Virus record (IMG/VR): IMGVR_UViG_3300033407_000062
Location: 1 to 38,245 of that record
DNA length: 38,245 nt
DNA from: a virus
Strand: one strand, 5' to 3'
How positions within the stretch are numbered: the first letter of the stretch is position 1; the number at the start of each line of letters is the position of its first letter. A program made the translations under genes and the position numbers. Below are positions 1 to 38,245 of this stretch, piece by piece. Under the pieces are notes generated by a model. That model had not been told where the DNA came from and made no database searches. It saw only the letters and a program-made list of their open reading frames with translations.

Positions 1-127
1 TAAACTCCCGCCTGTCTGAATGGATGCTCGAAGCGAAAGCCTCCTCAAAGGCGGAGGGCGAGATTATCGGACGCACGCAAGCAAACGAACGTACTGATAT
101 GCTGGCGAAAGGCCAGTCCCACGAAGG
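1..127. repeat. terminal overlap, exact copy of 38119-38245 (circular closure of the contig)
   Basis: Read base by base: taaactcccgcctgtctgaatgg...ccagtcccacgaagg is present at both window ends. 127 nt is a typical assembler k-mer overlap. Confidence 0.95.
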
Positions 128-137
128 GGAAACGTAA
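1..137 (+). CDS. 3' end of the junction-spanning holin-like ORF (redundant with 38119-38245, plus 10 nt ending in TAA 135-137)
   Basis: The frame carried over from 37833 stays open through the overlap and stops at TAA 135-137. Confidence 0.6.
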   Translation, partial: NSRLSEWMLEAKASSKAEGEIIGRTQANERTDMLAKGQSHEGET

Positions 138-187
138 ATTAGGTAATACCCTGACGAACTACGCCGGGATAAGTAAAGGAGTAAGAC

Positions 188-577
188 ATGAATAAAAATA
201 GAACCGTAGTTGTAATTGTTGCGGCCCTCGTCTTCGTCGGCGGCTTCTTCGCCGTCAATAGCGGCATGGCTCAGGCTGTGCAGGTACCGCAGCAGATCAA
301 TCTCTGGCTGGTCGCTGTGACCTTCGCCGCCGTCGCCGCTGGCTTGGATTGGTTATTTATTTTCACCAGCCTCGACTTTCGCGGATTGGCTGCCGAATTA
401 GCAGGCACGTTGTCGGCTTTTGTCGTTCTGGAATTTCAGAACATCATTAACCTGATCCCCGCAACCTTCGACCCGTATGTCAGTTTCGTTTTCACCGTGC
501 TGGTCGTCCTGTTGGGTGGCGCGGGCGTGTTGCGCGTGATCGCCCTGTTCAGAGGCAGTAAAGCGTTGCTCGCATAA
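188..577 (+). CDS. integral membrane protein, about 4 TM segments, neighbour of the lysis module (holin/antiholin-like candidate)
   Basis: AAGGAG lies 6 nt upstream of the ATG. The translation is almost entirely hydrophobic helices. An intrinsic terminator follows. Confidence 0.65.
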   Translation: MNKNRTVVVIVAALVFVGGFFAVNSGMAQAVQVPQQINLWLVAVTFAAVAAGLDWLFIFTSLDFRGLAAELAGTLSAFVVLEFQNIINLIPATFDPYVSFVFTVLVVLLGGAGVLRVIALFRGSKALLA

Positions 578-594
578 GACAGCAACAAGAGACT

Positions 595-628
595 AAAAAA
601 GCCCCGTCAATCGACGGGGCTTTGTGTT
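595..628. terminator. bidirectional intrinsic terminator between convergent arms
   Basis: GCCCCGTC-aatc-GACGGGGC hairpin (601-620), flanked by A6 upstream and TTTGTGTT downstream. Confidence 0.8.
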
Positions 629-745
629 ATGTTGGGGGAGTGGGTTTGTCTATACATACTTTATGCTTTCGATAAGAATAGTTAGCATAAACATGGTTTC
701 GATAACCCGTATTATCTAAAAGCATTATTTTGAAGGTGCAGACCC

Positions 746-1042
746 TCATTCCATCCCTGACAACACGAAGATATTTACTTGCTCCACCGCGCATTTTTCA
801 CAGAGAGTAATGTCAACAGGCTCCATCATAGGCATTGTCATTTCCTCATCCGTCCCCATGACGTTCGCAAGCATGGCGTTACCACCAAGCATCGCGGCTA
901 ATCCGTCCTGCCGTCTTACTGCATCCAGATTGATTCCATGTCGCTCGATGTGCAATGTAAAGAACATCGGAACTCCGGACTTGCCAATTAATTCACCGCA
1001 CTTGTTACAGGTTGCGTGTTTACGTAATTCTTTTTCTTTCAT
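746..1042 (-). CDS. hypothetical small Zn-ribbon-like protein
   Basis: 98-aa ORF with CNKCG and CEKC pairs. It overlaps the upstream gene by 4 nt. Confidence 0.55.
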   Translation of the reverse strand: MKEKELRKHATCNKCGELIGKSGVPMFFTLHIERHGINLDAVRRQDGLAAMLGGNAMLANVMGTDEEMTMPMMEPVDITLCEKCAVEQVNIFVLSGME

Positions 1043-1257
1043 CTCGCGTCCCTCCTGACAGCCAAGGCCGTCAATCTCATACCTAGTTTCTCGTACTCAT
1101 CCGCAAGGATCAACAGGGCTGCTTTGTCTCGCCTGGATATAGCAGCCCTGCGTCTGTCATTCATCGCGCCTAATGCCTCGACCCGTGACGTTGTGCCATC
1201 GCGGTTGCGGCGAGTGCGCTCTGTCACGCCGTGGCTGGTGATGTATTTGTTGCTCAT
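1039..1257 (-). CDS. hypothetical basic protein
   Basis: 72-aa ORF with 4-nt overlaps to both neighbours on the same strand. Confidence 0.45.
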   Translation of the reverse strand: MSNKYITSHGVTERTRRNRDGTTSRVEALGAMNDRRRAAISRRDKAALLILADEYEKLGMRLTALAVRRDAR

Positions 1258-1853
1258 TGCTCGCGCTCCTTCATCTGTGCGGCTTTCTCGAATTGGCGTG
1301 CTGGGTTTTTTTCACAGAATCTACTATGAGCATTCATAGATGCCAGCGTACCGCTTTTTCCGCATTGCCATTTGCATTCAATCTGCTCTGTCATTTTTTT
1401 GGATCTGCTCTTTCTGGCAGCAGACTGCTTGCCTCTGCTCCCGCTCTGCTTACCAGATTTAGCGGGCTTGCTCTCGTTTTCGACCAGACCGCGACCAGAT
1501 ATAAAACCAGCTAGAGCAGTTGCGCCATCAGGTAGAATGCCCCAAACCGCCGCCACAATTCCACGCCATATCGGATTTTGAATAACGTCAAGCCCATAAT
1601 AAATTGACGTGCCGATTATCACAGGACTTAGAGTCATGATTCCAATCATAGCTATCCATGATGACAGCTTCCTACCTTTGGCTATGGTGTTGATCTGACT
1701 GGAAGCGTATGCAGTAGTAAACGAAATTAATGCCCCCATCGAGCCGACCACAAATATACCGATCCACGAAAAGTATAAAAAGCCGCCAAACGCATACTGG
1801 ATCGTCTGCACAACCGCAGCATAAAAAGGGAGATGTTTTTTATTCAGCTTCAT
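1254..1853 (-). CDS. membrane protein (about 4 TM) with Lys/Ser/Arg-rich linker and C-terminal Cys/His cluster
   Basis: 199-aa ORF. Hydrophobic N-terminal two thirds, then a KSGKQSGSRGKQSAARKSRSKK linker, then C..C....H..C. Confidence 0.55.
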   Translation of the reverse strand: MKLNKKHLPFYAAVVQTIQYAFGGFLYFSWIGIFVVGSMGALISFTTAYASSQINTIAKGRKLSSWIAMIGIMTLSPVIIGTSIYYGLDVIQNPIWRGIVAAVWGILPDGATALAGFISGRGLVENESKPAKSGKQSGSRGKQSAARKSRSKKMTEQIECKWQCGKSGTLASMNAHSRFCEKNPARQFEKAAQMKEREQ

Positions 1854-2041
1854 TCGTCGGCCTCTTCCTCTTCAATATCAACTCCGTATTTATTCCAGGC
1901 ATTTTGTAGATGACCAGAATGGTGATTATTTTTATTCAACGAGCTAATATGAGTAGACCATCGTTGCTTTATATTCACAGCGGAGCCGACATAGAACTTC
2001 CCGTTGAGCGTGTTTTTGATTTGATAAATTCCACTAGCCAT
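1850..2041 (-). CDS. truncated GIY-YIG (I-TevI-like) nuclease, N-terminal ~55 aa of the catalytic domain only; probable homing-endonuclease remnant
   Basis: SGIYQIKNTLNGKFYVGSA...QRW..H...L......LQNAWNKYG closely matches the I-TevI N-terminus as I remember it. The ORF ends before the catalytic Glu and has no DNA-binding domain. Confidence 0.65.
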   Translation of the reverse strand: MASGIYQIKNTLNGKFYVGSAVNIKQRWSTHISSLNKNNHHSGHLQNAWNKYGVDIEEEEADE

Positions 2042-2060
2042 TAGATTTCCTTTTGCTTTT

Positions 2061-2097
2061 GTCGAGTAGTCGCAGTAGTCGTAGTCGCGGTAGTCGG
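2061..2097. repeat. four TAGTCG copies spaced 9/6/9 nt in the intergenic region upstream of the GIY-YIG remnant
   Basis: gtcgagTAGTCGcagTAGTCGTAGTCGcggTAGTCGg read directly. Confidence 0.6.
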
Positions 2098-2118
2098 CAA
2101 AAGCCTAAAAACAGGGCA

Positions 2119-4038
2119 TTATTGAGCCGTAGTCATCGTCGGACTGCCCATCACCGAGCGAAGCTGATCGAGCACAACCTTGACCTTCCGAGCAGCCGCC
2201 CCACCGCGATAACCGAAAACCTTATCTTCAATCTCAGCCTGCGACCAGCTTCCATCCTGGTAGAGCTCCACGATCCACAACTCCTTATCAGCCAGGCCGC
2301 TAACGAACTCAGCGAGCGATGCTGGCGGAGCGTCAATCCGGGGAGATACGGCCGACTCAATAACGGGATGATCAATGATCACACCTTCCACCCATTCGGC
2401 ACCATCGTTCTGCTGTACAGGACGGGAGGCCAGGAACGTTTCGACTTCCCTATCTTGCAGGAAGAAGCCGACGCCGCGCCGGATGTTTGAGTCGTCCGAG
2501 ACACGCGCCAGGAAATGGCGGAACGCAGGCAGCCTGTCCGCCCCTGCCCCATCGCTGACATTACCGCCCAACGCGATCCGGCTCTTGGTCGCGTTATCCA
2601 TCGAGTAGACAATACGCGCCATCTGCGACCGCGTGGTCGTGTCGATATTCTGAGCAGTTGCATCCTGCAAGCCGATGGTTATGGACAGCCCGAACTTTGC
2701 ACCGTCCAAGGCGATGCTGCGGACTTCGGCGGTCACTTCCTTCGCCTGTTGGTTTGGCATACGGATCAACGCTCCGGAGTAGTCATCGAGTACCAACATT
2801 GTAGAGGGAGCGCCGTAGCGTTCCCATGTGCCGATCCCCTTCGAAGTGAGCAGAGAGTCGCGGATGTCCATCTGTGCAGATGCTACCTGGAGCACGTCAA
2901 TATATCTTTGCGCATCCTTGCGCACATCCACGGCCAGGAGCCGAAAATTTGGATGGTCAACAAATGGGATCCAGTCCACACGTTTTCCCATAACGATAAC
3001 GTTCCAGCCCTGCGTCAAGAGACAGGCGACCGCAGTCCGCTCTCCCGTAAGAGTCTTGCCGCTGCGGGATCGTCCGGCATAGAGTAGATGAGGACGCATG
3101 GAAGTATCAACCAGGAGCAGCTTTGAATTCTCATCGTTACCGACCGGGAGCAGATTACCGTCCCATTTATTCAACTCGACCCAAGTGGGGAGAGGTAATT
3201 CAGGATAAGCGTCACCCGCTTCGACCTGCTCCAGTTCGTCCGTCTCGGGTTCGGGGAGTAGTCCCTGAGACTTCAACATGGCATGGGGCAACGCTCGGCG
3301 GCGCGTGTGCATGTTGCTTAGTTGCGCGAGGCGCGTGACTTCGCTCTGCCGCTCGTCCGTTATTTTCGGCAAAAGTTCAAGGTACTTTTGATTGACAGCG
3401 ACTGTCCCATTTGCGGAGCGATCCAAGTCGGTGAAGGTCCCGTCTATGAAATTGAGCAACGGCAGAGGCGCGCCTTCAGGAGATACGCCGACCGGCGAGA
3501 ACTGTAACCGCTTTATCATCGTGTACGCCCAGGCCGTCGCTACGAACAGGATCACGATAAAAACAAAGTATCCGAAGGACGCTTTCATCATGTTGACAGA
3601 CCTGGCACGCTCGAACGCCAGTTCATCATTACGCTGAATAACGATCATCGCCTGCTGCGTGACGGATGCGACCTGCGTATAAATCCCCGCCTCGGACGTT
3701 GATCGAGCATTGAACGCCTGCAAGTTCGCGTCCGCTGTTTGAGTGGAGGCCGCCGCTGTGCTGGTTGCATCGCTGTACATTTTCTGCACTGCCAACTCGA
3801 CCGCCGCCTGTGTGCCTGTGGCGTAGGGAGCGAACGCGAACGAAGTGGACGCGGCAGAGGTAGCCGACGCCTGAGAGTTATAAAAATCCTCCTGCGCTCC
3901 ATAGGCTTCTTTTGTCTGCCGCGCAGATTCAGCCGCAACGCCTGGAGCGATGACGTACCCGCTGGGATCGACCTGCTGTGCAGGTGTCGCGCATCCAGTC
4001 AGGATCAGGACTGCTAATGTGAGGATATATTTCTTCAT
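2119..4038 (-). CDS. FtsK/SpoIIIE-like ATPase with N-terminal lipoprotein signal, extracytoplasmic Ala/Ser/Thr/Gln-rich region and one TM helix
   Basis: Lipobox LILTGC. TM helix FGYFVFIVILFVATAWAYTMI. Walker A GRSRSGKT and Walker B MLVLDDY. The downstream pattern GLQDATAQNIDTTTRSQMARIVYSMDNATKSRIALG resembles the FtsK motor. Confidence 0.7.
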   Translation of the reverse strand: MKKYILTLAVLILTGCATPAQQVDPSGYVIAPGVAAESARQTKEAYGAQEDFYNSQASATSAASTSFAFAPYATGTQAAVELAVQKMYSDATSTAAASTQTADANLQAFNARSTSEAGIYTQVASVTQQAMIVIQRNDELAFERARSVNMMKASFGYFVFIVILFVATAWAYTMIKRLQFSPVGVSPEGAPLPLLNFIDGTFTDLDRSANGTVAVNQKYLELLPKITDERQSEVTRLAQLSNMHTRRRALPHAMLKSQGLLPEPETDELEQVEAGDAYPELPLPTWVELNKWDGNLLPVGNDENSKLLLVDTSMRPHLLYAGRSRSGKTLTGERTAVACLLTQGWNVIVMGKRVDWIPFVDHPNFRLLAVDVRKDAQRYIDVLQVASAQMDIRDSLLTSKGIGTWERYGAPSTMLVLDDYSGALIRMPNQQAKEVTAEVRSIALDGAKFGLSITIGLQDATAQNIDTTTRSQMARIVYSMDNATKSRIALGGNVSDGAGADRLPAFRHFLARVSDDSNIRRGVGFFLQDREVETFLASRPVQQNDGAEWVEGVIIDHPVIESAVSPRIDAPPASLAEFVSGLADKELWIVELYQDGSWSQAEIEDKVFGYRGGAAARKVKVVLDQLRSVMGSPTMTTAQ

Positions 4039-4115
4039 GGCCTTACTCCTAACAAAACGCTCCCCCGCTCGGTGGATGATACCGAACGAGAGAGCAGAGG
4101 TATTGTACTTTATTT

Positions 4116-4136
4116 GTGATCAATCATCCTGATCAC
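4116..4136. promoter_or_regulatory. operator-like palindrome GTGATCA-n7-TGATCAC just downstream of the putative promoter
   Basis: 7-bp perfect inverted repeat, read directly. Confidence 0.4.
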
Positions 4137-4142
4137 TTCCAC

Positions 4143-4171
4143 ATTGTACACCTGTTTCTAAACGGATGCAA
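4143..4171 (-). promoter_or_regulatory. sigma70-like promoter for the FtsK-like gene (-35 TTGCAT, 17 nt, -10 TACAAT)
   Basis: Reverse complement of 4166-4171 and 4143-4148; the spacer was counted as 17 nt. Confidence 0.5.
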
Positions 4172-4249
4172 TAGGCAATCTTTTTTTCGTGTCCCGCTCA
4201 CCTGCCCCATCACAACGCTGGACGGGATCGTGGTCGTTACCACTTATCT

Positions 4250-4292
4250 AGTTGTCTATACGACTTAATCAGTCTAGACAACTTAATCAGTC
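4250..4292. promoter_or_regulatory. operator-like repeat cluster: 9-bp inverted repeat AGTTGTCTA/TAGACAACT plus 12-bp direct repeat ACTTAATCAGTC x2
   Basis: Inverted repeat at 4250-4258 and 4275-4283. Direct repeats at 4263-4274 and 4281-4292. Confidence 0.45.
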
Positions 4293-4577
4293 GTCGCCAA
4301 TGTCGGCGCGTTCCTGCCAGTCGTAGCTCTCCCAATCCTCTGGGGCTTCTGGTTCGGTGACTTCGCCATCGTTTACATCGTCGGGGTCTGTTGTGACTTC
4401 CAGCGAATTCGACATCCATAGACAGTAAGCCATCCCGCCGCGCGCTCCCGCATCCGCGTATTCGTCGGCAAGCTGCACCCAATCGGCGCAGGTCTGATCC
4501 TTGCGGAATAGCAGCGCCTTTTTCTTTTTTGCCAACGCAATAAGAACGGGGTCGGATAATACAGAGGTTGATTTCAT
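4287..4577 (-). CDS. hypothetical acidic protein
   Basis: 96-aa ORF with ordinary composition and a 4-nt overlap with the upstream gene. Preferred over the Arg-rich 116-aa alternative frame. Confidence 0.5.
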   Translation of the reverse strand: MKSTSVLSDPVLIALAKKKKALLFRKDQTCADWVQLADEYADAGARGGMAYCLWMSNSLEVTTDPDDVNDGEVTEPEAPEDWESYDWQERADIGDD

Positions 4578-4876
4578 CGCATGTCACCTATTATCTTTGC
4601 CATTTCTTCGGGAGTCTCAACAACCCAAAAATCAATATTCAATTCGGCGCAAAACTTCATCAGGTCTTTTTCATCGTCCGTAAGTTTGCGCTTGGATGGC
4701 GGCTGCATGGGGTTCTTGACTTCTACAAATGACATCCAATCGAGTATCAGAATATCGGCGCCGAAGCCAGGAGGGAGCAGCTTGAAGCGAAGACCAGCGC
4801 GGGACAGTACCGCCGCGATAAGCGGCTCGTTCAAATCACGCTTGCCTGCCTGAAAATACTTGCTTGCCCTGCTCAT
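4574..4876 (-). CDS. small PD-(D/E)XK nuclease, VRR-NUC-like (possible resolvase)
   Basis: GADILILD....VEVK motif followed by ..FWVVETPEEM, the usual VRR-NUC layout. Confidence 0.55.
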   Translation of the reverse strand: MSRASKYFQAGKRDLNEPLIAAVLSRAGLRFKLLPPGFGADILILDWMSFVEVKNPMQPPSKRKLTDDEKDLMKFCAELNIDFWVVETPEEMAKIIGDMR

Positions 4877-5010
4877 CTTTTACCGCCAATATTCGCAGCG
4901 ACCACCCATACCAGCGGGACGTCATACGCTTTGCCGTTGAATATATGCGTATGCGTCGTAATGAGCATATCCAGGAATTCCAGATAACAAACGGGGCAGA
5001 TTAGTTTCAT
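4873..5010 (-). CDS. hypothetical 45-aa protein (MKLICPVCYLEF...)
   Basis: Internal ATG forms an ATGA overlap with the stop of the upstream 60-aa ORF. The longer 107-aa version has an Arg/His-rich out-of-context N-terminus. Confidence 0.4.
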   Translation of the reverse strand: MKLICPVCYLEFLDMLITTHTHIFNGKAYDVPLVWVVAANIGGKR

Positions 5011-5189
5011 TTCGCCGCCTCGTAATGCTCTGCCCGTCTCTGCATAGCCTCGGACGCGGCGGGCATATCCAGCAGACGAAAGGCGACCGCCGCCATTCTG
5101 TACAGGGCGGGGTCGCTGCCACGCTCTGCGATGGCGCGCAGGGATTGCGCCTGCTCGATGGTCGGGGTGTTGGGGATGGTGATGTTCAC
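5007..5189 (-). CDS. hypothetical 60-aa protein
   Basis: Helical-looking ORF, translationally coupled at both ends. Confidence 0.45.
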   Translation of the reverse strand: MNITIPNTPTIEQAQSLRAIAERGSDPALYRMAAVAFRLLDMPAASEAMQRRAEHYEAAK

Positions 5190-5965
5190 TTCGCACTCCC
5201 TGGACGCTCCATGAGCGGGCGGTAACTGTCGCCCGTCAACTCGACTACGAAGTTCCTGCCGTCCGAGAGTCTATCTGTGATCCTGAAATCAAGATCGCGC
5301 GGGGCAATGTTCCCAGCCATGATGGTAACAAATCCTTCGCCGCGCTCTGTGCCTGCTTCGTGGCGTTTATTGACCACATGAAAGAACTGCTCTACCTTGA
5401 ATTCAGTGGATCGCTCGGTCGTGAGTTCGTCAATCGCCAGTAAAGGATACGAAATAAATTTATCCTGCATCTCCATAATTCGCCGCTGTGGTTCGTCGTC
5501 ATCGAACGCGGAGCGCATCTGGTCGAGTATGTCTTTCTGAGTCGTCAGATGAAATATACCGCGCCCATCCCGACCCCATCTCGCACACGCGATCTGTAAC
5601 AGTTTACTCTTGGCAAGCCCTGCCCCGCCGTAGAGATAGCCGACGCCGTTCCCGTAATCGAGCAGGTCTTTGATTGCGCGGATCGCTTCGGCCACATTCT
5701 CGCGGTCTTTGATTTCGTTCCAGTCTGCCGATCTGATCTCCGCCGCTGTTAGTCCGTGGCCGTTGAAGATGGAGCTTTCAGGGGGCAGGTTCGGACACGG
5801 TGAGGTTTTACCGAAGCGGGGGTCTCCGAACTCGACATCGAAGCGGACGTAACCGACGCCGCCGCAGACCTCACAGTCGGGAGTGCATAACATTCTCGCG
5901 GATGCGCTTGGGTCTCTGGAGCCGACCCATTTCCCGGCTGTAATAACATCCTTTATATTTTTCAT
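5186..5965 (-). CDS. DnaC/IstB-like AAA+ helicase-loader protein with N-terminal Cys cluster
   Basis: P-loop-like GGAGLAKSK, Walker B LLAIDEL, and position directly after a DnaD-like gene. Confidence 0.65.
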   Translation of the reverse strand: MKNIKDVITAGKWVGSRDPSASARMLCTPDCEVCGGVGYVRFDVEFGDPRFGKTSPCPNLPPESSIFNGHGLTAAEIRSADWNEIKDRENVAEAIRAIKDLLDYGNGVGYLYGGAGLAKSKLLQIACARWGRDGRGIFHLTTQKDILDQMRSAFDDDEPQRRIMEMQDKFISYPLLAIDELTTERSTEFKVEQFFHVVNKRHEAGTERGEGFVTIMAGNIAPRDLDFRITDRLSDGRNFVVELTGDSYRPLMERPGSAK

Positions 5966-6783
5966 TAGATTTTCACGCTTTCCGCATTTGCCATTTCTGC
6001 CTTAAGTTTTGCTTTCTTCGCTGCCAATTCCGCCGTGAAGTTATCTTTCGCGGGCGCCTGGGGTGTGGCATTGAACTTGGATTTATTTTGCTTCGGGTTT
6101 TTTCTCGGAGCAGGATACCCGTCACGCTCCCAACCGCGCAGGATACCATCGACATAACTTGAGTTGTGCTTGCTGGTCGCTTCCTGTGCCGTTGCCAGTG
6201 CAACCGCTTTGAGTATCCATTCCACGCTGTGGATTTCCAGCCAGGTATCAAATAGGTCAGCCGATCCGCTTTTTAGACCTCCGCCTTGAAGGGTTGCGAT
6301 TGCATTTGAGACGGTTGCGAAATCTTCATCTGTATATATATTATGGGTAGGGACGGATGAGGATGGATAGGGTGACTCTGGTACACTAGTTTTTGCCTCA
6401 GAGTCACTAGTTTTTGCCTCAGAGTCACTAGTTTTTGGTCTACCGTTCTTTGACCTCTTCTTGGGTAAATTTCCTAATTTATTGACCATTACGGAATAGT
6501 TATTTGTCCCGTATATGCTTGTCCCGGCTAGTCGCATATAACCATTCTCGATCAATGCCCTTACCACTCGGATAACTGTTCGCCTTGTCACGCTAGATTT
6601 CTTTGCCAATGTCTCAAAACTATTCCAGCTATTCTCCCCGAAATCGTCAGATGAATCGGCGATGGATAAAAGAACGATCTTTGCAGTATGTGACGCGACT
6701 TTTACTATCTTGCCTTTTTTACCTTTGTATTCAAGCGATTGTATGTCTGTCCAAAACACACGACCCATAACTGTTACGCTCAT
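5965..6783 (-). CDS. replication initiator/organiser: N-terminal winged-HTH plus C-terminal DnaD-like domain
   Basis: SSVTRRTVIRVVRALIENGYM is HTH-like. SSYVDGILRGWERDGYP is a DnaD/DnaB_2-like motif. Confidence 0.65.
   Translation of the reverse strand: MSVTVMGRVFWTDIQSLEYKGKKGKIVKVASHTAKIVLLSIADSSDDFGENSWNSFETLAKKSSVTRRTVIRVVRALIENGYMRLAGTSIYGTNNYSVMVNKLGNLPKKRSKNGRPKTSDSEAKTSDSEAKTSVPESPYPSSSVPTHNIYTDEDFATVSNAIATLQGGGLKSGSADLFDTWLEIHSVEWILKAVALATAQEATSKHNSSYVDGILRGWERDGYPAPRKNPKQNKSKFNATPQAPAKDNFTAELAAKKAKLKAEMANAESVKI
6372..6438. repeat. iteron-like repeats inside the initiator gene: 21-bp unit CACTAGTTTTTGCCTCAGAGT x2.6 plus inverted GTGACTCTG/CAGAGTCAC
   Basis: Units at 6384-6404, 6405-6425 and 6426-6438. 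Inverted arm at 6372-6380 versus 6399-6407. The repeats encode KTSDSEAKTSDSEAKTS. Confidence 0.7.
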
Positions 6784-6850
6784 TTCGCCACCCGTTCAGT
6801 TTCTTTAACCTGTGCTATAATTTGTCCTGTCATTGAAGGTTCCTTTCCTG

Positions 6851-6883
6851 AAAATCTCCGCCCCGCAAAGAGGCGGAGATTTT
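6851..6883. terminator. intrinsic terminator after the RecT gene (usable in both directions)
   Basis: AAAATCTCCGCC-ccgcaaaga-GGCGGAGATTTT, 12-bp arms read directly. Confidence 0.7.
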
Positions 6884-6889
6884 CGTTAA

Positions 6890-7969
6890 TTATGCTGATA
6901 CCTTTTTCAATTGCTGAATGATATACACTCCTGCGTATTCGATACGCTTCGCGTCCATTTTATCACGCTCATAGAGCGGGAGATTTAGACCAGCTTCCTT
7001 CGCCTGCTCTACCAGCTTTTGGAAGTCATCCCAGGCGCCATCGCCGCCAGTTGTTTCGTTGGCGACTGTTGTTACAGGCTTACGCATGGGGCCTGGGGTA
7101 GTAGACTCGATAGGCAACTCCGCAACAACTTCGGGATCGTCCGGGGGGAACATCTGATCAACTTCGTCGATGTCCTCATAGACAGGTTCTATTGCGTCAA
7201 TCGTCTCAGCCTCGACAGTTTCATCTTCCTGTAACGCTTCCCTCAATTTGCTGGACGCGCCGCCTGACAAATCCATGAACTTCGATAACTTTATGAATAC
7301 CGTTTTCATTTCCATGGTCGGGCGTTTTTTTGGATCCTGCCATGCTCCGTATTTTGAGTTGTAACTGGCGGGCGACCATGTAAGAGCATGGGTTTGAATT
7401 TCTACCAGCGTCATCCAGACCGATTTCTCAAAACCGTGCTTTGTTTTGAAGTATCCGAGATAACCGATAACGGGCGCGGTCGGGCTTCCACTGGTTACGT
7501 CGCGCATATTGTCAATCCTCAAGCCGCCCTCACCCTGGACGGGCGCGAATAAGGTTTCGCTACCACCCTTGGCCCAATAATGGAGGCCTGTCTGCGGGTC
7601 TTGCAGTACACGCTCACCCTGATGGATAGGCATGACCGAGATATAGCGGTATTGATTCGTGCGGACTGCCAGATCATACAGCCCTGCGTAATGAGGCTGA
7701 AAACAAGCAACACCTTTTCGCGGGACTAGATAGGCTTGGCGGAGCGCAGGGTCAAGTGATAAACCAAGAGCGGCCGACCTGAGCGCACCATTGGCTAGAC
7801 TGTTGGGGGAGCAGTTCATCAGTTCGGAACTGGATGCAATGCAGATCAAAGCGGACTTTATAAATGCGTTCGTTCCGCCTTGCAGAATTTTCTTGAACTC
7901 TGCAATAGTAGCGTCATCTTCAAAGACGGTTAATACCCGTTCGGGTAATGCTGTGATTGGGGATGTCAT
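6890..7969 (-). CDS. recT: RecT-family single-strand annealing protein with C-terminal extension
   Basis: The N-terminal 230 aa have the RecT pattern (..CSPNSLANGALRSAALGLSLDP..AYLVPRKG..FQPHYAGLYDLA..). Confidence 0.75.
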   Translation of the reverse strand: MTSPITALPERVLTVFEDDATIAEFKKILQGGTNAFIKSALICIASSSELMNCSPNSLANGALRSAALGLSLDPALRQAYLVPRKGVACFQPHYAGLYDLAVRTNQYRYISVMPIHQGERVLQDPQTGLHYWAKGGSETLFAPVQGEGGLRIDNMRDVTSGSPTAPVIGYLGYFKTKHGFEKSVWMTLVEIQTHALTWSPASYNSKYGAWQDPKKRPTMEMKTVFIKLSKFMDLSGGASSKLREALQEDETVEAETIDAIEPVYEDIDEVDQMFPPDDPEVVAELPIESTTPGPMRKPVTTVANETTGGDGAWDDFQKLVEQAKEAGLNLPLYERDKMDAKRIEYAGVYIIQQLKKVSA

Positions 7970-7984
7970 GATATTTTCCTTTTC

Positions 7985-8299
7985 CTAAAATGGGATTTCG
8001 TTTGTGCTTGCGTCGCCAGCGGGGTATAGAATATCTCCGCCCATTATATACGGGCTTGGCTCTGTCCCTTCGGGGTTGAGTCGCGCCCGCCATTCAGCCA
8101 CCTCTCGCTCATCCACGTTCACGAACTTGACCGCCTGGTTACATTTGAAACAGTGCCCTTCGTCGTGCGGTCCCATGTCGCCGATGTAGGGCATTACGAG
8201 ACCGCCATCATTCGGGCAGAGGTGGGACATATAGAACCGCCCGTCATCGCGGGTCTTTCCCTGTACTTCGTAGAGACTTGCTTGTCTTGTTTGGGGCAT
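7985..8299 (-). CDS. hypothetical Zn-ribbon-like protein ending in an SSB-tip-like ..NEIPF
   Basis: 104-aa ORF, first gene after a strong promoter. It has CPNDGG...HCFKCNQ and the C-terminus EIPF. Confidence 0.5.
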   Translation of the reverse strand: MPQTRQASLYEVQGKTRDDGRFYMSHLCPNDGGLVMPYIGDMGPHDEGHCFKCNQAVKFVNVDEREVAEWRARLNPEGTEPSPYIMGGDILYPAGDASTNEIPF

Positions 8300-8347
8300 T
8301 AGATAATCCTTTCATTTCGCAAGATTTTATACATTCTGACAGTCCAG

Positions 8348-8376
8348 ATTATAACCGATGTGTATATAAACGTCAA
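8348..8376 (-). promoter_or_regulatory. strong sigma70-type early promoter (-35 TTGACG, 17 nt, -10 TATAAT)
   Basis: Reverse complement reads cTTGACGtttatatacacatcggtTATAATc, about 45 nt upstream of ATG 8299. Confidence 0.75.
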
Positions 8377-8470
8377 GAGAGTTGTATTGACAAATCCTCC
8401 GTCTACCCTAAAGGGCACACGTGTGGTATTATTTAATCATTGGTTGACCTGTCGCAAGCGGGCCGCCAAA

Positions 8471-8495
8471 AAGACCCCGACTGACGCGGGGTCTT
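8471..8495. terminator. bidirectional intrinsic terminator
   Basis: AAGACCCCG-actgacg-CGGGGTCTT with A and T runs on both sides, downstream of the 8561-9064 gene. Confidence 0.7.
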
Positions 8496-8511
8496 TTGCT
8501 TTGATCATGCC

Positions 8512-8621
8512 GCCCAACGGCTTGCGTTACCCGCAGGGGCGAGAACGCAAGACCATAAATTTATTTGAAGACTTCATCATCTGTCACAGCCAGCCCCTGT
8601 CGGGTGCACGCTTTGTTAGGC
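8512..8621 (-). repeat. 110-bp inverted-repeat-ended element, copy 1 (covers the last ~20 codons and stop of the GNAT-like gene)
   Basis: Its reverse complement aligns over all 110 nt with 17910-18019. The last 43 nt are identical, the first 37 nt match 34/37, and the centre has diverged. Confidence 0.85.
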
Positions 8622-9064
8622 ATCGTAGGGACTACTTCCCATAAAGTCTTTTGCTCAATCGGGTGTGTGTCTACTCGCGGACGAGCTGTTCTATTCCACG
8701 TTCCGCCGCCCGCTTCGCCCAAACTGCGCCAGTTTGCAGATACAAGAGATGTGCCCGGCTCTGATTGCAAGGTGTAGGTAATTACGCGCTTATAACCAAG
8801 AGCAAAGGCGGCTCGGCTTGCAGCTCCGTAGAGCATTGACGGCGCGTTCTTTGTGCCATCGGTGGCGCAGCGTGTGACTTCAAGCGTCCAACCATCATCC
8901 AACATTCGAGCAACTGGACGCCCTACCGTGATTACGCCTACAACTTTTTCGCCATCATTCACGGCGATACCAAACTTCCAGCCTTGCGGCGGTAAGTGGT
9001 GACGATGCACGAGCTCAATAAACTTGCACGCTTCGGGGTATGTTATGGGCTGTAGATTCAACAT
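8561..9064 (-). CDS. GNAT-fold-like protein of the prophage-associated XF1762-like family (recalled from memory)
   Basis: Pattern HRHH.PP.G..F...V......VGV..VGRPVAR.LDDG.T.EVTR....G..NA.S.LYGA..RAA.ALGY.R..TY. Confidence 0.5.
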   Translation of the reverse strand: MLNLQPITYPEACKFIELVHRHHLPPQGWKFGIAVNDGEKVVGVITVGRPVARMLDDGWTLEVTRCATDGTKNAPSMLYGAASRAAFALGYKRVITYTLQSEPGTSLVSANWRSLGEAGGGTWNRTARPRVDTHPIEQKTLWEVVPTMPNKACTRQGLAVTDDEVFK

Positions 9065-9073
9065 TTCTTAGAT

Positions 9074-9096
9074 GCCTAACGGCAAGCGTTACCCGC
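9074..9096 (-). repeat. gene-junction motif copy (sense reading GCGGGTAACGCTTGCCGTTAGGC)
   Basis: Contains the TAA stop of 9089-9316 and lies 10 nt upstream of ATG 9064. Confidence 0.75.
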
Positions 9097-9316
9097 CCGC
9101 CGTGTTCGTAGAATCCGCCGCGCTGACCAGAGCCGAAGGAGGGTCGGTGTGCACGCATTGTTCGGCGTCTTTCACAATTGGGAAATCACACTCATAACAA
9201 CGCGACTTTGTTGGCTTGCGGGGGGATGTGACCCATTGCTCATGACCACATTCCAACTCACATAACCACTGTTTTTTATTGAGCGGGGATTTATCAGCCC
9301 GCAAAACTTTTACCAT
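9089..9316 (-). CDS. hypothetical Zn-ribbon protein
   Basis: 75-aa ORF with CELECGH and CYEC pairs. Confidence 0.5.
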   Translation of the reverse strand: MVKVLRADKSPLNKKQWLCELECGHEQWVTSPRKPTKSRCYECDFPIVKDAEQCVHTDPPSALVSAADSTNTAGG

Positions 9317-9339
9317 GACTACCTATCTTCTCGGCAGAC

Positions 9340-9362
9340 GCCGAACGATTTGCGTTAGCGGC
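9340..9362 (-). repeat. gene-junction motif copy, diverged (sense GCCGCTAACGCAAATCGTTCGGC)
   Basis: Aligned by eye to the other copies; lies 24 nt upstream of ATG 9316. Confidence 0.5.
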
Positions 9363-9412
9363 GATGTGGTGGACACCACCGCTAAAATTCAAAGGTTTCA
9401 CGACTTTCTTCA

Positions 9413-9471
9413 CGCGCCCCGTTCGGTGGACAAGCCACCCCGTTCTTTGGGGTGAGCGCAGCTCCACCGAA
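9413..9471 (-). repeat. 59-bp structured intergenic repeat, copy 1
   Basis: Its reverse complement is identical at all 59 nt to 18314-18372. Confidence 0.9.
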
Positions 9472-9499
9472 TAGCGCGAGCGTAAGCGGAAATGCCCGT

Positions 9500-9736
9500 T
9501 CATGGAAGCGGCGCATCCGTCCCGCATACATCGCAGTAAACACTACGATCTTCGAGCAAGGCTTTACACTCGGAACAATACCTAGCCGCTGGAATGGGTG
9601 TTTCCGCTTCACGCAGAGTTGGGCTGCGCGTGTCTAGCCAGTCCGCAAACTCTTTCAAAACCGTGTATTGCGACTCAGAAATACTGTACTCAGTAACATT
9701 GTTCATGTAGATAGCAAGTTCATCATCATACGACAT
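9500..9736 (-). CDS. hypothetical Zn-ribbon protein (78 aa, start MSYDDEL)
   Basis: Internal ATG preceded by AAAGGAAAAAGG. Contains CSEC....CDVCG. The 3' end (PLP-stop) is shared with 18425-18661. Confidence 0.5.
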   Translation of the reverse strand: MSYDDELAIYMNNVTEYSISESQYTVLKEFADWLDTRSPTLREAETPIPAARYCSECKALLEDRSVYCDVCGTDAPLP

Positions 9737-9803
9737 TTGCAACACCTTTTTCCTTTCATCCAAAGCGCAGGTCAATCTCTGCGTTTTCGCTCGCGCTATT
9801 GGG

Positions 9804-9850
9804 CTGACCAAGCCCCCCGCTCTTTGGGGAGTGAGCGCAGCTCCACCGAA
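9804..9850 (-). repeat. structured intergenic repeat, diverged copy 3
   Basis: Sense reading TTCGGTGGAGCTGCGCTCACTCCCCAAAGAGCGGGGGGCTTGGTC. The first 21 nt are identical to the other copies. Confidence 0.75.
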
Positions 9851-9921
9851 CTAGGTACTCGGTTGACAATGTCAGTTTTTTGCATAAATTACTGACATTG
9901 CCCCGATTAGTGACGGGGTTA

Positions 9922-10206
9922 TTAATTAGACACCATCTTCTCGATGGCGATCAGATCCGCAGGCGGTCCCGTCCGTGGGCGGTACTTCCGGAGGTTCGTC
10001 TGGAATTCATCGAGTATCTTTTGGAACTCCGCAAATATGATTTCCTCCGTTACGCCGTCCTGGAGCAGCACCTGCCTGAATTTCAGCGCGACGCCGCCCC
10101 AGGTTTCAGACTTTCCGATCAGCCTGCGCGCGATGGCGTCGTTCCTGAGATTCAGGACATCCACGCGGGAAAGCGTTGTCTTGTTTGGGTCTTTTTGTCT
10201 TGGCAT
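9922..10206 (-). CDS. hypothetical 94-aa protein (start MPRQKDPNK)
   Basis: The ATG is preceded by AAAAGGAGAATAATAAA and the conserved early leader. Confidence 0.5.
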   Translation of the reverse strand: MPRQKDPNKTTLSRVDVLNLRNDAIARRLIGKSETWGGVALKFRQVLLQDGVTEEIIFAEFQKILDEFQTNLRKYRPRTGPPADLIAIEKMVSN

Positions 10207-10230
10207 TTTATTATTCTCCTTTTCACAAGT

Positions 10231-10259
10231 ATTATACGTCAAAGTATATAAACGTGCTA
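10231..10259 (-). promoter_or_regulatory. early-promoter family member (-10 TATAAT, weak -35 TAGCAC), shares the GTATATAAACGT block
   Basis: Reverse complement reads gTAGCACgtttatatactttgacgTATAATacttgtgaaaaggag. Confidence 0.45.
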
Positions 10260-10264
10260 CGGGG

Positions 10265-10447
10265 TTATGATTTCCCCTCTGTCTGCTTGATAATATTTTT
10301 GATCTTTTTGATCTCTCTGATGCTTTTTCTTATCTGCTTACGCATGCTGTCTGTTTTTTTCTTTTCCGTCTTGAATATACCGCGCATACGCTTCTCCTGG
10401 TCTGCCATCTTATCCGCAATTATCTGTTCGTTTGATTTTCTGTTCAT
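10265..10447 (-). CDS. hypothetical Lys-rich coiled-coil-like protein (60 aa)
   Basis: Internal ATG with AAAGGAAA 6 nt upstream. The upstream extension of the 89-aa ORF is Cys/Arg-rich and implausible. Confidence 0.45.
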   Translation of the reverse strand: MNRKSNEQIIADKMADQEKRMRGIFKTEKKKTDSMRKQIRKSIREIKKIKNIIKQTEGKS

Positions 10448-10491
10448 CACAATTTCCTTTGTCCGCGAGCCATCAGCGCACGGACACAATT

Positions 10492-10608
10492 TTATTTTCC
10501 AAGTAGGTACAGAAGATACAGGCCGCCTGCACAAAGAAACATTACCCAGACGTATTCAACGAGCATCAGTAATATCCCGAGCAGGGTGTTTTTATCTTCG
10601 TCGTTCAT
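10492..10608 (-). CDS. small single-TM protein (38 aa, MNDEDKNTLLGILLMLVEYVWVMFLCAGGLYLLYLLGK)
   Basis: Not in the ORF track (shorter than 60 aa). TAATG overlap with the upstream gene; clear hydrophobic helix. Confidence 0.4.
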   Translation of the reverse strand: MNDEDKNTLLGILLMLVEYVWVMFLCAGGLYLLYLLGK

Positions 10609-10793
10609 TATGCGCTTCCAAGAGCGGCTTCGATCTCCGCCAGTTCGTTGATCAATTCATCGACCGTCTTGCTATCCATGAATAGCGTATGGGCAAAGGC
10701 GAATAATATCTGCTCACGGCGATCTTTGAGAAGCATTACCGCCGCTTCAATGTCTGTGGATGATGTGATTCTTTCGGTGAGGTCTTGGTTCAT
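10608..10793 (-). CDS. hypothetical 61-aa helical protein
   Basis: ORF coupled to its neighbours by 4-nt and 1-nt overlaps. Confidence 0.45.
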   Translation of the reverse strand: MNQDLTERITSSTDIEAAVMLLKDRREQILFAFAHTLFMDSKTVDELINELAEIEAALGSA

Positions 10794-11032
10794 CGTTTCA
10801 CCTTTGCGCTTGGTACGGCGGCGAGTAATGCTGCAACCTGTGCCTTAAGTATTTCCACTTCGTCGCGCAGGTCTTTGACGGTATCATCTTCCTCTTCGTA
10901 ATGAGTGCCGACCCACACATCCGGGCGATCTAATCCAGACTCAACACCACCGAACGGGCATTGCATAGTCTCCCAGTGATGCAAACCTTTCCAGCCGCCG
11001 CAATTCTTACAAGTATCTTTAGCCATTGTCAT
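10790..11032 (-). CDS. hypothetical Zn-finger plus coiled-coil protein
   Basis: CKNCGG...H.....CP followed by the heptad-like DLRDEVEILKAQVAALLAAV. Confidence 0.5.
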   Translation of the reverse strand: MTMAKDTCKNCGGWKGLHHWETMQCPFGGVESGLDRPDVWVGTHYEEEDDTVKDLRDEVEILKAQVAALLAAVPSAKVKR

Positions 11033-11043
11033 TGTATCCTTTT

Positions 11044-11068
11044 CCCGCCCTCCGTGATGGAGGGCGGG
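11044..11068. other. 10-bp GC-rich hairpin immediately upstream of the RBS of 10790-11032
   Basis: CCCGCCCTCC-gtgat-GGAGGGCGGG read directly. No U-run follows on the transcribed (minus) strand. Confidence 0.6.
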
Positions 11069-11134
11069 GCTAATGGGGGTCGGGTCATAAAGCCGATACT
11101 GCTGGCAGTCCTGCGGCTTTGCCCGTGAGGTGGG

Positions 11135-11266
11135 TTAGTTCTGGACAACCCTCACGCCGATGTTATGTGCTTTTGCCTCGGCGAGCGAGTCATACTTCTT
11201 GCAGGCAACCCCGTTCGTGCAGAGCCACCAAGAGCCGTCAATCTTTTCGAGTGTGTAGTCGGGCAT
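11135..11266 (-). CDS. hypothetical 43-aa protein (MPDYTLEKIDGSWWLCTNGVACKKYDSLAEAKAHNIGVRVVQN)
   Basis: Not in the ORF track. It starts with the same 24-nt RBS/start block as the 115-aa gene. Confidence 0.4.
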   Translation of the reverse strand: MPDYTLEKIDGSWWLCTNGVACKKYDSLAEAKAHNIGVRVVQN

Positions 11267-11287
11267 TGTTATTTCCTTTTCGCAAGT
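11264..11287. repeat. 24-bp perfect direct repeat, copy 1 (CATTGTTATTTCCTTTTCGCAAGT)
   Basis: Identical to 11614-11637. The two copies exactly bracket gene 11269-11616. Confidence 0.9.
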
Positions 11288-11616
11288 GTGGTATAGAGTC
11301 CAGTCACTTCGGTGAATAACTCTTGAAGCATATCGTTATAAATTCCTTCGTGCGTTGAAACTTCCTTGAATGATGCACCGCGTATCTTGAAGAATGTTAC
11401 CGTGTAGGTGTCCATTGCATCGAGTACGATCTTGATATGGTTAGCATTACGGCTTCCCATAAATTTGAAAGCCAGATTTGCGCTTTCCGCTTTTTCATCG
11501 TAGGTGATGAAGCGTGCGCCAGTCATGGCGATGAATTGACGCCCGCCGAGTTGGTTCATTATTTCCATCGCCTGGTATTTACGTTCTGAGATTTCAGTTG
11601 TCGCTTCGGTTGTCAT
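11269..11616 (-). CDS. conserved hypothetical phage/plasmid protein (115 aa)
   Basis: First gene after the divergent early promoter; globular-looking sequence (..MEIMNQLGGRQFIAMTGA..). Confidence 0.6.
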   Translation of the reverse strand: MTTEATTEISERKYQAMEIMNQLGGRQFIAMTGARFITYDEKAESANLAFKFMGSRNANHIKIVLDAMDTYTVTFFKIRGASFKEVSTHEGIYNDMLQELFTEVTGLYTTLAKRK

Positions 11617-11637
11617 TGTTATTTCCTTTTCGCAAGT
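11614..11637. repeat. 24-bp perfect direct repeat, copy 2
   Basis: Identical to 11264-11287. Confidence 0.9.
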
Positions 11638-11661
11638 TCAGACCGTGTTGTCTGTACCCCA

Positions 11662-11690
11662 AATATACCATGAGCGTATATAAACGTCAA
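11662..11690 (-). promoter_or_regulatory. leftward early promoter (-35 TTGACG, 17 nt, -10 TATATT)
   Basis: Reverse complement reads cTTGACGtttatatacgctcatggTATATTt, about 45 nt upstream of ATG 11616. Confidence 0.7.
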
Positions 11691-11728
11691 GGGGAATAAC
11701 CTGCCAATCCGTAAACTGATCTCAATGG

Positions 11729-11757
11729 TTGACTTTTATTTATAGGTGTTGTATTAT
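11729..11757 (+). promoter_or_regulatory. rightward promoter (-35 TTGACT, 17 nt, -10 TATTAT), same core family as the early promoters
   Basis: gTTGACTtttatttataggtgttgTATTATt read directly, 38 bp from the leftward -35. Confidence 0.65.
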
Positions 11758-11763
11758 TGACTT

Positions 11764-12048
11764 ACGACGTCGCCTCATAACTATCGGGTACCGTGTAAAG
11801 CCACGGTCAGGCGCAACCCTCCCGAACGCCGTTTTGATTGAACAACCTTTTAGTGAGGGGAGCGGTTTCATAGATGTGTTGAGGAAACAACAAAATTCCC
11901 ATCGTGAATGTAATCCGCTCCCCAATGATTTTGATAGCTTTAGAGTTGGGCGCGACGCTAAATACTCAGACCTGTCATAGTAGTAGAGAAGAAATTTTCA
12001 GGTAAATAACGCGCAGGGCATCCAGAAATGGGTGCCCTTTTTTTATTT
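11764..12048 (+). ncRNA. about 285-nt non-coding leader transcript bounded by promoter and terminator, upstream of the whole rightward arm
   Basis: No ORF with a start codon and RBS. Internal stems include ACCGTG/CACGGT and GGGGAGCGG/CCGCTCCCC. It ends in a strong terminator. The 5' end is only inferred from the -10 position. Confidence 0.45.
12015..12048 (+). terminator. strong intrinsic terminator (10-bp stem, GAAA loop, T7 run)
   Basis: AGGGCATCCA-gaaa-TGGGTGCCCT, whose closing T begins the run TTTTTTTATTT. Confidence 0.85.
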
Positions 12049-12098
12049 GCAAAGGCCCTGAACGGTACAAACACGGCAAAAGAGGTTATACTGACAAT

Positions 12099-12692
12099 AT
12101 GAAGCCGATCACCTGGACAAATACCCAGTGTAAATTATCACAACTCAAAGAATGGGATAAGAACCCCGTGCGGATTTCTGGCGACGACCTGAAACACCTG
12201 GCCGAGAGCGTCAAGAAGTTTCGAGGCGTCCTGCCGTATGTCGCAGCGGGGCCGATGGTCAAGGGAAGTTATCCACTACTCGACGGACACCAACGCAAGC
12301 GCGCGGAGTTGGAAGTAAACAAAGTCGCGCCCGATCTGCTTGTCGATGTGCGTGTCCCGTCCAGAAAGTTGACGGCGAAGGAACGCTCCGAGATCGTGAT
12401 CCGCCTGCGAAAAAATCAGGGAGAATTCGACGATAAATTACTGCTTGAAAATTTCAAAGACTTCCCCATGATTGAATTCGGTTTCAGTGAAAAGGAATTG
12501 AAGGACTTCGGTTTCGATCCGCCTGAGAGCAAGGACGCAGAGCCTGAGATAGACCGCGCGGCGGAGTTGTTGAAGAAGTGGAAGGTAAAGACGGGCGACT
12601 TGTTCGCTATCGGTGACCATCGCTTGATATGCGGCGACTGTACTGACGCGGCGGTAGTGGCGCGGGTGATGGGGGGGAGAAGGCGCGAATGA
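12099..12692 (+). CDS. ParB-like nuclease-domain protein (N-terminal half of a ParB-MTase architecture)
   Basis: ..LLDGHQRKRAE.. ParB/Srx-like motif. The C-terminus ..GDHRLICGDCTDAAVVARVMGG is the usual linker that precedes TDPPY in fused ParB-methylases. Confidence 0.65.
   Translation: MKPITWTNTQCKLSQLKEWDKNPVRISGDDLKHLAESVKKFRGVLPYVAAGPMVKGSYPLLDGHQRKRAELEVNKVAPDLLVDVRVPSRKLTAKERSEIVIRLRKNQGEFDDKLLLENFKDFPMIEFGFSEKELKDFGFDPPESKDAEPEIDRAAELLKKWKVKTGDLFAIGDHRLICGDCTDAAVVARVMGGRRRE
12671..12677. repeat. G7 homopolymer at the ParB-domain/MTase junction
   Basis: Read directly. One extra G would fuse the two ORFs in frame. Confidence 0.9.
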
Positions 12693-13354
12693 CTATTACA
12701 GATCCGCCGTGGAATGTTGCAATTGGTACAGACAGAAATCCGCGCCACAGACAAAGAGAAGGTCTCCAGAACGACAATATGTCGGACGATGATTATTCTT
12801 TATTTGTCGATGCTTTTATATCGTCCATTGAGCAGAATTGTGCAGGAGATGTTTACTGCAAGGTTGCGTCTGAATACATGGACATTATTGGTGGTATTTT
12901 TAGGGAAAAGAAGTTTCATTGGTCAGCCACTGTCATTTGGGTAAAAGATATATTTGTTTTGGGTAGGTCGAAATACCACAGGAGATACGAGCCACTCTGG
13001 TATGGGTGGCACAGTAAATCAAAGAGTTCCTTCTGTGACGCGCGCGATTTGGACGATGTTTGGGAAATCAAGCGTCCACGTGTTAGTGAGGAACACCCAA
13101 CCATGATGCCCGTTGAGTTACCAGAACGCGCAATTAGAAATTCAAGCAAAGCAGGAGATGTTGTATTCGAGCCATTCGTTGGCTCCGGCACCACCCTCGT
13201 TGCCTGTCAGAACTTAGGTAGGCGCGGACGCGGTATTGAAATAAGTCCAGCTTATTGCGCCGTTACCCTCGAACGTATGGCGACGGCATTTCCAAAACTA
13301 AAAATAACCAAACTCCCTAAGAAAAAGAAGTCATTAAGTCGTGTAGACAACTAA
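12689..13354 (+). CDS. N6-adenine/N4-cytosine DNA methyltransferase (beta-class order: DPPW then FxGxG)
   Basis: MTITDPPWNV at the N-terminus; EPFVGSGTTLVACQNLGRRGRGIEI near the C-terminus. Confidence 0.8.
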   Translation: MTITDPPWNVAIGTDRNPRHRQREGLQNDNMSDDDYSLFVDAFISSIEQNCAGDVYCKVASEYMDIIGGIFREKKFHWSATVIWVKDIFVLGRSKYHRRYEPLWYGWHSKSKSSFCDARDLDDVWEIKRPRVSEEHPTMMPVELPERAIRNSSKAGDVVFEPFVGSGTTLVACQNLGRRGRGIEISPAYCAVTLERMATAFPKLKITKLPKKKKSLSRVDN

Positions 13355-13461
13355 TTACCCATGTATCAATTCATGACTATTCTCAAAATAAATAACGCTC
13401 GATCCCGCCTGTTTGTACGGATTTCCCAGTCGCCAGATTCGCGTTTGTTGGGGTTTGTATA

Positions 13462-15189
13462 ATGGCGAAGAAGAAGCGCACAGAGCCGCAGAGACTTCTC
13501 GACCTGCCTGTTATCGAAGCGTTATCAATCAAGGGATGGTTACAAAAGGATATAGTCGATCACCTTAACGAAATACGCCCCTATAAATTGACACAGCAAC
13601 AAGTGTCTTACGACATCGCTCAAATCCGTGAGCGCTGGGTCGAAGCCGCCACCCAGGAGATACTCGAATCCCGTGGACGCGTGCTTGCGACCCTGCGCGT
13701 TCAGCAGGAGGAAGCCTGGCGCGGATGGGTACGCAGCACCGAACCGATCAAGGTCACGCAAAAGCGCATCACCGAAGGTCCACAGGGGACAACGAAGGAA
13801 ATGACCGAGCGCACCGAAGAGGGCAAATGGGACAAGGGCTTTTTGGATGTCGTAACCGCGAACATAAAAAGCTACCGCGATATTTTAGGCATGGACGCGC
13901 CGAAGCAGGAAAAGGGCGACCTGCTAAACCCATCCGATAAGCCGCAGAATATCACCATCCCCGCCGACGTTATCGCGCCCGATATGCTGGCGTCCTATCG
14001 CGCGATCAAGTCGGGGCAGTATCATGAATTTCTGGAAGAGGGCGGGCGCGGTAGTACCAAGTCGTCATTCATAAGTATGATGTGCATTGAGTTGTTGATC
14101 AACAATCCCGACGTGCACATGCTGGCCTCCCGTCAAGTCGGTAACACGATGCGGGATAGTGTCTACGCACAACTCAAATGGGCTATCGGCGAACTCGGAT
14201 TATCCGACCTGTTCAAGACCATCACGAACCCGATGGAGATCACCTACCTGCCGACCGATCAAAAGATATATTTCCGCGGGATGGATGATGTCGGCAAAAT
14301 AAAATCAATTACACCCGTCAAGGGTTATATCGGTATTTTCTGGCTGGAGGAAGCAGATCAGGCACGCGGCCCCGAAGCGATCCGTAAGGTCGAGCAGAGT
14401 CTACGCGGCGGTGAAAAGATGTGGTTCTTCAAGTCGTGGAACACCCCCCGCCCGCTGAAGCATTGGATTAATCAATACGTCCTGACCCCCAAGAAAAAGC
14501 AATACCATCACAAAAGCAATTATATGAATGTACCGCGCGAATGGCTGGGGAGTATCTTCATCGAGGAAGCCGAACACCTGCGACAAGTCAATCCGAAAGC
14601 CTATGCCAATGAATACATGGGCGAAGCGACCGGCTTGGGCGGTACGGTATTCGAGAACGTGGTAGGCAGGGAGATCACCGATAAAGAGATCAAGCAGTTC
14701 GACCAGGTTGGGCAGGGCATGGATTACGGCTGGTTCCCTGATCCGTTCGTATGGACGCGCAGCCACTTTGACGCCGCCCGCCTGAAACTGTATATTTTCG
14801 ATGAATACCACGTAAATAAAAAGCGCAATAAAGCCGTGTATAACTATCTGGTCAAAGAAAAGCACATCGACAAATACAAGAATGAATTAGTTATCGGCGA
14901 CTCAGCATCACCGAAAGACGTGGCCGACTTCCGCGAGTACGGCATGAACATACGCGGAGCAGAGAAGGGCCCCGACTCAGTTGATTATTCCATGAAGTGG
15001 TTGCAGGGATTGGTCGAGATCGTCATTGACCCCGTGCGCTGTCCGTACACACTAAAGGAATTCTATTCTTACGAATTGGAGCAGAACAAAGATGGTGAAT
15101 TCATCAGTTCCTATCCAGACCGTGATAACCACTCGATTGATTCTGTGCGCTATCGAACTAATCTGCTATGGCGTCGTCGCGGTCAATGA
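13462..15189 (+). CDS. terL: terminase large subunit (PBSX/XtmB-like) with an extra ~170-aa N-terminal HTH-like region
   Basis: Walker A EEGGRGSTKS. Terminase-like motifs follow. The gene sits before the portal gene. Confidence 0.8.
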   Translation: MAKKKRTEPQRLLDLPVIEALSIKGWLQKDIVDHLNEIRPYKLTQQQVSYDIAQIRERWVEAATQEILESRGRVLATLRVQQEEAWRGWVRSTEPIKVTQKRITEGPQGTTKEMTERTEEGKWDKGFLDVVTANIKSYRDILGMDAPKQEKGDLLNPSDKPQNITIPADVIAPDMLASYRAIKSGQYHEFLEEGGRGSTKSSFISMMCIELLINNPDVHMLASRQVGNTMRDSVYAQLKWAIGELGLSDLFKTITNPMEITYLPTDQKIYFRGMDDVGKIKSITPVKGYIGIFWLEEADQARGPEAIRKVEQSLRGGEKMWFFKSWNTPRPLKHWINQYVLTPKKKQYHHKSNYMNVPREWLGSIFIEEAEHLRQVNPKAYANEYMGEATGLGGTVFENVVGREITDKEIKQFDQVGQGMDYGWFPDPFVWTRSHFDAARLKLYIFDEYHVNKKRNKAVYNYLVKEKHIDKYKNELVIGDSASPKDVADFREYGMNIRGAEKGPDSVDYSMKWLQGLVEIVIDPVRCPYTLKEFYSYELEQNKDGEFISSYPDRDNHSIDSVRYRTNLLWRRRGQ

Positions 15190-15271
15190 CATCGAATGAC
15201 CCACGCAAATGGAATGAGCATTTACTTCGCAGGCGCACGATTAAGCAGTACACTAGATACATGAGGCAATT

Positions 15272-16789
15272 ATGAATAATTTTATATCGTCCATTTGGAA
15301 CTGGATCAAAGGAGTATTTGGCATGAATCAAACTCAAATAAATAAGGCATTTAATATAACCCTGATGGATGTCTCGACCCCGATGGTTGAGGCTCTTTTG
15401 TTATGGTCGAAGCTGTACAAGAATGAGGCAGACTGGACAACCGCCGACACCCCCAGCCTGTCGCTCCCATCCGCTATCGCTGGCGAAATCGCGCGCCTCA
15501 CGACCATAGAAATGGAAGTCAATATCACCGGGAAGAAACCCGACCAGGCACCCGATACAACCGCGCCCGTCGAGCCTGCCCCTTCCAAGCGTGCGGATTA
15601 CCTGTCTATACAATTTGATAAGGTGATGAGCCGACTAAGAGAGGAAGTCGAATACGGATGCGCGAAGGGCGGGATGGTCATCAAACCATACGTCAACGGT
15701 AAAGAGATCGCCTTCAACTTTGTGCAGGCTGATGAGTTTTTCCCGATTGAGTTCGACGCCAATGACGCAATGGTAGATGTTGTATTCTCCGACCAGCGTA
15801 AGATCGGCGATACCTATTACACGCGCCTGGAACGTCACACGATGGGGGATACCGTTATCAATGGCAAACCACGACGCGGATGCAATATCATCAACAAGGC
15901 GTACAAATCCAGCACTCAGGAAACACTTGGCAGCGAGATCGAATTATCAAGCGTTCCCGCATGGGCTGAACTCGAAGGCGACAAGTGGATCGCGCCGCTG
16001 GATAAACCCTTATTCTCTTACTTCAAGTTCCCGCAAGCCAACAACATAGACACCGCGTCCCCCCTGGGCGTCTCGTGCTACGCGCGCGCGGCGATGGGTA
16101 CAAATCCGCTGATCAAACAAGCGGATGATATTTGGTCTAATTTCCTGTGGGAGTTTGAGTCTGGCAAGCGGGCCATCGACGTGGATGAACTGGCGTTCGA
16201 CCGCGACTCTAACGATAACCCCATCCTGCCGAACCGCCGACTATATAGAACTTATAAACAGAGCGGTACAAGTATTGGCGCGGGCGGGGATCTGTTTAAG
16301 GAATGGACGCCGACTCTGCGAGAACAGAATATACTCGCAGGGCTGAACGCGATATTGAAGCGGATCGAGTTTGTGACATCATTGGCCTATGGCACGCTCT
16401 CCGATCCGAACCTGGTCGATAAAACGGCGACTGAAATTGTGTCACAGAAACAAAGGTCATACGCCCTTGTTAGTGATACTCAAAAGGCATTACAAGCAAC
16501 AATAGAGCAGACGGTTTGGGCTATGAATGCGTGGGCAGATATTAATAAGCTGTCTCCGCGCGGAGATTATGACGTTAGTTGCGACTTCGATGATTCTCTC
16601 ATTGTAGATAGTCAGGCGCAATTCTCTCAGGATCAACAGGCGGTTGGAATGTCTGCCATGTCTAAACAAAAATTCCTGGAACGTAACTACGGGCTGACGC
16701 CATCGGCCGCGCAGCTGTGGGTCAAGGAAGCGCAGGAGGAGCGCCCGCCCGTTGATCTATTCTCGAATCTGGATGAAACAGGATCGTAG
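15272..16789 (+). CDS. portal protein (SPP1 gp6-like)
   Basis: 505-aa ORF after terL with GAGG RBS. Size, position and acidic C-terminus are typical of portals. Confidence 0.7.
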   Translation: MNNFISSIWNWIKGVFGMNQTQINKAFNITLMDVSTPMVEALLLWSKLYKNEADWTTADTPSLSLPSAIAGEIARLTTIEMEVNITGKKPDQAPDTTAPVEPAPSKRADYLSIQFDKVMSRLREEVEYGCAKGGMVIKPYVNGKEIAFNFVQADEFFPIEFDANDAMVDVVFSDQRKIGDTYYTRLERHTMGDTVINGKPRRGCNIINKAYKSSTQETLGSEIELSSVPAWAELEGDKWIAPLDKPLFSYFKFPQANNIDTASPLGVSCYARAAMGTNPLIKQADDIWSNFLWEFESGKRAIDVDELAFDRDSNDNPILPNRRLYRTYKQSGTSIGAGGDLFKEWTPTLREQNILAGLNAILKRIEFVTSLAYGTLSDPNLVDKTATEIVSQKQRSYALVSDTQKALQATIEQTVWAMNAWADINKLSPRGDYDVSCDFDDSLIVDSQAQFSQDQQAVGMSAMSKQKFLERNYGLTPSAAQLWVKEAQEERPPVDLFSNLDETGS

Positions 16790-16880
16790 ACCTTGCGCGT
16801 TTTTGAATTGTGTATTACAATTGCCGTATAAAACATAGTTCGGCGGCTTCCTTGCCAGCCGAATACGCAAGGAGAATATC

Positions 16881-17132
16881 ATGTCTGGATTTATGAGTAA
16901 CTGTCCATTTGGCGATCATGGCGAAGCGTTTTTGTGGCATGGAAGCGGTAACGACGAAATAGATGTTGCCGTTGTTGAACTCATGCAGTTGTCAGAGTTG
17001 GATGAAAAAACGGCTCTTGAAATTGCAGATGAAATCGGCGCATGTTTATCACGCCGCCGAACAATGCTTGCACCCGACAAGGGGCAGGCGGCGGTCGTGA
17101 AAGATAATCAGGTCTTTGCCCCTTGCGGGTAA
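16881..17132 (+). CDS. hypothetical 83-aa acidic protein
   Basis: AAGGAG RBS. Its stop codon lies inside a junction motif. Confidence 0.5.
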   Translation: MSGFMSNCPFGDHGEAFLWHGSGNDEIDVAVVELMQLSELDEKTALEIADEIGACLSRRRTMLAPDKGQAAVVKDNQVFAPCG

Positions 17133-17147
17133 AGCCAGCCGTTAGGC
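17125..17147 (+). repeat. gene-junction motif copy (GCGGGTAAAGCCAGCCGTTAGGC)
   Basis: Contains the TAA of 16881-17132. ATG 17158 follows 10 nt later. Confidence 0.75.
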
Positions 17148-17157
17148 AACTAAAACA

Positions 17158-17970
17158 ATGAACCCTTATTATCAAAAAGATGGCATCACGATCTACAATG
17201 GCGATTGCCGCGAAGTCATGGCGGGCTTGCCTGATAATTCGTGTGGTCTAACGGTCACATCTCCGCCTTACAACATGCGAACCCGCATCCGTAATGGCGA
17301 GTACACCACCCGCGAACAGACAGACCACTTTAGCAGGAAGTATGAGCATTTTAGCGACGCACTTTCACCACAAGAGTATTATGAATTTCACAGTCACGCT
17401 ATCCGTGAAATGATGAGAATTTCAAATACGGTGCTTTGGAATATTCAGATTGTCACAGGTAGCAAAGAAGCCGTGTTCCGCATGATTGGCGATTTTGCCA
17501 AAGAAATAAAAGACATCATCGTGTGGGATAAAGGTCATGGTCAGCCAGCCATGCACGATAACGTAATCAATAAAGCGGCTGAATTGATTTTGATTTTTGA
17601 GAAAAACGCAACGGCAGGTAGAGAGTTTTCAAGGTCGTTTTTTCCTCGTGGTGAAATGACAGACATCTGGCGAATGAAGCGCGGCAATAATACCGAAAGT
17701 CACGGCGCAACTTTCCCGCTTCATTTGGCGCAAAAGGCTATCACTGGCTGGAGCGCAGAGAATGACGTTATCCTTGATCCATTCATGGGTACAGGTACAA
17801 GCCTAATAGCCGCAAGGAACGAAGGACGAAAAGCGGTAGGCATTGAAATCTCCGAAGAATATTGTGAGTTGGCGGTAAAGGGTCTGGCGCAAATGTCGCT
17901 CTTTACGTTGCCTAACACAGCGTCCACCCGACAGGGGCGGGCTGTGGCTCAAAATGAGTTATTCGGATAA
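17158..17970 (+). CDS. second DNA methyltransferase (N4/N6 family, SPPY motif)
   Basis: VTSPPYNM, then DPFMGTGTSLIAARNEGRKAVGIEI near the C-terminus. Confidence 0.8.
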   Translation: MNPYYQKDGITIYNGDCREVMAGLPDNSCGLTVTSPPYNMRTRIRNGEYTTREQTDHFSRKYEHFSDALSPQEYYEFHSHAIREMMRISNTVLWNIQIVTGSKEAVFRMIGDFAKEIKDIIVWDKGHGQPAMHDNVINKAAELILIFEKNATAGREFSRSFFPRGEMTDIWRMKRGNNTESHGATFPLHLAQKAITGWSAENDVILDPFMGTGTSLIAARNEGRKAVGIEISEEYCELAVKGLAQMSLFTLPNTASTRQGRAVAQNELFG

Positions 17971-18019
17971 TTATCAGGTCTTGCGTTCTCGCCCCTGCGG
18001 GTAACGCAAGCCGTTGGGC
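17910..18019 (+). repeat. 110-bp inverted-repeat-ended element, copy 2 (covers the last ~20 codons and stop of the MTase; its 3' arm 17997-18019 is a junction-motif copy)
   Basis: Aligned by eye with the reverse complement of 8512-8621. Confidence 0.85.
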
Positions 18020-18040
18020 TGACCCCGAAGGAAAATAAAC

Positions 18041-18304
18041 ATGAGCGAACATAATCCGAACGCATGGCAAGATGGTTTTGACGCATGGCAAAATGGATAC
18101 GATGACGCAATGTACGATGGTATTGATACGTCAAGCGAAATGCCGTGCAAATGCGAAGCGTGCCTGAAAGGTTACGCCGAAGGTCAAGAAGCCGCCTTGA
18201 AAGAAATCTTTGCTGGCAGTCAGTCTGCCCAACAAAGCGTGCCCCCGACTGTTGCTACAGTCGCCGCGCAAGAAGTCAATTTGGATGCCCGCAACAGCGG
18301 GTAA
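18041..18304 (+). CDS. hypothetical 87-aa protein
   Basis: GAAGGA RBS. Its stop codon lies inside a junction motif. Confidence 0.5.
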   Translation: MSEHNPNAWQDGFDAWQNGYDDAMYDGIDTSSEMPCKCEACLKGYAEGQEAALKEIFAGSQSAQQSVPPTVATVAAQEVNLDARNSG

Positions 18305-18319
18305 CGCAAACCGTTCGGT
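18297..18319 (+). repeat. gene-junction motif copy (GCGGGTAACGCAAACCGTTCGGT)
   Basis: Contains the TAA of 18041-18304 and runs into the 59-bp repeat. Confidence 0.75.
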
Positions 18320-18372
18320 GGAGCTGCGCTCACCCCAAAGAACGGGGTGGCTTGTCCACCGAACGGGGCGCG
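18314..18372 (+). repeat. 59-bp structured intergenic repeat, copy 2
   Basis: TTCGGTGGAgctgcgctCACCCCaaagaacGGGGTGgcttgTCCACCGAAcggggcgcg, with nested inverted repeats read directly. Confidence 0.9.
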
Positions 18373-18424
18373 GGATGTAATTCCGTTTTATCGGCTCTTT
18401 GAGAGCAGAAAGGTGTGGCTAAAA

Positions 18425-18661
18425 ATGGTAATGTGTTGGAGAGATAATCACGTTTTTTTGTGGGCAGACTATAATACTCTTGGCATCCCCGAAGGCTTGA
18501 TTTGCACGTGCGGCAAGCATCGCCTGACACGCTCCGCCGAACAACGGAATGATGCGGAAACGGGCATTCCAGCGGCTTGCGAGCATATGAATCGTATTCA
18601 TGGGACGGGGAACGATTGGTGTCTCGACTGTGGTTACTTCCCATTGCCGCCGCTTCCATGA
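18425..18661 (+). CDS. hypothetical Zn-ribbon protein (78 aa, start MVMCWRD)
   Basis: Contains CTCG and CLDCG pairs. The longer 104-aa ORF would start inside the repeat. Confidence 0.45.
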   Translation: MVMCWRDNHVFLWADYNTLGIPEGLICTCGKHRLTRSAEQRNDAETGIPAACEHMNRIHGTGNDWCLDCGYFPLPPLP

Positions 18662-18997
18662 ACGCCCGTTCCGCATATCCCGCGCCCCGTTAGACCCCTT
18701 CTTTCCATGAAGGGCGAACTTTGAAAAAATGAATGTTACGGCGTGCTTGAGCAACACTTTGGAGAAATCCATTCCGTGGATATGCCATAGCAGAGTAAGT
18801 CGGTAAAATTCCGACCCGCTGTTTCAGGCTTAGACCCCGCGTGTAGCGCGTAAAAAACTTCGGGCTTAGTAGCTTGTATTTCCGAGCGCGGGGTCTAACA
18901 AAGCATGCACCTGACGCTGGGGCAGTGTGCGAAATCTCAAACATTATCAAGGCTGTGGCGTTATCAGCGCGGACGGTTTCACCGTCCGAACCCCAGC

Positions 18998-19020
18998 GCA
19001 GGTAATGCCAGCCGTTAGGC
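18998..19020 (+). repeat. gene-junction motif copy (GCAGGTAATGCCAGCCGTTAGGC)
   Basis: ATG 19030 follows 9 nt later. The flank ..GCCAGCCGTTAGGCAAaTAAAACATG nearly repeats the one before ATG 17158. Confidence 0.7.
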
Positions 19021-19029
19021 AAATAAAAC

Positions 19030-19278
19030 ATGCACACTCACCCCAAGCCATTCACATTCACATTCACAAGATCGAAGCGGAAGCACTTGCGCCCGCCGAG
19101 ATTTTTTGTCATCTGCTCAGAGTGTGGCGTAGAGTTGCAGGCCGTCGAGGATGTGGACGGTTCGATCCATACATTCAGCACCAACCGCAGGCGGACGCGG
19201 AAACGGGTATACTCTTTCAGGCTGACCCCTGAGTCTGCCGAACGGGTTAGGGCTATGCAAAAAACAGGAGAGCTGTAA
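19030..19278 (+). CDS. hypothetical basic protein (82 aa)
   Basis: Contains CSECG. Coupled to the next gene. Confidence 0.45.
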   Translation: MHTHPKPFTFTFTRSKRKHLRPPRFFVICSECGVELQAVEDVDGSIHTFSTNRRRTRKRVYSFRLTPESAERVRAMQKTGEL

Positions 19279-19280
19279 CG

Positions 19281-19613
19281 ATGAGTATTATTGCTGATAT
19301 AAATACGGCTGTGATGGATGCGTATAAAAAGACAGGCGACTACCCCACAAAGATACACATAACCGATTCAGCGTATTATAAACTTTTGCAAGATGACGCT
19401 AAATACATGGGACAATGGACAGTATCCCCACCTCCACAAGATACGATTATGGGGGTTGAATGCCAACGATGGAGAGACGGGATGTTGGGTGACAGAGAGT
19501 TTGCACTGGATTATCAGGACGACTTAAAAAACGCTTACGCTTTTGGTTATGTTGTCCGAGATAAAGAGATAAAAAAAACCGAAATTAAATACCTGCACGT
19601 CGAAAGAATCTAA
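19281..19613 (+). CDS. hypothetical 110-aa protein
   Basis: GGAGAG RBS. Its stop abuts the ATG of the MuF-like gene. Confidence 0.55.
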   Translation: MSIIADINTAVMDAYKKTGDYPTKIHITDSAYYKLLQDDAKYMGQWTVSPPPQDTIMGVECQRWRDGMLGDREFALDYQDDLKNAYAFGYVVRDKEIKKTEIKYLHVERI

Positions 19614-21698
19614 ATGTTAGACCCCGACTTCCTTGACACACTCCCAGCCGAAGCCGTCGAGCTTTATCAGGAATTTGCCGACGGCGTGATCTCCGACCTT
19701 GCGCGTCGAATAGGTAATATGTCCTATTCATCCGCAGGCTGGCAGGCGCAGCGGTTACAGGAAGCGGGGCTTGCCTATCAGGACATCATCAAGCGCGTCG
19801 CACAACTGACAGGAAAATCAGAGGCGGCCATTCGGGGGATTTTCTACCGCGCGGGCGTCCGCTCCATGAGGTTCGACGAAAAGATATACAAGGCGGTGGG
19901 CATTGACCTGCCGCTCACGCTATCCCCCGCGATGCAGGACGTGCTGAATATAGGCATTCTCAAAACGAACGGGATACTCAAGAACCTGACACTCACGACC
20001 GCGCTATCAGGGCAACAGGAGTTCATTCGCGCCAGTGACATTGCCTATCTCGAGGTGACCAGCGGGACACGCGATTACAACAGCGCGATAAAAAAGGCGG
20101 TCACGAGCCTGGCGGATCGCGGGATCACATCCGTCAATTATCAAAGCGGCCACACGGATCAGATCGACGTAGCCGTGCGTAGAAACGTGCTAACAGGCAC
20201 GCAACAGACAGCGGGCGCGTTACAGCAGCAGCGCATGGATGAAGTCGGCGTTAATCTGGTCGCCGTGTCCGCTCATGCGGGAGCGCGTCCGTCACATCAG
20301 TTATGGCAGGGTAAGGTTTATTCCAGAACAGGCAGGCAGGGAAAATATAAAGACTTCGTAACTGAAACAGGCTACGGGACGGGACCAGGGCTTGGAGGTT
20401 GGAACTGTGTCATCGGCGATACCATGGTTTCAAGCCTTGCTAAACGTGCCGCTTACCGCCGTGAGTATTCCGGTGAGTTGATCGTCATTCACACCGCCGC
20501 AGGCAAGGAGCTTACCGTCACTCCGTATCACCCAATACTCACCGACCATGGATGGGTCGCGGCGAAGTTTCTTGACCATGGAGATTATGTAATCTGCCGC
20601 CCCGCGCTCGATGGGTCTTTTGAATCCAGCCCAGACGTAGACCAAAGCGAATCCAGAATTGAGGATGTATTTGATTCTCTTTCTGTAAGCGGGGCGATCT
20701 TCGACCTTCCTATTTCGTCCGGTAACTTCCACGGCGAGATTCCCGATGGCAAAGTCAACGTTGTATTTTCCGATGGCTTTTTGAGGGATGGCGTCGATCC
20801 CGTGATCGAGCAGGAGTTGGAAGAGGTCGGCTTCGGCTTTCCCGCGCGTTTTTCCAGTACGCTCATTTCCGAGCGCGCGCTTCCTAAGATCGTTGTACGT
20901 TCTCTTCATGCCTCTGACCGCATCGTGAGCGGCTTCGGTGAGGTCGATTCTCTCGTCGGCAGTCATTCTAGCGAGCCTGTTGACCATGGCTTCAGACCTA
21001 TCTTCGGCGATAGGTACTCCGAGTTTGTCGAGATACCTTCCGACAGCCCCCTCAGATATTCCAGTTTTGAAAGCGATTTCGTTCTTCCACATACCAGATT
21101 TATACATTTCAATCAAATCATCAGGGGTAACATTGAAGCGCCTTTTGATATATCCTTTCCAGTCATTTCCAGTGTAGACCCCGTTACGACGCAAGCAGTT
21201 TTGGATCGCATGAACAGAACAGCGATTCTTATCCGCGATGAATTGCAGGGTGTGGTTAGAGAGGTAGAGCTTGACTACATTGTCAGTATCGAGCGGAAGC
21301 CTTTTACGGGTCATGTTTATAATCTCCACACAGAAGGTGAATGGTATTCTGCAAATGGGATTATAACGCATAACTGCCGACATTCTCAATATCCATTCTA
21401 CGAGGGCATATCTGAGAACGTCTACAATCAGGAGATGCGCGAACAACTGGCTAATAAAACCGTCACGCTGAACGGCGTCGAGATGTCGCAGTACGATGCG
21501 TCACAGGTGCAGCGCGGTCTGGAGCGTAAAATAAGATTTTGGAAGCGGCGCAAGATAGCCATCGACGCGACAGGCTTGGACATAGACACATCCGTAGAGA
21601 CTACCAAAATACGTTATTATCAGAGTCAATTACGCGAATTTGTAAGGCAGACAAAACTTCCCCGCCAGAATGTGCGCGAGCAGGTTGTTGGCCAGTGA
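19614..21698 (+). CDS. head-morphogenesis / minor capsid protein (MuF, SPP1 gp7-like) interrupted by a 323-aa intein
   Basis: The exteins join as ..GPGLGGWN|CRHSQYPF.., a typical MuF conserved core. Intein blocks A, B, F and G are recognised (see the 20406-21374 feature). Confidence 0.8.
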   Translation: MLDPDFLDTLPAEAVELYQEFADGVISDLARRIGNMSYSSAGWQAQRLQEAGLAYQDIIKRVAQLTGKSEAAIRGIFYRAGVRSMRFDEKIYKAVGIDLPLTLSPAMQDVLNIGILKTNGILKNLTLTTALSGQQEFIRASDIAYLEVTSGTRDYNSAIKKAVTSLADRGITSVNYQSGHTDQIDVAVRRNVLTGTQQTAGALQQQRMDEVGVNLVAVSAHAGARPSHQLWQGKVYSRTGRQGKYKDFVTETGYGTGPGLGGWNCVIGDTMVSSLAKRAAYRREYSGELIVIHTAAGKELTVTPYHPILTDHGWVAAKFLDHGDYVICRPALDGSFESSPDVDQSESRIEDVFDSLSVSGAIFDLPISSGNFHGEIPDGKVNVVFSDGFLRDGVDPVIEQELEEVGFGFPARFSSTLISERALPKIVVRSLHASDRIVSGFGEVDSLVGSHSSEPVDHGFRPIFGDRYSEFVEIPSDSPLRYSSFESDFVLPHTRFIHFNQIIRGNIEAPFDISFPVISSVDPVTTQAVLDRMNRTAILIRDELQGVVREVELDYIVSIERKPFTGHVYNLHTEGEWYSANGIITHNCRHSQYPFYEGISENVYNQEMREQLANKTVTLNGVEMSQYDASQVQRGLERKIRFWKRRKIAIDATGLDIDTSVETTKIRYYQSQLREFVRQTKLPRQNVREQVVGQ
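20406..21374 (+). mobile_element. class-1 intein (Cys1 ... His-Asn, +1 Cys) with no recognisable in-frame endonuclease domain
   Basis: CVIGDTMV (block A), TVTPYHPILTDHGWVAAKFLDHGDYV (block B), GHVYNLHTEGEWYSANGIITHN followed by C (blocks F/G). Confidence 0.8.
20430..21314 (-). CDS. antisense homing-endonuclease-like gene inside the intein: two HTH-like repeats plus a DUF559/Vsr-like PD-(D/E)XK domain
   Basis: GGAG lies 9 nt before ATG 21314. Contains ..NEIAFKTGISEGAVGRYLDKLG.. and ..QKAIGKYNVDFAIGNLAVEVTGRNRKVEDRPAYRKRIKYILNSGFALVYVW.. Confidence 0.7.
   Translation of the reverse strand: MTRKRLPLDTDNVVKLYLSNHTLQFIADKNRCSVHAIQNCLRRNGVYTGNDWKGYIKRRFNVTPDDLIEMYKSGMWKNEIAFKTGISEGAVGRYLDKLGVPIAEDRSEAMVNRLARMTADERIDLTEAAHDAVRGMKRTYNDLRKRALGNERTGKTRGKAEADLFQLLLDHGIDAIPQKAIGKYNVDFAIGNLAVEVTGRNRKVEDRPAYRKRIKYILNSGFALVYVWAGFKRPIERGAADYIISMVKKLRRDPSMVGEYWVIRSDGKLLACGGVNDDQLTGILTAVSGTFSKA
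21360..21389 (-). promoter_or_regulatory. sigma70-like promoter for the antisense endonuclease gene (-35 TTGAGA, 18 nt, -10 TATAAT)
   Basis: Reverse complement of 21384-21389 and 21360-21365. It overlaps the intein C-terminal splice-junction codons. Confidence 0.5.
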
Positions 21699-22657
21699 CA
21701 TCATTACGGATATTGATATTCTCGAACGATGACGAAATTCTACAATTCGTTAAAGATGTCCTGCTCGATACAGGGTTCGATTCAATACTCAAGAGGGTGG
21801 AGGCTGATGTAGAGTTGGTCGCCTCTCTGAACGCCGAAGGCTGGGATCTGGTTCTGATCGACGCCTACCTGAACGGAAGCACAACGCCCGAGGAGATCAT
21901 CACGGTACTGAATGACCGCGAGCAGGAAGTCCCTTATCTGGTAATGTACGGGATGATTCGGGACATGACCGCGCTGCAGCTATTGCAGGTGAGTAATATA
22001 AATTATGTGTCGAAGGAAAACATCGCCTCATTGGGGCTGTCCATTAAAAAGGAACTGACAGCGGCGGGGGACAGGATGCGGGAGCGGATCGACCTCGAAC
22101 AGGCTACACTCCTTATTATTCAGGCGTTCGGTACCGCGCTGGAATTACGCGACCATGAAACGCGCGGGCATACGTTACGGGTCACGAAGCTGGCGATCCA
22201 ACTGGCGCGGGCTGTCGGATACCCTCGTCAAGGACTGCTCAATTTACATTGGGGAGCGCTCCTGCATGACATCGGCAAGATCGGCGTCCCTGACAATATC
22301 CTGCTGAAAGAGGGGGCATTGGATGACAAGGAACGACAGATAATAAGGTCCCATCCTGGACTAGCCTACAACCTGCTCTCGCCCATCCCATCATTGACCA
22401 AAGACATCAATATTCCATTCTGCCATCATGAGAAATGGGACGGGACAGGCTACCCGCGAAAGCTAAAGGGAAAGGCGATCCCGCTGGAAGCTAGGATATT
22501 CTCCATCGTGGATGTCTACGACGCCTTGACCAGCGACCGGCCTTATCGGGATGCGTGGAAAAAGGCGCGCGCGCTTGATTACATAAACGCCGAGCGACGC
22601 TTCTCATTCGACCCTGAGATCGTCCCCGTATTTCTGGATATGATGAAAGTAACCTAA
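21695..22657 (+). CDS. REC-like receiver plus HD-GYP phosphodiesterase (RpfG-like); start uncertain (GTG 21695 in a GTGA overlap is proposed)
   Basis: RILIFSNDDE...WDLVLID...YVSK looks like a receiver domain. HDIGKIGVP and HHEKWDGTGYP are HD-GYP signatures. Confidence 0.75.
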   Translation: MTSLRILIFSNDDEILQFVKDVLLDTGFDSILKRVEADVELVASLNAEGWDLVLIDAYLNGSTTPEEIITVLNDREQEVPYLVMYGMIRDMTALQLLQVSNINYVSKENIASLGLSIKKELTAAGDRMRERIDLEQATLLIIQAFGTALELRDHETRGHTLRVTKLAIQLARAVGYPRQGLLNLHWGALLHDIGKIGVPDNILLKEGALDDKERQIIRSHPGLAYNLLSPIPSLTKDINIPFCHHEKWDGTGYPRKLKGKAIPLEARIFSIVDVYDALTSDRPYRDAWKKARALDYINAERRFSFDPEIVPVFLDMMKVT

Positions 22658-22734
22658 TGCAATGTGGAACGTCTCATATTTGTGGTAGCCTTATGGCATC
22701 CTTTAGTATCGTAGACACATCATTGGAGCCGTTT

Positions 22735-23079
22735 ATGAGTGAGAGTTTATTGGTAGGCATATTGGGAACAGCGGTCGCAATGGTCGGGGCATTATTATCT
22801 TTTCATGCGGGCAGAGCGCTCAACAACGCGAACGCTCATTCGATCAATGCAAAGACGCTCATCGAGTTATCCGACAAGGTGCGTGAACTCACGAGGGAGG
22901 TTATCGAAATTCACAACGAACTGGATGACGTGAAAGATAAGAATCACCTGCTATGGGCGTATGTGTATCAACTGCTGGACGGATACAAAAAGAATGAGAT
23001 CGCTCCGCCCGAACCGCCCGCCGAGCTAAAGGATGACGCGCAAATGAGCAGTCTCTTGAAATGGATCAATGAGAAGTGA
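22735..23079 (+). CDS. hypothetical membrane-anchored coiled-coil protein (114 aa)
   Basis: GGAG lies 6 nt before the internal ATG. TM helix LLVGILGTAVAMVGALLSF. Confidence 0.5.
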   Translation: MSESLLVGILGTAVAMVGALLSFHAGRALNNANAHSINAKTLIELSDKVRELTREVIEIHNELDDVKDKNHLLWAYVYQLLDGYKKNEIAPPEPPAELKDDAQMSSLLKWINEK

Positions 23080-23350
23080 AAGCCACAGGAGCTCCCCTAA
23101 CCGCCCTGATTTCATGGGGACACTAGATGACCTGTGTGGCGTAGTGTAAGGTAGAATAGGCTCATGCCAACCGAACCAGAGATGAACAGAGAGTTTTTAG
23201 CCTTCCTGCAATTCCTTTACAGCCTGTGCAAACAGTATTGCTCGTGGTACGAAACTCACATCAAAAAGGAACGTAATTAATGCTATACTAAAACTAACTA
23301 CAGTGCAGGGCGCACCGCGTCACGCACAACCCTATAAGCAGGACTCATAA

Positions 23351-23400
23351 GAGCCATGCTGAGCGACAGAGAATATCTGTTATCAGCGTGGCTCTTTTTT
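23351..23400 (+). terminator. intrinsic terminator before the scaffold/capsid genes
   Basis: GAGCCATGCTGA...TCAGCGTGGCTC, a 12-bp stem with one G-U pair, followed by T6. Confidence 0.75.
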
Positions 23401-23496
23401 GTTTAGTCAATCGGCTATCCGCGAAGCCTAAAAGGCGCGGGCATCTGACGGAGAAGACCGTCTAAAACAATCTATATGTGAAACGGAGTAAATCAA

Positions 23497-24054
23497 ATGA
23501 ATAAGAAACAATTGACCGACCTGGGTATCGAAGAAGAAGTTGCAGATCAGATCATCGTTTTGCATGGCAAGGACATCGAGAAACACAAAGGCGATATTAC
23601 CACCCTGCAAACCGAACTTGATACCGCCAACGCCAGCTTGACCGAAGCAGGCCAGACCATTGAGAAATTCAAAGGTATGGACATCGACGCGATCAAGCAG
23701 GCCGCCGAAGATTACAAGGTTGAAGCCGAAAAAGCCAAGACCGAAGCGGCGGAGCAGATCCTATCGCTGAAACGCGGTCACGCCCTGGATGAAGCCCTGA
23801 AAGGCTCGTACAAGGTCAAGGACATCAAAGCGGTCAAGGCTTATCTGGATGATGAGAAGATCCAATTCAACGAGAAAGACGGTTCGTTTGTCGGCCTCAA
23901 GGAACAGATCGACCCATTGCTGACAGAAAAAGATTATCTATTCATTGACGAATCCGAAACGCCGAAGATCGTGGATGGCGCTAAATCTAAATCAGTACTA
24001 CCAGATGCTTTCGACGCCGCAATGAAGAAGGGCGCGGGCATCCCAACCGAATAA
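23497..24054 (+). CDS. scaffolding protein
   Basis: Acidic, helical 185-aa ORF directly before the capsid gene, with GGAG RBS. Confidence 0.7.
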   Translation: MNKKQLTDLGIEEEVADQIIVLHGKDIEKHKGDITTLQTELDTANASLTEAGQTIEKFKGMDIDAIKQAAEDYKVEAEKAKTEAAEQILSLKRGHALDEALKGSYKVKDIKAVKAYLDDEKIQFNEKDGSFVGLKEQIDPLLTEKDYLFIDESETPKIVDGAKSKSVLPDAFDAAMKKGAGIPTE

Positions 24055-24066
24055 GGATAAAACAAA

Positions 24067-24963
24067 ATGGCTAACTCCATTACATTAGTAAGTAAGTTTG
24101 TAGCCTTGATCGACACGGTCTACAAGCTGGAAAGCAAGACCGCCATGCTTGACCCGCTCACTCAGACCCCGGACTTCCTGGGCGCGAACGAGATCAAGGT
24201 CATGAAACTGTCCGCCGTAGGTCTTGGTACTTACAGCCGCGTGACAGGCTATCCCGCTGGCAATATCACCGCCGCGTGGGAAACGATGACACTGGCCGCA
24301 GAACGCGGCCGCGAGTTCACACTTGATCGCATGGATAACGAAGAAACTCTCGGCCTGGTGCTTGGTGCGTTAATCCGTGAATGGATGCGCGCCTATGTCG
24401 CGCCCGAACTCGACGCCTATCGATTCGCAAAGTACGCCGCAGGCGCAGGCTTGACCGTCGCCTCCCCCGCGACCCTCTCGACCGCCGCCGCAGTATTGGC
24501 CGCCATCGACGCGGGAAATCTTGCCATGAGCAACCAGGAAGTACCAGAGGAAGGGCGCAAGCTGTTTATCACTTACACCCTGTACGAACTTCTCAAAGCG
24601 TCCCTGACCCGCTCATGGACGAACGATGGCGCAGTAAGCCGCGCGGTTACATCCCTTGAATCGACCCAGGTTATCCCCGTCCCGCAGTCGCGTTTCTATT
24701 CCGCGATTGACCTGGACGCAGGCGCCACGGGCGGCGCGGGTGGTTTCGCCAAATCAGGCGACACCGGCACCGCCGATCTGAACTTTATGATCGTTGCCCC
24801 CTCCGCTGTCTTGCAACCGGTCAAGCTGAACATGGTCAAGTATTTCAGCCCGGACGTTTGGCAGGGTGGTGACTTCCACGCCTGGCAGTACCGCCTGTAT
24901 CATGACGCCTTTGTCTATGACAATAAGGTCAACGGGATCTACACTCACCTCAAAGATAGTTAG
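24067..24963 (+). CDS. major capsid protein
   Basis: 298-aa ORF after the scaffold gene with AAGGA RBS. Call rests on position and size. Confidence 0.7.
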   Translation: MANSITLVSKFVALIDTVYKLESKTAMLDPLTQTPDFLGANEIKVMKLSAVGLGTYSRVTGYPAGNITAAWETMTLAAERGREFTLDRMDNEETLGLVLGALIREWMRAYVAPELDAYRFAKYAAGAGLTVASPATLSTAAAVLAAIDAGNLAMSNQEVPEEGRKLFITYTLYELLKASLTRSWTNDGAVSRAVTSLESTQVIPVPQSRFYSAIDLDAGATGGAGGFAKSGDTGTADLNFMIVAPSAVLQPVKLNMVKYFSPDVWQGGDFHAWQYRLYHDAFVYDNKVNGIYTHLKDS

Positions 24964-24975
24964 TGAGGTGATCTT

Positions 24976-25191
24976 ATGAGACTACGAAAAGATGGAGTTT
25001 CGGTCACCGCTGTTCATCCCGCCGACATCGCCCGCTTCAAAAGTCTTGGCTACGTTGAGGTAGAGGGCGCGAAGCCCTCTACCAGCGCACCCAAGCCAGA
25101 CAAGGACTTCGCGCAGGAACAACAGGACATCGTTGAGGAAGTCATCGAGCCTGAGAAAAAGGCACGCAAGAAACGAGCCGCGAATAAGTAG
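24976..25191 (+). CDS. hypothetical head-associated protein (71 aa)
   Basis: ORF with RBS between the capsid and connector genes. Confidence 0.45.
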   Translation: MRLRKDGVSVTAVHPADIARFKSLGYVEVEGAKPSTSAPKPDKDFAQEQQDIVEEVIEPEKKARKKRAANK

Positions 25192-25201
25192 GTGATGAGT
25201 T

Positions 25202-25582
25202 ATGACCGCGTATGCAGATTACACCTATTATACAGACGAGTATCTAGGCATCCTGATAGCAGAGACAGACTTTCCGCGTCTGTCTCTGCGGGCGTCCGAA
25301 GTCGTTGACCAGATCACCTTCAACGGTGTGGCGGCCATCATCACAGCCGCCACACCCGCCGATCAAGTCCTGCTGATAAAAAATGCTGTCTGCGCAGTTG
25401 CCGAAGAAATGAGCGACATCGAAGCCAATGGCGGTGACGCGGGCATACAGTCCGAGAGTCTTGGCAACCATTCCGTGACCTACGTCCAGGGATCGACCCG
25501 CACGCTAACGCCCGATCAACGCTACGTCTACGCAGCTCGGAAGTATCTTGGTGATACAGGTCTGATGTACAGAGGCTTCTAA
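25202..25582 (+). CDS. head-tail connector/adaptor protein (gp6-like)
   Basis: Position and size within the SPP1/A118-like gene order. Confidence 0.55.
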   Translation: MTAYADYTYYTDEYLGILIAETDFPRLSLRASEVVDQITFNGVAAIITAATPADQVLLIKNAVCAVAEEMSDIEANGGDAGIQSESLGNHSVTYVQGSTRTLTPDQRYVYAARKYLGDTGLMYRGF

Positions 25583-25992
25583 TGCGCACAAACTCCCCCT
25601 GCACGCTCTACAATAAATATATCTCCGCTGGCGCGGAAGTTTATCAGCGCGCGGAGATTTCGGCTGTCAAGTTTGAAAATCGCAAGGCCGCGAATGTCAT
25701 TAAGTCAGGACTCCTCGAAGCCGACGCGGTTGTGATCTATATACCAACAGTGGTTATCAGCGGGTATTATGTGGAGCCTAAAGCATGGCAGGCGCTGGTC
25801 GTCAAGACTGGATTTCTTACCCTGCAACCAGGCGACTACATCGTGCGCGGAGTGGCGACCGAAGTCATATCCCCCACATTCACGATCACCGACCTGAAGG
25901 CGAAATATAACGACGTGGTACGGATCACGACCGTCGACCGCCAGGACGCAGGCTCACCGAGCATGTGGCACTATCAGATCGGAGCGAACTAA
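25582..25992 (+). CDS. head-closure / head-tail joining protein
   Basis: Coupled ORF in the connector block. Confidence 0.5.
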   Translation: MRTNSPCTLYNKYISAGAEVYQRAEISAVKFENRKAANVIKSGLLEADAVVIYIPTVVISGYYVEPKAWQALVVKTGFLTLQPGDYIVRGVATEVISPTFTITDLKAKYNDVVRITTVDRQDAGSPSMWHYQIGAN

Positions 25993-26387
25993 TGGCTGGC
26001 CCCGTTATCAATACCCCGCGCGGGACGATCATCGTCACCGAGAACGGCAAAGCCGAGTTGACGTTCAATCCGAACTTTCGCAGTAAGTGGCAGGGTAATT
26101 ACACCGCCGCTCAAAAGTTCGTAGACTCGGAGATCTTGCGGCTGAGTGAGCCATACACCCCATTATTGACCGGGACGCTCATTGCCAGCGGGATACTCGG
26201 GACGAAGATCGGCAGCGGTGAAGTGTCATGGATCGCACCCTACGCCCGCCGTCAATACTACTCACCGCGCAAAGCAGGCAGTGCCACGGGACCGCAGCGC
26301 GGCCCCCATTGGTTTGAGAGATTCAAAGCTGTGCACGGCAAAGCCGTAATAGCTGGAGCAAGGAGAATAGCGGGAGGCGGTCAATGA
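25992..26387 (+). CDS. minor capsid / tail-completion protein (start MAGPVINTP in a TAATG overlap)
   Basis: Pattern ..EPYTPLLTGTLIASG..WIAPYARRQYY..HWFERFKAVHG.. recalled from minor-capsid families. Confidence 0.5.
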   Translation: MAGPVINTPRGTIIVTENGKAELTFNPNFRSKWQGNYTAAQKFVDSEILRLSEPYTPLLTGTLIASGILGTKIGSGEVSWIAPYARRQYYSPRKAGSATGPQRGPHWFERFKAVHGKAVIAGARRIAGGGQ

Positions 26388-26836
26388 CCCTCATCTCCGC
26401 TGTAAAAACCTTCATGGCGACCTTCCCATCCCTGGAAAGCGGAACGATCGTCCTGACCGACCACATCGGAGCGCAGCCGATCCAGTATTCCATTCAACCC
26501 CTGCCAGGGCAAAGGATCGTCGAGCAATACATCGACGGCGCGACTGTGCGCGAATTTCCGTTCGTGTTTCAGACTGTCAAGTCGACAGCCGATGAACTCG
26601 AGCGGATCGAGACAAGCGGATTTCTTGAGGCGCTGATGGACTGGTTCGAGCAAAAGACGATAGACGGCGAACTGCCGGCGTTGGCGGCGAACCAGACCGC
26701 CCGAACCATTGAAGCCGTTTCGTGGGGTTTTCTCTACGAGCAGGGCGTCAGTGATACGGGCATTTATCAGATCGTCGTTTCGCTCAGATACGGGCAGACA
26801 CCCATTATGGCAACGCCCGAGGATACAGGCGCATGA
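26384..26836 (+). CDS. tail terminator / minor capsid protein
   Basis: Coupled ORF positioned before the tail tube gene. Confidence 0.45.
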   Translation: MTLISAVKTFMATFPSLESGTIVLTDHIGAQPIQYSIQPLPGQRIVEQYIDGATVREFPFVFQTVKSTADELERIETSGFLEALMDWFEQKTIDGELPALAANQTARTIEAVSWGFLYEQGVSDTGIYQIVVSLRYGQTPIMATPEDTGA

Positions 26837-27501
26837 CCAGAATGATCAACGAACTCCACAACAAGAACGAGGGCGAAACCTGCCTGATCGTCGGCAATGC
26901 CCTAAACCTGCGCCTGACGCCGCCCGAACTGTTCGATTATCCATCCATCGGACTCAATACCGTCCACGAGTACGAAGGATGGTCGCCCGATTACTACGCC
27001 GCCGTTGACCTGAGAGTCATGCACGAATTCAAGGACGCGGTCAACAAGAAGATGAAAGACGGCACGATCCTGATACCGTTCCCGAAGTTGAAAGCCTGGA
27101 CGGGTGATAACGTGGTCTACTTCAAGATATCAGGGCCTCCACTGTGGAAGCCTGGGAGCAGAACACTTTGGCAGGATAATATCGAGGGCGGCTTGTCCTA
27201 CTCAAACGGGATGCACGTTGCGATGAAGCTGGCTTGTTATCTTGGATTTACAACCCTGCTTATCATCGGGATGGAGCATGACAAAAATAACAACGCCCGC
27301 AAATTTTGGGGCGTGGATCACGGCATGAATCCCGCCGTACCCGTAGACACATGGATGGAAGGATATAAGCAGTTGTCCGAAGCCATGCGCGCGCGCAATA
27401 TAACGATGCTGAATATCAGCGAAAACACATTCGTACCCGAAGAAATAATAACGCGCGGCGACTGGAGAGACTACGCCCGCACAAAACAAGGAGAAACATA
27501 A
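26833..27501 (+). CDS. DUF115/MptE-like (Maf / sialyltransferase-like) putative glycosyltransferase inside the tail module
   Basis: CLIVGNALNL resembles the (I/V)xGNGPSL motif. SNGMHVAMKLACYLGFTTLLIIGMEHD resembles the second conserved block of that fold. Confidence 0.35.
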   Translation: MTRMINELHNKNEGETCLIVGNALNLRLTPPELFDYPSIGLNTVHEYEGWSPDYYAAVDLRVMHEFKDAVNKKMKDGTILIPFPKLKAWTGDNVVYFKISGPPLWKPGSRTLWQDNIEGGLSYSNGMHVAMKLACYLGFTTLLIIGMEHDKNNNARKFWGVDHGMNPAVPVDTWMEGYKQLSEAMRARNITMLNISENTFVPEEIITRGDWRDYARTKQGET

Positions 27502-27992
27502 TGGCTGAAATAGTTAGAAGTCTGGTCGCTCACTTCCTGGATACGACCCCCAGCGAAACAAGCCCGACATACTCAAAGTTTGGCAGCGGTGTTCTGTCGC
27601 TGAATATGAGCTACAACCCCAACACCGTCACCGAGCAGTATATCGACGAGAACTCAGGGCATACGCTGGTGCAGAATTATGCGCCGACCCTGCCCGTCAC
27701 CCAACGCGCGTTCCCTGGTGATGCGATCTTCGATTTCATCGACGGATTACGCCAGATCCAATCCATCGGCGGAGATGACCTGACCACCGTTGTCGAGGTG
27801 CGCTTGTACGAGACACCCGAAACGGACGGCTTGACATATCCTGCGACTCAATGGGATGTGGCCATTCAATTCGAGAGCGGCCCTGGTGGTGACGGCGGAT
27901 CGAATGCGGAGATCACTTACACGATCAACGTCAAGAGCGATCCCGTCCCTGGAACATTCAACACGTCAACACTGGCGTTCACAGCGGACTAA
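27501..27992 (+). CDS. major tail (tube) protein
   Basis: 163-aa ORF before the chaperone/tape-measure block, followed by a strong hairpin. Confidence 0.65.
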   Translation: MAEIVRSLVAHFLDTTPSETSPTYSKFGSGVLSLNMSYNPNTVTEQYIDENSGHTLVQNYAPTLPVTQRAFPGDAIFDFIDGLRQIQSIGGDDLTTVVEVRLYETPETDGLTYPATQWDVAIQFESGPGGDGGSNAEITYTINVKSDPVPGTFNTSTLAFTAD

Positions 27993-27996
27993 ATAA

Positions 27997-28021
27997 TAGC
28001 CCCGCCTTTATGGCGGGGCTA
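27997..28021 (+). other. 10-bp hairpin after the tail tube gene (no T-run; possible attenuator or mRNA stabiliser)
   Basis: TAGCCCCGCC-tttat-GGCGGGGCTA read directly. Confidence 0.55.
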
Positions 28022-28077
28022 TGAACCCCGCAACCCCGCCGAGCTACGGCGGGGCAAGATGCGGAGGAAAGGCAACG

Positions 28078-28560
28078 ATGGAAGAAAAGACCCTGCAAAT
28101 ATCGACGGGACTTGTCCGCCTGCCTGTTTCGGTGGATGGTGTCAATGGCCGCGTTATTGAATTTAACCCGAACGATGTCAAATTCACAGAGCGCGTTCTC
28201 GCTTTTTATCATACGGTCAAAAGCAAGACGAAGGATTGGGAAGCGCTCGATCCCGAACTAAAAAAGCGTATCGAAGAAATACCGCTGGATGAGAACGGCG
28301 TCCCTGACAACATCGACCCCGCCCGTCTAACGCTGGAGGCTATGAATACCTTCATGCGCTCGGAGTTGGATGTCATTTTCGGGGAAGGAACGTCCCGGGA
28401 GATTTTCGGGGACGCGATCTACCGCAACCCCGAGGTGTATGTACAGCTTGTCGAGGGCATCAAGCCATTCGTCGAGCCTGTCCGCGCTGAGAAGATAAAG
28501 AAATACATCGTTCCGAAGCCTCCGAGCAAGCCCCGCAAGCGTAAGGCAAAGGTGAAGTAA
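28078..28560 (+). CDS. tail assembly chaperone (A118 gp14-like position)
   Basis: GGAGGA RBS before MEEKTLQ. Acidic body with a Lys-rich C-terminus. Confidence 0.5.
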   Translation: MEEKTLQISTGLVRLPVSVDGVNGRVIEFNPNDVKFTERVLAFYHTVKSKTKDWEALDPELKKRIEEIPLDENGVPDNIDPARLTLEAMNTFMRSELDVIFGEGTSREIFGDAIYRNPEVYVQLVEGIKPFVEPVRAEKIKKYIVPKPPSKPRKRKAKVK

Positions 28561-29150
28561 TGACCTACGACAGCACAAAAGACACAAAAGAACATATTGA
28601 AAATGTCAAAAGCCTACTTCAATTAGTAGTCGGTGAAATTGTAGCGCGTGCCTTACGCCATGACGCAAGTAAGTTATTAACACCTGAAAAAGAGATATTC
28701 GACGAGTTCACGCCGAAGCTAAAAAACTCTACCTATGGAAGCGATGAGTACAAATCGTATTTGAAGGATATGGGCGTCGCTCTACAACATCACTATGAAC
28801 ACAACTCGCACCACCCAGAGCATTACAAGCTCTGGAAATGTCCAGTTTGTAACACTGTATTTCCAGAGGATGACGCACCTATTAGCGCGGTGCTGGAAGG
28901 TGATAAAAGGCTCTGCCCCAGGTGTTGCGCTGGTGGAACAATCATGGAGTGCATGCTTGAGCCTGTAATAAGTATCAACGGAATGAGCCTGCTTGACGTT
29001 ATCGAAATGCTGGCAGATTGGAAAGCCGCAGGGATGCGCCACGCGGACGGCGATATTCAAAAGTCACTTGAGATAAACAAGAAGCGGTTTGATATATCCG
29101 ACCAGATGGCGGCAATATTGGAAAACACCGTCAAGGAATTTGACTGGTAG
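28560..29150 (+). CDS. HD-related DUF5662-like protein with an inserted Zn ribbon
   Basis: RHDASKLLTPEKE...YGSDEY...ALQHHYEHNSHHPEHY pattern, with CPVC...CPRCC inserted. Confidence 0.4.
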   Translation: MTYDSTKDTKEHIENVKSLLQLVVGEIVARALRHDASKLLTPEKEIFDEFTPKLKNSTYGSDEYKSYLKDMGVALQHHYEHNSHHPEHYKLWKCPVCNTVFPEDDAPISAVLEGDKRLCPRCCAGGTIMECMLEPVISINGMSLLDVIEMLADWKAAGMRHADGDIQKSLEINKKRFDISDQMAAILENTVKEFDW

Positions 29151-29153
29151 AGC

Positions 29154-29756
29154 ATGAACCTCCTCATCGACGCCCTGCCCGTCACGGTTGATATAAACGG
29201 GACGCCTGTCCCCATCGTGACCGACTGGCGCGTCTGTCTGCGGACGATCCTGGCCTTTGAGGACCCCGACCTTGTGCCCCAGGAGCAGCAGGCGATACTC
29301 CTGCATAATCTGTATGATGAGATACCCGACGATGTCGAGGAAGCGCTCAGGCAGGCAGTCGCGTTCCTGAATTGCGGCGAAGCGAGCGAGGGCAAAGGCG
29401 GCAAGAGTCTGCGCCTTTTCAGTTTCAACAAGGACGCCAGTTTTATCTTTGCAGCCTTTCGTCAGACTCATGGCATCGACCTGGAAACCGCAGAGATGCA
29501 CTGGCATAAGTTCTTTACCCTGTTCATGGACTTGGGCGGGGATACGGCCTTCTCAAATCTTGTGTCCATGCGTAAGCGGTTGCAGACTGGCAAGGCGTCG
29601 AAGGAAGAACGACAGGCCGCCAGCGAGAACCCCGACCTGTTCGATATGCCTGATGACCTATCCACCGCAGAGCGTGAAGCGATAGACAAATTCGAGCGAT
29701 TGATCGCCGAAGGTGAAAAGAGGCGCAATGCCCAAAAAGCACAGCAAGCCAAATAA
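29154..29756 (+). CDS. phage Gp15-family protein (tail chaperone position, before the tape measure)
   Basis: The N-terminus MNLLIDALPVTVDINGTPVPIVTDWRVCLRTILAFEDPDL resembles the Gp15 family as I recall it. Confidence 0.55.
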   Translation: MNLLIDALPVTVDINGTPVPIVTDWRVCLRTILAFEDPDLVPQEQQAILLHNLYDEIPDDVEEALRQAVAFLNCGEASEGKGGKSLRLFSFNKDASFIFAAFRQTHGIDLETAEMHWHKFFTLFMDLGGDTAFSNLVSMRKRLQTGKASKEERQAASENPDLFDMPDDLSTAEREAIDKFERLIAEGEKRRNAQKAQQAK

Positions 29757-29934
29757 GCCCAAATGGGATGATAGGCTCATGCAGCAACTACTCGATGAGC
29801 CTGAGGTAGCCGAGAGCGTCGTCAAGATGACAGCCGACGAATTGGAGTTCTTCAAGCGCATGCTTTACAAACAGGGCACTTACCAGCGGTATGTACTCGA
29901 ACAGCAGAAACAGCAGATCAAGGAACTGCTATAA
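29728..29934 (+). CDS. hypothetical 68-aa protein (start MPKKHSKPNKPKW)
   Basis: AGAGG RBS. It overlaps the previous gene by 29 nt. Confidence 0.4.
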   Translation: MPKKHSKPNKPKWDDRLMQQLLDEPEVAESVVKMTADELEFFKRMLYKQGTYQRYVLEQQKQQIKELL

Positions 29935-32043
29935 ATGGCATACGATGGCAGTATAAACATTGACTCGAAGATAGACTCGAAAGGGTTTAATTCGGGCGTT
30001 AAAAGTATGCTGGCGTCGGTCGCAAAGATCGGGGTCGCCATCGCCGCCGCGTTCGCCGTAAAACTGGTAACACAATTCGGAGCCTCCGCAGTCCAGGAAG
30101 CGAGCAAGATGGCCTCCGCCCTGACAGGTCTGCAATCCATCGTGGAAGGTACGGGCAACAGTTTCAGGGGAGCGCAGGATTTCATTGAGACATTCGTCGC
30201 CGATGGCCTTGTACCCGCTCAGAACGCGATCACTGCCTATAAAAACCTACTCCTGCGCGGATACGATACCTCGCAGATCGAAAAGACGCTCGCGGCGCTG
30301 AAGGATAGCGCGGCATTTGGCCGACAGGGTTCCTTGACGTTGGGGCAGGCGGTAGAGTCTGCGACCGAAGGTCTAAAGAACGAGAACAGCATACTGGTCG
30401 ATAATGCAGGCGTCACAAAAAACGTCTCAGTCATCTGGAAGGAATACGCCGACTCAATCGGCACGACAGTCGCCGCCCTGACGAAGCAGCAAAAGATACA
30501 AGCCGAAGTCGAGGGTATCATGCGCGAGACGCGCTTCCAGACGGGTGACGCCGCGAAGCTGGCAGGTACTTACGCGGGGCAGGTGTCCGCGCTCGGCGTG
30601 TCATTCCTGAATCTAAAGATCGCCGTCGGCAATGCGATCATCCCCTTCATTCAAAAGATACTGCCCTACATTCGCGCCGCAATCGACGCCCTGACGAGAT
30701 TCTTTAATCGGCTGGCCACTATTATCGGCATCCTGTTCGGTGTATCCATCACCGCGCAGGCGGAAGAAACCGCCGCCGCCGTGGGCGGGACTGCCGACGC
30801 CGCCAACGAAGCCGCCGACGCGCAGGGCAACCTCGCAGATAAGACCACAAAGGCAGGCAAGGCCGCCAAAGGTGCGCTCGCATCCTTCGACCAGTTGAAC
30901 GTATTACAACAGGACACAGGCGGCGCGGGCGCAGCAGGCGCGGGCGCGGGAGCAGACATCCCAGGCGCGGGCGGCGGGCTTGATCTCGGCGGGCTGGATA
31001 CTGGCACATTCGAGGATGACCTGTCAGACCTGCGCGAAAAAGTCCTAAAATGGAAGCAAGATTTTATAACCTTTTTCAAACCCGTTACCGAAGCTTTTGA
31101 CCGCCTGGTCGTATCGCTTGCGCCGCTGGGTCAAACGATATGGTCGGGTTTACAGTGGGCCTGGGAGAACATCTTAAAGCCGCTGGGTGAGTGGGCGGCT
31201 CAAAGCCTCGTGCCTGCTGTATTCGACCTGATCGGCGCGGCGGTCATCATTCTGAATGATGCGCTCGTCGGCTTGCAGCCGTTGGGTCAATGGCTGTGGG
31301 AGAACTTCCTGCAACCGTTGGGCGAATGGACGGGCGAAACACTCGTCAAAGCCATTCAGCAGATCACGGAGTGGCTGCAAGAGTTGCATGTTTGGATCGG
31401 TGAGAATGACACGGCGTGGCAGGCGATCCTGGCCGTGCTGGCCGCCGTGGGTATCGCGCTGTTTATACTTACGCTCCCCATCACAGGCACAACGCTCGCC
31501 ATCGCCGCGCTGGTCGCAGGTATTATTATTCTGATCGCATACTTCGATGAAATTGACGCGAAGTTTATGGAGATCACAGAAAGTATCAATAATGCTGGCG
31601 AAAAGATGCGTCTTTCTTTGAAGGGTGTTTTTGAGGGTATCTATGACGCCGCAAAGAACGCGATCAACGGTGTTATCGACGCCATCAACCGCGCTCTTTC
31701 GGGCGTAACGTCCGCGATCAATACATTCTCGCAGATCGGCGCGTATGTCGGACTGAATATCCCGCAGGCAGTCGCTCCGCAGATCCCGCACCTTGCGACG
31801 GGCGCGGTCATCCCTCCCAACGCTCAATTTGCCGCGATCCTTGGCGACCAGACCAGCGGGCGCAATATCGAAGCGCCTGAGAAGCTGATCCGCCAGATCA
31901 TCCAGGAGGAGATCGGCAACGTAAAGGCCGACATCAATATTAACTTTGACGGCTCGATGGGTGAACTCGTGCGCCTGCTCAAACCGCGCATCGACCGCGA
32001 GAACGTCCGCATCGGTAAGAGTTTAGCGAAAGGGACAGCATGA
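29935..32043 (+). CDS. tail tape measure protein
   Basis: 702 aa with a TP901-type core (..AITAYKNLLLRGYD...NSILVDNAGVTKN..), Ala/Gly-rich and TM-like segments. Confidence 0.85.
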   Translation: MAYDGSINIDSKIDSKGFNSGVKSMLASVAKIGVAIAAAFAVKLVTQFGASAVQEASKMASALTGLQSIVEGTGNSFRGAQDFIETFVADGLVPAQNAITAYKNLLLRGYDTSQIEKTLAALKDSAAFGRQGSLTLGQAVESATEGLKNENSILVDNAGVTKNVSVIWKEYADSIGTTVAALTKQQKIQAEVEGIMRETRFQTGDAAKLAGTYAGQVSALGVSFLNLKIAVGNAIIPFIQKILPYIRAAIDALTRFFNRLATIIGILFGVSITAQAEETAAAVGGTADAANEAADAQGNLADKTTKAGKAAKGALASFDQLNVLQQDTGGAGAAGAGAGADIPGAGGGLDLGGLDTGTFEDDLSDLREKVLKWKQDFITFFKPVTEAFDRLVVSLAPLGQTIWSGLQWAWENILKPLGEWAAQSLVPAVFDLIGAAVIILNDALVGLQPLGQWLWENFLQPLGEWTGETLVKAIQQITEWLQELHVWIGENDTAWQAILAVLAAVGIALFILTLPITGTTLAIAALVAGIIILIAYFDEIDAKFMEITESINNAGEKMRLSLKGVFEGIYDAAKNAINGVIDAINRALSGVTSAINTFSQIGAYVGLNIPQAVAPQIPHLATGAVIPPNAQFAAILGDQTSGRNIEAPEKLIRQIIQEEIGNVKADININFDGSMGELVRLLKPRIDRENVRIGKSLAKGTA

Positions 32044-32423
32044 GCATAACCATCGACTCGACTACCTATGACGTGCCCATCGTATCCATATCCCGCAAAG
32101 CCGACTCGTTGGACAAAGGCGCTGAGCGGACACAGGACGGCGTTTTACACCGCGAGTTGATCGGCATTTATTTTAACTATGACCTAGTGATGGGCATGAG
32201 CGCGAACAATGTCGCAGACTACGCCGCGCTATTCCTAAAATTGACGGAGCCGACTGAGTATCACACGGTCGTTATTCCTGGCGCGCCCGCTGGGTATGAG
32301 ACTGTGCAGATATATTTTGGAAGCATCCGAGACGAAATGATGCGTTATCAACTCAACGGCGTGGACTATTTCAAGAGTCTGTCCTTCTCCATCATCGCGC
32401 GGGCCCCGTCCAGGACGCCATAA
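32040..32423 (+). CDS. small distal-tail-like protein
   Basis: Coupled ORF immediately after the tape measure gene. Confidence 0.45.
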   Translation: MSITIDSTTYDVPIVSISRKADSLDKGAERTQDGVLHRELIGIYFNYDLVMGMSANNVADYAALFLKLTEPTEYHTVVIPGAPAGYETVQIYFGSIRDEMMRYQLNGVDYFKSLSFSIIARAPSRTP

Positions 32424-34136
32424 ATGGCCAAGACCAACCTGACCATCCTGTTCGGGCGTAACGCGCTAAACATCGCCGCCGATGTGACCGTCACACTCAA
32501 CGCGGGAGGGGAGCAGCCGCTCGCGCTTGCCTCCGACTTACAGAACCAGAACAGCGAAAAGGCATATGCGACCTATGAGCCTGACTACTGGCTTTTGGAT
32601 GGCAGCTATAAGTTCATTGCAGAGTCGGCCTCGGTTGGGTATATCTCCACTGAGCAAAGCGGAGCGGCGGGAGCATTTACAACCGCTCCCGTATTGCAGT
32701 TTGATTTCGGCGAGGTCTACTCCACGGACGGCTTAACGCTCCACTTCTCGGAATTGACGGGCGATTGGGCGGATGATATTGACGTGGCATTTTACGATTC
32801 TGGCTTGTCCCTTATCCAAACGAACAACTACACCCCGGCCAGCGCGCTGTTTTCAACGGGGCAGGCGATAGACGACTTCCAGCGCATCATTATTACATTC
32901 AACTCAACGAATAAACCCTACCGCTTCGCCCGCCTTTTTAATATCGATTTCGACAATGTCACCCGTTGGAGCGGTGGGAATATCAAAAACGGCAAGCTGA
33001 TCGAAGAGGTCGATCCGCTGTCATTGCGAATGACATCCAATCAATTGGAGTTTTCCCTGTTCTCGGATGACGGGGACTTCTCGATCACCAACCCACAAAG
33101 CGAGTACGCCAGCCTCCAGGAAAACGAACCCATCGAGGCGTATGAGCAGATCGGGGATGAGGATATATTCCTGGGGCGCTTCTACCTGGATGAATGGGAG
33201 AGTGTGTCGGAGAACGAAGCGCAATTTACGGCGTTGGATGGGTTTGCATTACTCGATAAGATACCGCACTACAACCCATTTTATTCGGTGTACAGTATAG
33301 ATTACTCGGAAGATATTCTAGATCATATCTTTGCGACGGCAGGCCTGATCTACGAAATGGAAGCGTCTTTGGAGGGGATTGACGTTACAAGTTCTGCATC
33401 CGTGCCTATCATGTCATGCAGAGAAGCGCTGCAAAACGTCCTTGTCTATATTGGCGGCGTGGCAAGTTGTGCAAGGTCGAGAGTGGTCAATATAACGCCA
33501 TTGGTGCTGGCGTCTGATCTGGCCAGTGTGTTCGATTTGACGCTGACAGCCAGCGAAAAAGGACATTTGTCATCTGTAAAGCTAAAAAAGGCAGTGACAT
33601 CCGTTACAGTGCTGTCCCACGCATTTATAGAATATACGCAGAGCGCCACGGTGTACTCAAAGTCATTGGCAATCGGTGAGTATCTGATTACATGGGATCA
33701 TTTCGCTCTCGTGTCCTTCAGCGGAACATCGACCCGCACGATCATTGAGCATGGACCTGACTACGTGAAGGTAAACATAACCGGTGCCGGGACTTTCACC
33801 GTCACCGAGGCTTACAACTACAAAGACCAGAGACTGCCAGAGACTCTAGAGAATGGCACCTTATCAGCCTCCACGCCACGATACGAAATACACGTTGACG
33901 ATGCGCTGATGGTTGACTCCACCGTTGTGGGAGACGTCACACAACGAATATATGATTATTATCTGCAGAGATATATACAAAAAACAAAGCTATTCGGATT
34001 GACCGTAAAAGCCGGCGATACGGTACTGATAGACACGCAATCAAGTCAACAAATAAAGGGTATCGTAGAGCGCGCAGAATTTAATTTGACTGGCGGGTTT
34101 GTGTCAGAAATTGAAATTGTCGGAGTGATCGCATGA
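32424..34136 (+). CDS. baseplate/tail-tip structural protein
   Basis: 570-aa ORF in the Tal position. Confidence 0.5.
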   Translation: MAKTNLTILFGRNALNIAADVTVTLNAGGEQPLALASDLQNQNSEKAYATYEPDYWLLDGSYKFIAESASVGYISTEQSGAAGAFTTAPVLQFDFGEVYSTDGLTLHFSELTGDWADDIDVAFYDSGLSLIQTNNYTPASALFSTGQAIDDFQRIIITFNSTNKPYRFARLFNIDFDNVTRWSGGNIKNGKLIEEVDPLSLRMTSNQLEFSLFSDDGDFSITNPQSEYASLQENEPIEAYEQIGDEDIFLGRFYLDEWESVSENEAQFTALDGFALLDKIPHYNPFYSVYSIDYSEDILDHIFATAGLIYEMEASLEGIDVTSSASVPIMSCREALQNVLVYIGGVASCARSRVVNITPLVLASDLASVFDLTLTASEKGHLSSVKLKKAVTSVTVLSHAFIEYTQSATVYSKSLAIGEYLITWDHFALVSFSGTSTRTIIEHGPDYVKVNITGAGTFTVTEAYNYKDQRLPETLENGTLSASTPRYEIHVDDALMVDSTVVGDVTQRIYDYYLQRYIQKTKLFGLTVKAGDTVLIDTQSSQQIKGIVERAEFNLTGGFVSEIEIVGVIA

Positions 34137-34561
34137 AAAAGATCGCGTTTCTTCTATTGGCTGCATATATTCTGCTTCCCATACCTCTTGGGAATGTAAG
34201 CGGGGTATATAACACGGTCACAGGCATAATGTGGTGTAGAACCGATGCAGATTGCAGACACGAGATTGCCCATTACATAGACGATACAAATGGGTGGACA
34301 AGCGAAACGGTTGAGTACAGGGATGCGCTTACGACATATTTGTTGGTAGAGCTTAAGGTTGACACACGGCCTGGCGATCCGCTGGCGGTTGATATAGTGA
34401 AGATGACTGGAAAACCGGTCAAGGAAATTTACGCAGATATATATGCCATGACCAATGGAGAACCGCCGCCATCCCTGCGAGAGTTCTATGAATGCAGGTA
34501 TAACATAAAGAAAATAAAGATAGCAGATGGATATATTTTATGGCATACACAACGCCCGTAA
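34133..34561 (+). CDS. small secreted or membrane-anchored protein with an HExxH motif
   Basis: Signal-like MKKIAFLLLAAYILLPIPLG and CRHEIAHY. Confidence 0.4.
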   Translation: MKKIAFLLLAAYILLPIPLGNVSGVYNTVTGIMWCRTDADCRHEIAHYIDDTNGWTSETVEYRDALTTYLLVELKVDTRPGDPLAVDIVKMTGKPVKEIYADIYAMTNGEPPPSLREFYECRYNIKKIKIADGYILWHTQRP

Positions 34562-35064
34562 CTGACCGCGCACAAAGCGACATCGACACCCCTACCAGCA
34601 AGGGATATTTCAACGTCTCAGACTGGCCGCGCATCCATGACAACGCAAAGGTTGTGACCGCATTGGCGGAGATCGAGACGGGCACGCCGATCCCGTTCAC
34701 AACACAGGCCGCCCCGACCGTTACGACCATTCCCAACGTCGCCAACTTCAACACCCTGCTGACAAGCATCGAGGCGATGAGGCTGGCGGTTCTGGCTGAC
34801 ATCCCATCCCTGGCAACCAGCATCAAAGACGATTGGGGGGAGGGCGTCGGCGTCCCTGTATTTAATTTTGAGGATGTGAACCTATGGGAGCAAACACTGG
34901 ACGCGGCATGGGTATATTATGACGGCGCAAGTCTCGAAGTCTGCCCGACCCTGACCGCCGACCTGACGATCCTGACGGGCACTTATGCGGTTTATGTCGA
35001 CTGTATTGACATGGGTATCTATAATGTAGATATTCAAGGAACTGGAATTCTGTATATTATCTAG
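34540..35064 (+). CDS. tail fibre-associated structural protein
   Basis: The N-terminal pattern T..T.RA..D......KGYFNVSDW.RI..N is common in fibre or upper-baseplate proteins, as I recall. Confidence 0.45.
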   Translation: MAYTTPVTDRAQSDIDTPTSKGYFNVSDWPRIHDNAKVVTALAEIETGTPIPFTTQAAPTVTTIPNVANFNTLLTSIEAMRLAVLADIPSLATSIKDDWGEGVGVPVFNFEDVNLWEQTLDAAWVYYDGASLEVCPTLTADLTILTGTYAVYVDCIDMGIYNVDIQGTGILYII

Positions 35065-35072
35065 GAGCTATT

Positions 35073-36059
35073 ATGTCTGAATTAATTATGACCGAAGAGG
35101 CGGGCACGCCGTCAACACCAGGCAGCAGTAAATGGAAGTTATATCCTAAATCGGATGGATGGTATGCGCTGGATGATGCTGGCTTGGAAATAGGCCCTTT
35201 GGCAGTTGGGGGATCGTCCGACCCAGCAGTAGGCACGATGTCAAATGGCAAACTCTCGGTCACGGTTGTTTCTAATGACCTGATAGTCGCACTCAAGACG
35301 CTGGCTGGCGCAGACCCATCAGCAGGCGACCCCGTACTGGCGAATATCAATGGAGTGATTTACAGCATCGAAGCAGCGTTGAACCAATTCATCCCATCTG
35401 GGATGAATTGGTTCAACGCTGGCGCGGCTGAGACGGCGACTTTGCTCGTGCCGTATTTTGTGTATCTCGTTGACGACAGCGGCACACCCGCTTTGACCGT
35501 TGCCCGCAAATCTCATTATCGAGTAGTGGCGAGCGACATGTCCACAACAACGAGCGACACACATATCTACGGTTACAGCGGCTTTACCGATGGCGACGAG
35601 ATGATGAACATCGGTTATTTTGAAGCCACGTTGTCAGCGGGTGCGGGGTACACGTGGACAGTGCCGACGTTCACATCCGATAACCTGAGACATCAGCCGA
35701 CACATTCAAGCAGGTGGATGACATGGACGCCCGTTATCACTGGATATTCAGCTAATCCAACAGGAGAGGCTTACTTATACAGGGTGTACGGCGAATCTCA
35801 ATATGAGGTTGATATGCTGGAAGATACCCCGGGCACAAGCAACCTGACAACCAAAACCTATACACTACCGTTTATAGCGACGGCGAAAACCTACATCATC
35901 TTGGCGTCTCCACAAGACAACGGAACACAAAAGGCAGCTGGATTGTTACGGTGTAATTCAGGCTTAAATACGGCCGATGCTTTTCTTTCGGCTTTTGGGG
36001 GCTGGACAAACACAGGGAATGCTAGAATTTTGAGGGCAAAAGGGTTTATCAGGATGTAG
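35073..36059 (+). CDS. tail fibre / receptor-binding protein candidate
   Basis: 328-aa ORF with AGGAG RBS, the last structural gene before the lysis genes. Confidence 0.45.
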   Translation: MSELIMTEEAGTPSTPGSSKWKLYPKSDGWYALDDAGLEIGPLAVGGSSDPAVGTMSNGKLSVTVVSNDLIVALKTLAGADPSAGDPVLANINGVIYSIEAALNQFIPSGMNWFNAGAAETATLLVPYFVYLVDDSGTPALTVARKSHYRVVASDMSTTTSDTHIYGYSGFTDGDEMMNIGYFEATLSAGAGYTWTVPTFTSDNLRHQPTHSSRWMTWTPVITGYSANPTGEAYLYRVYGESQYEVDMLEDTPGTSNLTTKTYTLPFIATAKTYIILASPQDNGTQKAAGLLRCNSGLNTADAFLSAFGGWTNTGNARILRAKGFIRM

Positions 36060-36068
36060 GAGTTTGAA

Positions 36069-36977
36069 ATGTTGATAAAAAATAACGATATTGAAATGCT
36101 CGGTCAGAAGGGCATGACCGCAGGAAATAAATGGGGCGACCTGACCGCGTGGCGCAGGGCGGGGTCATTGCCCTTTTCGCGTATGTCCATCCAGCCGTCC
36201 ATCGTTGTCGAGGATGATGTCATCCTGAACGATGTCTCGTTTTGGAATGGCAATATGAACTTCAGCACGATGGCGAGCGCAGGCTCACGCGGTTGTATCA
36301 TCCGCGCGGGACAGAATACATGGCCTGATACCAAGTTCGAGGAAAACTACGGCAAGGCGCAGGGTGTGATTCCACGAGGTAGTTATTTTTATTACGACAG
36401 CCGAGCGAACCCGAAGACACAGGCGGCATTGTGGGCTTCGATGCTATCCAATGATTTCGGAGAACTCGACCACGCGGCTGATTATGAAGAACAATATGGC
36501 GGAACGTATGCGGGTTGGGTGAACCTGTACATCTTCATGAACGAATTCCAGCAGATGACGGGCTTGCCTGATGACCGCCTGCCGTTGTACACAGGTTACT
36601 ACTATTGGCTGTCCAGCGGAAAAGCTCCCATCGGCAATGAGCAGAGCATGGCATGGTTCAAGAAACATCGCTTATGGATAGCGTGGTACACAACCAACCC
36701 GTCCTACGTCAAAATACCGCAACCTTGGGATGCAGAAACGCTACTCCGCTGGCAGAACGGTGTCAGTCCTGAGGGCAATAAGTACGGTTCGAGCGGCGAG
36801 AACATTGACGTGAACAAGCATGTGCATGGTGATGCGGATTATGTCTCGTTCTATGACCTTGGAGGTACAACTCCTCCCCCGCCTGATGGTTTACAGCCCT
36901 ATACGACCAACGTGACCGTGACACAGACTGGCTACTATGACGCACAAGCCAGTGTGGAAATGAAACCACTACCATGA
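36069..36977 (+). CDS. endolysin, GH25 muramidase domain with C-terminal extension
   Basis: NDVSFWNGNMNF...GCIIRAGQN matches the GH25 DVSxWQG...IIKAT pattern. AGGAG RBS. Confidence 0.7.
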   Translation: MLIKNNDIEMLGQKGMTAGNKWGDLTAWRRAGSLPFSRMSIQPSIVVEDDVILNDVSFWNGNMNFSTMASAGSRGCIIRAGQNTWPDTKFEENYGKAQGVIPRGSYFYYDSRANPKTQAALWASMLSNDFGELDHAADYEEQYGGTYAGWVNLYIFMNEFQQMTGLPDDRLPLYTGYYYWLSSGKAPIGNEQSMAWFKKHRLWIAWYTTNPSYVKIPQPWDAETLLRWQNGVSPEGNKYGSSGENIDVNKHVHGDADYVSFYDLGGTTPPPPDGLQPYTTNVTVTQTGYYDAQASVEMKPLP

Positions 36978-37777
36978 CCGAAAAGTGGGTTGTTGTAGAC
37001 GTTGGCGATGGCGGGAAGCCTGGATCCATCTCCGTGAACTTTCACGAGGATACGACTCCCGCACCGCCTGAACCTCCGCCGCCATCCAGCGAGGTGTTTT
37101 ATCGCCAGTTGCATGACTATGAGTTGGGCGTGCGCGGCGTGAACATCTCTGGCACGCAGTACGGCGAGGAGGTGTGGTATTGGCGGGCGCAGCATGGGCA
37201 CCCCGAGGTGTTTCATATTGACGGCGGCTCACGGACACCGTTTACAAGGCCGTGGCAATTGCTGGCCTTCGCGCTGTCACAACCGCAATTGACGGCGAAG
37301 AAATTCCGCGTTGTTTATGATGACAAACGCGCGTTCAATAACAACACGGGGTTTTGGTCGAAGATACCGCCTGCGTATCCCGACCCGCATCGCGCTGATT
37401 TCGTGAACAACATTGACCTGAGCGGCGAGATGCCTTCATTGGACAAGATACGCAATGGCGGCGGGCATACGATGAAGGGAACTGTTATTGGTAATTGGTT
37501 CTATCCCGAGTTTTTGGAGTATGACCCCAATGCGCCGAACGATGGCGCTCCGACAGTGGCATGGCTGAAAGAACGCCCGTGGCTGTATTTCCATGCGGTG
37601 ACGTGCCACAAACAGGAGGATGATGGTTCTCCACGAATTTATCCGTTCGGCCAGGGCGGCGGCGAGCCTGTGCTGGTCCCGTTCGTGGCGAAAAAGGGCG
37701 CGATGTTGCGGATACCGCTCGTGACGTTGGAGCGGGTTGATAAGATCGCCGACCCGTACAAGATTTATATAACCTAA
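36974..37777 (+). CDS. hypothetical 267-aa protein translationally coupled to the endolysin
   Basis: ATGA overlap. Pro-rich linker PAPPEPPPPS after a short N-terminal segment. Confidence 0.55.
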   Translation: MTEKWVVVDVGDGGKPGSISVNFHEDTTPAPPEPPPPSSEVFYRQLHDYELGVRGVNISGTQYGEEVWYWRAQHGHPEVFHIDGGSRTPFTRPWQLLAFALSQPQLTAKKFRVVYDDKRAFNNNTGFWSKIPPAYPDPHRADFVNNIDLSGEMPSLDKIRNGGGHTMKGTVIGNWFYPEFLEYDPNAPNDGAPTVAWLKERPWLYFHAVTCHKQEDDGSPRIYPFGQGGGEPVLVPFVAKKGAMLRIPLVTLERVDKIADPYKIYIT

Positions 37778-37787
37778 GGAGAATACT

Positions 37788-37832
37788 ATGAGTTTACATG
37801 ATGAGGCTGTTGACGTTTGGGATCGCCCATAG
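37788..37832 (+). CDS. 14-codon upstream ORF with an ideal SD, terminating as TAGATG on the holin-like start
   Basis: AAGGAG at 37776-37781, 6-nt spacer, ATG 37788. The TAG at 37830-37832 abuts ATG 37833. Confidence 0.3.
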   Translation: MSLHDEAVDVWDRP

Positions 37833-38245
37833 ATGGACGAGAAAACAGAAGCACAGATCGGGGCGAAGTGGCTGGCTGAATATAAACTGACCTCGCCGCC
37901 GCCCATCGAAGAGCCCCGATATCTTTTTGTGCTTATCATCATGGCGGCGGTTGTACTGGCGAGCATTGTCGCTCTGGAAGTGTTGACGGCTGAGACAAAG
38001 GATAATTCTGTCACCATCGGCTTGATCCTCGGCTTCGGAGCCACGATCACGACTGGCATACTCACCTACCAAAAAGCGGAGCAGGCAAAAACTCAAAGCG
38101 TCGAGACTCATATCATGGTAAACTCCCGCCTGTCTGAATGGATGCTCGAAGCGAAAGCCTCCTCAAAGGCGGAGGGCGAGATTATCGGACGCACGCAAGC
38201 AAACGAACGTACTGATATGCTGGCGAAAGGCCAGTCCCACGAAGG
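37833..38245 (+). CDS. holin-like membrane protein, 5' part; the ORF crosses the circular junction and ends at 135-137 (140 aa in total)
   Basis: Two hydrophobic helices (YLFVLIIMAAVVLASIVALEVL and VTIGLILGFGATITTGILTY), then a charged tail. It lies directly after the lysis enzymes. Confidence 0.55.
   Translation, partial: MDEKTEAQIGAKWLAEYKLTSPPPIEEPRYLFVLIIMAAVVLASIVALEVLTAETKDNSVTIGLILGFGATITTGILTYQKAEQAKTQSVETHIMVNSRLSEWMLEAKASSKAEGEIIGRTQANERTDMLAKGQSHE
38119..38245. repeat. terminal overlap, exact copy of 1-127
   Basis: Same 127-nt string as the window start. Confidence 0.95.

What the first reader, a model, noticed from the sequence alone, without database searches (positions are those of the whole stretch)
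11729..12048. Promoter, ~285-nt structured leader and strong terminator placed in front of the entire late arm (lambda PR'-tR'-like logic)
TTGACT-17-TATTAT (11729-11757) is followed by about 285 nt without a translatable ORF. The stretch ends in a textbook terminator at 12015-12048: a 10-bp stem, a GAAA loop and a T7 run. That is 50 nt before the first rightward gene (12099).

I see only one further intrinsic terminator (23351-23400) and no other obvious promoter in the 26-kb rightward arm.

Established analogy: lambda PR' makes the short 6S transcript ending at tR' unless Q antiterminates. HK022 uses cis-acting put RNA.

Inference: late expression here may depend on antitermination or a riboswitch-like decision within this leader. 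Alternatively the leader is a stand-alone regulatory RNA. No Q-like protein is recognisable among the small early ORFs.
Basis: partly seen in the sequence, partly recalled or inferred. Interest (0 to 1): 0.62.

Follow-up and report, generated by a model that had tools for sequence, protein, structure and literature searches.

The report
Optional small-RNA cassette in a phage
The promoter, ~280-nt untranslated RNA and strong terminator ahead of this phage's structural genes form one 363-bp add-on cassette that nearly identical wild phages lack, so it is most likely an optional small-RNA gene and not the switch for late genes.

Summary
There is a sigma-70-type promoter (11729-11757), about 280 nt with no credible ORF, and the strongest plus-strand intrinsic terminator in the genome (12015-12048), 50 nt before gene 12099.

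The new result is that these three parts form one indel. Window 11694-12056 (363 bp) is present in three 100%-identical assemblies. Four contigs from four other samples lack it at the same junctions. Three are 99-99.8% identical in the aligned flanks and one is 92-97% identical. All four carry a conserved 37-41-nt filler instead. Relatives with the same right-arm start region therefore lack this promoter and terminator.

The promoter carries the extended signature of the phage's own leftward early promoters. No antiterminator pairing is predicted, no Rfam family matches, and Pfam and PHROGs find no Q-, RinA- or sigma-like protein. No homologue of the RNA turned up anywhere I could search.

Best reading (about 0.55): an accessory, moron-like, early-expressed stand-alone small RNA of unknown target. 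Its one long accessible loop reads CAACCCUCCCGAA, which resembles an anti-Shine-Dalgarno sequence. The lambda PR'-tR'-like late switch is not supported.

Interest is modest: a new member of a known kind.

The parts
11694..12056 (+). 363-bp indel cassette holding the promoter, the RNA and the terminator. It replaces a conserved 37-41-nt filler found in cassette-less relatives.
   Evidence: Alignments of L023, L028, L030 and L032 to the window break at 11693/11696 and resume at 12057. L027 and L035 carry the cassette at 100% identity.
11729..11757 (+). Sigma-70-type promoter TTGACT-17-TATTAT of the phage's early class (P_RNA).
   Evidence: Consensus scan, 10/12. The motif TTGACNTTTATNTA is shared only with leftward promoters 8376- and 11690-; 0 of 100 shuffles reach three matches.
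11764..12045 (+). Predicted ~280-nt non-coding transcript. The 5' end is inferred as 7 nt after the -10 box; the 3' end is in the T-run.
   Evidence: No ORF with a Shine-Dalgarno sequence; the 83-codon frame has no protein relative. MFE -88.9 kcal/mol, z -3.2. No Rfam family. Ends are not measured.
11810..11830 (+). Hairpin GGCG/CGCC with a 13-nt loop CAACCCUCCCGAA (11814-11826). This is the candidate seed and resembles an anti-Shine-Dalgarno sequence.
   Evidence: It is the only stretch longer than 6 nt with unpaired probability above 0.7 in the partition function. A seed function is inference.
11857..11923 (+). Long hairpin closed by GGGGAGCGGUUU / AAUCCGCUCCCC.
   Evidence: Inverted repeat I4: 12-nt arms, 92% complementary. 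Present in both the MFE and centroid structures.
12015..12048 (+). Intrinsic terminator: 10-bp stem, GAAA loop, T7 run.
   Evidence: Scan. Pair probabilities 0.89-1.0, and the 5' arm is free in co-transcriptional folds, so no antiterminator is predicted.
12057..12098 (+). Conserved 42-43-nt leader of the first right-arm gene, shared by cassette-bearing and cassette-less phages. It contains GAGG 13 nt upstream of the ATG, and TATACT (12087-12092) 6 nt upstream of it.
   Evidence: Identical in L023, L028 and L030, and one SNP in the more distant L032. A promoter or leaderless-start role is inference only. The cassette-less intergenic region shows no sigma-70 consensus rightward promoter.
11662..11690 (-). 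Leftward early promoter TTGACG-17-TATATT. Its -35 box lies 3 nt from the left junction of the cassette, and it is kept in all variants.
   Evidence: Scans of the window and of L023.

Best explanation
Window 11694-12056 is a self-contained accessory transcription unit, a 'moron' whose cargo is an RNA and not a protein. It sits in the divergent control region between the leftward early arm and the rightward methylase/terminase/structural arm. An early-class sigma-70 promoter fires at about 11764. The transcript of about 280 nt folds into several hairpins and ends at a strong intrinsic terminator, so most transcription stops before gene 12099.

I infer that the product acts in trans as a small regulatory RNA early in infection. 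The most likely seed is its one long exposed loop, CAACCCUCCCGAA, which could pair with G-rich Shine-Dalgarno regions of host or phage mRNAs.

Shown here: the anatomy, the indel, the promoter class, the lack of an ORF and the lack of an antiterminator alternative. Inferred: that the RNA is made, that it is stable and that it acts in trans. The target is unknown.
For: 1. **Indel with identical junctions.** The cassette is present in the window, L027 and L035, all 100% identical. It is absent from L023, L028, L030 and L032, which come from four other samples. Those four share a conserved 37-41-nt filler that carries its own SNPs.
2. **Cassette-less is the older state by parsimony.** The cassette-less allele also occurs in the more diverged lineage L032 (92-97% identity).
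3. **All parts lie inside the indel.** Promoter and terminator both fall within it, in the right order and orientation. That is the textbook moron layout (PMC3594210; PMC10914365 citing Juhala et al. 2000).
4. **Early-class promoter.** It shares TTGACNTTTATNTA with the phage's two strongest leftward promoters.
5. **No coding potential.** No ORF has a ribosome-binding site, and the longest frame has no protein relative.
6. **Terminator forms unopposed.** Pair probability is about 1 with no competing helix, as expected for a terminated stand-alone RNA and not for an expression platform.
7. **More structure than shuffles.** z = -3.2 with the terminator.
Against:
- All three cassette copies are identical and no homologue was found, so there is no covariation and no sign of selection on the RNA.
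- Without the terminator hairpin the fold is only marginally better than shuffles (z -1.9).
- No target inside the phage stands out. The best duplexes with 59 translation-initiation regions lie within the background distribution.
- The cassette's G+C content (about 44%) does not differ from its surroundings, unlike classic morons.
- The cassette replaced 37-41 nt of ancestral intergenic DNA, and the cassette-less relatives show no sigma-70 consensus rightward promoter. I cannot exclude that right-arm expression in this phage now depends on P_RNA read-through.
Confidence: 0.55

Rival explanations
1. P_RNA is the promoter of the right (late) arm, and the leader plus terminator is a checkpoint opened by a phage antiterminator or a ligand, as with lambda PR'-6S-tR'/Q.
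For: The unit sits directly upstream of the whole rightward arm. It is the only consensus rightward promoter there. The terminator is strong. Cassette-less relatives show no sigma-70 consensus rightward promoter either. If the ancestral promoter lay in the replaced filler, this phage would need read-through.
Against: Four related contigs (three 99-99.8% identical in the aligned flanks, one 92-97%) lack promoter, leader and terminator yet keep the same right-arm start. The promoter is of the early class. Pfam and PHROGs find no Q, RinA/ArpU, sigma or other antiterminator-like protein. No alternative antiterminator helix is predicted. No Rfam riboswitch or leader family matches.
Confidence: 0.12
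2. A leaky early promoter module. The cassette's selected function is to add an early promoter in front of the ParB-methyltransferase genes. The terminator merely attenuates this transcription, and the RNA itself has no function.
For: The first downstream genes encode a DNA methyltransferase (phrog_498), a function phages often need early. P_RNA is early-class.
Against: A 10-bp/T7 terminator with pair probability about 1 would block most of the added transcription. A 250-nt structured spacer is not needed for that purpose. In this very phage the methyltransferase reading frame is split at a G7 tract.
Confidence: 0.1
3. A non-functional remnant. The promoter and terminator once flanked a protein-coding moron whose ORF has decayed, or the segment is recombination debris.
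For: No homologue was found anywhere searched. The fold without the terminator is weak (z -1.9). The RNA contains an RBS-like AGGAAACAACAA resembling the leftward genes' AGGAAATAACAATG but lacking a start codon (repeat I3). Only one lineage carries it.
Against: No frame retains a recognisable decayed ORF; the frame from the RBS-like site stops after four codons (read). Promoter and terminator are both intact and near consensus. The cassette-bearing genome was assembled at 100% identity from three datasets, so it circulates successfully.
Confidence: 0.15
4. A small protein or leader peptide is encoded, for example the 33-codon GTG frame 11904-12005. Its stop lies 10 nt before the terminator stem, so a terminating ribosome could mask the stem, as in pyrBI-type attenuation.
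For: The frame exists and ends at 12003-12005, close to stem start 12015.
Against: No Shine-Dalgarno sequence lies at a usable distance: GAGGA is 18 nt before the GTG and nothing precedes the internal ATG. By contrast, most genes of this phage have AAGGA/GGAG 6-9 nt upstream. The peptide has no transmembrane-length hydrophobic run. There are no homologues to test for conservation.
Confidence: 0.04

Closest known systems
Phage morons: autonomous promoter-gene-terminator modules added between conserved genes. First described in HK97/HK022 (Juhala et al. 2000; reviewed in PMC3594210).
   Same: Extra DNA relative to nearly identical relatives, with its own promoter and its own terminator, inserted at a boundary between functional modules.
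   Different: The cargo appears to be a non-coding RNA and not a protein. G+C content does not differ from the neighbourhood. This genome shows no sign of lysogeny: Pfam and PHROGs found no integrase or repressor in the ORFs tested. The classic rationale of expression from a repressed prophage may therefore not apply.
Lambda PR' - 6S RNA - tR' with Q antitermination (my own knowledge of the lambda literature).
   Same: A consensus promoter, a short terminated transcript and a strong terminator lie immediately upstream of the structural and lysis arm.
   Different: No Q-like protein is found. The module is dispensable in close relatives. The promoter belongs to the early class. I could not establish a Q-binding element or a sigma-dependent pause site. 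The transcript is about 280 nt, against 194 nt in lambda.
Phage- and prophage-encoded regulatory RNAs, such as lambda OOP and the BTP1 antisense RNA STnc6030 that excludes superinfecting phage (PMC7067206), and the ncRNA candidates seen by ONT-cappable-seq in Pseudomonas phages (PMC10914365).
   Same: An independently transcribed, non-coding, accessory RNA carried by a phage. The function could be regulation of host or competitor-phage mRNAs.
   Different: It is not antisense to any phage gene. No significant complementarity to this phage's translation-initiation regions or to the cassette-less leader was found. It shares no sequence or Rfam relationship with any described phage RNA.
HK022 put RNA and other cis-acting antitermination or riboswitch leaders (my own knowledge).
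   Same: A structured RNA directly downstream of a promoter and upstream of a terminator.
   Different: No alternative structure competes with the terminator. No aptamer family matches. The element is absent from close relatives that have the same downstream operon.

Membership tests
Lambda-type PR'-tR'/Q late switch | A Q-family antiterminator gene in the early or delayed-early region | tested here: not met
   No Pfam or PHROG hit to Q or any antiterminator, RinA/ArpU or sigma family among the left-arm ORFs tested. Very divergent proteins could escape detection.
Lambda-type PR'-tR'/Q late switch | The module is the obligatory entry to the late operon and is therefore kept in close relatives | tested here: not met
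   Four contigs from four samples lack 11694-12056 and keep the same right-arm start region. Three are 99-99.8% identical in the aligned flanks and one is 92-97%.
Lambda-type PR'-tR'/Q late switch | A Q-binding element in the promoter and a sigma-dependent promoter-proximal pause site | not testable with these tools
   No model is available for such sites in an unknown host-phage pair, and I did not search the initial transcribed region for one.
Moron (autonomous accessory transcription unit) | Extra DNA compared with closely related phages | tested here: met
   363 bp here against a 37-41-nt filler in relatives, at identical junctions.
Moron (autonomous accessory transcription unit) | Own promoter and own terminator | tested here: met
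   Both are predicted inside the indel. This rests on sequence prediction only; no transcript data exist.
Moron (autonomous accessory transcription unit) | Base composition differs from the flanking genes | tested here: not met
   G+C is 0.44-0.45 across 11400-12200, the same as the flanks.
Riboswitch / transcription-attenuation leader | A known aptamer or leader family | tested here: not met
   Rfam 15 gives nothing at gathering thresholds. At E <= 10 there are only terminator-like noise hits.
Riboswitch / transcription-attenuation leader | A mutually exclusive antiterminator/terminator pairing | tested here: not met
   In folds of 11764-12014, -12026 and -12028 the 5' arm stays unpaired. In the full ensemble the terminator pairs at p 0.89-1.0. 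This is thermodynamic prediction only.
Trans-acting base-pairing sRNA | Own promoter, Rho-independent terminator and no ORF | tested here: met
Trans-acting base-pairing sRNA | An accessible seed with a statistically supported target | tested here: inconclusive
   One exposed 13-nt loop, CAACCCUCCCGAA, is predicted. Duplexes with 59 phage translation-initiation regions are no better than background (best -28.2 kcal/mol against a background 1st percentile of -29.4). The host is unknown, so host targets are untestable.
Trans-acting base-pairing sRNA | Conservation or covariation among homologues | tested here: not met
   No homologue was found in:
- INPHARED phages
- PLSDB plasmids
- IMG/VR pattern scans
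- a JGI metagenome pattern scan
- 401 genomes of the phylum of G001
- all loci fetched

The three known copies are identical.
RNA anti-CRISPR (solitary repeat unit) | A full CRISPR-repeat-like unit | tested here: not met
   There are no internal repeats. The 9-bp stem GGGGAGCGG/CCGCUCCCC also forms the stem of a CRISPR repeat in the unrelated high-GC contig L092. There the half-sites are in the opposite order and 2 nt apart, against 43 nt here. I treat this as chance.

The most novel reading that the evidence does not exclude
The RNA is an early-expressed weapon in phage-host or phage-phage conflict. It could be a decoy or sponge that titrates a host RNA-binding defence or translation factor. 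It could also be a riboregulator that gives the cassette-bearing phage an edge over the co-circulating cassette-less variants. That would be a new, family-less class of anti-defence or competition RNA carried as a swappable cassette at the early/late control region.
Probability: 0.1. Interest if true: 0.7.

Novelty: new member of a known kind. Interest (0 to 1): 0.3.

Why it matters
If the RNA is made, it is an orphan ~280-nt phage small RNA with a natural knockout already circulating in the same environments. That gives a ready comparison for asking what an accessory phage RNA does.

It also corrects the regulatory map of this phage. The only consensus rightward promoter is not the late promoter. 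Related phages without the cassette show no sigma-70 consensus promoter for the right arm, so how that arm is switched on remains unexplained. Candidates are an activator-dependent promoter or a leaderless start within the conserved 43 nt at 12057-12098.

The practical lesson for annotation is that a promoter-leader-terminator triplet in front of an operon need not be a control element of that operon.

Tried and rejected
**Known RNA families.** Rfam at gathering thresholds on the whole genome found nothing. At E <= 10 on 11600-12120 it gave only terminator look-alikes and noise. ARAGORN found no tRNA or tmRNA.

**Searches for homologues.**
- blastn 'distant' against INPHARED phages, megablast of 9000-16000 and PLSDB plasmids: nothing.
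- Exact or gapped IMG/VR scans with four pieces of the RNA found no relative. The stem pattern GGGGAGCGG-N35-60-CCGCTCCCC gave 50 loci, none similar beyond the stems (nhmmer). One of them is a CRISPR array (L092), which I judged coincidental.
- A scan with the conserved right-flank leader also found nothing.
- JGI metagenome scans with an RNA 20-mer and with the left flank found nothing. The flank scan also failed to find the JGI contigs that I know carry this sequence, so that collection evidently does not hold them.
- In 401 genomes of the phylum of G001 (the Fumia xinanensis genome, source of the only genome hit to TerL), I found only a 64-nt, 76%-identical stretch in a 5' UTR (L038). It has no terminator and no Rfam family. 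I left this unresolved; it is probably chance.

**Synteny.** ParB-like relatives (L002-L019, L024-L026) and relatives of the 115-aa gene (L020-L022, L041-L046) carry no similar RNA. Their divergent intergenic regions, where present, are 174-185 nt or unrelated.

**Protein-coding reading.** The 83-codon frame has no relative.

**Targets inside the phage.** Full-length duplexfold output was meaningless because it allowed huge loops. A windowed scan found nothing above background. This includes the 17-nt complementarity 11856-11872 / 12098-12114 over the start codon of gene 12099 and the cassette-less filler.

**Other checks.**
- TATACT as a recurring late -10 box is not enriched.
- The motif GGTACARACANCACGG, which I read by eye in both divergent leaders, was matched by the scan only in the leftward leader plus one site at chance level. 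The rightward copy has a one-base gap and was not matched.
- The cassette shares no repeat with the phage's attC-type sites or with any other part of the genome.

Full report
**What the window is.** The window is a complete 38,245-bp virus record with direct terminal repeats.
- Genes from about 11616 leftward form an early/replication arm: a DnaD/O-like initiator, a DnaC-like loader, RecT, a Mom-like protein and an FtsK-like protein.
- Genes from 12099 rightward begin with a ParB-N/DNA-methyltransferase pair, followed by the large terminase, the portal and the rest of the structural genes.
- The finding lies in the 482-nt divergent intergenic region between the two arms.

**Observation.** All the anatomical statements hold.
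- The promoter TTGACT-17-TATTAT is at 11729-11757, and the terminator (10-bp stem, GAAA loop, T7) is at 12015-12048.
- Hexamer matches alone are near chance density. However, the promoter shares the longer motif TTGACNTTTATNTA with exactly two other sites, the best leftward promoters at 8376 and 11690. Chance expectation is 0.14, and 0 of 100 shuffles reach three matches. An earlier first-reader note (e1-3422245) had pointed to this reiterated promoter; I tested and confirm it.
- The terminator is the best plus-strand terminator in the scans of 1-31999, and its pairs have probability 0.89-1.0.
- The ~285 nt between promoter and terminator hold no ORF with a ribosome-binding site. The 83-codon TTG frame that starts in the -35 box has no protein relative.
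- The RNA folds better than all 200 shuffles when the terminator is included (z -3.2), but only marginally better without it (z -1.9).

**The key new fact: the unit is an indel.** Looking up contigs that encode exactly the neighbouring proteins returned seven informative assemblies.
- *Cassette present.* L027 (Logan SRR10376053) and L035 (ENA ERZ27256991, a 38,238-bp contig) are 100% identical to the window across the region and contain the unit.
- *Cassette absent.* L023/L029 (JGI 3300037705), L028 (ENA ERZ27256803), L030 (JGI 3300037704) and L032 (JGI 3300037722) do not contain it.
- *Junctions.* The alignments of L023, L028 and L032 stop at 11693-11696 and resume at 12057. In between sits a conserved filler, TAAAATGCAAACTCGTTTCGCCCCCGCAAGCCAGTAACCTC, which carries a few SNPs of its own. 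L030 begins inside this filler.
- *Flanks.* The aligned flanks of L023, L028 and L030 are 99.0-99.8% identical to the window. In L023 and L028 the left flank shows no rise in divergence near the junction.
- *Direction.* L032 is a more distant lineage (92-97% identical) and also lacks the cassette. By parsimony the cassette-less state is ancestral, and the 363-bp segment 11694-12056 was acquired in the window's lineage, replacing 37-41 nt.

Promoter, RNA and terminator all lie inside this segment. The segment has no terminal repeats, no target-site duplication and no similarity to any other part of the genome, including the attC-type sites noted by other readers.

- Related phages keep the same first right-arm gene and the same 43-nt upstream leader (12057-12098: identical in three contigs, one SNP in L032). 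They have no P_RNA and no terminator, so the unit cannot be the general late switch of this phage type.
- The promoter is of the early class.
- Pfam and PHROGs find no Q-like, RinA/ArpU-like, sigma-like or other antitermination protein.
- Rfam 15 gives nothing at gathering thresholds and only terminator-like noise at E <= 10.
- Folding of co-transcriptional intermediates shows the 5' arm of the terminator free, with no competing helix. This argues against a riboswitch or attenuator expression platform.

One caveat remains. The cassette-less intergenic region has no sigma-70 consensus rightward promoter either, so the true right-arm promoter is unidentified. It may lie in the conserved 43 nt. 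There, TATACT ends 6 nt before the ATG, which would fit a leaderless start; this is inference only, and TATACT is not enriched genome-wide. If the promoter instead lay in the replaced filler, this phage would depend on read-through from P_RNA.

**Best explanation.** The segment has the layout of a moron: extra DNA with its own promoter and terminator (PMC3594210; PMC10914365). The difference is that its cargo is an RNA. I read it as an accessory, early-expressed, stand-alone small RNA of about 280 nt. Its only long stretch with high unpaired probability is the 13-nt hairpin loop CAACCCUCCCGAA (11814-11826). The CCUCC core matches the anti-Shine-Dalgarno sequence, so pairing with G-rich ribosome-binding sites is a plausible mode of action. 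That is inference. A windowed duplex scan against 59 translation-initiation regions of the phage gave nothing beyond background. Neither the start region of gene 12099 nor the cassette-less leader is a significant partner. The host is unknown, so host targets could not be tested.

**Homologues.** None was found. The searches covered:
- INPHARED phages and PLSDB plasmids;
- IMG/VR pattern scans (filtered);
- JGI metagenome pattern scans, a collection that evidently lacks the relevant samples;
- 401 genomes of the phylum of G001, the Fumia xinanensis genome, which gave only a 64-nt, 76% hit in a 5' UTR (L038) that I could not substantiate;
- syntenic regions of more distant relatives.

The RNA is therefore an orphan, and no covariation test is possible.

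**Rivals.**
- The late-switch model keeps about 0.12, mainly because the right-arm promoter is unidentified.
- A 'leaky early promoter for the methyltransferase' reading gets about 0.10.
- A decayed or non-functional remnant gets about 0.15.
- A leader peptide or small protein gets about 0.04.

**Verdict.** This is a new, orphan member of a known kind (phage accessory transcription units and phage-encoded small RNAs). The useful extra is a natural presence/absence pair. Interest is modest (0.3).

Noticed in passing
window 23413-23474 (+): Sub-threshold match to the Rfam cis-regulatory motif GP20-b (RF03003): 29.7 bits against a gathering score of 36.2, E 1.3e-4. It lies in the 5' UTR of the head gene that starts at 23497.
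   Followed up: no
window 23282-23400 (+): A second promoter-to-terminator mini-unit inside the right arm. An extended -10, TGCTATACT, lies at 23282-23290 (read). About 100 nt follow, ending in a long hairpin plus T6. The fold is -49.7 kcal/mol with z -7.3. It could be another small RNA or the 3' end of the upstream operon.
   Followed up: partly
window 12671-12677; L028: The ParB-N/methyltransferase gene is split at a G7 tract in the window, L023 and L030. In the 99.4%-identical contig L028 the tract is G8 and the gene is one fused ORF. L023 also has a TTG-to-TAG nonsense change at 12625.
   Followed up: partly
window 11264-11637; L032: L032 lacks the 115-aa gene. Its alignment shows a deletion exactly between the two 24-bp direct repeats 11264-11287 and 11614-11637.
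   Followed up: partly
L030 2197-2624 vs window 14224-14651: The large terminase gene is mosaic among close relatives. L030 is 99% identical to the window up to 13913 but only 68% identical in 14224-14651.
   Followed up: no
window 1850-2041 (-): A 63-aa ORF matches the GIY-YIG catalytic domain (E 2.2e-10). It is probably a fragment of, or a short, homing-endonuclease-like gene.
   Followed up: no
window 11643-11658 (-) and 12063-12077 (+): Both divergent leaders carry a similar 15-16-nt element in the same orientation relative to their genes: GGTACAGACAACACGG and GGTACAAACACGG. This could be an operator or a shared 5'-UTR element. It was read by eye; the pattern scan with 3 mismatches matched only the first copy, because of a gap in the second.
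   Followed up: partly
L038 1500-1583 (a bacterial genome from the phylum of G001): A 64-84-nt stretch in a 5' UTR is 76% identical to window 11940-12005, the part of the RNA just before the terminator. No terminator follows it and no Rfam family matches. It is probably chance but remains unresolved.
   Followed up: partly

Follow-up and report, generated by a model that had tools for sequence, protein, structure and literature searches.

Evidence for integron attC sites and two integrase-less cassette arrays in a phage genome

The closest described systems to the locus considered here are the attC sites (59-base elements) of integrons and the integrase-less cassette arrays (CALINs) of bacterial genomes (Cury et al., 2016, PMC4889954; Nivina et al., 2016, PMC5027507). 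Phage CALINs, including some with N6_N4 MTase cassettes, have also been documented, in a survey that found 17 in 10,705 isolate genomes and mentions no Chloroflexota host, and phage attCs were found by experiment to recombine with attI1 under IntI1 (Qi et al., 2023, Front Microbiol, PMC9892861). Outside integrons, cassettes can be inserted at simple G|WT sites (attG) and expressed near a resident promoter, the attG consensus including a right-hand CRGM motif (Loot et al., bioRxiv 10.1101/2022.09.11.507474).

Here we analyse a viral genome stretch of 38,245 nt (IMG/VR record IMGVR_UViG_3300033407_000062), the whole of which is termed the window. A sequence-only reading had described a conserved 23-bp junction motif in it and compared this with the T4-type PeSLs. 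Those elements resemble the start-associated sequences of cluster K mycobacteriophages in that both recur as intergenic motifs where genes meet and have been proposed to favour modular shuffling or expression; neither is known to have a site-specific recombinase, an R/L box architecture or a crossover signature. The likeness fails, as the window motif, unlike PeSLs, has no early-promoter consensus at any of its copies, and its family is very probably integron attC rather than a phage-specific analogue. Specifically, we are confident that the motif is the L'-spacer-R' half of an attC site and that this phage carries two CALINs, a conclusion drawn from the anatomy of the sites, their base pairing, their crossover signature, the turnover of cassettes between relatives and the linkage of the same attC family to integron integrases elsewhere.

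Anatomy and pairing of the repeated site

A degenerate-pattern search (up to 3 mismatches) finds exactly the seven motif copies first reported, at 17125, 17997, 18297 and 18998 on the plus strand and 8512, 9074 and 9340 on the minus strand, all oriented as the local genes, while 100 dinucleotide-preserving shuffles contain none. The TAA inside the motif is indeed the stop codon of ORFs 16881–17132, 18041–18304 and 9089–9316, and the flank common to 17125–17157 and 18998–19030 is 91% identical over 33 nt. The next ATG was said usually to follow 9–35 nt after the motif, which breaks down for the copy at 18297, where the next accepted ATG (ORF 18425) lies 105 nt past the motif end. The larger correction concerns the unit itself, which is not 23 bp but an inverted-repeat element of 92–128 nt whose 5' arm lies 70–105 nt upstream of the motif, mostly within the preceding ORF. 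The first reading was right to see boundaries and shuffling sites, but it had only half of a hairpin site in view and missed its attC identity.

The 23-bp motif is the 3' arm (L' box, spacer and R' core GTTRRRY) of an imperfect hairpin. Read in order, the element consists of R'' (RYYYAAC), a 3-nt spacer, L'' with unpaired bases, a variable and often coding loop, L' (..GGTAACGC), a 5-nt spacer and R' (G|TTRRRY), and a cassette accordingly runs TTRRRY, short leader, ORF, attC. All six strong sites fit RYYYAAC/GTTRRRY (for example GCCGAAC/GTTAGGC, GCCTAAC/GTTGGGC and GTCTAAC/GTTAGGC), five of the six R' cores strictly; the sixth (18313, GTTCGGT) has C at the first R position, as do both array boundary cores, and AAC and GTT are invariant among sites. 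The strong sites have the length of attCs, since 92–128 nt falls inside the published range of 57–141 bp, and the divergent C4 and M1 sites described below measure ~158 nt.

Repeat analysis of the window places the 5' arms in a single family, and 8512–8627 and 17904–18019 form a 116-nt inverted repeat of 84% identity. R'' starts in codon phases 1, 2, 0, 0 and 2, that is, the 5' arm is crossed by ORFs in each of the three frames, and conservation must therefore act at the level of nucleic acid rather than peptide, which rules out a conserved C-terminal peptide. Across 13 sites from the window and a related viral locus (L001), 92% of cells are paired and both sides have changed in 12 of 22 pairs, a level reached by none of 500 shuffles and compared with 22–38% in slid controls; across 150 bacterial sites, 92.7% are paired, with both sides changed in 15 of 20 pairs. 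These alignments support an L''/L' pairing that is conserved as structure and not as sequence and is backed by compensatory changes. Every site has an unpaired spacer, its length being 3 nt in the '' arm and 5 nt in the ' arm, whereas the published canon is usually 5–6 unpaired nt per arm. On the bottom strand, opposite the cleaved AAC, lie what appear to be an unpaired G16 and an invariant bulged T22, positions assigned from the alignment only, as minimum free energy (MFE) folds vary. In that alignment C15 and G16 are unpaired opposite one base and the stem to T22 comprises 5 bp (6 bp if G16 pairs with T), a slight departure from the canonical extrahelical G16 and T23/24 with a 6-bp stem between them.

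Two cassette arrays in early and late regions

The late array (16838–19020, plus strand) separates the portal (15272–16789) and MuF (19614–21698) genes, between which lie, as had been noted, six small ORFs, one of them an N6_N4 MTase; a further MTase gene is found at 12689–13354. Four strong attCs and one divergent attC (17056–19020) share one orientation. The left boundary is a core G|TTCGGC (16838–16844), with the crossover after G16838 and homology to L001 ending at 16844, and its TTCGGC complements exactly the R'' GCCGAA belonging to the first cassette, C1 (16839–17141). C1 encodes an 83-aa protein without assigned function (16881–17132) whose stop codon is supplied by the L'-box TAA, carries an attC at 17056–17147 (covariance model, CM, 82.8 bits) and matches R'' to its own start at 6/6 positions. 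C2 (17142–18013; attC 17910–18019, 86.5 bits) carries the N6/N4 DNA methyltransferase (17158–17970; PF01555, E = 7e-33), a protein with an 80% identical counterpart (aa) in the array of viral locus L046. C3 (18014–18313; attC 18227–18319, 69.7 bits) carries an 87-aa ORF (18041–18304) that recurs in another array at 61% aa identity, and in L032 this same cassette, its 5' leader included, stands first after an integron integrase.

C4 (18314–18689) has a structured 5' leader (18314–18383) that repeats 9402–9471 at 94% over 70 nt, and a small Cys-rich ORF (18425–18661) that is paralogous to the Zn-ribbon ORF of early cassette M1 (a coding repeat) and itself matches no Pfam family, the Zn-ribbon match belonging to the paralogue at 9500–9736. 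Its attC (~18538–18695) is divergent, at only 7.4 bits; its R'', its L stem containing a bulged A and its R' GTTAGAC were read by eye. C5 (18690–19014), which has no convincing ORF, starts with TTAGAC, complementary to its R'' GTCTAA, and its attC (18893–19020, 84.2 bits) is from 18907 on 86% identical to the last attC of L001.

The proposal that the whole island is built of motif-bounded cassettes applies to these five units and not to the last two genes, 19030–19278 and 19281–19613. The former follows the last attC, is kept beside MuF in L001 (93% aa identity to L001 7113–7352), is followed by no attC in the covariance-model scan and returned no record in an exact-protein look-up. The latter (segment 19279–19613) has no attC, sits between the stop of the preceding ORF and the start codon of MuF, and is absent from L001, which reads TAA-ATG-TTAGAC there; it is a separate insertion, not an integron cassette. 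The island has the same GC content as the rest of the genome.

The early array (9851–8512, minus strand, early region) has two strong attCs, one weak and one divergent, again in one orientation, and its left boundary is a core cctaG|TTCGGT (9845–9851). M1 (9472–9850) carries the Zn-ribbon ORF (9736–9500, Pfam) and a long divergent attC ending A|TTCGGT; M2 (9346–9471) is without an ORF and has a weak attC (9340–9427, 15.1 bits) whose R'' ACCGAA matches its own start TTCGGT at 6/6 positions; M3 (9080–9345; attC 9074–9166, 64.4 bits) has a 75-aa ORF (9316–9089) that stops at the TAA of L'. M4 (8518–9079; attC 8512–8621, 94.2 bits) encodes a Mom-like DNA-modification protein (9064–8561; phrog_1384, E = 1e-32), and a 93% identical protein occurs in the IntI-linked array of L051. 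A terminator-like hairpin, read by eye, follows M4 at ~8494–8467. A look-up of gene 9922–10206 found only the same phage (L179, Logan SRR10376053), in a contig that breaks inside the repeated cassette leader.

Crossover signature, cassette turnover and integron integrases

R'' matches the first six bases of its own cassette better than it matches the downstream core (13 cassettes better, 1 tie, 0 worse; p = 1.2e-4), a signature that is intact in eight of the nine window cassettes and recurs in the fetched viral loci (47 better, 13 ties, 12 worse) and bacterial loci (54 better, 2 ties, 3 worse). Such a match of R'' to the cassette's own 5' TTRRRY has the appearance of the footprint left by IntI crossover at G|TT. 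Relatives of the phage point the same way. L001, whose portal is 90% identical (aa) to that of the window, and L180 both have the window's flank as far as cataG|TT (cataG|TTGGGC), and their homology to the window stops exactly at this first core site (16838–16844), after which each has cassettes different from those of the window; the suggestion that the motifs are cassette boundaries and recombination sites for gene shuffling is thereby borne out. In a more distant relative, L016, only 6–7 nt separate the portal stop from the MuF start and an array lies upstream of TerL, while in L045 and L054 the arrays lie near tail genes. A portal search of metagenome contigs gave a single match, a 1.3-kb contig that proved informative all the same; megablast of 12 kb against GenBank phages gave none, and no RecT relatives were found in IMG/VR.

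No tyrosine recombinase was detected in the window by Pfam or PHROGs among the submitted ORFs, which included every ORF of at least 250 aa, and a tblastn search across the entire window, using three IntI proteins, revealed neither IntI nor a remnant of it; both arrays are therefore CALINs. No attI could be demonstrated, (A)TAG|TT being all that the window junctions have in common with those next to IntI in L032, L037 and L042. As for a Pc promoter, a TTGAAT-N18-TATAAA sequence at ~16804–16833 was seen by eye and was not called by the promoter scan.

Elsewhere, scanning with the covariance model gave 264 sites from 57 IMG/VR loci, as well as 161 from genome loci, mostly of Chloroflexota; hundreds of chance single matches are expected from the 17-nt genome scan, and the analysis kept to loci that the model confirmed. 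Arrays of this family adjoin TIGR02249 integron integrases (383–431 bits, cut-off 265) in MAG locus L098 (Brevefilum), in viral loci L032, L035 and L042 and in the GenBank phage Rctr41k, and further IntI homologues, by tblastn alone, in MAG loci L104 and L061. The IntI query was an IntI1 sequence, and four of its matches were confirmed by NCBIfam TIGR02249, the remainder resting on tblastn; the Rctr41k integrase was found by DNA similarity and then confirmed by TIGR02249. In Rctr41k, L032, L035, L037 and L042, IntI is co-oriented with the array and ends 10–35 nt before the first cassette. By these sequence criteria, the neighbours of arrays of the same attC family include true integron integrases, both in Anaerolineae (Chloroflexota) genomes and in viral contigs, and also in Rctr41k, a GenBank phage with an unannotated complete integron that goes unmentioned in the main text of Qi and colleagues (PMC9892861).

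Proposed mechanism, alternatives and known systems

The proposed mechanism is that the bottom strand of attC would fold into an imperfect hairpin, which an integron integrase would cut at the A–C step of AAC, a point that reads G|TT in the top strand, excising circular cassettes that could be re-inserted at another core site. As the window encodes no IntI, the enzyme would have to come in trans, possibly from a chromosomal integron in the host, probably a member of the Anaerolineae (Chloroflexota), or from a co-resident IntI-encoding phage. Being co-oriented inside phage operons, the cassettes would presumably be expressed by read-through, the conserved TAA in L' terminating the ORFs that run into the site. 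The cargo methyltransferase and Mom-like enzyme most likely serve DNA modification as counter-defence against restriction. Points that weigh against the attC reading are the missing integrase, the slight departures from the canon in spacer length and in the position of the bulged T, and the divergent sites of C4, M1 and M2 with their low covariance-model scores.

It is unlikely, but worth weighing, that the arrays are instead inert fossils, a piece of a host array captured once by illegitimate or homologous recombination, with the differences between phages due to ordinary homologous recombination between them or between similar attCs rather than to an integrase. The lack of IntI in the window would fit, and the window and L001 are homologous on both sides of the array (portal on the left; last attC and ORF 19030 on the right), so that a double crossover could swap whole arrays without IntI. 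Several attCs also seem chimeric, their 5' and 3' arms being of different subtypes (K7 in L001, from arm comparison, and the 5' end of M1), and off-target recombination has been raised as an entry route into phage genomes (Qi et al., PMC9892861). A single capture, however, sits poorly with the presence, within 38 kb of a single genome, of two independent arrays that each follow the direction of transcription, with the differing array positions among related phages (L016, L045, L054), with a largely intact own-start signature and with related viral genomes that encode IntI directly abutting such arrays.

Far less probable still is a primary role in RNA, as mRNA processing or stabilizing sites (compare the RNase III sites of T7-like phages), weak terminators or translational coupling sites. 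The copies always follow transcription, supply stop codons and often precede a nearby start codon that lacks a Shine–Dalgarno sequence; the hairpin would form in mRNA too, MFE z-scores reaching –3 to –4 at several sites (folded as DNA), and the literature notes that attCs may be weak terminators. Yet such a role leaves unexplained why R'' agrees with the first bases of its own cassette and not with its pairing partner in the array, why relatives break at G|TT and why the family is linked to IntI genes. A permissive Rfam search found no family at the motif, the sole overlap being a chance MIR398 match, promoter and terminator scans gave no support for either role of the motif, and a scan for tRNA and tmRNA genes detected none. 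Side effects on RNA processing or translational coupling may exist, neither of which explains the G|TT crossover signature. Finally, a MITE or transposon is rejected by the lack of flanking target-site duplications, the fixed co-orientation with genes and arms that covary rather than being identical, a DGR template/variable repeat pair by the lack of a reverse transcriptase and the presence of more than two copies, and CRISPR-like or tandem repeats by irregular spacing and an ORF in each unit.

The attC reading replaces an anonymous 'junction motif' with a defined, experimentally testable mechanism, by which integron recombination appears to shuffle genes in a phage genome, even inside the conserved portal–MuF head module. 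It suggests direct cassette traffic between host integrons and phages, and phage use of cassettes for counter-defence by DNA modification. More speculatively, and with the balance slightly against it, a siphophage lineage infecting Anaerolineae (Chloroflexota) might use the integron as a routine system of accessory-gene exchange, some members, such as Rctr41k, with their own IntI and others, this phage included, borrowing it in trans for integrase-less arrays that sit at fixed (A)TAG|TT docking sites in early and late operons, such that the arrays would be exchangeable counter-defence banks of MTases, Mom-like enzymes and small Zn-ribbon proteins. Bacterial chromosomal integrons bank anti-phage defence genes, which the proposed phage banks would mirror. 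The many small uncharacterized cassette proteins are candidates for new anti-defence functions. Phages of Chloroflexota would be an abundant and hitherto overlooked source of integron cassettes carried by phages, and the wider phage lineage merits attention.

Compared with known systems, the window arrays resemble bacterial attCs and CALINs in their R boxes, covarying L boxes, unpaired spacer, variable loop and site length, apparently also in the G16 and T of the bottom strand (as assigned by alignment), and in having one promoterless ORF per cassette, a single orientation and a G|TT crossover. They differ in spacer lengths and in the placement of the T after a shorter stem, as given above, in that most window ORFs cross the 5' arm, often ending at the TAA of L', and in their setting, as they lie in a phage genome, one splitting a head-morphogenesis module and the other in an early operon. 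The junctions cataG|TT and cctaG|TT are like the G|WT sites of attG insertion, the original target sequence, on which a CRGM motif would be judged, being lost in the window, but attG events are single insertions whereas these are multi-cassette arrays. Integrase-less cassette arrays in phages are rare and were first reported in 2023 (Qi et al., PMC9892861), and the kind is thus already known; the window shares with those CALINs the integrase-less attC arrays, the co-oriented cassettes and the N6_N4 MTase cargo. It differs from them in having two arrays in one genome, in the turnover of cassettes at a fixed junction among its close relatives, and in an attC family that is common to integrons of the host lineage and to IntI-encoding relatives.

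Anatomy and crossover signature of the repeated hairpin

The degenerate 23-mer singled out by the sequence-only reading occurs exactly seven times in the window, at 17125, 17997, 18297 and 18998 on the plus strand and at 8512, 9074 and 9340 on the minus strand, always in the orientation of the local genes, and is absent from 100 dinucleotide-preserving shuffles. Its embedded TAA does serve as the stop codon of ORFs 16881-17132, 18041-18304 and 9089-9316, and the flank common to 17125-17157 and 18998-19030 is real (91% over 33 nt). The description of the motif as a unit of about 23 bp had to be abandoned, as it is half of a larger hairpin element: repeat analysis revealed a second conserved block (family D2) 70-105 nt 5' of every copy and showed that 8512-8627 matches 17904-18019 in inverted orientation over 116 nt; the two blocks form the arms of one imperfect hairpin. 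On the top strand this element reads RYYYAAC, 3 nt, GCGT, GC, ACCCG, A, a helix and a variable loop, followed by the returning helix, CGGGT, A, ACGC, 5 nt and GTTRRRY. The 5' arm falls in each of the three reading frames of the ORFs that cross it (codon phases of the R'' start 1, 2, 0, 0, 2), and its conservation therefore lies at the nucleic-acid level. Across 13 sites from the window and its relative L001 (an IMG/VR viral contig), 92% of cells are paired and 12 of the 22 pairs have changed on both sides (for example GCGT/ACGC, GCTT/AAGC and GCAT/ATGC, or ACCCG/CGGGT, ACCTG/CAGGT and AGTGG/CCACT), a level of pairing reached by none of 500 shuffles, with slid controls at 22-38%.

This anatomy argues that the motif-bearing hairpins are integron attC sites, in which RYYYAAC corresponds to the inverse core R'', GTTRRRY to the core R', the paired blocks to L''/L', the unpaired stretches to the central spacer and the loop to the variable terminal structure. 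By the alignment, position 16 of the bottom-strand arm that faces the cleaved AAC would be an unpaired G, and position 22 an invariant T that would be bulged out. The likeness to published attC sites (G16, T23/24, a 6-bp stem, spacers of 5-6 nt, length 57-141 bp; PMC5027507) is close but not exact, as the T at 22 and the spacers of 3 and 5 nt differ. Cassette ORFs commonly traverse the 5' arm and loop and stop at a TAA in L', or sooner within the loop (cassettes C2 and M4); conservation of this TAA accounts for the earlier statement that the motif supplies the stop codon. In one attC subtype (L001 5738-5860, and 1075-1197 of the viral contig L016) the C-terminal tail of the cassette protein, hydrophobic and transmembrane-like, is encoded by the loop, and the recombination site is therefore partly coding.

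In integron arrays, the TTRRRY that lies 3' of each attC is part of the next cassette. R'' should therefore fit the 5' hexamer of its own cassette better than that of its apparent partner, and this G|TT crossover footprint is the strongest test of attC identity. Among informative cassettes of the window and L001, the own-start hexamer was the better fit in 13, tied in one and was worse in none (p = 1.2e-4), with a 6/6 own-start match in eight of the nine window cassettes. Consistent with the footprint, unpaired bases are frequent in the alignments at R-box positions 2 and 4 and nowhere else. Other fetched arrays carry the signature as well (better/tie/worse: 47/13/12 in viral loci, 54/2/3 in bacterial loci).

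Two arrays and their cassettes

The late-region array begins on the plus strand at 16838 (cataG|TTCGGC) and comprises C1 (an 83-aa ORF), C2 (an N6/N4 MTase), C3 (an 87-aa ORF), C4 (a small cysteine-rich ORF for which a Pfam search gave no match, with a long divergent attC) and C5, which lacks an ORF and whose attC, the last, ends at 19020. The early-region array begins on the minus strand at 9851 (cctaG|TTCGGT) and comprises M1 (a Zn-ribbon ORF, paralogous to that of C4), M2 (no ORF, weak attC), M3 (a 75-aa ORF) and M4 (a Mom-like DNA-modification protein; phrog_1384, E = 1e-32), and has beyond its 3' end a hairpin as well as a strong promoter that serves the next operon. Run with filters off, a covariance model derived from the 13 sites found no further attC sites in the window. 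We also looked there for an integron integrase or its remnant and found none, and both arrays are thus CALINs (clusters of attC sites lacking an integrase).

A second, hairpin-forming repeat family, TTCGGTGGAGCTGCGCTCACCCCAAAGAACGGGGTGG..., at 18314-18383, 9471-9402 and 9851-9828 is a shared structured 5' leader of the Zn-ribbon cassettes; L179, a Logan contig of the same phage, breaks within it. These cassettes have long attCs whose loops contain coding sequence, and the covariance model scores them at 28 bits at L001 3707-3871 and 7 bits at 18536-18695 of the window. C5 (18690-18892) yielded neither a convincing ORF nor an Rfam or tRNA match and may be a non-coding cassette; it contains a perfect 12-bp inverted repeat (TTAGACCCCGCG at 18829-18840, CGCGGGGTCTAA at 18887-18898). 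Its start, GTTAGACCCC (18689-18698), has the same sequence as the beginning of MuF, ATGTTAGACCCC (19616-19625), which could be chance or a remnant of an earlier recombination event that used a secondary G|TT site. The first gene after the last attC, 19030-19278, lacks its own attC and is conserved in L001. The stop of that ORF and the MuF start codon precisely enclose gene 19281-19613 (110 aa, without a family match), which is missing from L001, where TAA and ATG abut; it is a separate insertion and was not attC-mediated.

Cassette turnover at the portal–MuF junction

The window is a 38.1-kb siphophage genome read as circularly assembled because bases 1-127 are identical to 38119-38245 (a 127-nt match in the repeat analysis), ends that may represent either circular assembly overlap or terminal redundancy. 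It encodes TerL (13462-15189), an SPP1-type portal (15272-16789), MuF/minor capsid protein 2 (19614-21698), the major head protein (24067-24963), a tape measure protein (29935-32043) and an endolysin (36069-36977), with RecT, a replication initiator, a DnaC-like protein and an FtsK-like protein in a leftward early region. The MuF gene contains an intein (Pfam Intein_splicing, residues 279-587); its L016 homologue matches both sides and lacks the insert. Three tandem 21-nt repeats (TGCCTCAGAGTCACTAGTTTTTG-like) at 6373-6437, within the HTH/DnaB_2 replication-initiator gene (5965-6783), are iteron-like and may mark a replication origin. An Rfam GP20-b RNA match at 23413-23474, below threshold (29.7 bits, gathering score 36.2), lies directly 5' of gene 23497-24054, which itself precedes the major head protein gene, and a perfect 23-nt palindrome with a 2-nt spacer occurs at 35374-35421 within ORF 35073-36059.

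The separation of portal and MuF had been read as an accessory island, and relatives bear this out. In the more distant L016 (TerL 56%, portal 51%, MuF 51%, major head protein 57%), 6-7 nt lie between portal stop and MuF start, and L016 carries its own attC array 5' of TerL, beginning caatAG|TTCGGCGGC. The alignment with L001, whose portal is 90% identical at the amino acid level, runs to 16844, the core site, beyond which L001 has a differing series of about nine cassettes, all of which bear an attC and show the own-start signature, until homology resumes at the last attC, ORF19030 and MuF. In a metagenome contig (L180; portal 87%) the cataG|TT junction is likewise present, and the cassettes after it make up a third set. 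From these three comparisons, the island is an insertion into an otherwise tight junction; the proposal that gain and loss breakpoints would fall on the motif held when tried, as both L001 and L180 diverge at the core site.

The attC family in the probable host lineage and other phages

Matches to the 3'-arm pattern in genome contigs were mostly in Chloroflexota, chiefly Anaerolineales MAGs, where the covariance model confirmed 161 sites, in arrays with as many as 11 sites per 8 kb; because arrays of the family sit mostly there, the host is probably an Anaerolineae bacterium. Lone pattern matches in isolates (e.g. Pedobacter, Mesorhizobium) were unconfirmed by the model and are chance. IntI homologues adjoin arrays of this family, and five tested against NCBIfam TIGR02249 ('integron integrase') scored 383-431 bits (cut-off 265). 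In the Anaerolineae MAG loci L098, L104 and L061, intI is divergent from the array, the classical layout (TIGR02249-confirmed only in L098). In the viral loci L032, L035, L037 and L042, with which L051 also groups, it is co-oriented, in those four with its stop 10-35 nt before the first cassette (..GGATAG|TTGGGC).

Among viral contigs, the model found 264 sites in 57 IMG/VR loci, and arrays adjoin homologues of the window phage's structural or lysis genes in L016, L045, L054, L034, L012, L015 and L047. Virus Rctr41k (GenBank KX853513; Caudoviricetes, with a terminase) carries a complete, unannotated integron at 4372-9793: its 'xerD integrase-like' gene is a TIGR02249 integron integrase (383 bits), co-oriented with the six attCs of the window's family that come after it, with the terminase gene downstream. 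Window cassettes recur in such loci: the Mom-like cassette in L051 (93% aa), where the array is IntI-linked, the MTase cassette in L046 (80%), and the ORF18041 cassette, with the same leader, as the first after IntI in L032. L032 further has a gene for an FtsK-like protein, which shares 56% identity with window 2119-4038.

We infer that IntI would be supplied in trans, from a host integron or a co-resident IntI-encoding phage, and would excise and insert cassettes through the folded bottom strand; the cassettes would be expressed by read-through in the early and late operons, and their cargo may serve counter-defence by DNA modification. That both array flanks are common to L001 would also fit an inert array captured once and reshuffled by homologous recombination alone, but this is improbable given two arrays in one genome, arrays at differing positions in relatives, and relatives that encode IntI. 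A purely RNA-level role of the hairpins would leave the crossover signature unexplained and is very hard to credit. Peptide motif, DGR, MITE and PeSL readings of the repeat were tested and rejected, the comparison with PeSLs having come from the sequence-only account.

There are signs that phage-borne integrons, some with an abutting co-oriented intI, are common in this phage lineage and have been overlooked in at least one GenBank record. The kind is already known, since Qi et al. (2023) described 3 complete integrons and 17 CALINs in 10,705 phage genomes, whose cargo included MTase cassettes, and reported that IntI1 recombines phage attCs (PMC9892861). The window arrays are a new example, adding an uncultured lineage of probable Chloroflexota phages, a portal–MuF junction split by one array together with a second array in the early region, and a comparison between relatives that directly shows cassettes turning over at the core site.

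Follow-up and report, generated by a model that had tools for sequence, protein, structure and literature searches.

Why should two unrelated proteins, encoded on opposite arms of one phage genome, end alike, and what is the DNA element that forms their ends? In the 38,245-nt stretch of viral DNA analyzed here (the window), positions 17910-18019 on the plus strand and 8512-8621 on the minus strand align over 110 nt without a gap, with 93 of 110 positions identical (84.5%); the copies agree throughout the 3' 43 nt and at 34 of the 5' 37 nt, and have diverged in the centre. Each copy provides the final ~20 codons, stop codon included, of its own gene, namely an N6_N4 DNA methyltransferase (17158-17970) ending ...LPNTASTRQGRAVAQNELFG and an XF1762-family protein (8561-9064) ending ...MPNKACTRQGLAVTDDEVFK. 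Imperfect inverted repeats form the ends of the element, and the stop codon, starting at element base 59, lies within the predicted hairpin. These observations, made in a preliminary description of the sequence, were all borne out, as was its view that the similarity resides in the element at the DNA level and not in the protein, since both family models stop short of the tail (the N6_N4 methyltransferase Pfam domain covers residues 31-241 of 270 and the XF1762 NCBIfam model residues 4-143 of 167). What had been overlooked is that the pair belongs to a series, being two of eight related sites in the window that occupy every junction of two clusters. We consider it very probable that the 110-nt element is an integron attC site ending mobile gene cassettes in two phage CALINs (attC clusters lacking an integrase), a reading carried by features that the sequences demonstrate directly: attC anatomy, covariation, a junction rule and the shuffling of cassettes between contigs.

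The first 127 nt of the window are identical to its last 127 nt, which indicates a circularly assembled or terminally redundant genome of ~38.1 kb. The window is thus a complete tailed-phage genome, and a novel one, as the best match of its terminase in the phage collection is just 50% identical. It encodes a large terminase, an SPP1-type portal, minor capsid protein 2 and a scaffold protein as well as RecT, a replication initiator and a DnaC-like loader, with an early arm running leftward and a late arm running rightward. The GC-skew turn at ~11 kb falls where gene orientation switches and hence holds no separate information on replication or on the attC strand that is exposed.

Two cassette arrays lie in this genome. 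The right-arm array (16838-19020, plus strand) comprises five cassettes between the portal and minor-capsid genes, and the left-arm array (9851-8512, minus strand) comprises four cassettes at the end of the leftward early operon; all cassettes are co-oriented with transcription. By motif searches and a structure-only scan, attC copies in the window are confined to the cassette junctions of these two clusters, each closing a short gene at its 3' end, with the next start codon a few bases further on. The structure-only scan returned 5 sites in the window vs. 0 in 20 shuffles, and the arm motifs gave 0 matches each in 100 shuffles. The features are as follows, with the right-arm array first.

16838-16844, plus: first junction, GTTCGGC (crossover G|TT), after the portal gene
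16839-17141, plus: cassette 1, holding orf83 (16881-17132), ended by E1
17056-17147, plus: attC site E1, 92 nt, 16/16 pairs in the structure scan
17142-18013, plus: cassette 2, holding the N6_N4 DNA methyltransferase
17910-18019, plus: attC site E2, 110 nt, first copy of the element described earlier, ending cassette 2
18014-18313, plus: cassette 3, holding orf87 (18041-18304)
18227-18319, plus: attC site E3, 93 nt, ending cassette 3
18314-18689, plus: cassette 4, ended by E8
18358-18695, plus: atypical site E8, a perfect symmetric inverted repeat enclosing the whole of orf78 (18425-18661), ACCGAAC-GGG-GCGCGGGAT ... ATCCCGCGC-CCC-GTTAGAC
18690-19014, plus: cassette 5, with no convincing ORF
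18893-19020, plus: attC site E4, 128 nt, ending cassette 5
9845-9851, minus: first junction of the left-arm array, GTTCGGT (minus-strand reading)
9467-9812, minus: cassette A, an atypical ORF-enclosing inverted repeat around a zinc-ribbon ORF (9500-9736), GCCCAAT-AGCGCGAGCG ... CGCTCGCGCT-ATTCGGT
9471-9346, minus: cassette B, ORF-less, ended by E7
9340-9427, minus: degenerate or hybrid attC site E7, first box ACCGAAC, canonical 3' arm ...GCTAACGCAAATCGTTCGGC
9345-9080, minus: cassette C, holding orf75 (9089-9316)
9074-9166, minus: attC site E6, 93 nt, with a 1-nt indel in the 5' arm, ending cassette C
9079-8518, minus: cassette D, holding the XF1762-family protein
8512-8621, minus: attC site E5, 110 nt, second copy of the element described earlier, ending cassette D

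Integron integrases act on the bottom strand of an attC in its folded, single-stranded form. Folded as single-stranded DNA, E1, E2 and E4 each form one long imperfect hairpin (z about -3 to -4). The outermost layer consists of 7-nt boxes (AAC on the 5' arm and GTT on the 3' arm), followed by an unpaired spacer (3 vs. 5 nt), a 4-bp helix (GCGT/ACGC), a 2-against-1 internal loop and a 5-bp helix; inward of this helix lie a single bulged A, a variable stem and a variable centre, with site length ranging from 81 to 142 nt across the family. The consensus for attC boxes is RYYYAAC for the first and GTTRRRY for the last. AAC and GTT are found in all seven canonical sites (E1-E7); the first boxes GCCTAAC, GCCCAAC and GTCTAAC fit the consensus while GCCGAAC (E1 and E6) and ACCGAAC (E7) deviate, and the last boxes GTTAGGC and GTTGGGC fit while GTTCGGT and GTTCGGC deviate. 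Family-wide, AAC and GTT are conserved at 98-100%, a figure partly forced by the search pattern. The search pattern that collected the family required matches in both arms, and part of the conservation seen in AAC/GTT and in the arm cores follows from that requirement; the pattern placed no constraint on the box positions or the outer helix, so that the junction rule and the covariation of the outer helix are unaffected. The conserved unpaired bases are all on the 5' arm, namely C16 (89%) and A22 (94%), which correspond to G16 and T22 on the bottom strand; the extrahelical bases of attCaadA7, G16 and T23, project from the arm that faces the cleaved AAC (PMC5027507). Folding energies are similar for the two strands and do not tell top from bottom. 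The canonical sites thus have the hairpin anatomy of an attC; E8 (0 matches for its inverted repeat in 20 shuffles), which has neither spacer nor bulge asymmetry, and the AAT/ATT pair of cassette A, of which equivalents occur in contigs L038, L067 and L019, are symmetric and do not.

A signature of integrons is that crossover takes place between G and TT of the last box, with TTRRRY belonging to the next cassette and pairing with the first box of that cassette's site. Comparing the four variable box bases, which are positions outside the search pattern, we found that the last box of a site was reverse-complementary to the first box of its successor in 73 of 107 adjacent pairs, rising to 44 of 52 for gaps of <400 nt; the two boxes of one and the same site matched in 17 of 148 sites, and random pairs in 9%. 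Such complementarity between neighbours is what crossover at G|TT of the last box leaves behind. Within the window, 8 of 9 junctions obey the rule, the exception being the leader of cassette A. On the right arm, GTTCGGC at 16838 pairs with the first box of E1 (GCCGAAC), the last box of E1 (GTTAGGC) with the first box of E2 (GCCTAAC), and the last box of E2 (GTTGGGC) with the first box of E3 (GCCCAAC), each as its reverse complement; E3 in turn ends in GTTCGGT. A seeming exception from E3 to E4 was resolved by E8, the boxes of which link GTTCGGT of E3 to GTCTAAC of E4. On the left arm, the chain runs from E7 (...GTTCGGC) to E6 (GCCGAAC...GTTAGGC) and on to E5 (GCCTAAC...GTTGGGC). The boxes of E7 fit the rule with both neighbours, and its 5' arm pairs poorly with its own 3' arm. 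The leader of the left-arm array, TTCGGTGGAGCTGCGCTCAC, recurs at 9471 and 18314. Homology breakpoints, as found by comparison with other contigs, are located at 17141, 9076 and 16844.

Cassettes of the window recur on other IMG/VR contigs beside different neighbours, as evidenced by: 1) orf75 together with E6 (cassette C) in L032 (93%), with homology ending at the last box; 2) the methyltransferase gene in L030 (79% nucleotide and 80% amino-acid identity), with homology starting where the last box of E1 does, at 17141; 3) the XF1762-family gene in L007 (98.7% amino-acid identity), with a breakpoint inside the 5' arm of E5; 4) orf87 in L010 (61% amino-acid identity), from 17997 to 18233; 5) E4 together with orf82 in L038 (86%), from 18907 to 19278. 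The last of these marks the end of the right-arm array, where E4 is followed by the resident genes orf82 and minor capsid protein 2, and E4 and orf82 are both kept in L038. The same contig and L067 represent relatives of the phage at this very locus: the end of the portal gene is 95% identical to the window in both, and the start of the head gene is 91% identical in L038. Both match the window up to ...GTATAAA(A)CATAG|TT and then hold different cassettes, L038 with seven canonical attC sites where the window has four. The conserved junction reads ...TTGAAT-N17-TATAAA-ACATAG|TT, of which the TTGAAT-N17-TATAAA preceding 16838 resembles a weak promoter when read by eye, although the sigma-70 scan did not list it; the promoter scan returned no strong promoter-like sites inside the window arrays. 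The portal-protein search for relatives yielded the L038 contig only and a metagenome scan with the 25-nt junction motif one fragment of 1.3 kb, L067; neither found a portal/minor-capsid site empty of cassettes. Phages of Chloroflexota appear to swap cassettes among themselves in this manner.

The comparison of homologues proposed in the preliminary description shows that near-identical copies of both genes elsewhere carry other attC sites and, with them, other tails. The XF1762-family copy in L007 has an attC of another subclass behind it and ends ...TMPNKCVNPTKTTGR*, and the methyltransferase in L030 is followed by a third subclass and ends ...LPNNRLHPTAFGAG...THGGG*, its stop being the TAA of the 3' arm. 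The same gene with another attC behind it therefore has another tail, and the tail is dictated by the attC that follows. As for the two 110-nt sites, E2 and E5 resemble sites of their subclass elsewhere (87% in L030, 83-85% in L027 and 83% in L013), and members of the subclass, at 76-87% identity, occur on no fewer than six further contigs, where the TGAATAA stop block and the non-coding ATTTATGGTCTTGCGTTCTCGC are kept. Since E2 and E5 resemble each other no more than they do subclass sites on other contigs, exchange within the genome is not needed to explain their likeness.

The window encodes no recognizable integron integrase: tblastn with the IntI of virus Rctr41k gave no match at E<1e-3, and family scans found no tyrosine recombinase among the scanned window ORFs. 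Its two attC clusters are therefore CALINs, with no intI next to an array as a complete integron would have. Elsewhere, such a gene does adjoin sites of this design. A distant DNA search with 16790-19300 against 50,697 phage records had a sole match, over E4 alone, in Rctr41k, a virus from a methane-oxidising enrichment culture with terminase, capsid, tail and tape-measure genes. Its array comprises six or more sites built like the window attCs, one of them 77% identical to E4, and just upstream of this array the gene Rctr41k_11, annotated "xerD", matches the integron-integrase model TIGR02249 over its full length with 383 bits (cutoff 265 bits). Two putative viral contigs, L020 (396 bits) and L035 (411 bits), likewise encode a TIGR02249 protein immediately upstream of the array and in the same orientation, and in an Anaerolineales MAG (L049) a TIGR02249 protein (453 bits) adjoins an attC in divergent orientation.

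A strict two-arm pattern matched 38 IMG/VR contigs, and a looser one, run on these 38 contigs together with Rctr41k and the window, gave 148 sites, at most 8 to a locus. Applied to bacteria and archaea at one genome per species, the strict pattern matched 25 loci, 16 of them in Chloroflexota (Anaerolineales, Caldilineales, Chloroflexia and Ca. Villigracilis); cellular arrays lie on contigs of 200-875 kb, as exemplified by L059 with 8 sites in 8 kb, and the other nine cellular loci are mostly on contigs of 2-6 kb. In the plasmid collection, there was no meaningful match to the 110-mer and no similarity to the attCs of mobile integrons. From the shared attC type alone, the host is probably a member of the Anaerolineae/Chloroflexota.

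We surmise from these data that an integron integrase acting at G|TT in the last box would remove and insert cassettes, with the enzyme supplied in trans either by a chromosomal integron of the host (probably Anaerolineae/Chloroflexota) or by a co-infecting phage carrying intI. The ORF of a cassette often extends into the attC, which then provides its C-terminal tail and stop codon. Near-identical genes on different attC sites cannot be produced by crossover at G|TT alone, which argues that homologous recombination takes place between arms too; the ~30-nt conserved arms would permit such ordinary recombination through the phage RecT, re-pairing genes with other attCs. One event of this kind may be a deletion between neighbouring 5' arms, plausibly assisted by RecT.

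Could this second process be the whole story, with the sites serving as homology linkers for RecT-type annealing, modules shuffled without any integron integrase and the likeness to attC ancestral or coincidental? The window does have RecT and no IntI, each array contains its conserved ~30-nt arms as direct repeats, and the near-identical genes on different attC interiors require recombination inside the arms. However, linkers of this sort are not predicted to have four variable box bases complementing the next site instead of their own, and they leave unexplained both the conserved unpaired bases on one arm only and the presence of intI beside such arrays. We regard this account as unlikely, and postulate that arm recombination of the RecT type probably operates in addition to the integrase, not in its place.

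The long stems at every gene end, enclosing the stop codon, might alternatively act in RNA, as terminators or attenuators, RNase III-type processing sites or stabilisers of a polycistronic mRNA, and attC sites are in fact thought to contain weak terminators (Qi et al., PMC9892861). The pairing itself speaks against this. Among 199 unique family members, the 5-bp helix was Watson-Crick paired in 92% (68% with shuffled and 10-29% with slid partners) and the 7-bp helix in 82% (41% with shuffled and 31-37% with slid partners), with 3-4 Watson-Crick pair types at the variable helix positions, as exemplified by the stem GTTGC/GCAAC in E3 where E2 has GGGGC/GCCCC. G·T pairs made up only 1-5%, even though every other pair type was used, and this near-absence of what would be G·U-type pairs in RNA indicates a pairing constraint on DNA. 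T-runs following the stems were not found in the scans; E5 does have a hairpin and T-run behind it (~8497-8470), ahead of a strong promoter (8376-8348), but the scan did not list this hairpin. The window has no Rfam match at gathering thresholds, Rfam having no attC family. With the complementarity between neighbouring boxes and the link to integrases also unaccounted for, a role in RNA appears very improbable as the explanation of these elements.

The preliminary description had favored a MITE-like insertion or a recombination scar that replaced the native 3' ends of both genes. Imperfect terminal inverted repeats, a size of ~110 nt and several copies would indeed suit a non-autonomous transposon or its remnant, but no target-site duplication is seen in the flanks of E2 (..TTTACGTT | TGACCCCG..) or of E5 (..CCTACGAT | GGCATGAT..), no transposase is present, and the copies, instead of being dispersed, sit at every cassette junction and nowhere else, with lengths of 81-142 nt, a variable centre and end boxes that belong to neighbouring units. 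An origin of this kind has to be set aside as next to impossible, and a passive scar gives way to an attC recombination site of gene cassettes.

As a recombination site that is also translated, the attC accounts for the shared tails. ORFs entering a family site stop inside it in 149 of 162 cases and in all three frames (71/61/30), the conserved TAA in GTAACGC providing 81 of the 149 in-site stops and a first-box TAA another 14; within the window, orf83 stops at the TAA of the 3' arm of E1. The attC thus supplies the C-terminal tail together with the stop, and this is why two unrelated proteins end alike. That the tail is instead a functional peptide conserved as protein, such as a tag or targeting signal, would suit the PNTA(S/R)TRQ... 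tails on several otherwise unrelated ORFs but hardly merits belief given the entry in three frames, the near-identical homologues with different tails, family models that end before the tail and stronger conservation in the non-coding 3' half of the site than in its coding half.

Integrons are known chiefly as platforms on which bacteria carry resistance genes and, more recently, anti-phage defence genes. In sedentary chromosomal integrons, as exemplified by the Vibrio cholerae repeats, the attC sites are long (about 90-130 nt) and mutually similar within a lineage. The family described here has in common with such sites the conserved centre, R/L boxes, unpaired spacer and extrahelical bases (PMC5027507), and its arrays likewise hold small, diverse cassettes, mostly of unknown function. 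It differs in that it is common to bacterial chromosomes and many unrelated phages, and in that half of the cassette ORFs span the entire site before stopping at the conserved TAA in its 3' arm. The promoter-early stem-loops (PeSL) of T4-type phages, which carry a promoter and are thought to act by homologous recombination with no known dedicated recombinase, are similar in being repeated stem-loops that flank small accessory ORFs in hyperplastic phage regions, with modular shuffling proposed; unlike them, the sites here are built like attCs, follow the G|TT rule at their junctions and have integron integrases linked to them.

The junction ...CATAG|TT bears on how the locus acquired its first cassette. 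To our knowledge, there is no attI consensus to test against, and an attI-like site or what is left of an attC are equally possible readings of this junction. Integrase-mediated insertion of cassettes outside att sites, at attG, as outlined in a preprint (bioRxiv 10.1101/2022.09.11.507474), could on that outline explain entry of a first cassette at ...CATAG|TT, in a locus with no recognizable attI.

CALINs and a few complete integrons have been described in the genomes of 21 phages, with at least two predicted sites per CALIN, and 5 of 6 phage attCs tested recombined with IntI1 (Qi, Rajabal, Ghaly, Tetu, Gillings 2023, PMC9892861). Phage-borne CALINs are therefore already known, and the window is a further example and not a new type of element. 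As in that survey, attCs and cassettes are found in phage genomes mostly without intI, and the cassettes include N6_N4-type DNA methyltransferases, for which counter-restriction was suggested. Unlike the published set, we describe one homogeneous attC family on 38 IMG/VR contigs with up to 8 sites per locus, two arrays in a single genome, an attC type present in Chloroflexota chromosomes as well, and some putative phages in which intI is oriented as the array; Rctr41k is absent from the main text and one supplement of the survey. The literature that we searched holds neither this attC family nor its link to Chloroflexota. New relative to that literature are the breadth of the family across uncultivated phages, the phage-borne intI oriented with the arrays, including the Rctr41k gene annotated xerD, the pair of arrays in a single phage genome, the cassette differences at one hotspot between related phages, and the symmetric sites that enclose an ORF.

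These data place integron machinery on the phage side at a larger scale than in the one published survey, and suggest concretely how the accessory regions of these phages could have become mosaic. The attC type may also serve as a host-prediction marker for phages of an abundant but poorly cultivated phylum, and for annotation, odd C-terminal tails on unrelated cassette proteins are best read as a translated recombination site. We entertain, as a tentative and rather doubtful extension, that Chloroflexota phages run an integron system of their own, some with intI oriented with the array, in which a common cassette pool rich in orphan DNA methyltransferases (at least five families) would circulate among unrelated phages and host chromosomes as a counter-defence library, expressed from phage operons at fixed hotspots and including undescribed symmetric, ORF-enclosing attC-like sites that obey the G|TT (or A|TT) rule.

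As for what the cassettes carry, ORFs ending in family sites have a median length of 85 residues, and the 129 unique proteins of at least 70 residues fall into 109 clusters. The largest clusters and many of the singletons are DNA methyltransferases of five families (N6_N4, D12, C-5, Dam and MT-A70), which would fit a putative counter-restriction role, as Qi et al. suggested (PMC9892861); such enzymes would defeat restriction systems, and with the right-arm array situated in the late operon, methylation could act on progeny DNA. An ASCH-domain protein is also among the cassette products.

Whole small ORFs were found to be enclosed by perfectly pairing, symmetric inverted repeats at five places, two of them in the window and three on other contigs:

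18358-18695, plus strand, window: the atypical site E8
9467-9812, minus strand, window: the repeat of cassette A
4059-4393, L038, a phage relative
255-654, L067, a phage relative
5598-6001, L019

These repeats comprise the boxes AAC...GTT or AAT...ATT plus 9-11 bp, without spacer or bulge asymmetry, and the outer box is lengthened to 10-11 bp by the first bases of the cassette (TTCGGTGGA / TCCACCGAA). They also keep the rule by which the last box of one attC site is the reverse complement of the first box of the next, as exemplified by L019, where ATTATAC is followed by a site beginning GTATAAC. The ORF-enclosing repeats may represent an undescribed attC variant.

In the 110-nt attC subclass, we noticed that the conserved block GGTCTTGCGTT and the 3'-arm sequence AACGCAAGCC are able to pair with each other, at these positions:

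17981-18012, window
8519-8550, window
also in L038, L007, L014 and other loci

In bottom-strand folds this pairing yields a local hairpin as an alternative, competing structure to the complete attC fold, and the hairpin could modulate folding of the site. A copy of the methyltransferase cassette in another locus (L030, 8160-8200, minus strand) begins at the same GTTAGGCAACTAAAA, preceded by ...CTGTTGAATTATGA, which does not make up a canonical attC arm, and the locus stops at that point; the sequence before this cassette may be an attI-like first position.

Some arrays have integron integrases beside them. In Rctr41k (KX853513.1), the gene product entered in the record under the name 'xerD integrase-like protein' (Rctr41k_11, 4680-5678) is an integron integrase of full length (TIGR02249, 383 bits). 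Integrase and cassette array are co-oriented in Rctr41k and in loci L020 and L035, and an Anaerolineales MAG (L049) shows the classical divergent arrangement.

Besides the cassette enzyme, the phage has a second methyltransferase at 12099-13354. Its ParB-like N-terminal ORF (12099-12692, plus strand; PHROG DNA methyltransferase / ParB-like) shares 4 nt with an N6_N4 methyltransferase ORF (12689-13354, plus strand), and together they look like a ParB-methyltransferase split over two reading frames. A perfect 24-nt direct repeat (11264-11287 and 11614-11637; ACTTGCGAAAAGGAAATAACAATG on the minus strand) gives two consecutive minus-strand genes the same ribosome-binding region and start.

In the head module, the gene for minor capsid protein 2 (PF06152; 19614-21698, plus strand) contains an intein that takes up about residues 279-587 of 694 (Intein_splicing) and interrupts the capsid protein. 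Between this gene and the scaffold gene lies an ORF (21539-22657, plus strand) with a receiver-like N-terminus and, at residues 200-361, a phosphohydrolase domain of the HD_5 / HD-GYP type, a signalling-type gene that is unusual within a head module; its start as listed overlaps the preceding gene, and translation therefore probably begins further downstream.

Positions 1-127 are identical to 38119-38245, indicating a circular assembly or terminal redundancy, which puts the genome length at about 38,118 bp. The replication-initiator gene (5965-6783; HTH_36 + DnaB_2) contains three tandem 21-nt repeats (TGCCTCAGAGTCACTAGTTTTTG; 6373-6437), which may be origin iterons. A 328-aa ORF (35073-36059) contains a perfect palindrome, 23 nt with a centre of 2 nt (35374-35421).

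Follow-up and report, generated by a model that had tools for sequence, protein, structure and literature searches.

A probable homing-endonuclease gene lies antisense, in shared codon register, within the intein of a phage MuF gene

In canonical bifunctional inteins of the LAGLIDADG or HNH type, such as PI-SceI, endonuclease coding sequence interrupts the HINT domain between blocks B and F, the insertion site is a highly conserved motif of the host protein, and the whole unit is mobile. Group I introns also contain endonuclease genes, and antisense-oriented examples occur, lying within the self-splicing element on the strand opposite the host gene. Since the intron RNA is removed before translation, the sense strand of such an intron is free of coding constraint. 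In fractured genes, as presented by Dassa et al. (2009; PMC2677866), the intein is split, and between its halves is a free-standing endonuclease gene of the Vsr-like or GIY-YIG type. The prototype of the endonuclease family found in those fractured genes is I-Bth0305I, which is encoded in a group I intron (PMC3239194).

Here we describe a viral locus that can be compared with each of these systems. The window, by which we mean the whole stretch of 38,245 nt that was analysed, contains a MuF gene interrupted by an intein, and the endonuclease slot of the intein is filled by a gene on the opposite strand. The locus resembles canonical bifunctional inteins in the interrupted HINT domain, in the conserved host motif and in the apparent mobility of the whole unit. 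It differs in that the endonuclease is a separate opposite-strand gene with its own predicted promoter, Shine-Dalgarno sequence and ATG, and in that the sense codons in the slot are unconstrained spacer. As in fractured genes, an endonuclease gene that appears to be separately expressed is located at the intein's endonuclease insertion point, its product is a Vsr-type nuclease with N-terminal DNA-binding modules, and there is coding overlap with the intein (PMC2677866). However, the endonuclease genes treated in that study are co-oriented with the host, which is divided into two ORFs and completed by trans-splicing, whereas here the gene is antisense and the host ORF is contiguous. Because the host ORF continues through the stop-free antisense frame, cis-splicing is expected. 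Unlike the antisense endonuclease genes of group I introns, this gene requires that the sense strand stay translatable across its whole length. In the literature searched, which comprised works readable without subscription, we came across no account of an endonuclease gene lying antisense within an intein.

The host gene is a plus-strand ORF of 694 aa (19614-21698), with the following parts:

19614-20405, plus strand: N-extein of MuF / minor capsid protein 2, 264 codons, ending in ...GLGGWN
20406-21374, plus strand: class-1 intein, 323 codons, from Cys1 to a His-Asn end, with Cys+1 at 21375
20406-20573, plus strand: N-terminal splicing region of the intein, with block A (CVIGDTMV) and block B (TPYHPILT); the endonuclease ORF reaches into it with its 3ʹ tail
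20574-21293, plus strand: central spacer in the endonuclease slot, about 240 sense codons that are the reverse complement of the endonuclease gene
21294-21374, plus strand: C-terminal splicing region of the intein, with block F (GHVYNLHT) and block G (NGIITHN)
21375-21698, plus strand: C-extein of MuF, starting with CRHSQYPF

An initial annotation of this DNA had called the host protein MuF-type, and residues 2-265 of the ORF indeed match Pfam PF06152 (Phage_min_cap2) with an E-value of 3.9e-99. The N-extein also matches PHROG 581, “minor head protein” (E = 2e-97), and the position of the gene within the head module fits MuF, with TerL (13462-15189) and an SPP1-type portal (15272-16789) encoded upstream. 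The intein interrupts MuF between the N and C residues of a conserved motif. It starts with the Cys codon TGT (20406-20408) and ends with the Asn codon AAC (21372-21374), which is followed by the Cys codon TGC (21375-21377). The full set of class-1 splicing residues claimed in the initial annotation can be read in the sequence (Cys at 20406, the TxxH motif TPYH, ...ITHN, then Cys) and is kept in relatives. Profile searches of the plus ORF matched the intein splicing domain above cut-off, both for Pfam PF14890 (Intein_splicing; 39.0 bits, cut-off 35.8) and for TIGR01445 (intein_Nterm; 29.9 bits, cut-off 24.5). Block B reads TPYH in the window and TPNH in relatives. The exteins match intein-less minor capsid genes, such as that of Clostridium phage phiCD38-2, in two tblastn pieces each. 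In more than 100 loci, a homologous intein occupies this MuF motif. When the window was scanned for Rfam families and tRNAs, nothing was returned.

The minus strand of the intein has the following gene:

20430-21314, minus strand: putative homing-endonuclease gene of 294 codons, closed by a TGA stop (20430-20432), in a triplet register common with the plus ORF

The full minus-strand ORF extends from 20430 to 21446, and an internal ATG at 21314 gives the product of 294 aa, the ORF for which lies wholly inside the intein. Both ORFs were found as first proposed, and their use of identical triplets was confirmed (19614 and 20430 are both 0 modulo 3). At its 3ʹ end, the endonuclease ORF runs for ~48 codons across the N-terminal splicing domain of the intein. 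The combination of a single host ORF, here of 694 codons, and an antisense endonuclease gene recurs in the related loci, a search for which used a 12-sequence alignment; the gene is antisense in all 105 of them. It is annotated in none of the public records that we examined.

Because the two genes use identical triplets, the sense frame can be open only if the endonuclease gene avoids TTA, CTA and TCA. None of these codons is present among its 25 Leu and 11 Ser codons, exactly the numbers estimated initially. Other genes in the window do use them, as had been pointed out: TTA and CTA together account for 17.9% of their Leu codons, and TCA for 15.1% of their Ser codons. Given this codon usage, the probability of finding zero is 1.2e-3. 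When the minus ORF was resampled synonymously, the plus frame was open in only 18 of 20,000 cases, so chance is not enough to account for it. The idea that the sense strand is kept stop-free extends to the relatives, with no stops in the same-register antisense frame at any of the 105 loci and 1-45 stops in the other two antisense frames. Over 71 distinct sequences, TTA, CTA and TCA were observed 0 times against 442 expected from extein codon usage, a comparison that overstates independence because the loci are related, though many pairs share only ~30% protein identity. Stop avoidance is far beyond chance.

The open sense frame bears on the possibility that MuF is effectively a fractured gene, with N- and C-terminal parts that are made separately and joined by trans-splicing, and a sense frame that is not read through. 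In favour of this explanation, the endonucleases encoded between split-intein halves are of the broad Vsr-like group to which this one also belongs (PMC2677866). However, an open sense frame would be needless for such a gene, yet it is maintained at every related locus, and the host gene is one contiguous ORF and not two ORFs with a co-oriented endonuclease gene, as in the same paper. We consider a fractured MuF gene highly improbable.

Purifying selection switches strand between the centre of the intein and its splicing blocks. In the centre, dN/dS is 0.23 for the endonuclease frame and 0.94 for the intein frame, and the most variable codon position is intein position 1. In the N-terminal splicing region the pattern is reversed, with dN/dS of 0.10 for the intein frame and 1.22 for the endonuclease frame, and position 3 of the intein codons accounts for 71% of differences. 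Where the 3ʹ tail of the endonuclease gene passes over the N-terminal splicing domain, it is the intein frame that is selected and not the endonuclease frame. Opposite the Thr of block B, the endonuclease has no residues other than G, R, S or C, corresponding to NGT codons opposite ACN. For the C-terminal splicing region, the intein frame has a dN/dS of 0.17 and the endonuclease frame one of 1.33, values that come from two pairs only, and the conservation profile agrees with intein-frame selection there. All dN/dS values were calculated from a codon alignment guided by the intein frame, and such guidance is biased against the conclusion drawn.

The central sense codons are a translated spacer, stop-free but otherwise unconstrained. 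The initial annotation had recognised no endonuclease motif there, and we likewise found no in-frame endonuclease domain: codons 20580-21260 of the plus frame match zero Pfam families, dN/dS is close to 1, and AlphaFold2 (AF2) modelling of the intein frame gives a pLDDT of 23-34 at intein residues 124-286. Since the alignment behind this model was shallow (6 sequences), the low confidence is weak evidence for disorder.

Could the sense centre nonetheless be a real, novel intein endonuclease or DNA-binding domain, and the minus ORF a non-functional shadow frame that is open by accident? The same-register antisense frame is the one most prone to openness, and several genes in the window show antisense-open runs of 100-280 codons. 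Furthermore, PHROG 15127, “head protein”, aligns across the sense centre with an E-value of 5e-48. The strand on which the centre is conserved argues against an accidental shadow, as do the variability of the first sense codon position and the lack of a Pfam domain in the sense centre. In a database search, the minus frame had 46 homologues, with E-values down to 1e-129, and the sense frame only 5. For the minus product, moreover, profile matches to HTH and DUF559 are significant and a nuclease fold is confidently predicted. The chance that the minus ORF is a mere shadow is very small.

The minus-strand product has two predicted domains:

21024-21287, minus strand: two helix-turn-helix DNA-binding modules, protein residues 10-97
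20559-20840, minus strand: Vsr/DUF559-type PD-(D/E)XK nuclease domain, residues 159-252

Two HTH-like repeats had been recognised at the outset, and they are supported by a match of the family profile to the tandem-HTH structure 2lvs (E = 2e-8), by hits to Pfam HTH_7 in 16 of 29 members of the family, and by helices at these modules in the AF2 model of the minus product. The DUF559/Vsr-like module that had been proposed for the C-terminus stands as far as the family profile and the fold are concerned, but not for the window protein by itself, which falls under the Pfam thresholds for every nuclease family (13.6 bits for MTES_1575, where 38.2 are needed). At the family level, the profile matches 3hrl (DUF559) with E = 5e-5, and MTES_1575 is detected in 15 of the 29 members (E ≤ 0.01) and DUF559 in 4; these matches indicate a superfamily relation only. 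The AF2 model of the minus-strand protein has a pLDDT of 85.8, rising to 92-97 in the nuclease domain. Its best match among solved structures in Foldseek is the catalytic domain of I-Bth0305I (PDB 3R3P; probability 1.0, TM 0.60), and the family profile has no detectable sequence match to this structure. The order of domains is identical in the two proteins: I-Bth0305I and the EDxHD family have two N-terminal HTH/NUMOD modules and a C-terminal Vsr-like domain in ~270-290 aa (PMC3239194). BFVD, a collection of predicted viral protein structures, contains full-length matches to phage Vsr-type endonucleases. By profile and predicted fold, the minus-strand product combines two HTH modules with a nuclease of the Vsr/DUF559 type and resembles a homing endonuclease.

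Three residues, E161, D187 and E196, do not vary in the family alignment, and the window protein has them as well. E161 and D187 would correspond to the first two positions of the composite E-D-x-H-D motif; the candidate last position is N or D, and the histidine is present only in relatives with GGGWH. Since GRNRK replaces GGGWH in the window protein, this protein, like part of its family, differs from the EDxHD family in having no histidine of the Vsr/EDxHD motif, and the window endonuclease could be catalytically weakened.

The window represents one member of a very large and widespread family, which comprises 1,762 clusters at 50% identity (E ≤ 1e-30). All homologues examined sit in the endonuclease slot of an intein. 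Besides MuF, an RtcB gene and a methyltransferase-like gene also carry the same intein with its antisense gene. One sequence, P0041, in which a DNA-ligase N-terminus is fused to an endonuclease homologue, looked free-standing or sense-oriented. The MuF intein on the other strand of this rearranged or chimeric contig stops abruptly, so P0041 is not a counter-example. Searched at the nucleotide level against phage genomes, the window gave no close relative, and its match to Jersey-like phages was confined to the block F/G region.

Presence of the intein is polymorphic among close relatives. Salmonella phage STP-1 has it, and GRNsp27 and others do not, at 92-94% extein identity. Between STP-1 and GRNsp27 the difference is a precise insertion of 816 nt between AHPN and CRS. 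Nucleotide identity is 73% in the 30 nt upstream of this junction, as compared to 95.7% for the whole upstream extein. Precise presence or absence of an element beside a divergent flank is, from sequence comparison, the signature of homing, and here it points indirectly to DNA cleavage.

These data also help to weigh the possibility that the minus-strand protein is real but is not, or never was, a homing endonuclease, being instead a DNA-binding regulator, an anti-host nuclease or, in this phage, an inactive relic. The missing GGGWH histidine and the sub-threshold nuclease scores of the window protein would fit such a role, and the HTH modules could equally serve regulation. In addition, two loci (L021 and L027) have a truncated endonuclease copy with an intact intein frame, as expected from decaying endonuclease function. 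Such a role is harder to reconcile with the three invariant acidic residues, with family-wide purifying selection, with the location of every homologue examined in an intein's endonuclease slot, and with the polymorphism and its divergent flank. We regard a function other than homing as unlikely, though less so than a fractured host gene or a shadow frame.

How might a gene embedded in this way be expressed? Three candidate signals precede or begin the endonuclease gene:

21312-21314, minus strand: endonuclease start ATG, read on the plus strand as CAT, a His codon of block F
21324-21327, minus strand: Shine-Dalgarno sequence GGAG, read on the plus strand as CTCC within the Leu-His codons of block F
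21360-21389, minus strand: predicted σ70 promoter from a promoter scan, 11/12 matches, 18-nt spacer

The GGAG is indeed 9 nt ahead of the ATG, as initially annotated. The predicted -10 box TATAAT (21365-21360) lies opposite the two Ile codons ATT ATA of block G, and the predicted -35 box TTGAGA (21389-21384) is inside the C-extein. Synonymous sites of blocks G and F accommodate the antisense gene's predicted -10 box, its Shine-Dalgarno sequence and its ATG. In 66 distinct relatives, the start position is ATG in 49, GTG in 10 and TTG in 1; an SD-like motif is present in 58; and at least 5 of 6 positions match TATAAT at the -10 position in 37. Codon choice in the splicing blocks is skewed accordingly: the block-F Leu codon is CTC in 50/66 relatives, as compared to 26% in exteins (p = 4e-17), and the block-G I/V codon ends in A in 42/62, against a background of 13.5% (p = 1.6e-22). 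These patterns suggest that the antisense strand is transcribed and that the endonuclease is separately expressed. A hairpin resembling a terminator, at 20376-20357 and thus downstream of the endonuclease gene, was rejected as a candidate signal, since such sites are no commoner in the region (2 found) than in shuffled sequence (1.3 expected).

The two ORFs share one register, their arrangement is conserved, and the presence of the intein is polymorphic. We think it very likely that the locus is a mobile intein in which the homing-endonuclease gene (HEG) is separate and antisense, in the slot of the canonical in-frame endonuclease domain; the initial annotation had proposed such an antisense HEG, and stop avoidance, strand-switched selection and the nuclease fold all uphold it. 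We propose that the MuF precursor would be translated straight through the intein, including the ~240 reverse-complement codons, as a tolerated and probably disordered spacer. The flanking HINT blocks would then splice out the intein and join ...GGWN to CRHS...; dN/dS of 0.10-0.17 on the splicing blocks is indirect support for protein splicing. On the antisense strand, the block-G -10 box and the block-F Shine-Dalgarno sequence and ATG would drive production of the 294-aa HTH-Vsr protein. Its predicted targets are MuF alleles that have no intein, in co-infecting phages, and repair of the cut would copy in the intein together with its endonuclease gene. Antisense orientation may uncouple endonuclease expression from late structural-gene expression.

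What is the broader significance of this arrangement? In-frame domain fusion and breakage of the host gene into a split intein are the two known associations of endonuclease and intein, and the antisense gene is a third. It links the known two, as a possible intermediate or an alternative outcome of the invasion of an intein by a free-standing endonuclease gene. On balance, we favour the view that the locus represents a large, undescribed class of inteins, in which a separate antisense HEG has its signals in synonymous sites of the splicing blocks, ~240 residues of “antisense nonsense” serve only to keep the host in frame, an overlap of ~880 nt has been under selection in more than 100 diverged lineages, and the orientation may have evolved for early expression. 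There are consequences for annotation, since a family of at least 1,762 clusters (50% identity) is unannotated in the phage records examined and “head protein” families have absorbed its reverse translation. Cultured phages of Salmonella (Guernseyvirinae), Gordonia, Klebsiella and Pseudomonas are carriers, among them Gordonia phage Vivi2 and Klebsiella phage RCIP0015, and near-isogenic intein-less relatives exist. For intein engineering, it is relevant that a long insert under no selection appears to be tolerated at the endonuclease site by an intein found in nature. Long antisense overlapping gene pairs are usually contested, but here the constraint can be quantified, as three forbidden codons, and the switch in selection is visible. 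If our interpretation is correct, this same-register overlap would be among the longest and best-supported antisense overlaps in prokaryotic viruses.

The MuF head gene in the window carries an intein whose endonuclease gene lies on the opposite strand:

19614-21698, plus strand: MuF head gene, 694 codons
20406 (Cys codon) to 21372-21374 (Asn codon), plus strand: intein insert, with Cys as the next residue
20430-21446, minus strand: antisense ORF, 294 codons from an internal ATG at 21314

The initial annotation had described a class-1 intein in a MuF gene, and our data bear this out. Residues 2-265 of the head protein match Phage_min_cap2 in Pfam (E = 3.9e-99), the Intein_splicing match scores 39.0 bits against a cut-off of 35.8, and the terminal Cys, His-Asn and following Cys are all present, as are the blocks CVIGDTMV, TPYHPILT and GHVYNL...GIITHN. 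No LAGLIDADG, HNH or GIY-YIG motif had been recognized in the central sense codons, and no Pfam family matched the plus frame over 20580-21260. In an AlphaFold2 model of the intein frame, built on an alignment of only six rows, pLDDT is 59-84 in the splicing strands and 23-34 in residues 124-286, and the sense-frame spacer may be disordered.

Both 19614 and 20430 are multiples of 3; hence, the two ORFs use the same triplets, and the plus frame is free of stops only if the minus ORF contains no TTA, CTA or TCA. Its 25 Leu and 11 Ser codons include none of the three. Elsewhere in the window, in 31 other ORFs, 17.9% of Leu codons are TTA or CTA and 15.1% of Ser codons are TCA, so the probability of this absence is 1.2e-3. 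When the minus ORF was resampled synonymously, as had been suggested, the plus frame stayed open in 18 of 20,000 cases. The initial annotation, which gave the register, the ORF length, the codon counts and the GGAG 9 nt upstream of the ATG, was correct in all checkable detail.

The arrangement recurs in many other genomes. A tblastn search of 50,697 phage genomes with the minus-strand protein matched 128 records, from phages of Salmonella, Gordonia, Pseudomonas, Klebsiella, Escherichia, Vibrio and others, and nearly all matches listed coincide with genes whose annotation is head morphogenesis, MuF-like or minor capsid. In all five phage records examined, the match is opposite in strand to the head gene, and in none is a gene annotated for it. 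IMG/VR added 261 relatives, 80 of which were retrieved, and GTDB species genomes contributed 18 more loci (Chloroflexota, Actinomycetota including Streptomyces, a Bathyarchaeia MAG and others). All 105 loci (84 + 3 + 18) have an antisense frame in register with the endonuclease codons that is free of stops over the length of the endonuclease match; the other two antisense frames have 1-45 stops. The register-frame ORF is 353-1322 codons long, with some loci cut by contig ends, and wherever scanned it encodes a Phage_Mu_F protein directly followed by an intein. In relatives, the insertion lies between HPN and CR(C/H), and the intein blocks are C-x-x-G-x-T, TPNHPILT, GHVYNL and THN, the last followed by C. 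The 71 distinct endonuclease sequences contain 1,494 Leu and 1,258 Ser codons, for which extein codon usage predicts 442 TTA, CTA or TCA codons; none is present. The loci are related, yet protein identity is only ~30% in many pairs, a distance at which synonymous sites have long been saturated. The arrangement of intein and antisense endonuclease gene is real, and far beyond chance.

Some loci depart from the common pattern. Five IMG/VR contigs (L047, L048, L056, L069 and L079) have intein-bearing ORFs of >1,300 codons that look like a portal-NUDIX-MuF polyprotein; in L047, a single frame fuses Phage_portal, NUDIX and Mu_F domains. Six loci (L044, L045, L046, L072, L090 and L098) lack the N-terminal intein Cys (e.g. 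...DHPRGKAELPGNLIVSS...) or carry additional residues ahead of it (HPNGR-C), possibly reflecting a different splicing class or a shifted boundary. The PHROG 15127 "head protein" profile aligns through the sense spacer (profile positions 107-584 of 602, E = 5e-48, against 19614-21695). The reverse-translated endonuclease gene is thus part of one or more curated families of phage proteins.

The minus-strand product is a real protein. In a search of 5.8 billion proteins, its translation found 46 homologues (E down to 1e-129), several bearing HTH_7, HTH_23 and REase_MTES_1575 domains and two named "very-short-patch-repair endonuclease" by JGI; the intein-frame translation found only five proteins. 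The endonuclease family is large, since 1,762 of 1.84 billion cluster representatives matched at E<=1e-30 in a full HMMER scan. PHROG and NCBIfam hold no family over the full-length protein, only partial matches to the DNA-binding region. E161, Y184, D187, A194-V195-E196, G135 and G267 are invariant in a 29-sequence alignment. Two HTH repeats had been proposed, and these are supported by a match of the family profile to the tandem-HTH structure 2lvs (E = 2e-8) and by HTH_7 in 16 of the 29 members scanned individually. The proposed DUF559/Vsr-like nuclease is supported at the level of the family, whose profile matches the DUF559 structure 3hrl over positions 151-246 (E = 5e-5) and whose members match MTES_1575 (15/29) and DUF559 (4/29); the window protein scanned singly falls below threshold. 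AlphaFold2 with the family alignment gave a mean pLDDT of 85.8 (92-97 in the nuclease domain). Among solved structures, the model matched 3r3p best (catalytic domain of I-Bth0305I, a homing endonuclease; probability 1.0, target TM 0.60), with 3hrl at rank 4. Among predicted viral structures, the full-length model matched phage proteins that bear the names DNA mismatch/Vsr endonuclease, NUMOD3 and DUF559. I-Bth0305I has two N-terminal NUMOD/HTH motifs and a C-terminal Vsr-like domain (PMC3239194). In modelled fold, architecture and domain order, the window endonuclease resembles this EDxHD/Vsr-like homing family, but it lacks the EDxHD histidine, and the family profile gave no sequence-profile match to 3r3p.

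Which strand is under selection? We threaded codons onto the intein-frame protein alignment, a choice that favours the intein frame, and counted codons from window position 20334. In codons 0-79 and 320-359, the intein frame is more conserved and intein position 3 is most variable. In codons 80-319, the endonuclease frame is more conserved and intein position 1, which is endonuclease position 3, is most variable. Nei-Gojobori dN/dS for up to 44 pairs (72-97% nucleotide identity) was as follows:

Centre: intein frame 0.94, endonuclease frame 0.23 (44 pairs)
N-terminal splicing region: intein frame 0.10, endonuclease frame 1.22 (27 pairs)
C-terminal splicing region: intein frame 0.17, endonuclease frame 1.33 (2 pairs)

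Together, dN/dS and conservation divide the element into three zones: the splicing blocks, with the plus strand under selection; the endonuclease, with the minus strand under selection; and the endonuclease tail (approximately residues 247-294), which is not under selection and simply reads the intein N-domain in antisense. Opposite the block-B Thr (ACN), the endonuclease has only G, R, S or C, all encoded by NGT codons, and this directly reflects how the two frames are locked together. The endonuclease stop is the first intein-frame TCA, TTA or CTA, 14-62 codons N-terminal of block B.

Candidate expression signals coincide with splicing blocks, as counted in 66 distinct relatives. The window ATG is the reverse complement of the block-F His codon CAT (relatives: ATG 49, GTG 10, TTG 1), and the Shine-Dalgarno GGAG is that of the block-F Leu-His codons (CTC C); this Leu codon is CTC in 50/66 relatives versus 26% of extein Leu codons (p = 4e-17). 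The -10 box TATAAT is the reverse complement of the block-G Ile-Ile codons (ATT ATA), with at least 5/6 matches in 37/66 relatives and TG at the extended -10 position in 25/66. The block-G Ile/Val codon ends in A in 42/62 cases, versus 13.5% of extein Ile/Val codons (p = 1.6e-22). The best site in a promoter scan of the region is TTGAGA-18-TATAAT (21389-21360, minus strand; 11/12 match). Since the start codon, Shine-Dalgarno and -10 box lie within intein blocks, the core signals travel inside the intein. These motifs argue strongly, if indirectly, that the antisense gene is separately expressed.

The element shows presence/absence polymorphism. In Salmonella phage STP-1, the intein-containing MuF gene has 620 codons and aligns in two pieces with relatives including vB_SenTO17, GRNsp27, VSiA, VSiP and FSL SP-031 (88-94% identity, ~1,025-1,045 nt span). 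Relative to GRNsp27 (348 codons), STP-1 has a precise 816-nt insertion between AHPN and CRSTT. The upstream extein is 95.7% identical at the nucleotide level and its last 30 nt before the junction 73%, the pattern expected for co-conversion or target-site divergence. Inteins of this family, with the antisense endonuclease gene, also interrupt an RtcB RNA ligase between NC and HHN (L084, 1-1290) and a SAM-methyltransferase-like protein (L085, 3001-4593); the composite element has thus entered host genes that are unrelated. In two loci (L021 and L027), the endonuclease ORF has 199 codons and matches only query residues 169-294, and the intein frame is still open (737 and 729 codons); these are likely decaying endonuclease genes, which fits the decay phase of a homing cycle. 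In L086 (1579-2967; protein P0041), a called gene joins an NAD-dependent DNA ligase N-terminus, with its adenylation domain, in frame to an endonuclease homologue, and a MuF intein on the opposite strand breaks off suddenly; the contig is either rearranged or a chimeric assembly.

The window is a siphophage-like genome or prophage, with RecT and replication genes on the minus strand and TerL, SPP1-type portal, DNA methyltransferase, MuF and HD-GYP genes on the plus strand. No deposited phage is closely related to it in nucleotide sequence, and scans of the whole window found no tRNA or Rfam match. Two genes near the MuF gene are:

17158-17970, plus strand: DNA N6/N4 methyltransferase gene, between the portal and MuF genes
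21539-22657, plus strand: HD_5/HD-GYP ORF, domain at residues 200-361 (E = 1e-37)

The ~1.3 kb that follow the methyltransferase gene (18000-19280) harbour no ORFs other than short ones that overlap one another on both strands, and gave no Rfam or tRNA match. The HD-GYP ORF has a receiver-like N-terminal part, directly follows the MuF gene and overlaps its 3ʹ end; translation probably begins downstream of the TTG given as its start. It is unusual for a head-morphogenesis module to carry a cyclic-di-GMP-type phosphodiesterase.

The element works like a homing intein, but the in-frame endonuclease domain that defines bifunctional inteins is absent. It also differs from fractured genes, which have a broken host ORF and a co-oriented endonuclease gene (PMC2677866); here, the ORF is unbroken and the gene antisense. 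We propose that the MuF precursor would be translated through the spacer and then spliced. The antisense gene would be transcribed from its own predicted promoter, plausibly earlier than the opposite-direction reading of the late structural operon, and its product would cut intein-less MuF alleles and drive homing. We speculate that an in-frame endonuclease domain of a late structural protein might be produced late and in bulk, and that antisense orientation could set the timing and dose of the endonuclease independently of the host gene. Full-text searches of mainly non-subscription literature turned up no account of an endonuclease gene placed antisense within a contiguous intein; as far as can be told, the arrangement is undescribed. 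It is common, yet unannotated in the records examined. As an example of long antisense dual coding it is unusually clean, and it is testable in phages already in culture.

Follow-up and report, generated by a model that had tools for sequence, protein, structure and literature searches.

The head module of the phage genome considered here carries, between two genes of capsid assembly, a gene whose product resembles an output enzyme of bacterial signalling, and the question is raised of what such a protein does for the phage. The analysed stretch of DNA, referred to here as the window, is 38,245 nucleotides long. The source genome is a complete, circular 38-kb phage genome and is siphovirus-like. 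The gene in question is located at 21695..22657 on the plus strand, encodes a protein of 320 residues and has been assigned on the basis of the sequence, Pfam and PDB matches and a gene caller. As read from the sequence, its GTG start at 21695 shares bases with the TGA stop of the preceding gene (GTGA) and its TAA stop is found at 22655-22657. The gene caller returns the same gene on the source contig, and the identical 320-residue protein is also predicted on two other contigs. The open reading frame pointed out in an earlier sequence-only reading is real and its coordinates are exact, and all the motif strings quoted in that reading are found in the translation (SNDDE at 10-14, DLVLID at 51-56, YVSK at 104-107, HDIGKIGVP at 191-199 and HHEKWDGTGYP at 244-254). 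Our preferred explanation, to which we give a probability of about 0.6, is that the protein is an active metal-dependent HD-GYP phosphodiesterase with c-di-GMP as its likeliest substrate, which acts independently of a kinase, is made late and is carried as optional cargo; the same estimate jointly covers its descent, as a phage-lineage derivative, from bacterial REC-HD-GYP (RpfG-type) response regulators.

The left boundary of the locus is formed by the intein-interrupted gene of minor capsid protein 2 (SPP1 gp7-like; 19614..21698, plus strand), which is recognised by the Pfam families Phage_min_cap2 (E-value 3.9e-99) and Intein_splicing and whose stop codon is the one overlapped by the HD-GYP start. 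The right boundary gene encodes the capsid scaffolding protein (23497..24054, plus strand; Pfam Phage_scaffold, E-value 2.6e-35), in agreement with the position between head-morphogenesis and scaffold genes described earlier. The second gene of the insertion (22735..23079, plus strand) encodes the small downstream membrane protein that had also been anticipated, with 114 residues comprising an N-terminal hydrophobic segment that serves as membrane anchor and a coiled-coil or charged tail. This gene has GGAG six bases ahead of its ATG, and the protein would be 140 residues long if translation began at the alternative start at 22657. A non-coding, unstranded spacer of 417 nt (23080..23496; G+C 0.47) separates the insertion from the scaffold gene and forms the right edge of the variable slot. 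No Rfam match at gathering thresholds is obtained anywhere in the window, including this spacer, and the terminator that had been placed after the membrane protein is not recovered, as a consensus scan of 19000-24200 reveals no terminator-like site on the plus strand.

The gap that separates the minor capsid 2 gene from the scaffold gene measures 159-1805 nt in about 30 related head modules and is occupied by unrelated small ORFs, with no HD-GYP in that gap in any of them. The HD-GYP gene and the small membrane protein fill this hypervariable slot in the window. A sibling genome, L016, has a 496-nt out-of-frame, frameshifting deletion inside the HD-GYP gene, and another sibling, L002, carries a 100% identical copy beside a diverged and intein-less capsid gene. 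Other phages carry the gene elsewhere in their genomes. Because it is absent from the related head modules and broken in L016, the HD-GYP gene is dispensable and is classed as optional cargo, that is, a phage accessory or 'moron' gene, as the sequence-only reading had supposed in describing an accessory insertion in a canonical head module.

The HD-GYP catalytic domain comprises residues 148-309 (22136..22621, plus strand) and has been delineated with Pfam HD_5, an alignment to PmGH (4mcw) and Foldseek. The HD_5 match has an E-value of 8.2e-38 and a score of 130 bits (cut-off 27.2), the Pfam HD match has an E-value of 2.8e-18, and sequence matches in the PDB include PmGH 4mcw (E-value 7.7e-37) and V-cGAP3 (5z7c; E-value 4.4e-34). 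These HD-GYP matches are far above chance level. Foldseek searches with the AF2 model retrieve 4mcw, 4r8z and 9rbz at E-values of about 1e-13, with the c-di-GMP-bound DvhD among these matches. The key residues of the domain are Glu155, His159, His191-Asp192, Lys205, His220, His244-His245, Gly252-Tyr253-Pro254, Asp273 and Arg282 to Arg285, where the roles of residues in the HD-GYP site have been taken from Galperin & Chou and Wright et al.

The best match for the catalytic domain in both sequence and structure is PmGH of Persephonella marina (PDB 4MCW/4MDZ), a trinuclear-iron c-di-GMP phosphodiesterase. In a residue-by-residue alignment to 4mcw all eight metal ligands of PmGH (E185, H189, H221, D222, H250, H276, H277 and D305), including the third-metal Glu, have equivalents, which are aligned one to one as Glu155, His159, His191, Asp192, His220, His244, His245 and Asp273. 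Equivalents of Lys235, of the Tyr of the GYP motif and of R314xxK317 are also present. The two proteins differ in that PmGH has a GAF-type N-terminal domain in place of the receiver fold and is encoded on a bacterial chromosome, and the identity over the domain is only about 33-35%. The GYP motif occurs within the pattern HHExxDGxGYP (HHEKWDGTGYP, 244-254), the equivalent of the KPG motif is Lys205-Glu-Gly, in which Pro is replaced by Glu and the substrate-binding Lys is kept, and the guanine-reading motif is Arg282-Pro-Tyr-Arg285 (RPYR), which is of the RxxR form. The HD-GYP identity proposed earlier is thus borne out by a non-degenerate catalytic site, and the degeneracy of catalytic residues that had been named as the finding that would speak against it is not seen. 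Residue conservation has been counted over 36 relatives of 39-54% identity, all of which retain Lys205, the GYP motif, RPYR and the equivalents of seven of the eight metal ligands without change. The exception is the position of Glu155, the third-metal Glu, which varies between relatives, Gly predominating in the nearest clade, and given this variation the use of metal and the product may differ inside the clade.

The sequence favours c-di-GMP as the substrate, since the motif is the canonical RxxR and not RxxQ/N and since the catalytic domain is closest to HD-GYP domains of Chloroflexota. About 88% of HD-GYPs read guanine with the canonical RxxR form, and RxxQ/N is the mark of cGAMP-selective enzymes (Galperin & Chou, bioRxiv 10.1101/2021.11.05.467447). 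HD-GYP domains from genomes of Anaerolineae/Chloroflexota share 50-58% identity with the catalytic domain, and among cellular proteins the nearest relatives are multi-domain Chloroflexota signalling proteins of the ordinary kind. 3'3'-cGAMP is also compatible with the sequence, because the Vibrio V-cGAPs retain the canonical motif as well. The phage protein shares the catalytic fold and the metal site with the cGAMP phosphodiesterases (Vibrio V-cGAP1-3, PDB 5Z7C, and the RxxQ/N 'GAP' enzymes PmxA and Bd2325) and differs from the cGAMP-selective 'GAP' enzymes in having RPYR, without RxxQ/N, and from V-cGAP3 in that the latter has a duplicated domain and no receiver. No enzyme assay for any phage HD-GYP was found in the literature, and some proteins of the RpfG family with good motifs are known to work by protein contacts and not by catalysis.

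All eight relatives whose contigs were examined (39-54% identity) are encoded by phages or prophages, with tail, endolysin and integrase genes around them, at positions different from the slot in the window. Judged from these eight, the lineage has so far been seen in phages only. In nine of 10 loci the HD-GYP gene is co-oriented with the preceding late gene and at most 53 nt away from it, and in the relatives it closes the late operon, where it is placed within or beside the lysis cassette and not among early genes. Most of the relatives carry an integrase; no integrase or repressor has been detected among the window proteins scanned. When the head region was compared by megablast with 50,697 phage records, no match was obtained, and PHROGs has no family matching the HD-GYP protein. 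The isolated Microcystis phage MaAM05 encodes a homologue annotated as cGAMP phosphodiesterase, with about 38% identity over half of the protein.

An alternative, also raised in the sequence-only reading, that we consider possible though doubtful is that the enzyme serves in counter-defence, degrading immune cyclic dinucleotides (3'3'-cGAMP, or CD-NTase-made c-di-GMP for STING-type effectors) and thereby stopping abortive infection of CBASS type, while being co-produced with the presumed triggers of such systems, the structural proteins. The presence of the Vibrio V-cGAPs among HD-GYPs, with V-cGAP3 matching as closely as given above, the annotation of the MaAM05 homologue, and the dispensability and mobility of the gene among phages, which are usual for anti-defence genes, are all in line with this role. 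HD-GYPs of jumbo phages have likewise been predicted (Iyer et al. 2021, PMC7824862) to act against the signals of SMODS/CBASS and type III CRISPR. Those proteins and that of MaAM05 resemble the present one in being phage-encoded HD-GYPs whose function is proposed from sequence only, whereas the jumbo-phage proteins differ from it in that the genome here is of 38 kb and siphovirus-like and the N-terminus here is of receiver fold. The RxxR motif in place of the cGAMP-selective RxxQ/N, the ordinary signalling proteins of Chloroflexota as closest cellular relatives and the placement of the relatives' genes by the lysis cassette argue against counter-defence. The characterised phage anti-CBASS nucleases are, to our knowledge, of other folds, which also counts against it. 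A wider form of the proposal, which we hold to be rather doubtful, is that the phage-restricted REC-HD-GYP lineage as a whole would be an immune-evasion device destroying cyclic-dinucleotide alarms (3'3'-cGAMP, or c-di-GMP for STING-type effectors), co-made with the triggering structural proteins, in which host signals would tune those members whose receiver is intact and the present copy would have become kinase-independent. If this were true, HD-GYP would be the third fold among the enzymes with which phages counter immunity of CBASS type.

The N-terminal region (residues 1-107; 21695..22015, plus strand) is a receiver-fold domain with a degenerate active site, as identified from AF2, Foldseek and a clade profile, and a long connecting helix (residues 107-152; 22013..22150, plus strand), assigned by DSSP on the AF2 model, joins it to the catalytic domain. 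The AF2 model of the 320-residue protein has a mean pLDDT of 91.5 and its N-terminus shows a five-strand beta-alpha pattern, for which Foldseek retrieves the receivers of HupR, PmrA and PhoB (TM 0.66-0.80); the clade profile matches PDB receivers at an E-value of 8.5e-6. The Pfam REC family (PF00072) gives 19.6 bits (E-value 1.1e-3), which is under the gathering score of 30.2. Of the two domains put forward for HMM confirmation in the sequence-only reading, HD-GYP has passed and REC has not, and the CheY-like region described there stands as a fold but not as an intact receiver site. The acidic pair had been located in SNDDE at Asp12/Asp13, which lie at the start of helix 1, two residues beyond the acidic-pair positions; the alignment and the predicted structure place Ser10 and Asn11 at those positions after strand beta-1. 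The Thr/Ser switch position is occupied by Tyr85, so that the receiver signature has been replaced at three of its five positions; the phospho-acceptor-like Asp and the conserved Lys noticed earlier are indeed present as Asp56 and Lys107.

The RpfG family (REC-HD-GYP; Galperin & Chou, bioRxiv 10.1101/2021.11.05.467447), of which TM0186 of Thermotoga maritima is an example, has the same order of receiver fold, long helix and HD-GYP, the full set of metal- and c-di-GMP-binding HD-GYP residues and a similar size of about 320-330 residues. The phage protein differs from it in its degenerate receiver site, which is below the Pfam REC threshold, and in being encoded in a phage late operon without a nearby partner kinase, with the examined members of its lineage all in phage DNA. 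The earlier label 'RpfG-like', in so far as it implies control by phosphotransfer, does not fit these replacements, nor the finding that a Pfam scan of 46 window proteins shows no histidine kinase, and kinase control of this copy is unlikely on these grounds. No kinase domain is found on the contigs of the eight relatives examined either, and P0094, a similar cellular homologue with a standard receiver, adjoins bacterial sensor kinases. Some phosphorylation, for example from acetyl phosphate, is possible because Asp56 and Lys107 are kept. A host kinase encoded far from the phage gene could also still act on it.

It is accordingly unlikely in our estimate, more so than counter-defence, that the protein is a kinase-responsive regulator in which Asp56 is still phosphorylated by a host histidine kinase or acetyl phosphate, coupling breakdown of c-di-GMP to a host signal. 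In its favour, Asp56 is kept in 35 of the 36 relatives and Lys107 in most, the RpfG-family enzymes that have been studied need receiver phosphorylation for activity, and a sister phage clade scores above the Pfam REC threshold and has every residue of the receiver signature (E/D-D, D, S, K). The complete signature of that clade suggests that phage copies with a working receiver probably exist. The clade tree is a neighbour-joining tree without support values. Ser10 and Phe/Tyr85 are common to the whole nearest clade, and these replacements, together with that of Asn11, the sub-threshold REC score and the lack of a histidine kinase among the scanned window proteins, speak against such regulation.

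In the preferred explanation of a kinase-independent c-di-GMP phosphodiesterase, the receiver keeps its fold and the Asp but no longer has the Thr/Ser switch residue or the acidic pair that binds metal, and on account of this loss the enzyme would probably not be switched by a host kinase and would be constitutive or otherwise controlled once made. Since the start of the gene overlaps the preceding stop in the late operon, co-production with the head proteins late in infection would be expected, a timing read from gene order. The c-di-GMP of the host would then fall late in infection, and matrix production, motility and surface structures could shift as a result.

A non-catalytic or decaying passenger, that is, a gene captured from a host that acts by protein contacts of its GYP motif only or gives no benefit to the phage, is highly improbable, as the frameshifting deletion in L016, the miscellaneous small ORFs held by the slot in related phages and the known inactive RpfG-family members working via protein contacts are outweighed by the invariance of the substrate-binding residues and of all metal ligands but one in the 36 relatives, by 14 synonymous against 5 non-synonymous differences from L016 in its retained parts, and by the fact that the family persists across many different phages and in several places of the genome.

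If active, the protein would be a compact example of a small phage with its own cyclic-dinucleotide phosphodiesterase, and could reveal either a change of host biofilm and motility signalling late in infection or the disarming of nucleotide-based immunity. The clade with intact receivers beside the degenerate one offers a natural comparison for a two-component output enzyme re-wired outside the host kinase network. The practical gain is modest, because the enzyme family and its chemistry are already in the literature and phage HD-GYP enzymes have already been predicted in jumbo phages.

Packaging of the enzyme as capsid cargo via the SPP1 gp7-like minor capsid protein 2 has no support, the gene of the relatives being apart from that capsid gene. 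The 114-residue membrane protein is found only in the closest siblings of the window, L002 and L016, and has no Pfam or NCBIfam match and only phrog_726 at an E-value of 7e-4. It is unlikely to be the phage holin, for which separate two-TM and three-TM candidates are present 3' of the GH25 endolysin. The next co-oriented ORF encodes a small membrane-anchored protein in 14 of 17 loci of relatives; these neighbours belong to unrelated sequence groups, none of them like the 114-residue protein, and those of L003, L004 and L005 are homologous to the two-TM holin-like protein of the window, whose gene runs across the point where the ends of the circular genome meet, beside the endolysin. As the neighbours are of unrelated groups and some are holin-like, their recurrence reflects insertion into lysis cassettes and not a dedicated membrane partner of the HD-GYP protein.

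The HD-GYP gene of the window (21695-22657, + strand) encodes a protein of 320 residues, starting at a GTG (21695) that overlaps, as GTGA, the TGA with which the upstream gene ends, and ending at a TAA (22655-22657). Reading of the sequence has shown the position claimed in the sequence-only reading to be exact, and all the peptide strings quoted there occur in the translation. The same ORF has been called by the gene caller on the source contig, and two more contigs carry an identical protein. The best-supported interpretation is that the gene encodes a late-expressed c-di-GMP phosphodiesterase, probably kinase-independent, that is carried by the phage as optional cargo; we infer the host phylum, the substrate, the timing of expression and the physiological effect.

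HMM comparison has confirmed the HD-GYP domain that had been proposed (Pfam HD_5, E 8.2e-38 over residues 148-309; HD, E 2.8e-18). The best solved relatives are PmGH (4mcw, E 7.7e-37), V-cGAP3 (5z7c, E 4.4e-34) and PA4781 (4r8z, E 2.3e-25). Alignment with 4mcw, using the residue roles described by Galperin & Chou (bioRxiv 10.1101/2021.11.05.467447), reveals an equivalent for every functional residue of PmGH: Glu155 (E185), His159 (H189), His191/Asp192 (H221/D222), Lys205 (K235), His220 (H250), His244/His245 (H276/H277), Gly252-Tyr253-Pro254 (GYP), Asp273 (D305) and Arg282xxArg285 (R314xxK317). In Foldseek comparison, an AlphaFold model built on a 36-sequence alignment (mean pLDDT 91.5) matches the c-di-GMP-bound DvhD domain as well as 4mcw and 4r8z (about E 1e-13).

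According to Wright et al., a guanine of c-di-GMP is read by an Rxx(K/R) motif, which is present in its canonical form in about 88% of HD-GYPs, and RxxQ/N moves the preference to 3'3'-cGAMP. The motif is RPYR in the 320-residue protein and in all 36 aligned relatives; since the V-cGAPs likewise keep the canonical motif, its presence makes cGAMP only less likely as a substrate. Destruction of CD-NTase immune signals, a role in immune evasion predicted by Iyer et al. (PMC7824862) for the HD-GYPs of jumbo phages, is a possible alternative. The sequence gives no pointer to a CD-NTase product as substrate, and late co-expression with structural proteins does not in itself speak against such a role. 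No experimental study of a phage HD-GYP has been found in the literature.

The N-terminal receiver domain proposed along with the HD-GYP domain was not recovered by Pfam, as the PF00072 model scores below threshold (E 1.1e-3, 19.6 bits against 30.2 bits). The AlphaFold model has a five-strand β-α pattern (strands 4-9, 30-35, 52-56, 81-85 and 104-106) and, after these, a long helix (107-152). Foldseek matches it to the isolated receivers HupR, PmrA and PhoB (target-normalised TM 0.66-0.80), and a profile built from the 16 nearest N-terminal domains matches the PDB receivers FleR, NtrC1 and CpxR (E 8.5e-6 to 1e-2); taken together these establish the homology of the N-terminus to receivers. Its active site, as judged from alignments, is not the standard one. 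The acidic pair had been placed at Asp12/Asp13 of SNDDE, two positions too far on; the two positions after strand 1, where ordinary receivers have E/D-D, are occupied by Ser10 and Asn11, and Tyr85 lies at the end of strand 4 where Thr or Ser is normal. The phospho-acceptor-like Asp and the conserved Lys have been kept (Asp56 and Lys107). Sequences with Ser10 and Phe/Tyr85, the window's included, form one clade in a neighbour-joining tree without support values, and its sister clade, which is larger, has the receiver signature complete; the members of that larger clade whose context is known also come from phages.

Full-length relatives of about 320 residues (38-54% identity) come nearly all from metagenome assemblies, and all eight looked up, the query included, lie in phage or prophage DNA, with neighbours read from precomputed Pfam hits. 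Three (P0010, P0004, P0020) lie within or next to a GH25 endolysin cassette with an integrase nearby, three (P0021, P0016, P0024) have large tail genes upstream and an integrase downstream, and P0044 follows a Gp10_C baseplate gene. P0094 (41% identity), which has a standard receiver, comes directly after a PAS-rich sensor kinase, a hybrid kinase and a REC-GerE regulator, the usual setting of a two-component system in bacteria. Other collections point the same way. IMG/VR contains 82 relatives, with at least 11 full-length ones among them; for the more distant matches, a listing in IMG/VR is no proof of viral origin. Among the matches listed from 185,579 representative genomes, the best, mostly from Anaerolineae/Chloroflexota, cover only the catalytic domain (50-58% identity), and the best full-length match has 38%. 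The only HD-GYP matches of any kind from 50,697 deposited phage records are in Microcystis phage MaAM05 and in 28 faecal contigs that lack annotation; neither a matching PHROGs family nor a full-length equivalent in the viral structure library was found.

In nine of ten loci the gene has the orientation of the late gene before it and lies no more than 53 nt away, its start overlapping the preceding stop by 4 nt in five loci; the exception, L004, has it divergently oriented. The gene that follows it in the related contigs L003, L004 and L005 is homologous to the two-TM, holin-like protein of the window (E 1.6e-17, L003), which in the window lies downstream of the GH25 endolysin (36069-36977) as a 140-residue ORF across the circular junction (37833..137). 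These different neighbours indicate that the HD-GYP gene has moved independently of them, into at least three positions in different phages. Short HD-GYP-only genes occur just upstream of the terminase in L071 (1886-2452) and L074 (8001-8516), whose terminase, portal and minor capsid 2 are related to those of the window (49-56% identity), so that HD-GYP domains are a recurrent feature of this phage group and vary in position.

The two ends of the window share an exact direct repeat of 127 nt (1-127 and 38119-38245), which identifies the window as a circular assembly, a complete phage genome of ~38.1 kb (about 38,118 bp). As had been proposed, the HD-GYP gene lies between head genes, Phage_min_cap2 (19614-21698, Pfam E 3.9e-99) and Phage_scaffold (23497-24054, E 2.6e-35), with terminase, SPP1-type portal and DNA methylase genes further upstream. 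Related head modules were fetched through the major capsid protein and the window's proteins mapped onto them. Where a locus contains the scaffold gene together with the C-terminus of minor capsid 2, as about 30 do, the two are 159-1805 nt apart (159-331 nt in several of the most closely related), longer gaps being filled by unrelated small ORFs, and only the sibling phage L016 (IMGVR_UViG_3300037722_000087, about 96% DNA identity) has an HD-GYP gene there. Its copy (within L016:2000-3270) lacks 496 nt (window 21796-22291), an out-of-frame deletion that removes the HD motif along with most of the receiver and leads to a stop after 38 codons; the retained parts differ by 14 synonymous and 5 non-synonymous changes. 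The deletion may have arisen in nature, as a knock-out, or in the assembly, as an artefact. Another sibling, L002, has an identical gene (963/963 nt) downstream of an intein-less, more diverged capsid gene. The related slots without the gene and the broken copy bear out the earlier view of an accessory insertion, with the gene dispensable and in a variable slot.

Downstream of the gene is a 114-residue membrane protein (22735-23079) found elsewhere only in the siblings L002 and L016. The terminator claimed after it was not recovered, a scan around the insertion having detected none on the + strand. A gene-free spacer of 417 nt with lower G+C (0.47) separates the insertion from the scaffold gene (23080-23496); it has neither an Rfam match, as is true of the whole window, nor a + strand terminator, and may be a promoter site or an insertion remnant. 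The slots of two related phages hold ORFs of 155-169 residues (L198:5504-5971 and L204:5584-6093) with a common N-terminal 'PRDPxG..TGG' motif.

The minor capsid 2 gene contains a 323-residue intein (CVIGDTMV...ITHN; 20406-21374, + strand); neither L002 nor L016 has it, nor do about 30 related head modules. The whole middle part of the intein is covered on the opposite strand by a conserved gene for a Vsr-like endonuclease with HTH repeats (20430-21314/21446, - strand), which has 46 homologues (30-68% identity) and a sigma-70-like promoter at 21389-21360 (- strand). The two-strand arrangement with an open intein frame is also found in L251 and L252. It matches the 'anti-sense VSR-like HEN' inteins described in minor capsid proteins of actinobacteriophages, and the example in the window lies outside the collection surveyed there (bioRxiv 10.1101/2025.01.02.630785).

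No integrase or repressor has been found among the window proteins. Two N6/N4 DNA methyltransferase genes (12689-13354 and 17158-17970) and a ParB-N/methyltransferase-like gene (12099-12692) flank the packaging genes and probably have anti-restriction functions. A 639-residue protein (2119-4038, - strand), whose sole match, FtsK/SpoIIIE-like (phrog_1358, E 5e-10), is weak, shares the leftward early arm with RecT (6890-7969), a DnaB_2/HTH_36 initiator (5965-6783) and a DnaC-like loader (5186-5965).
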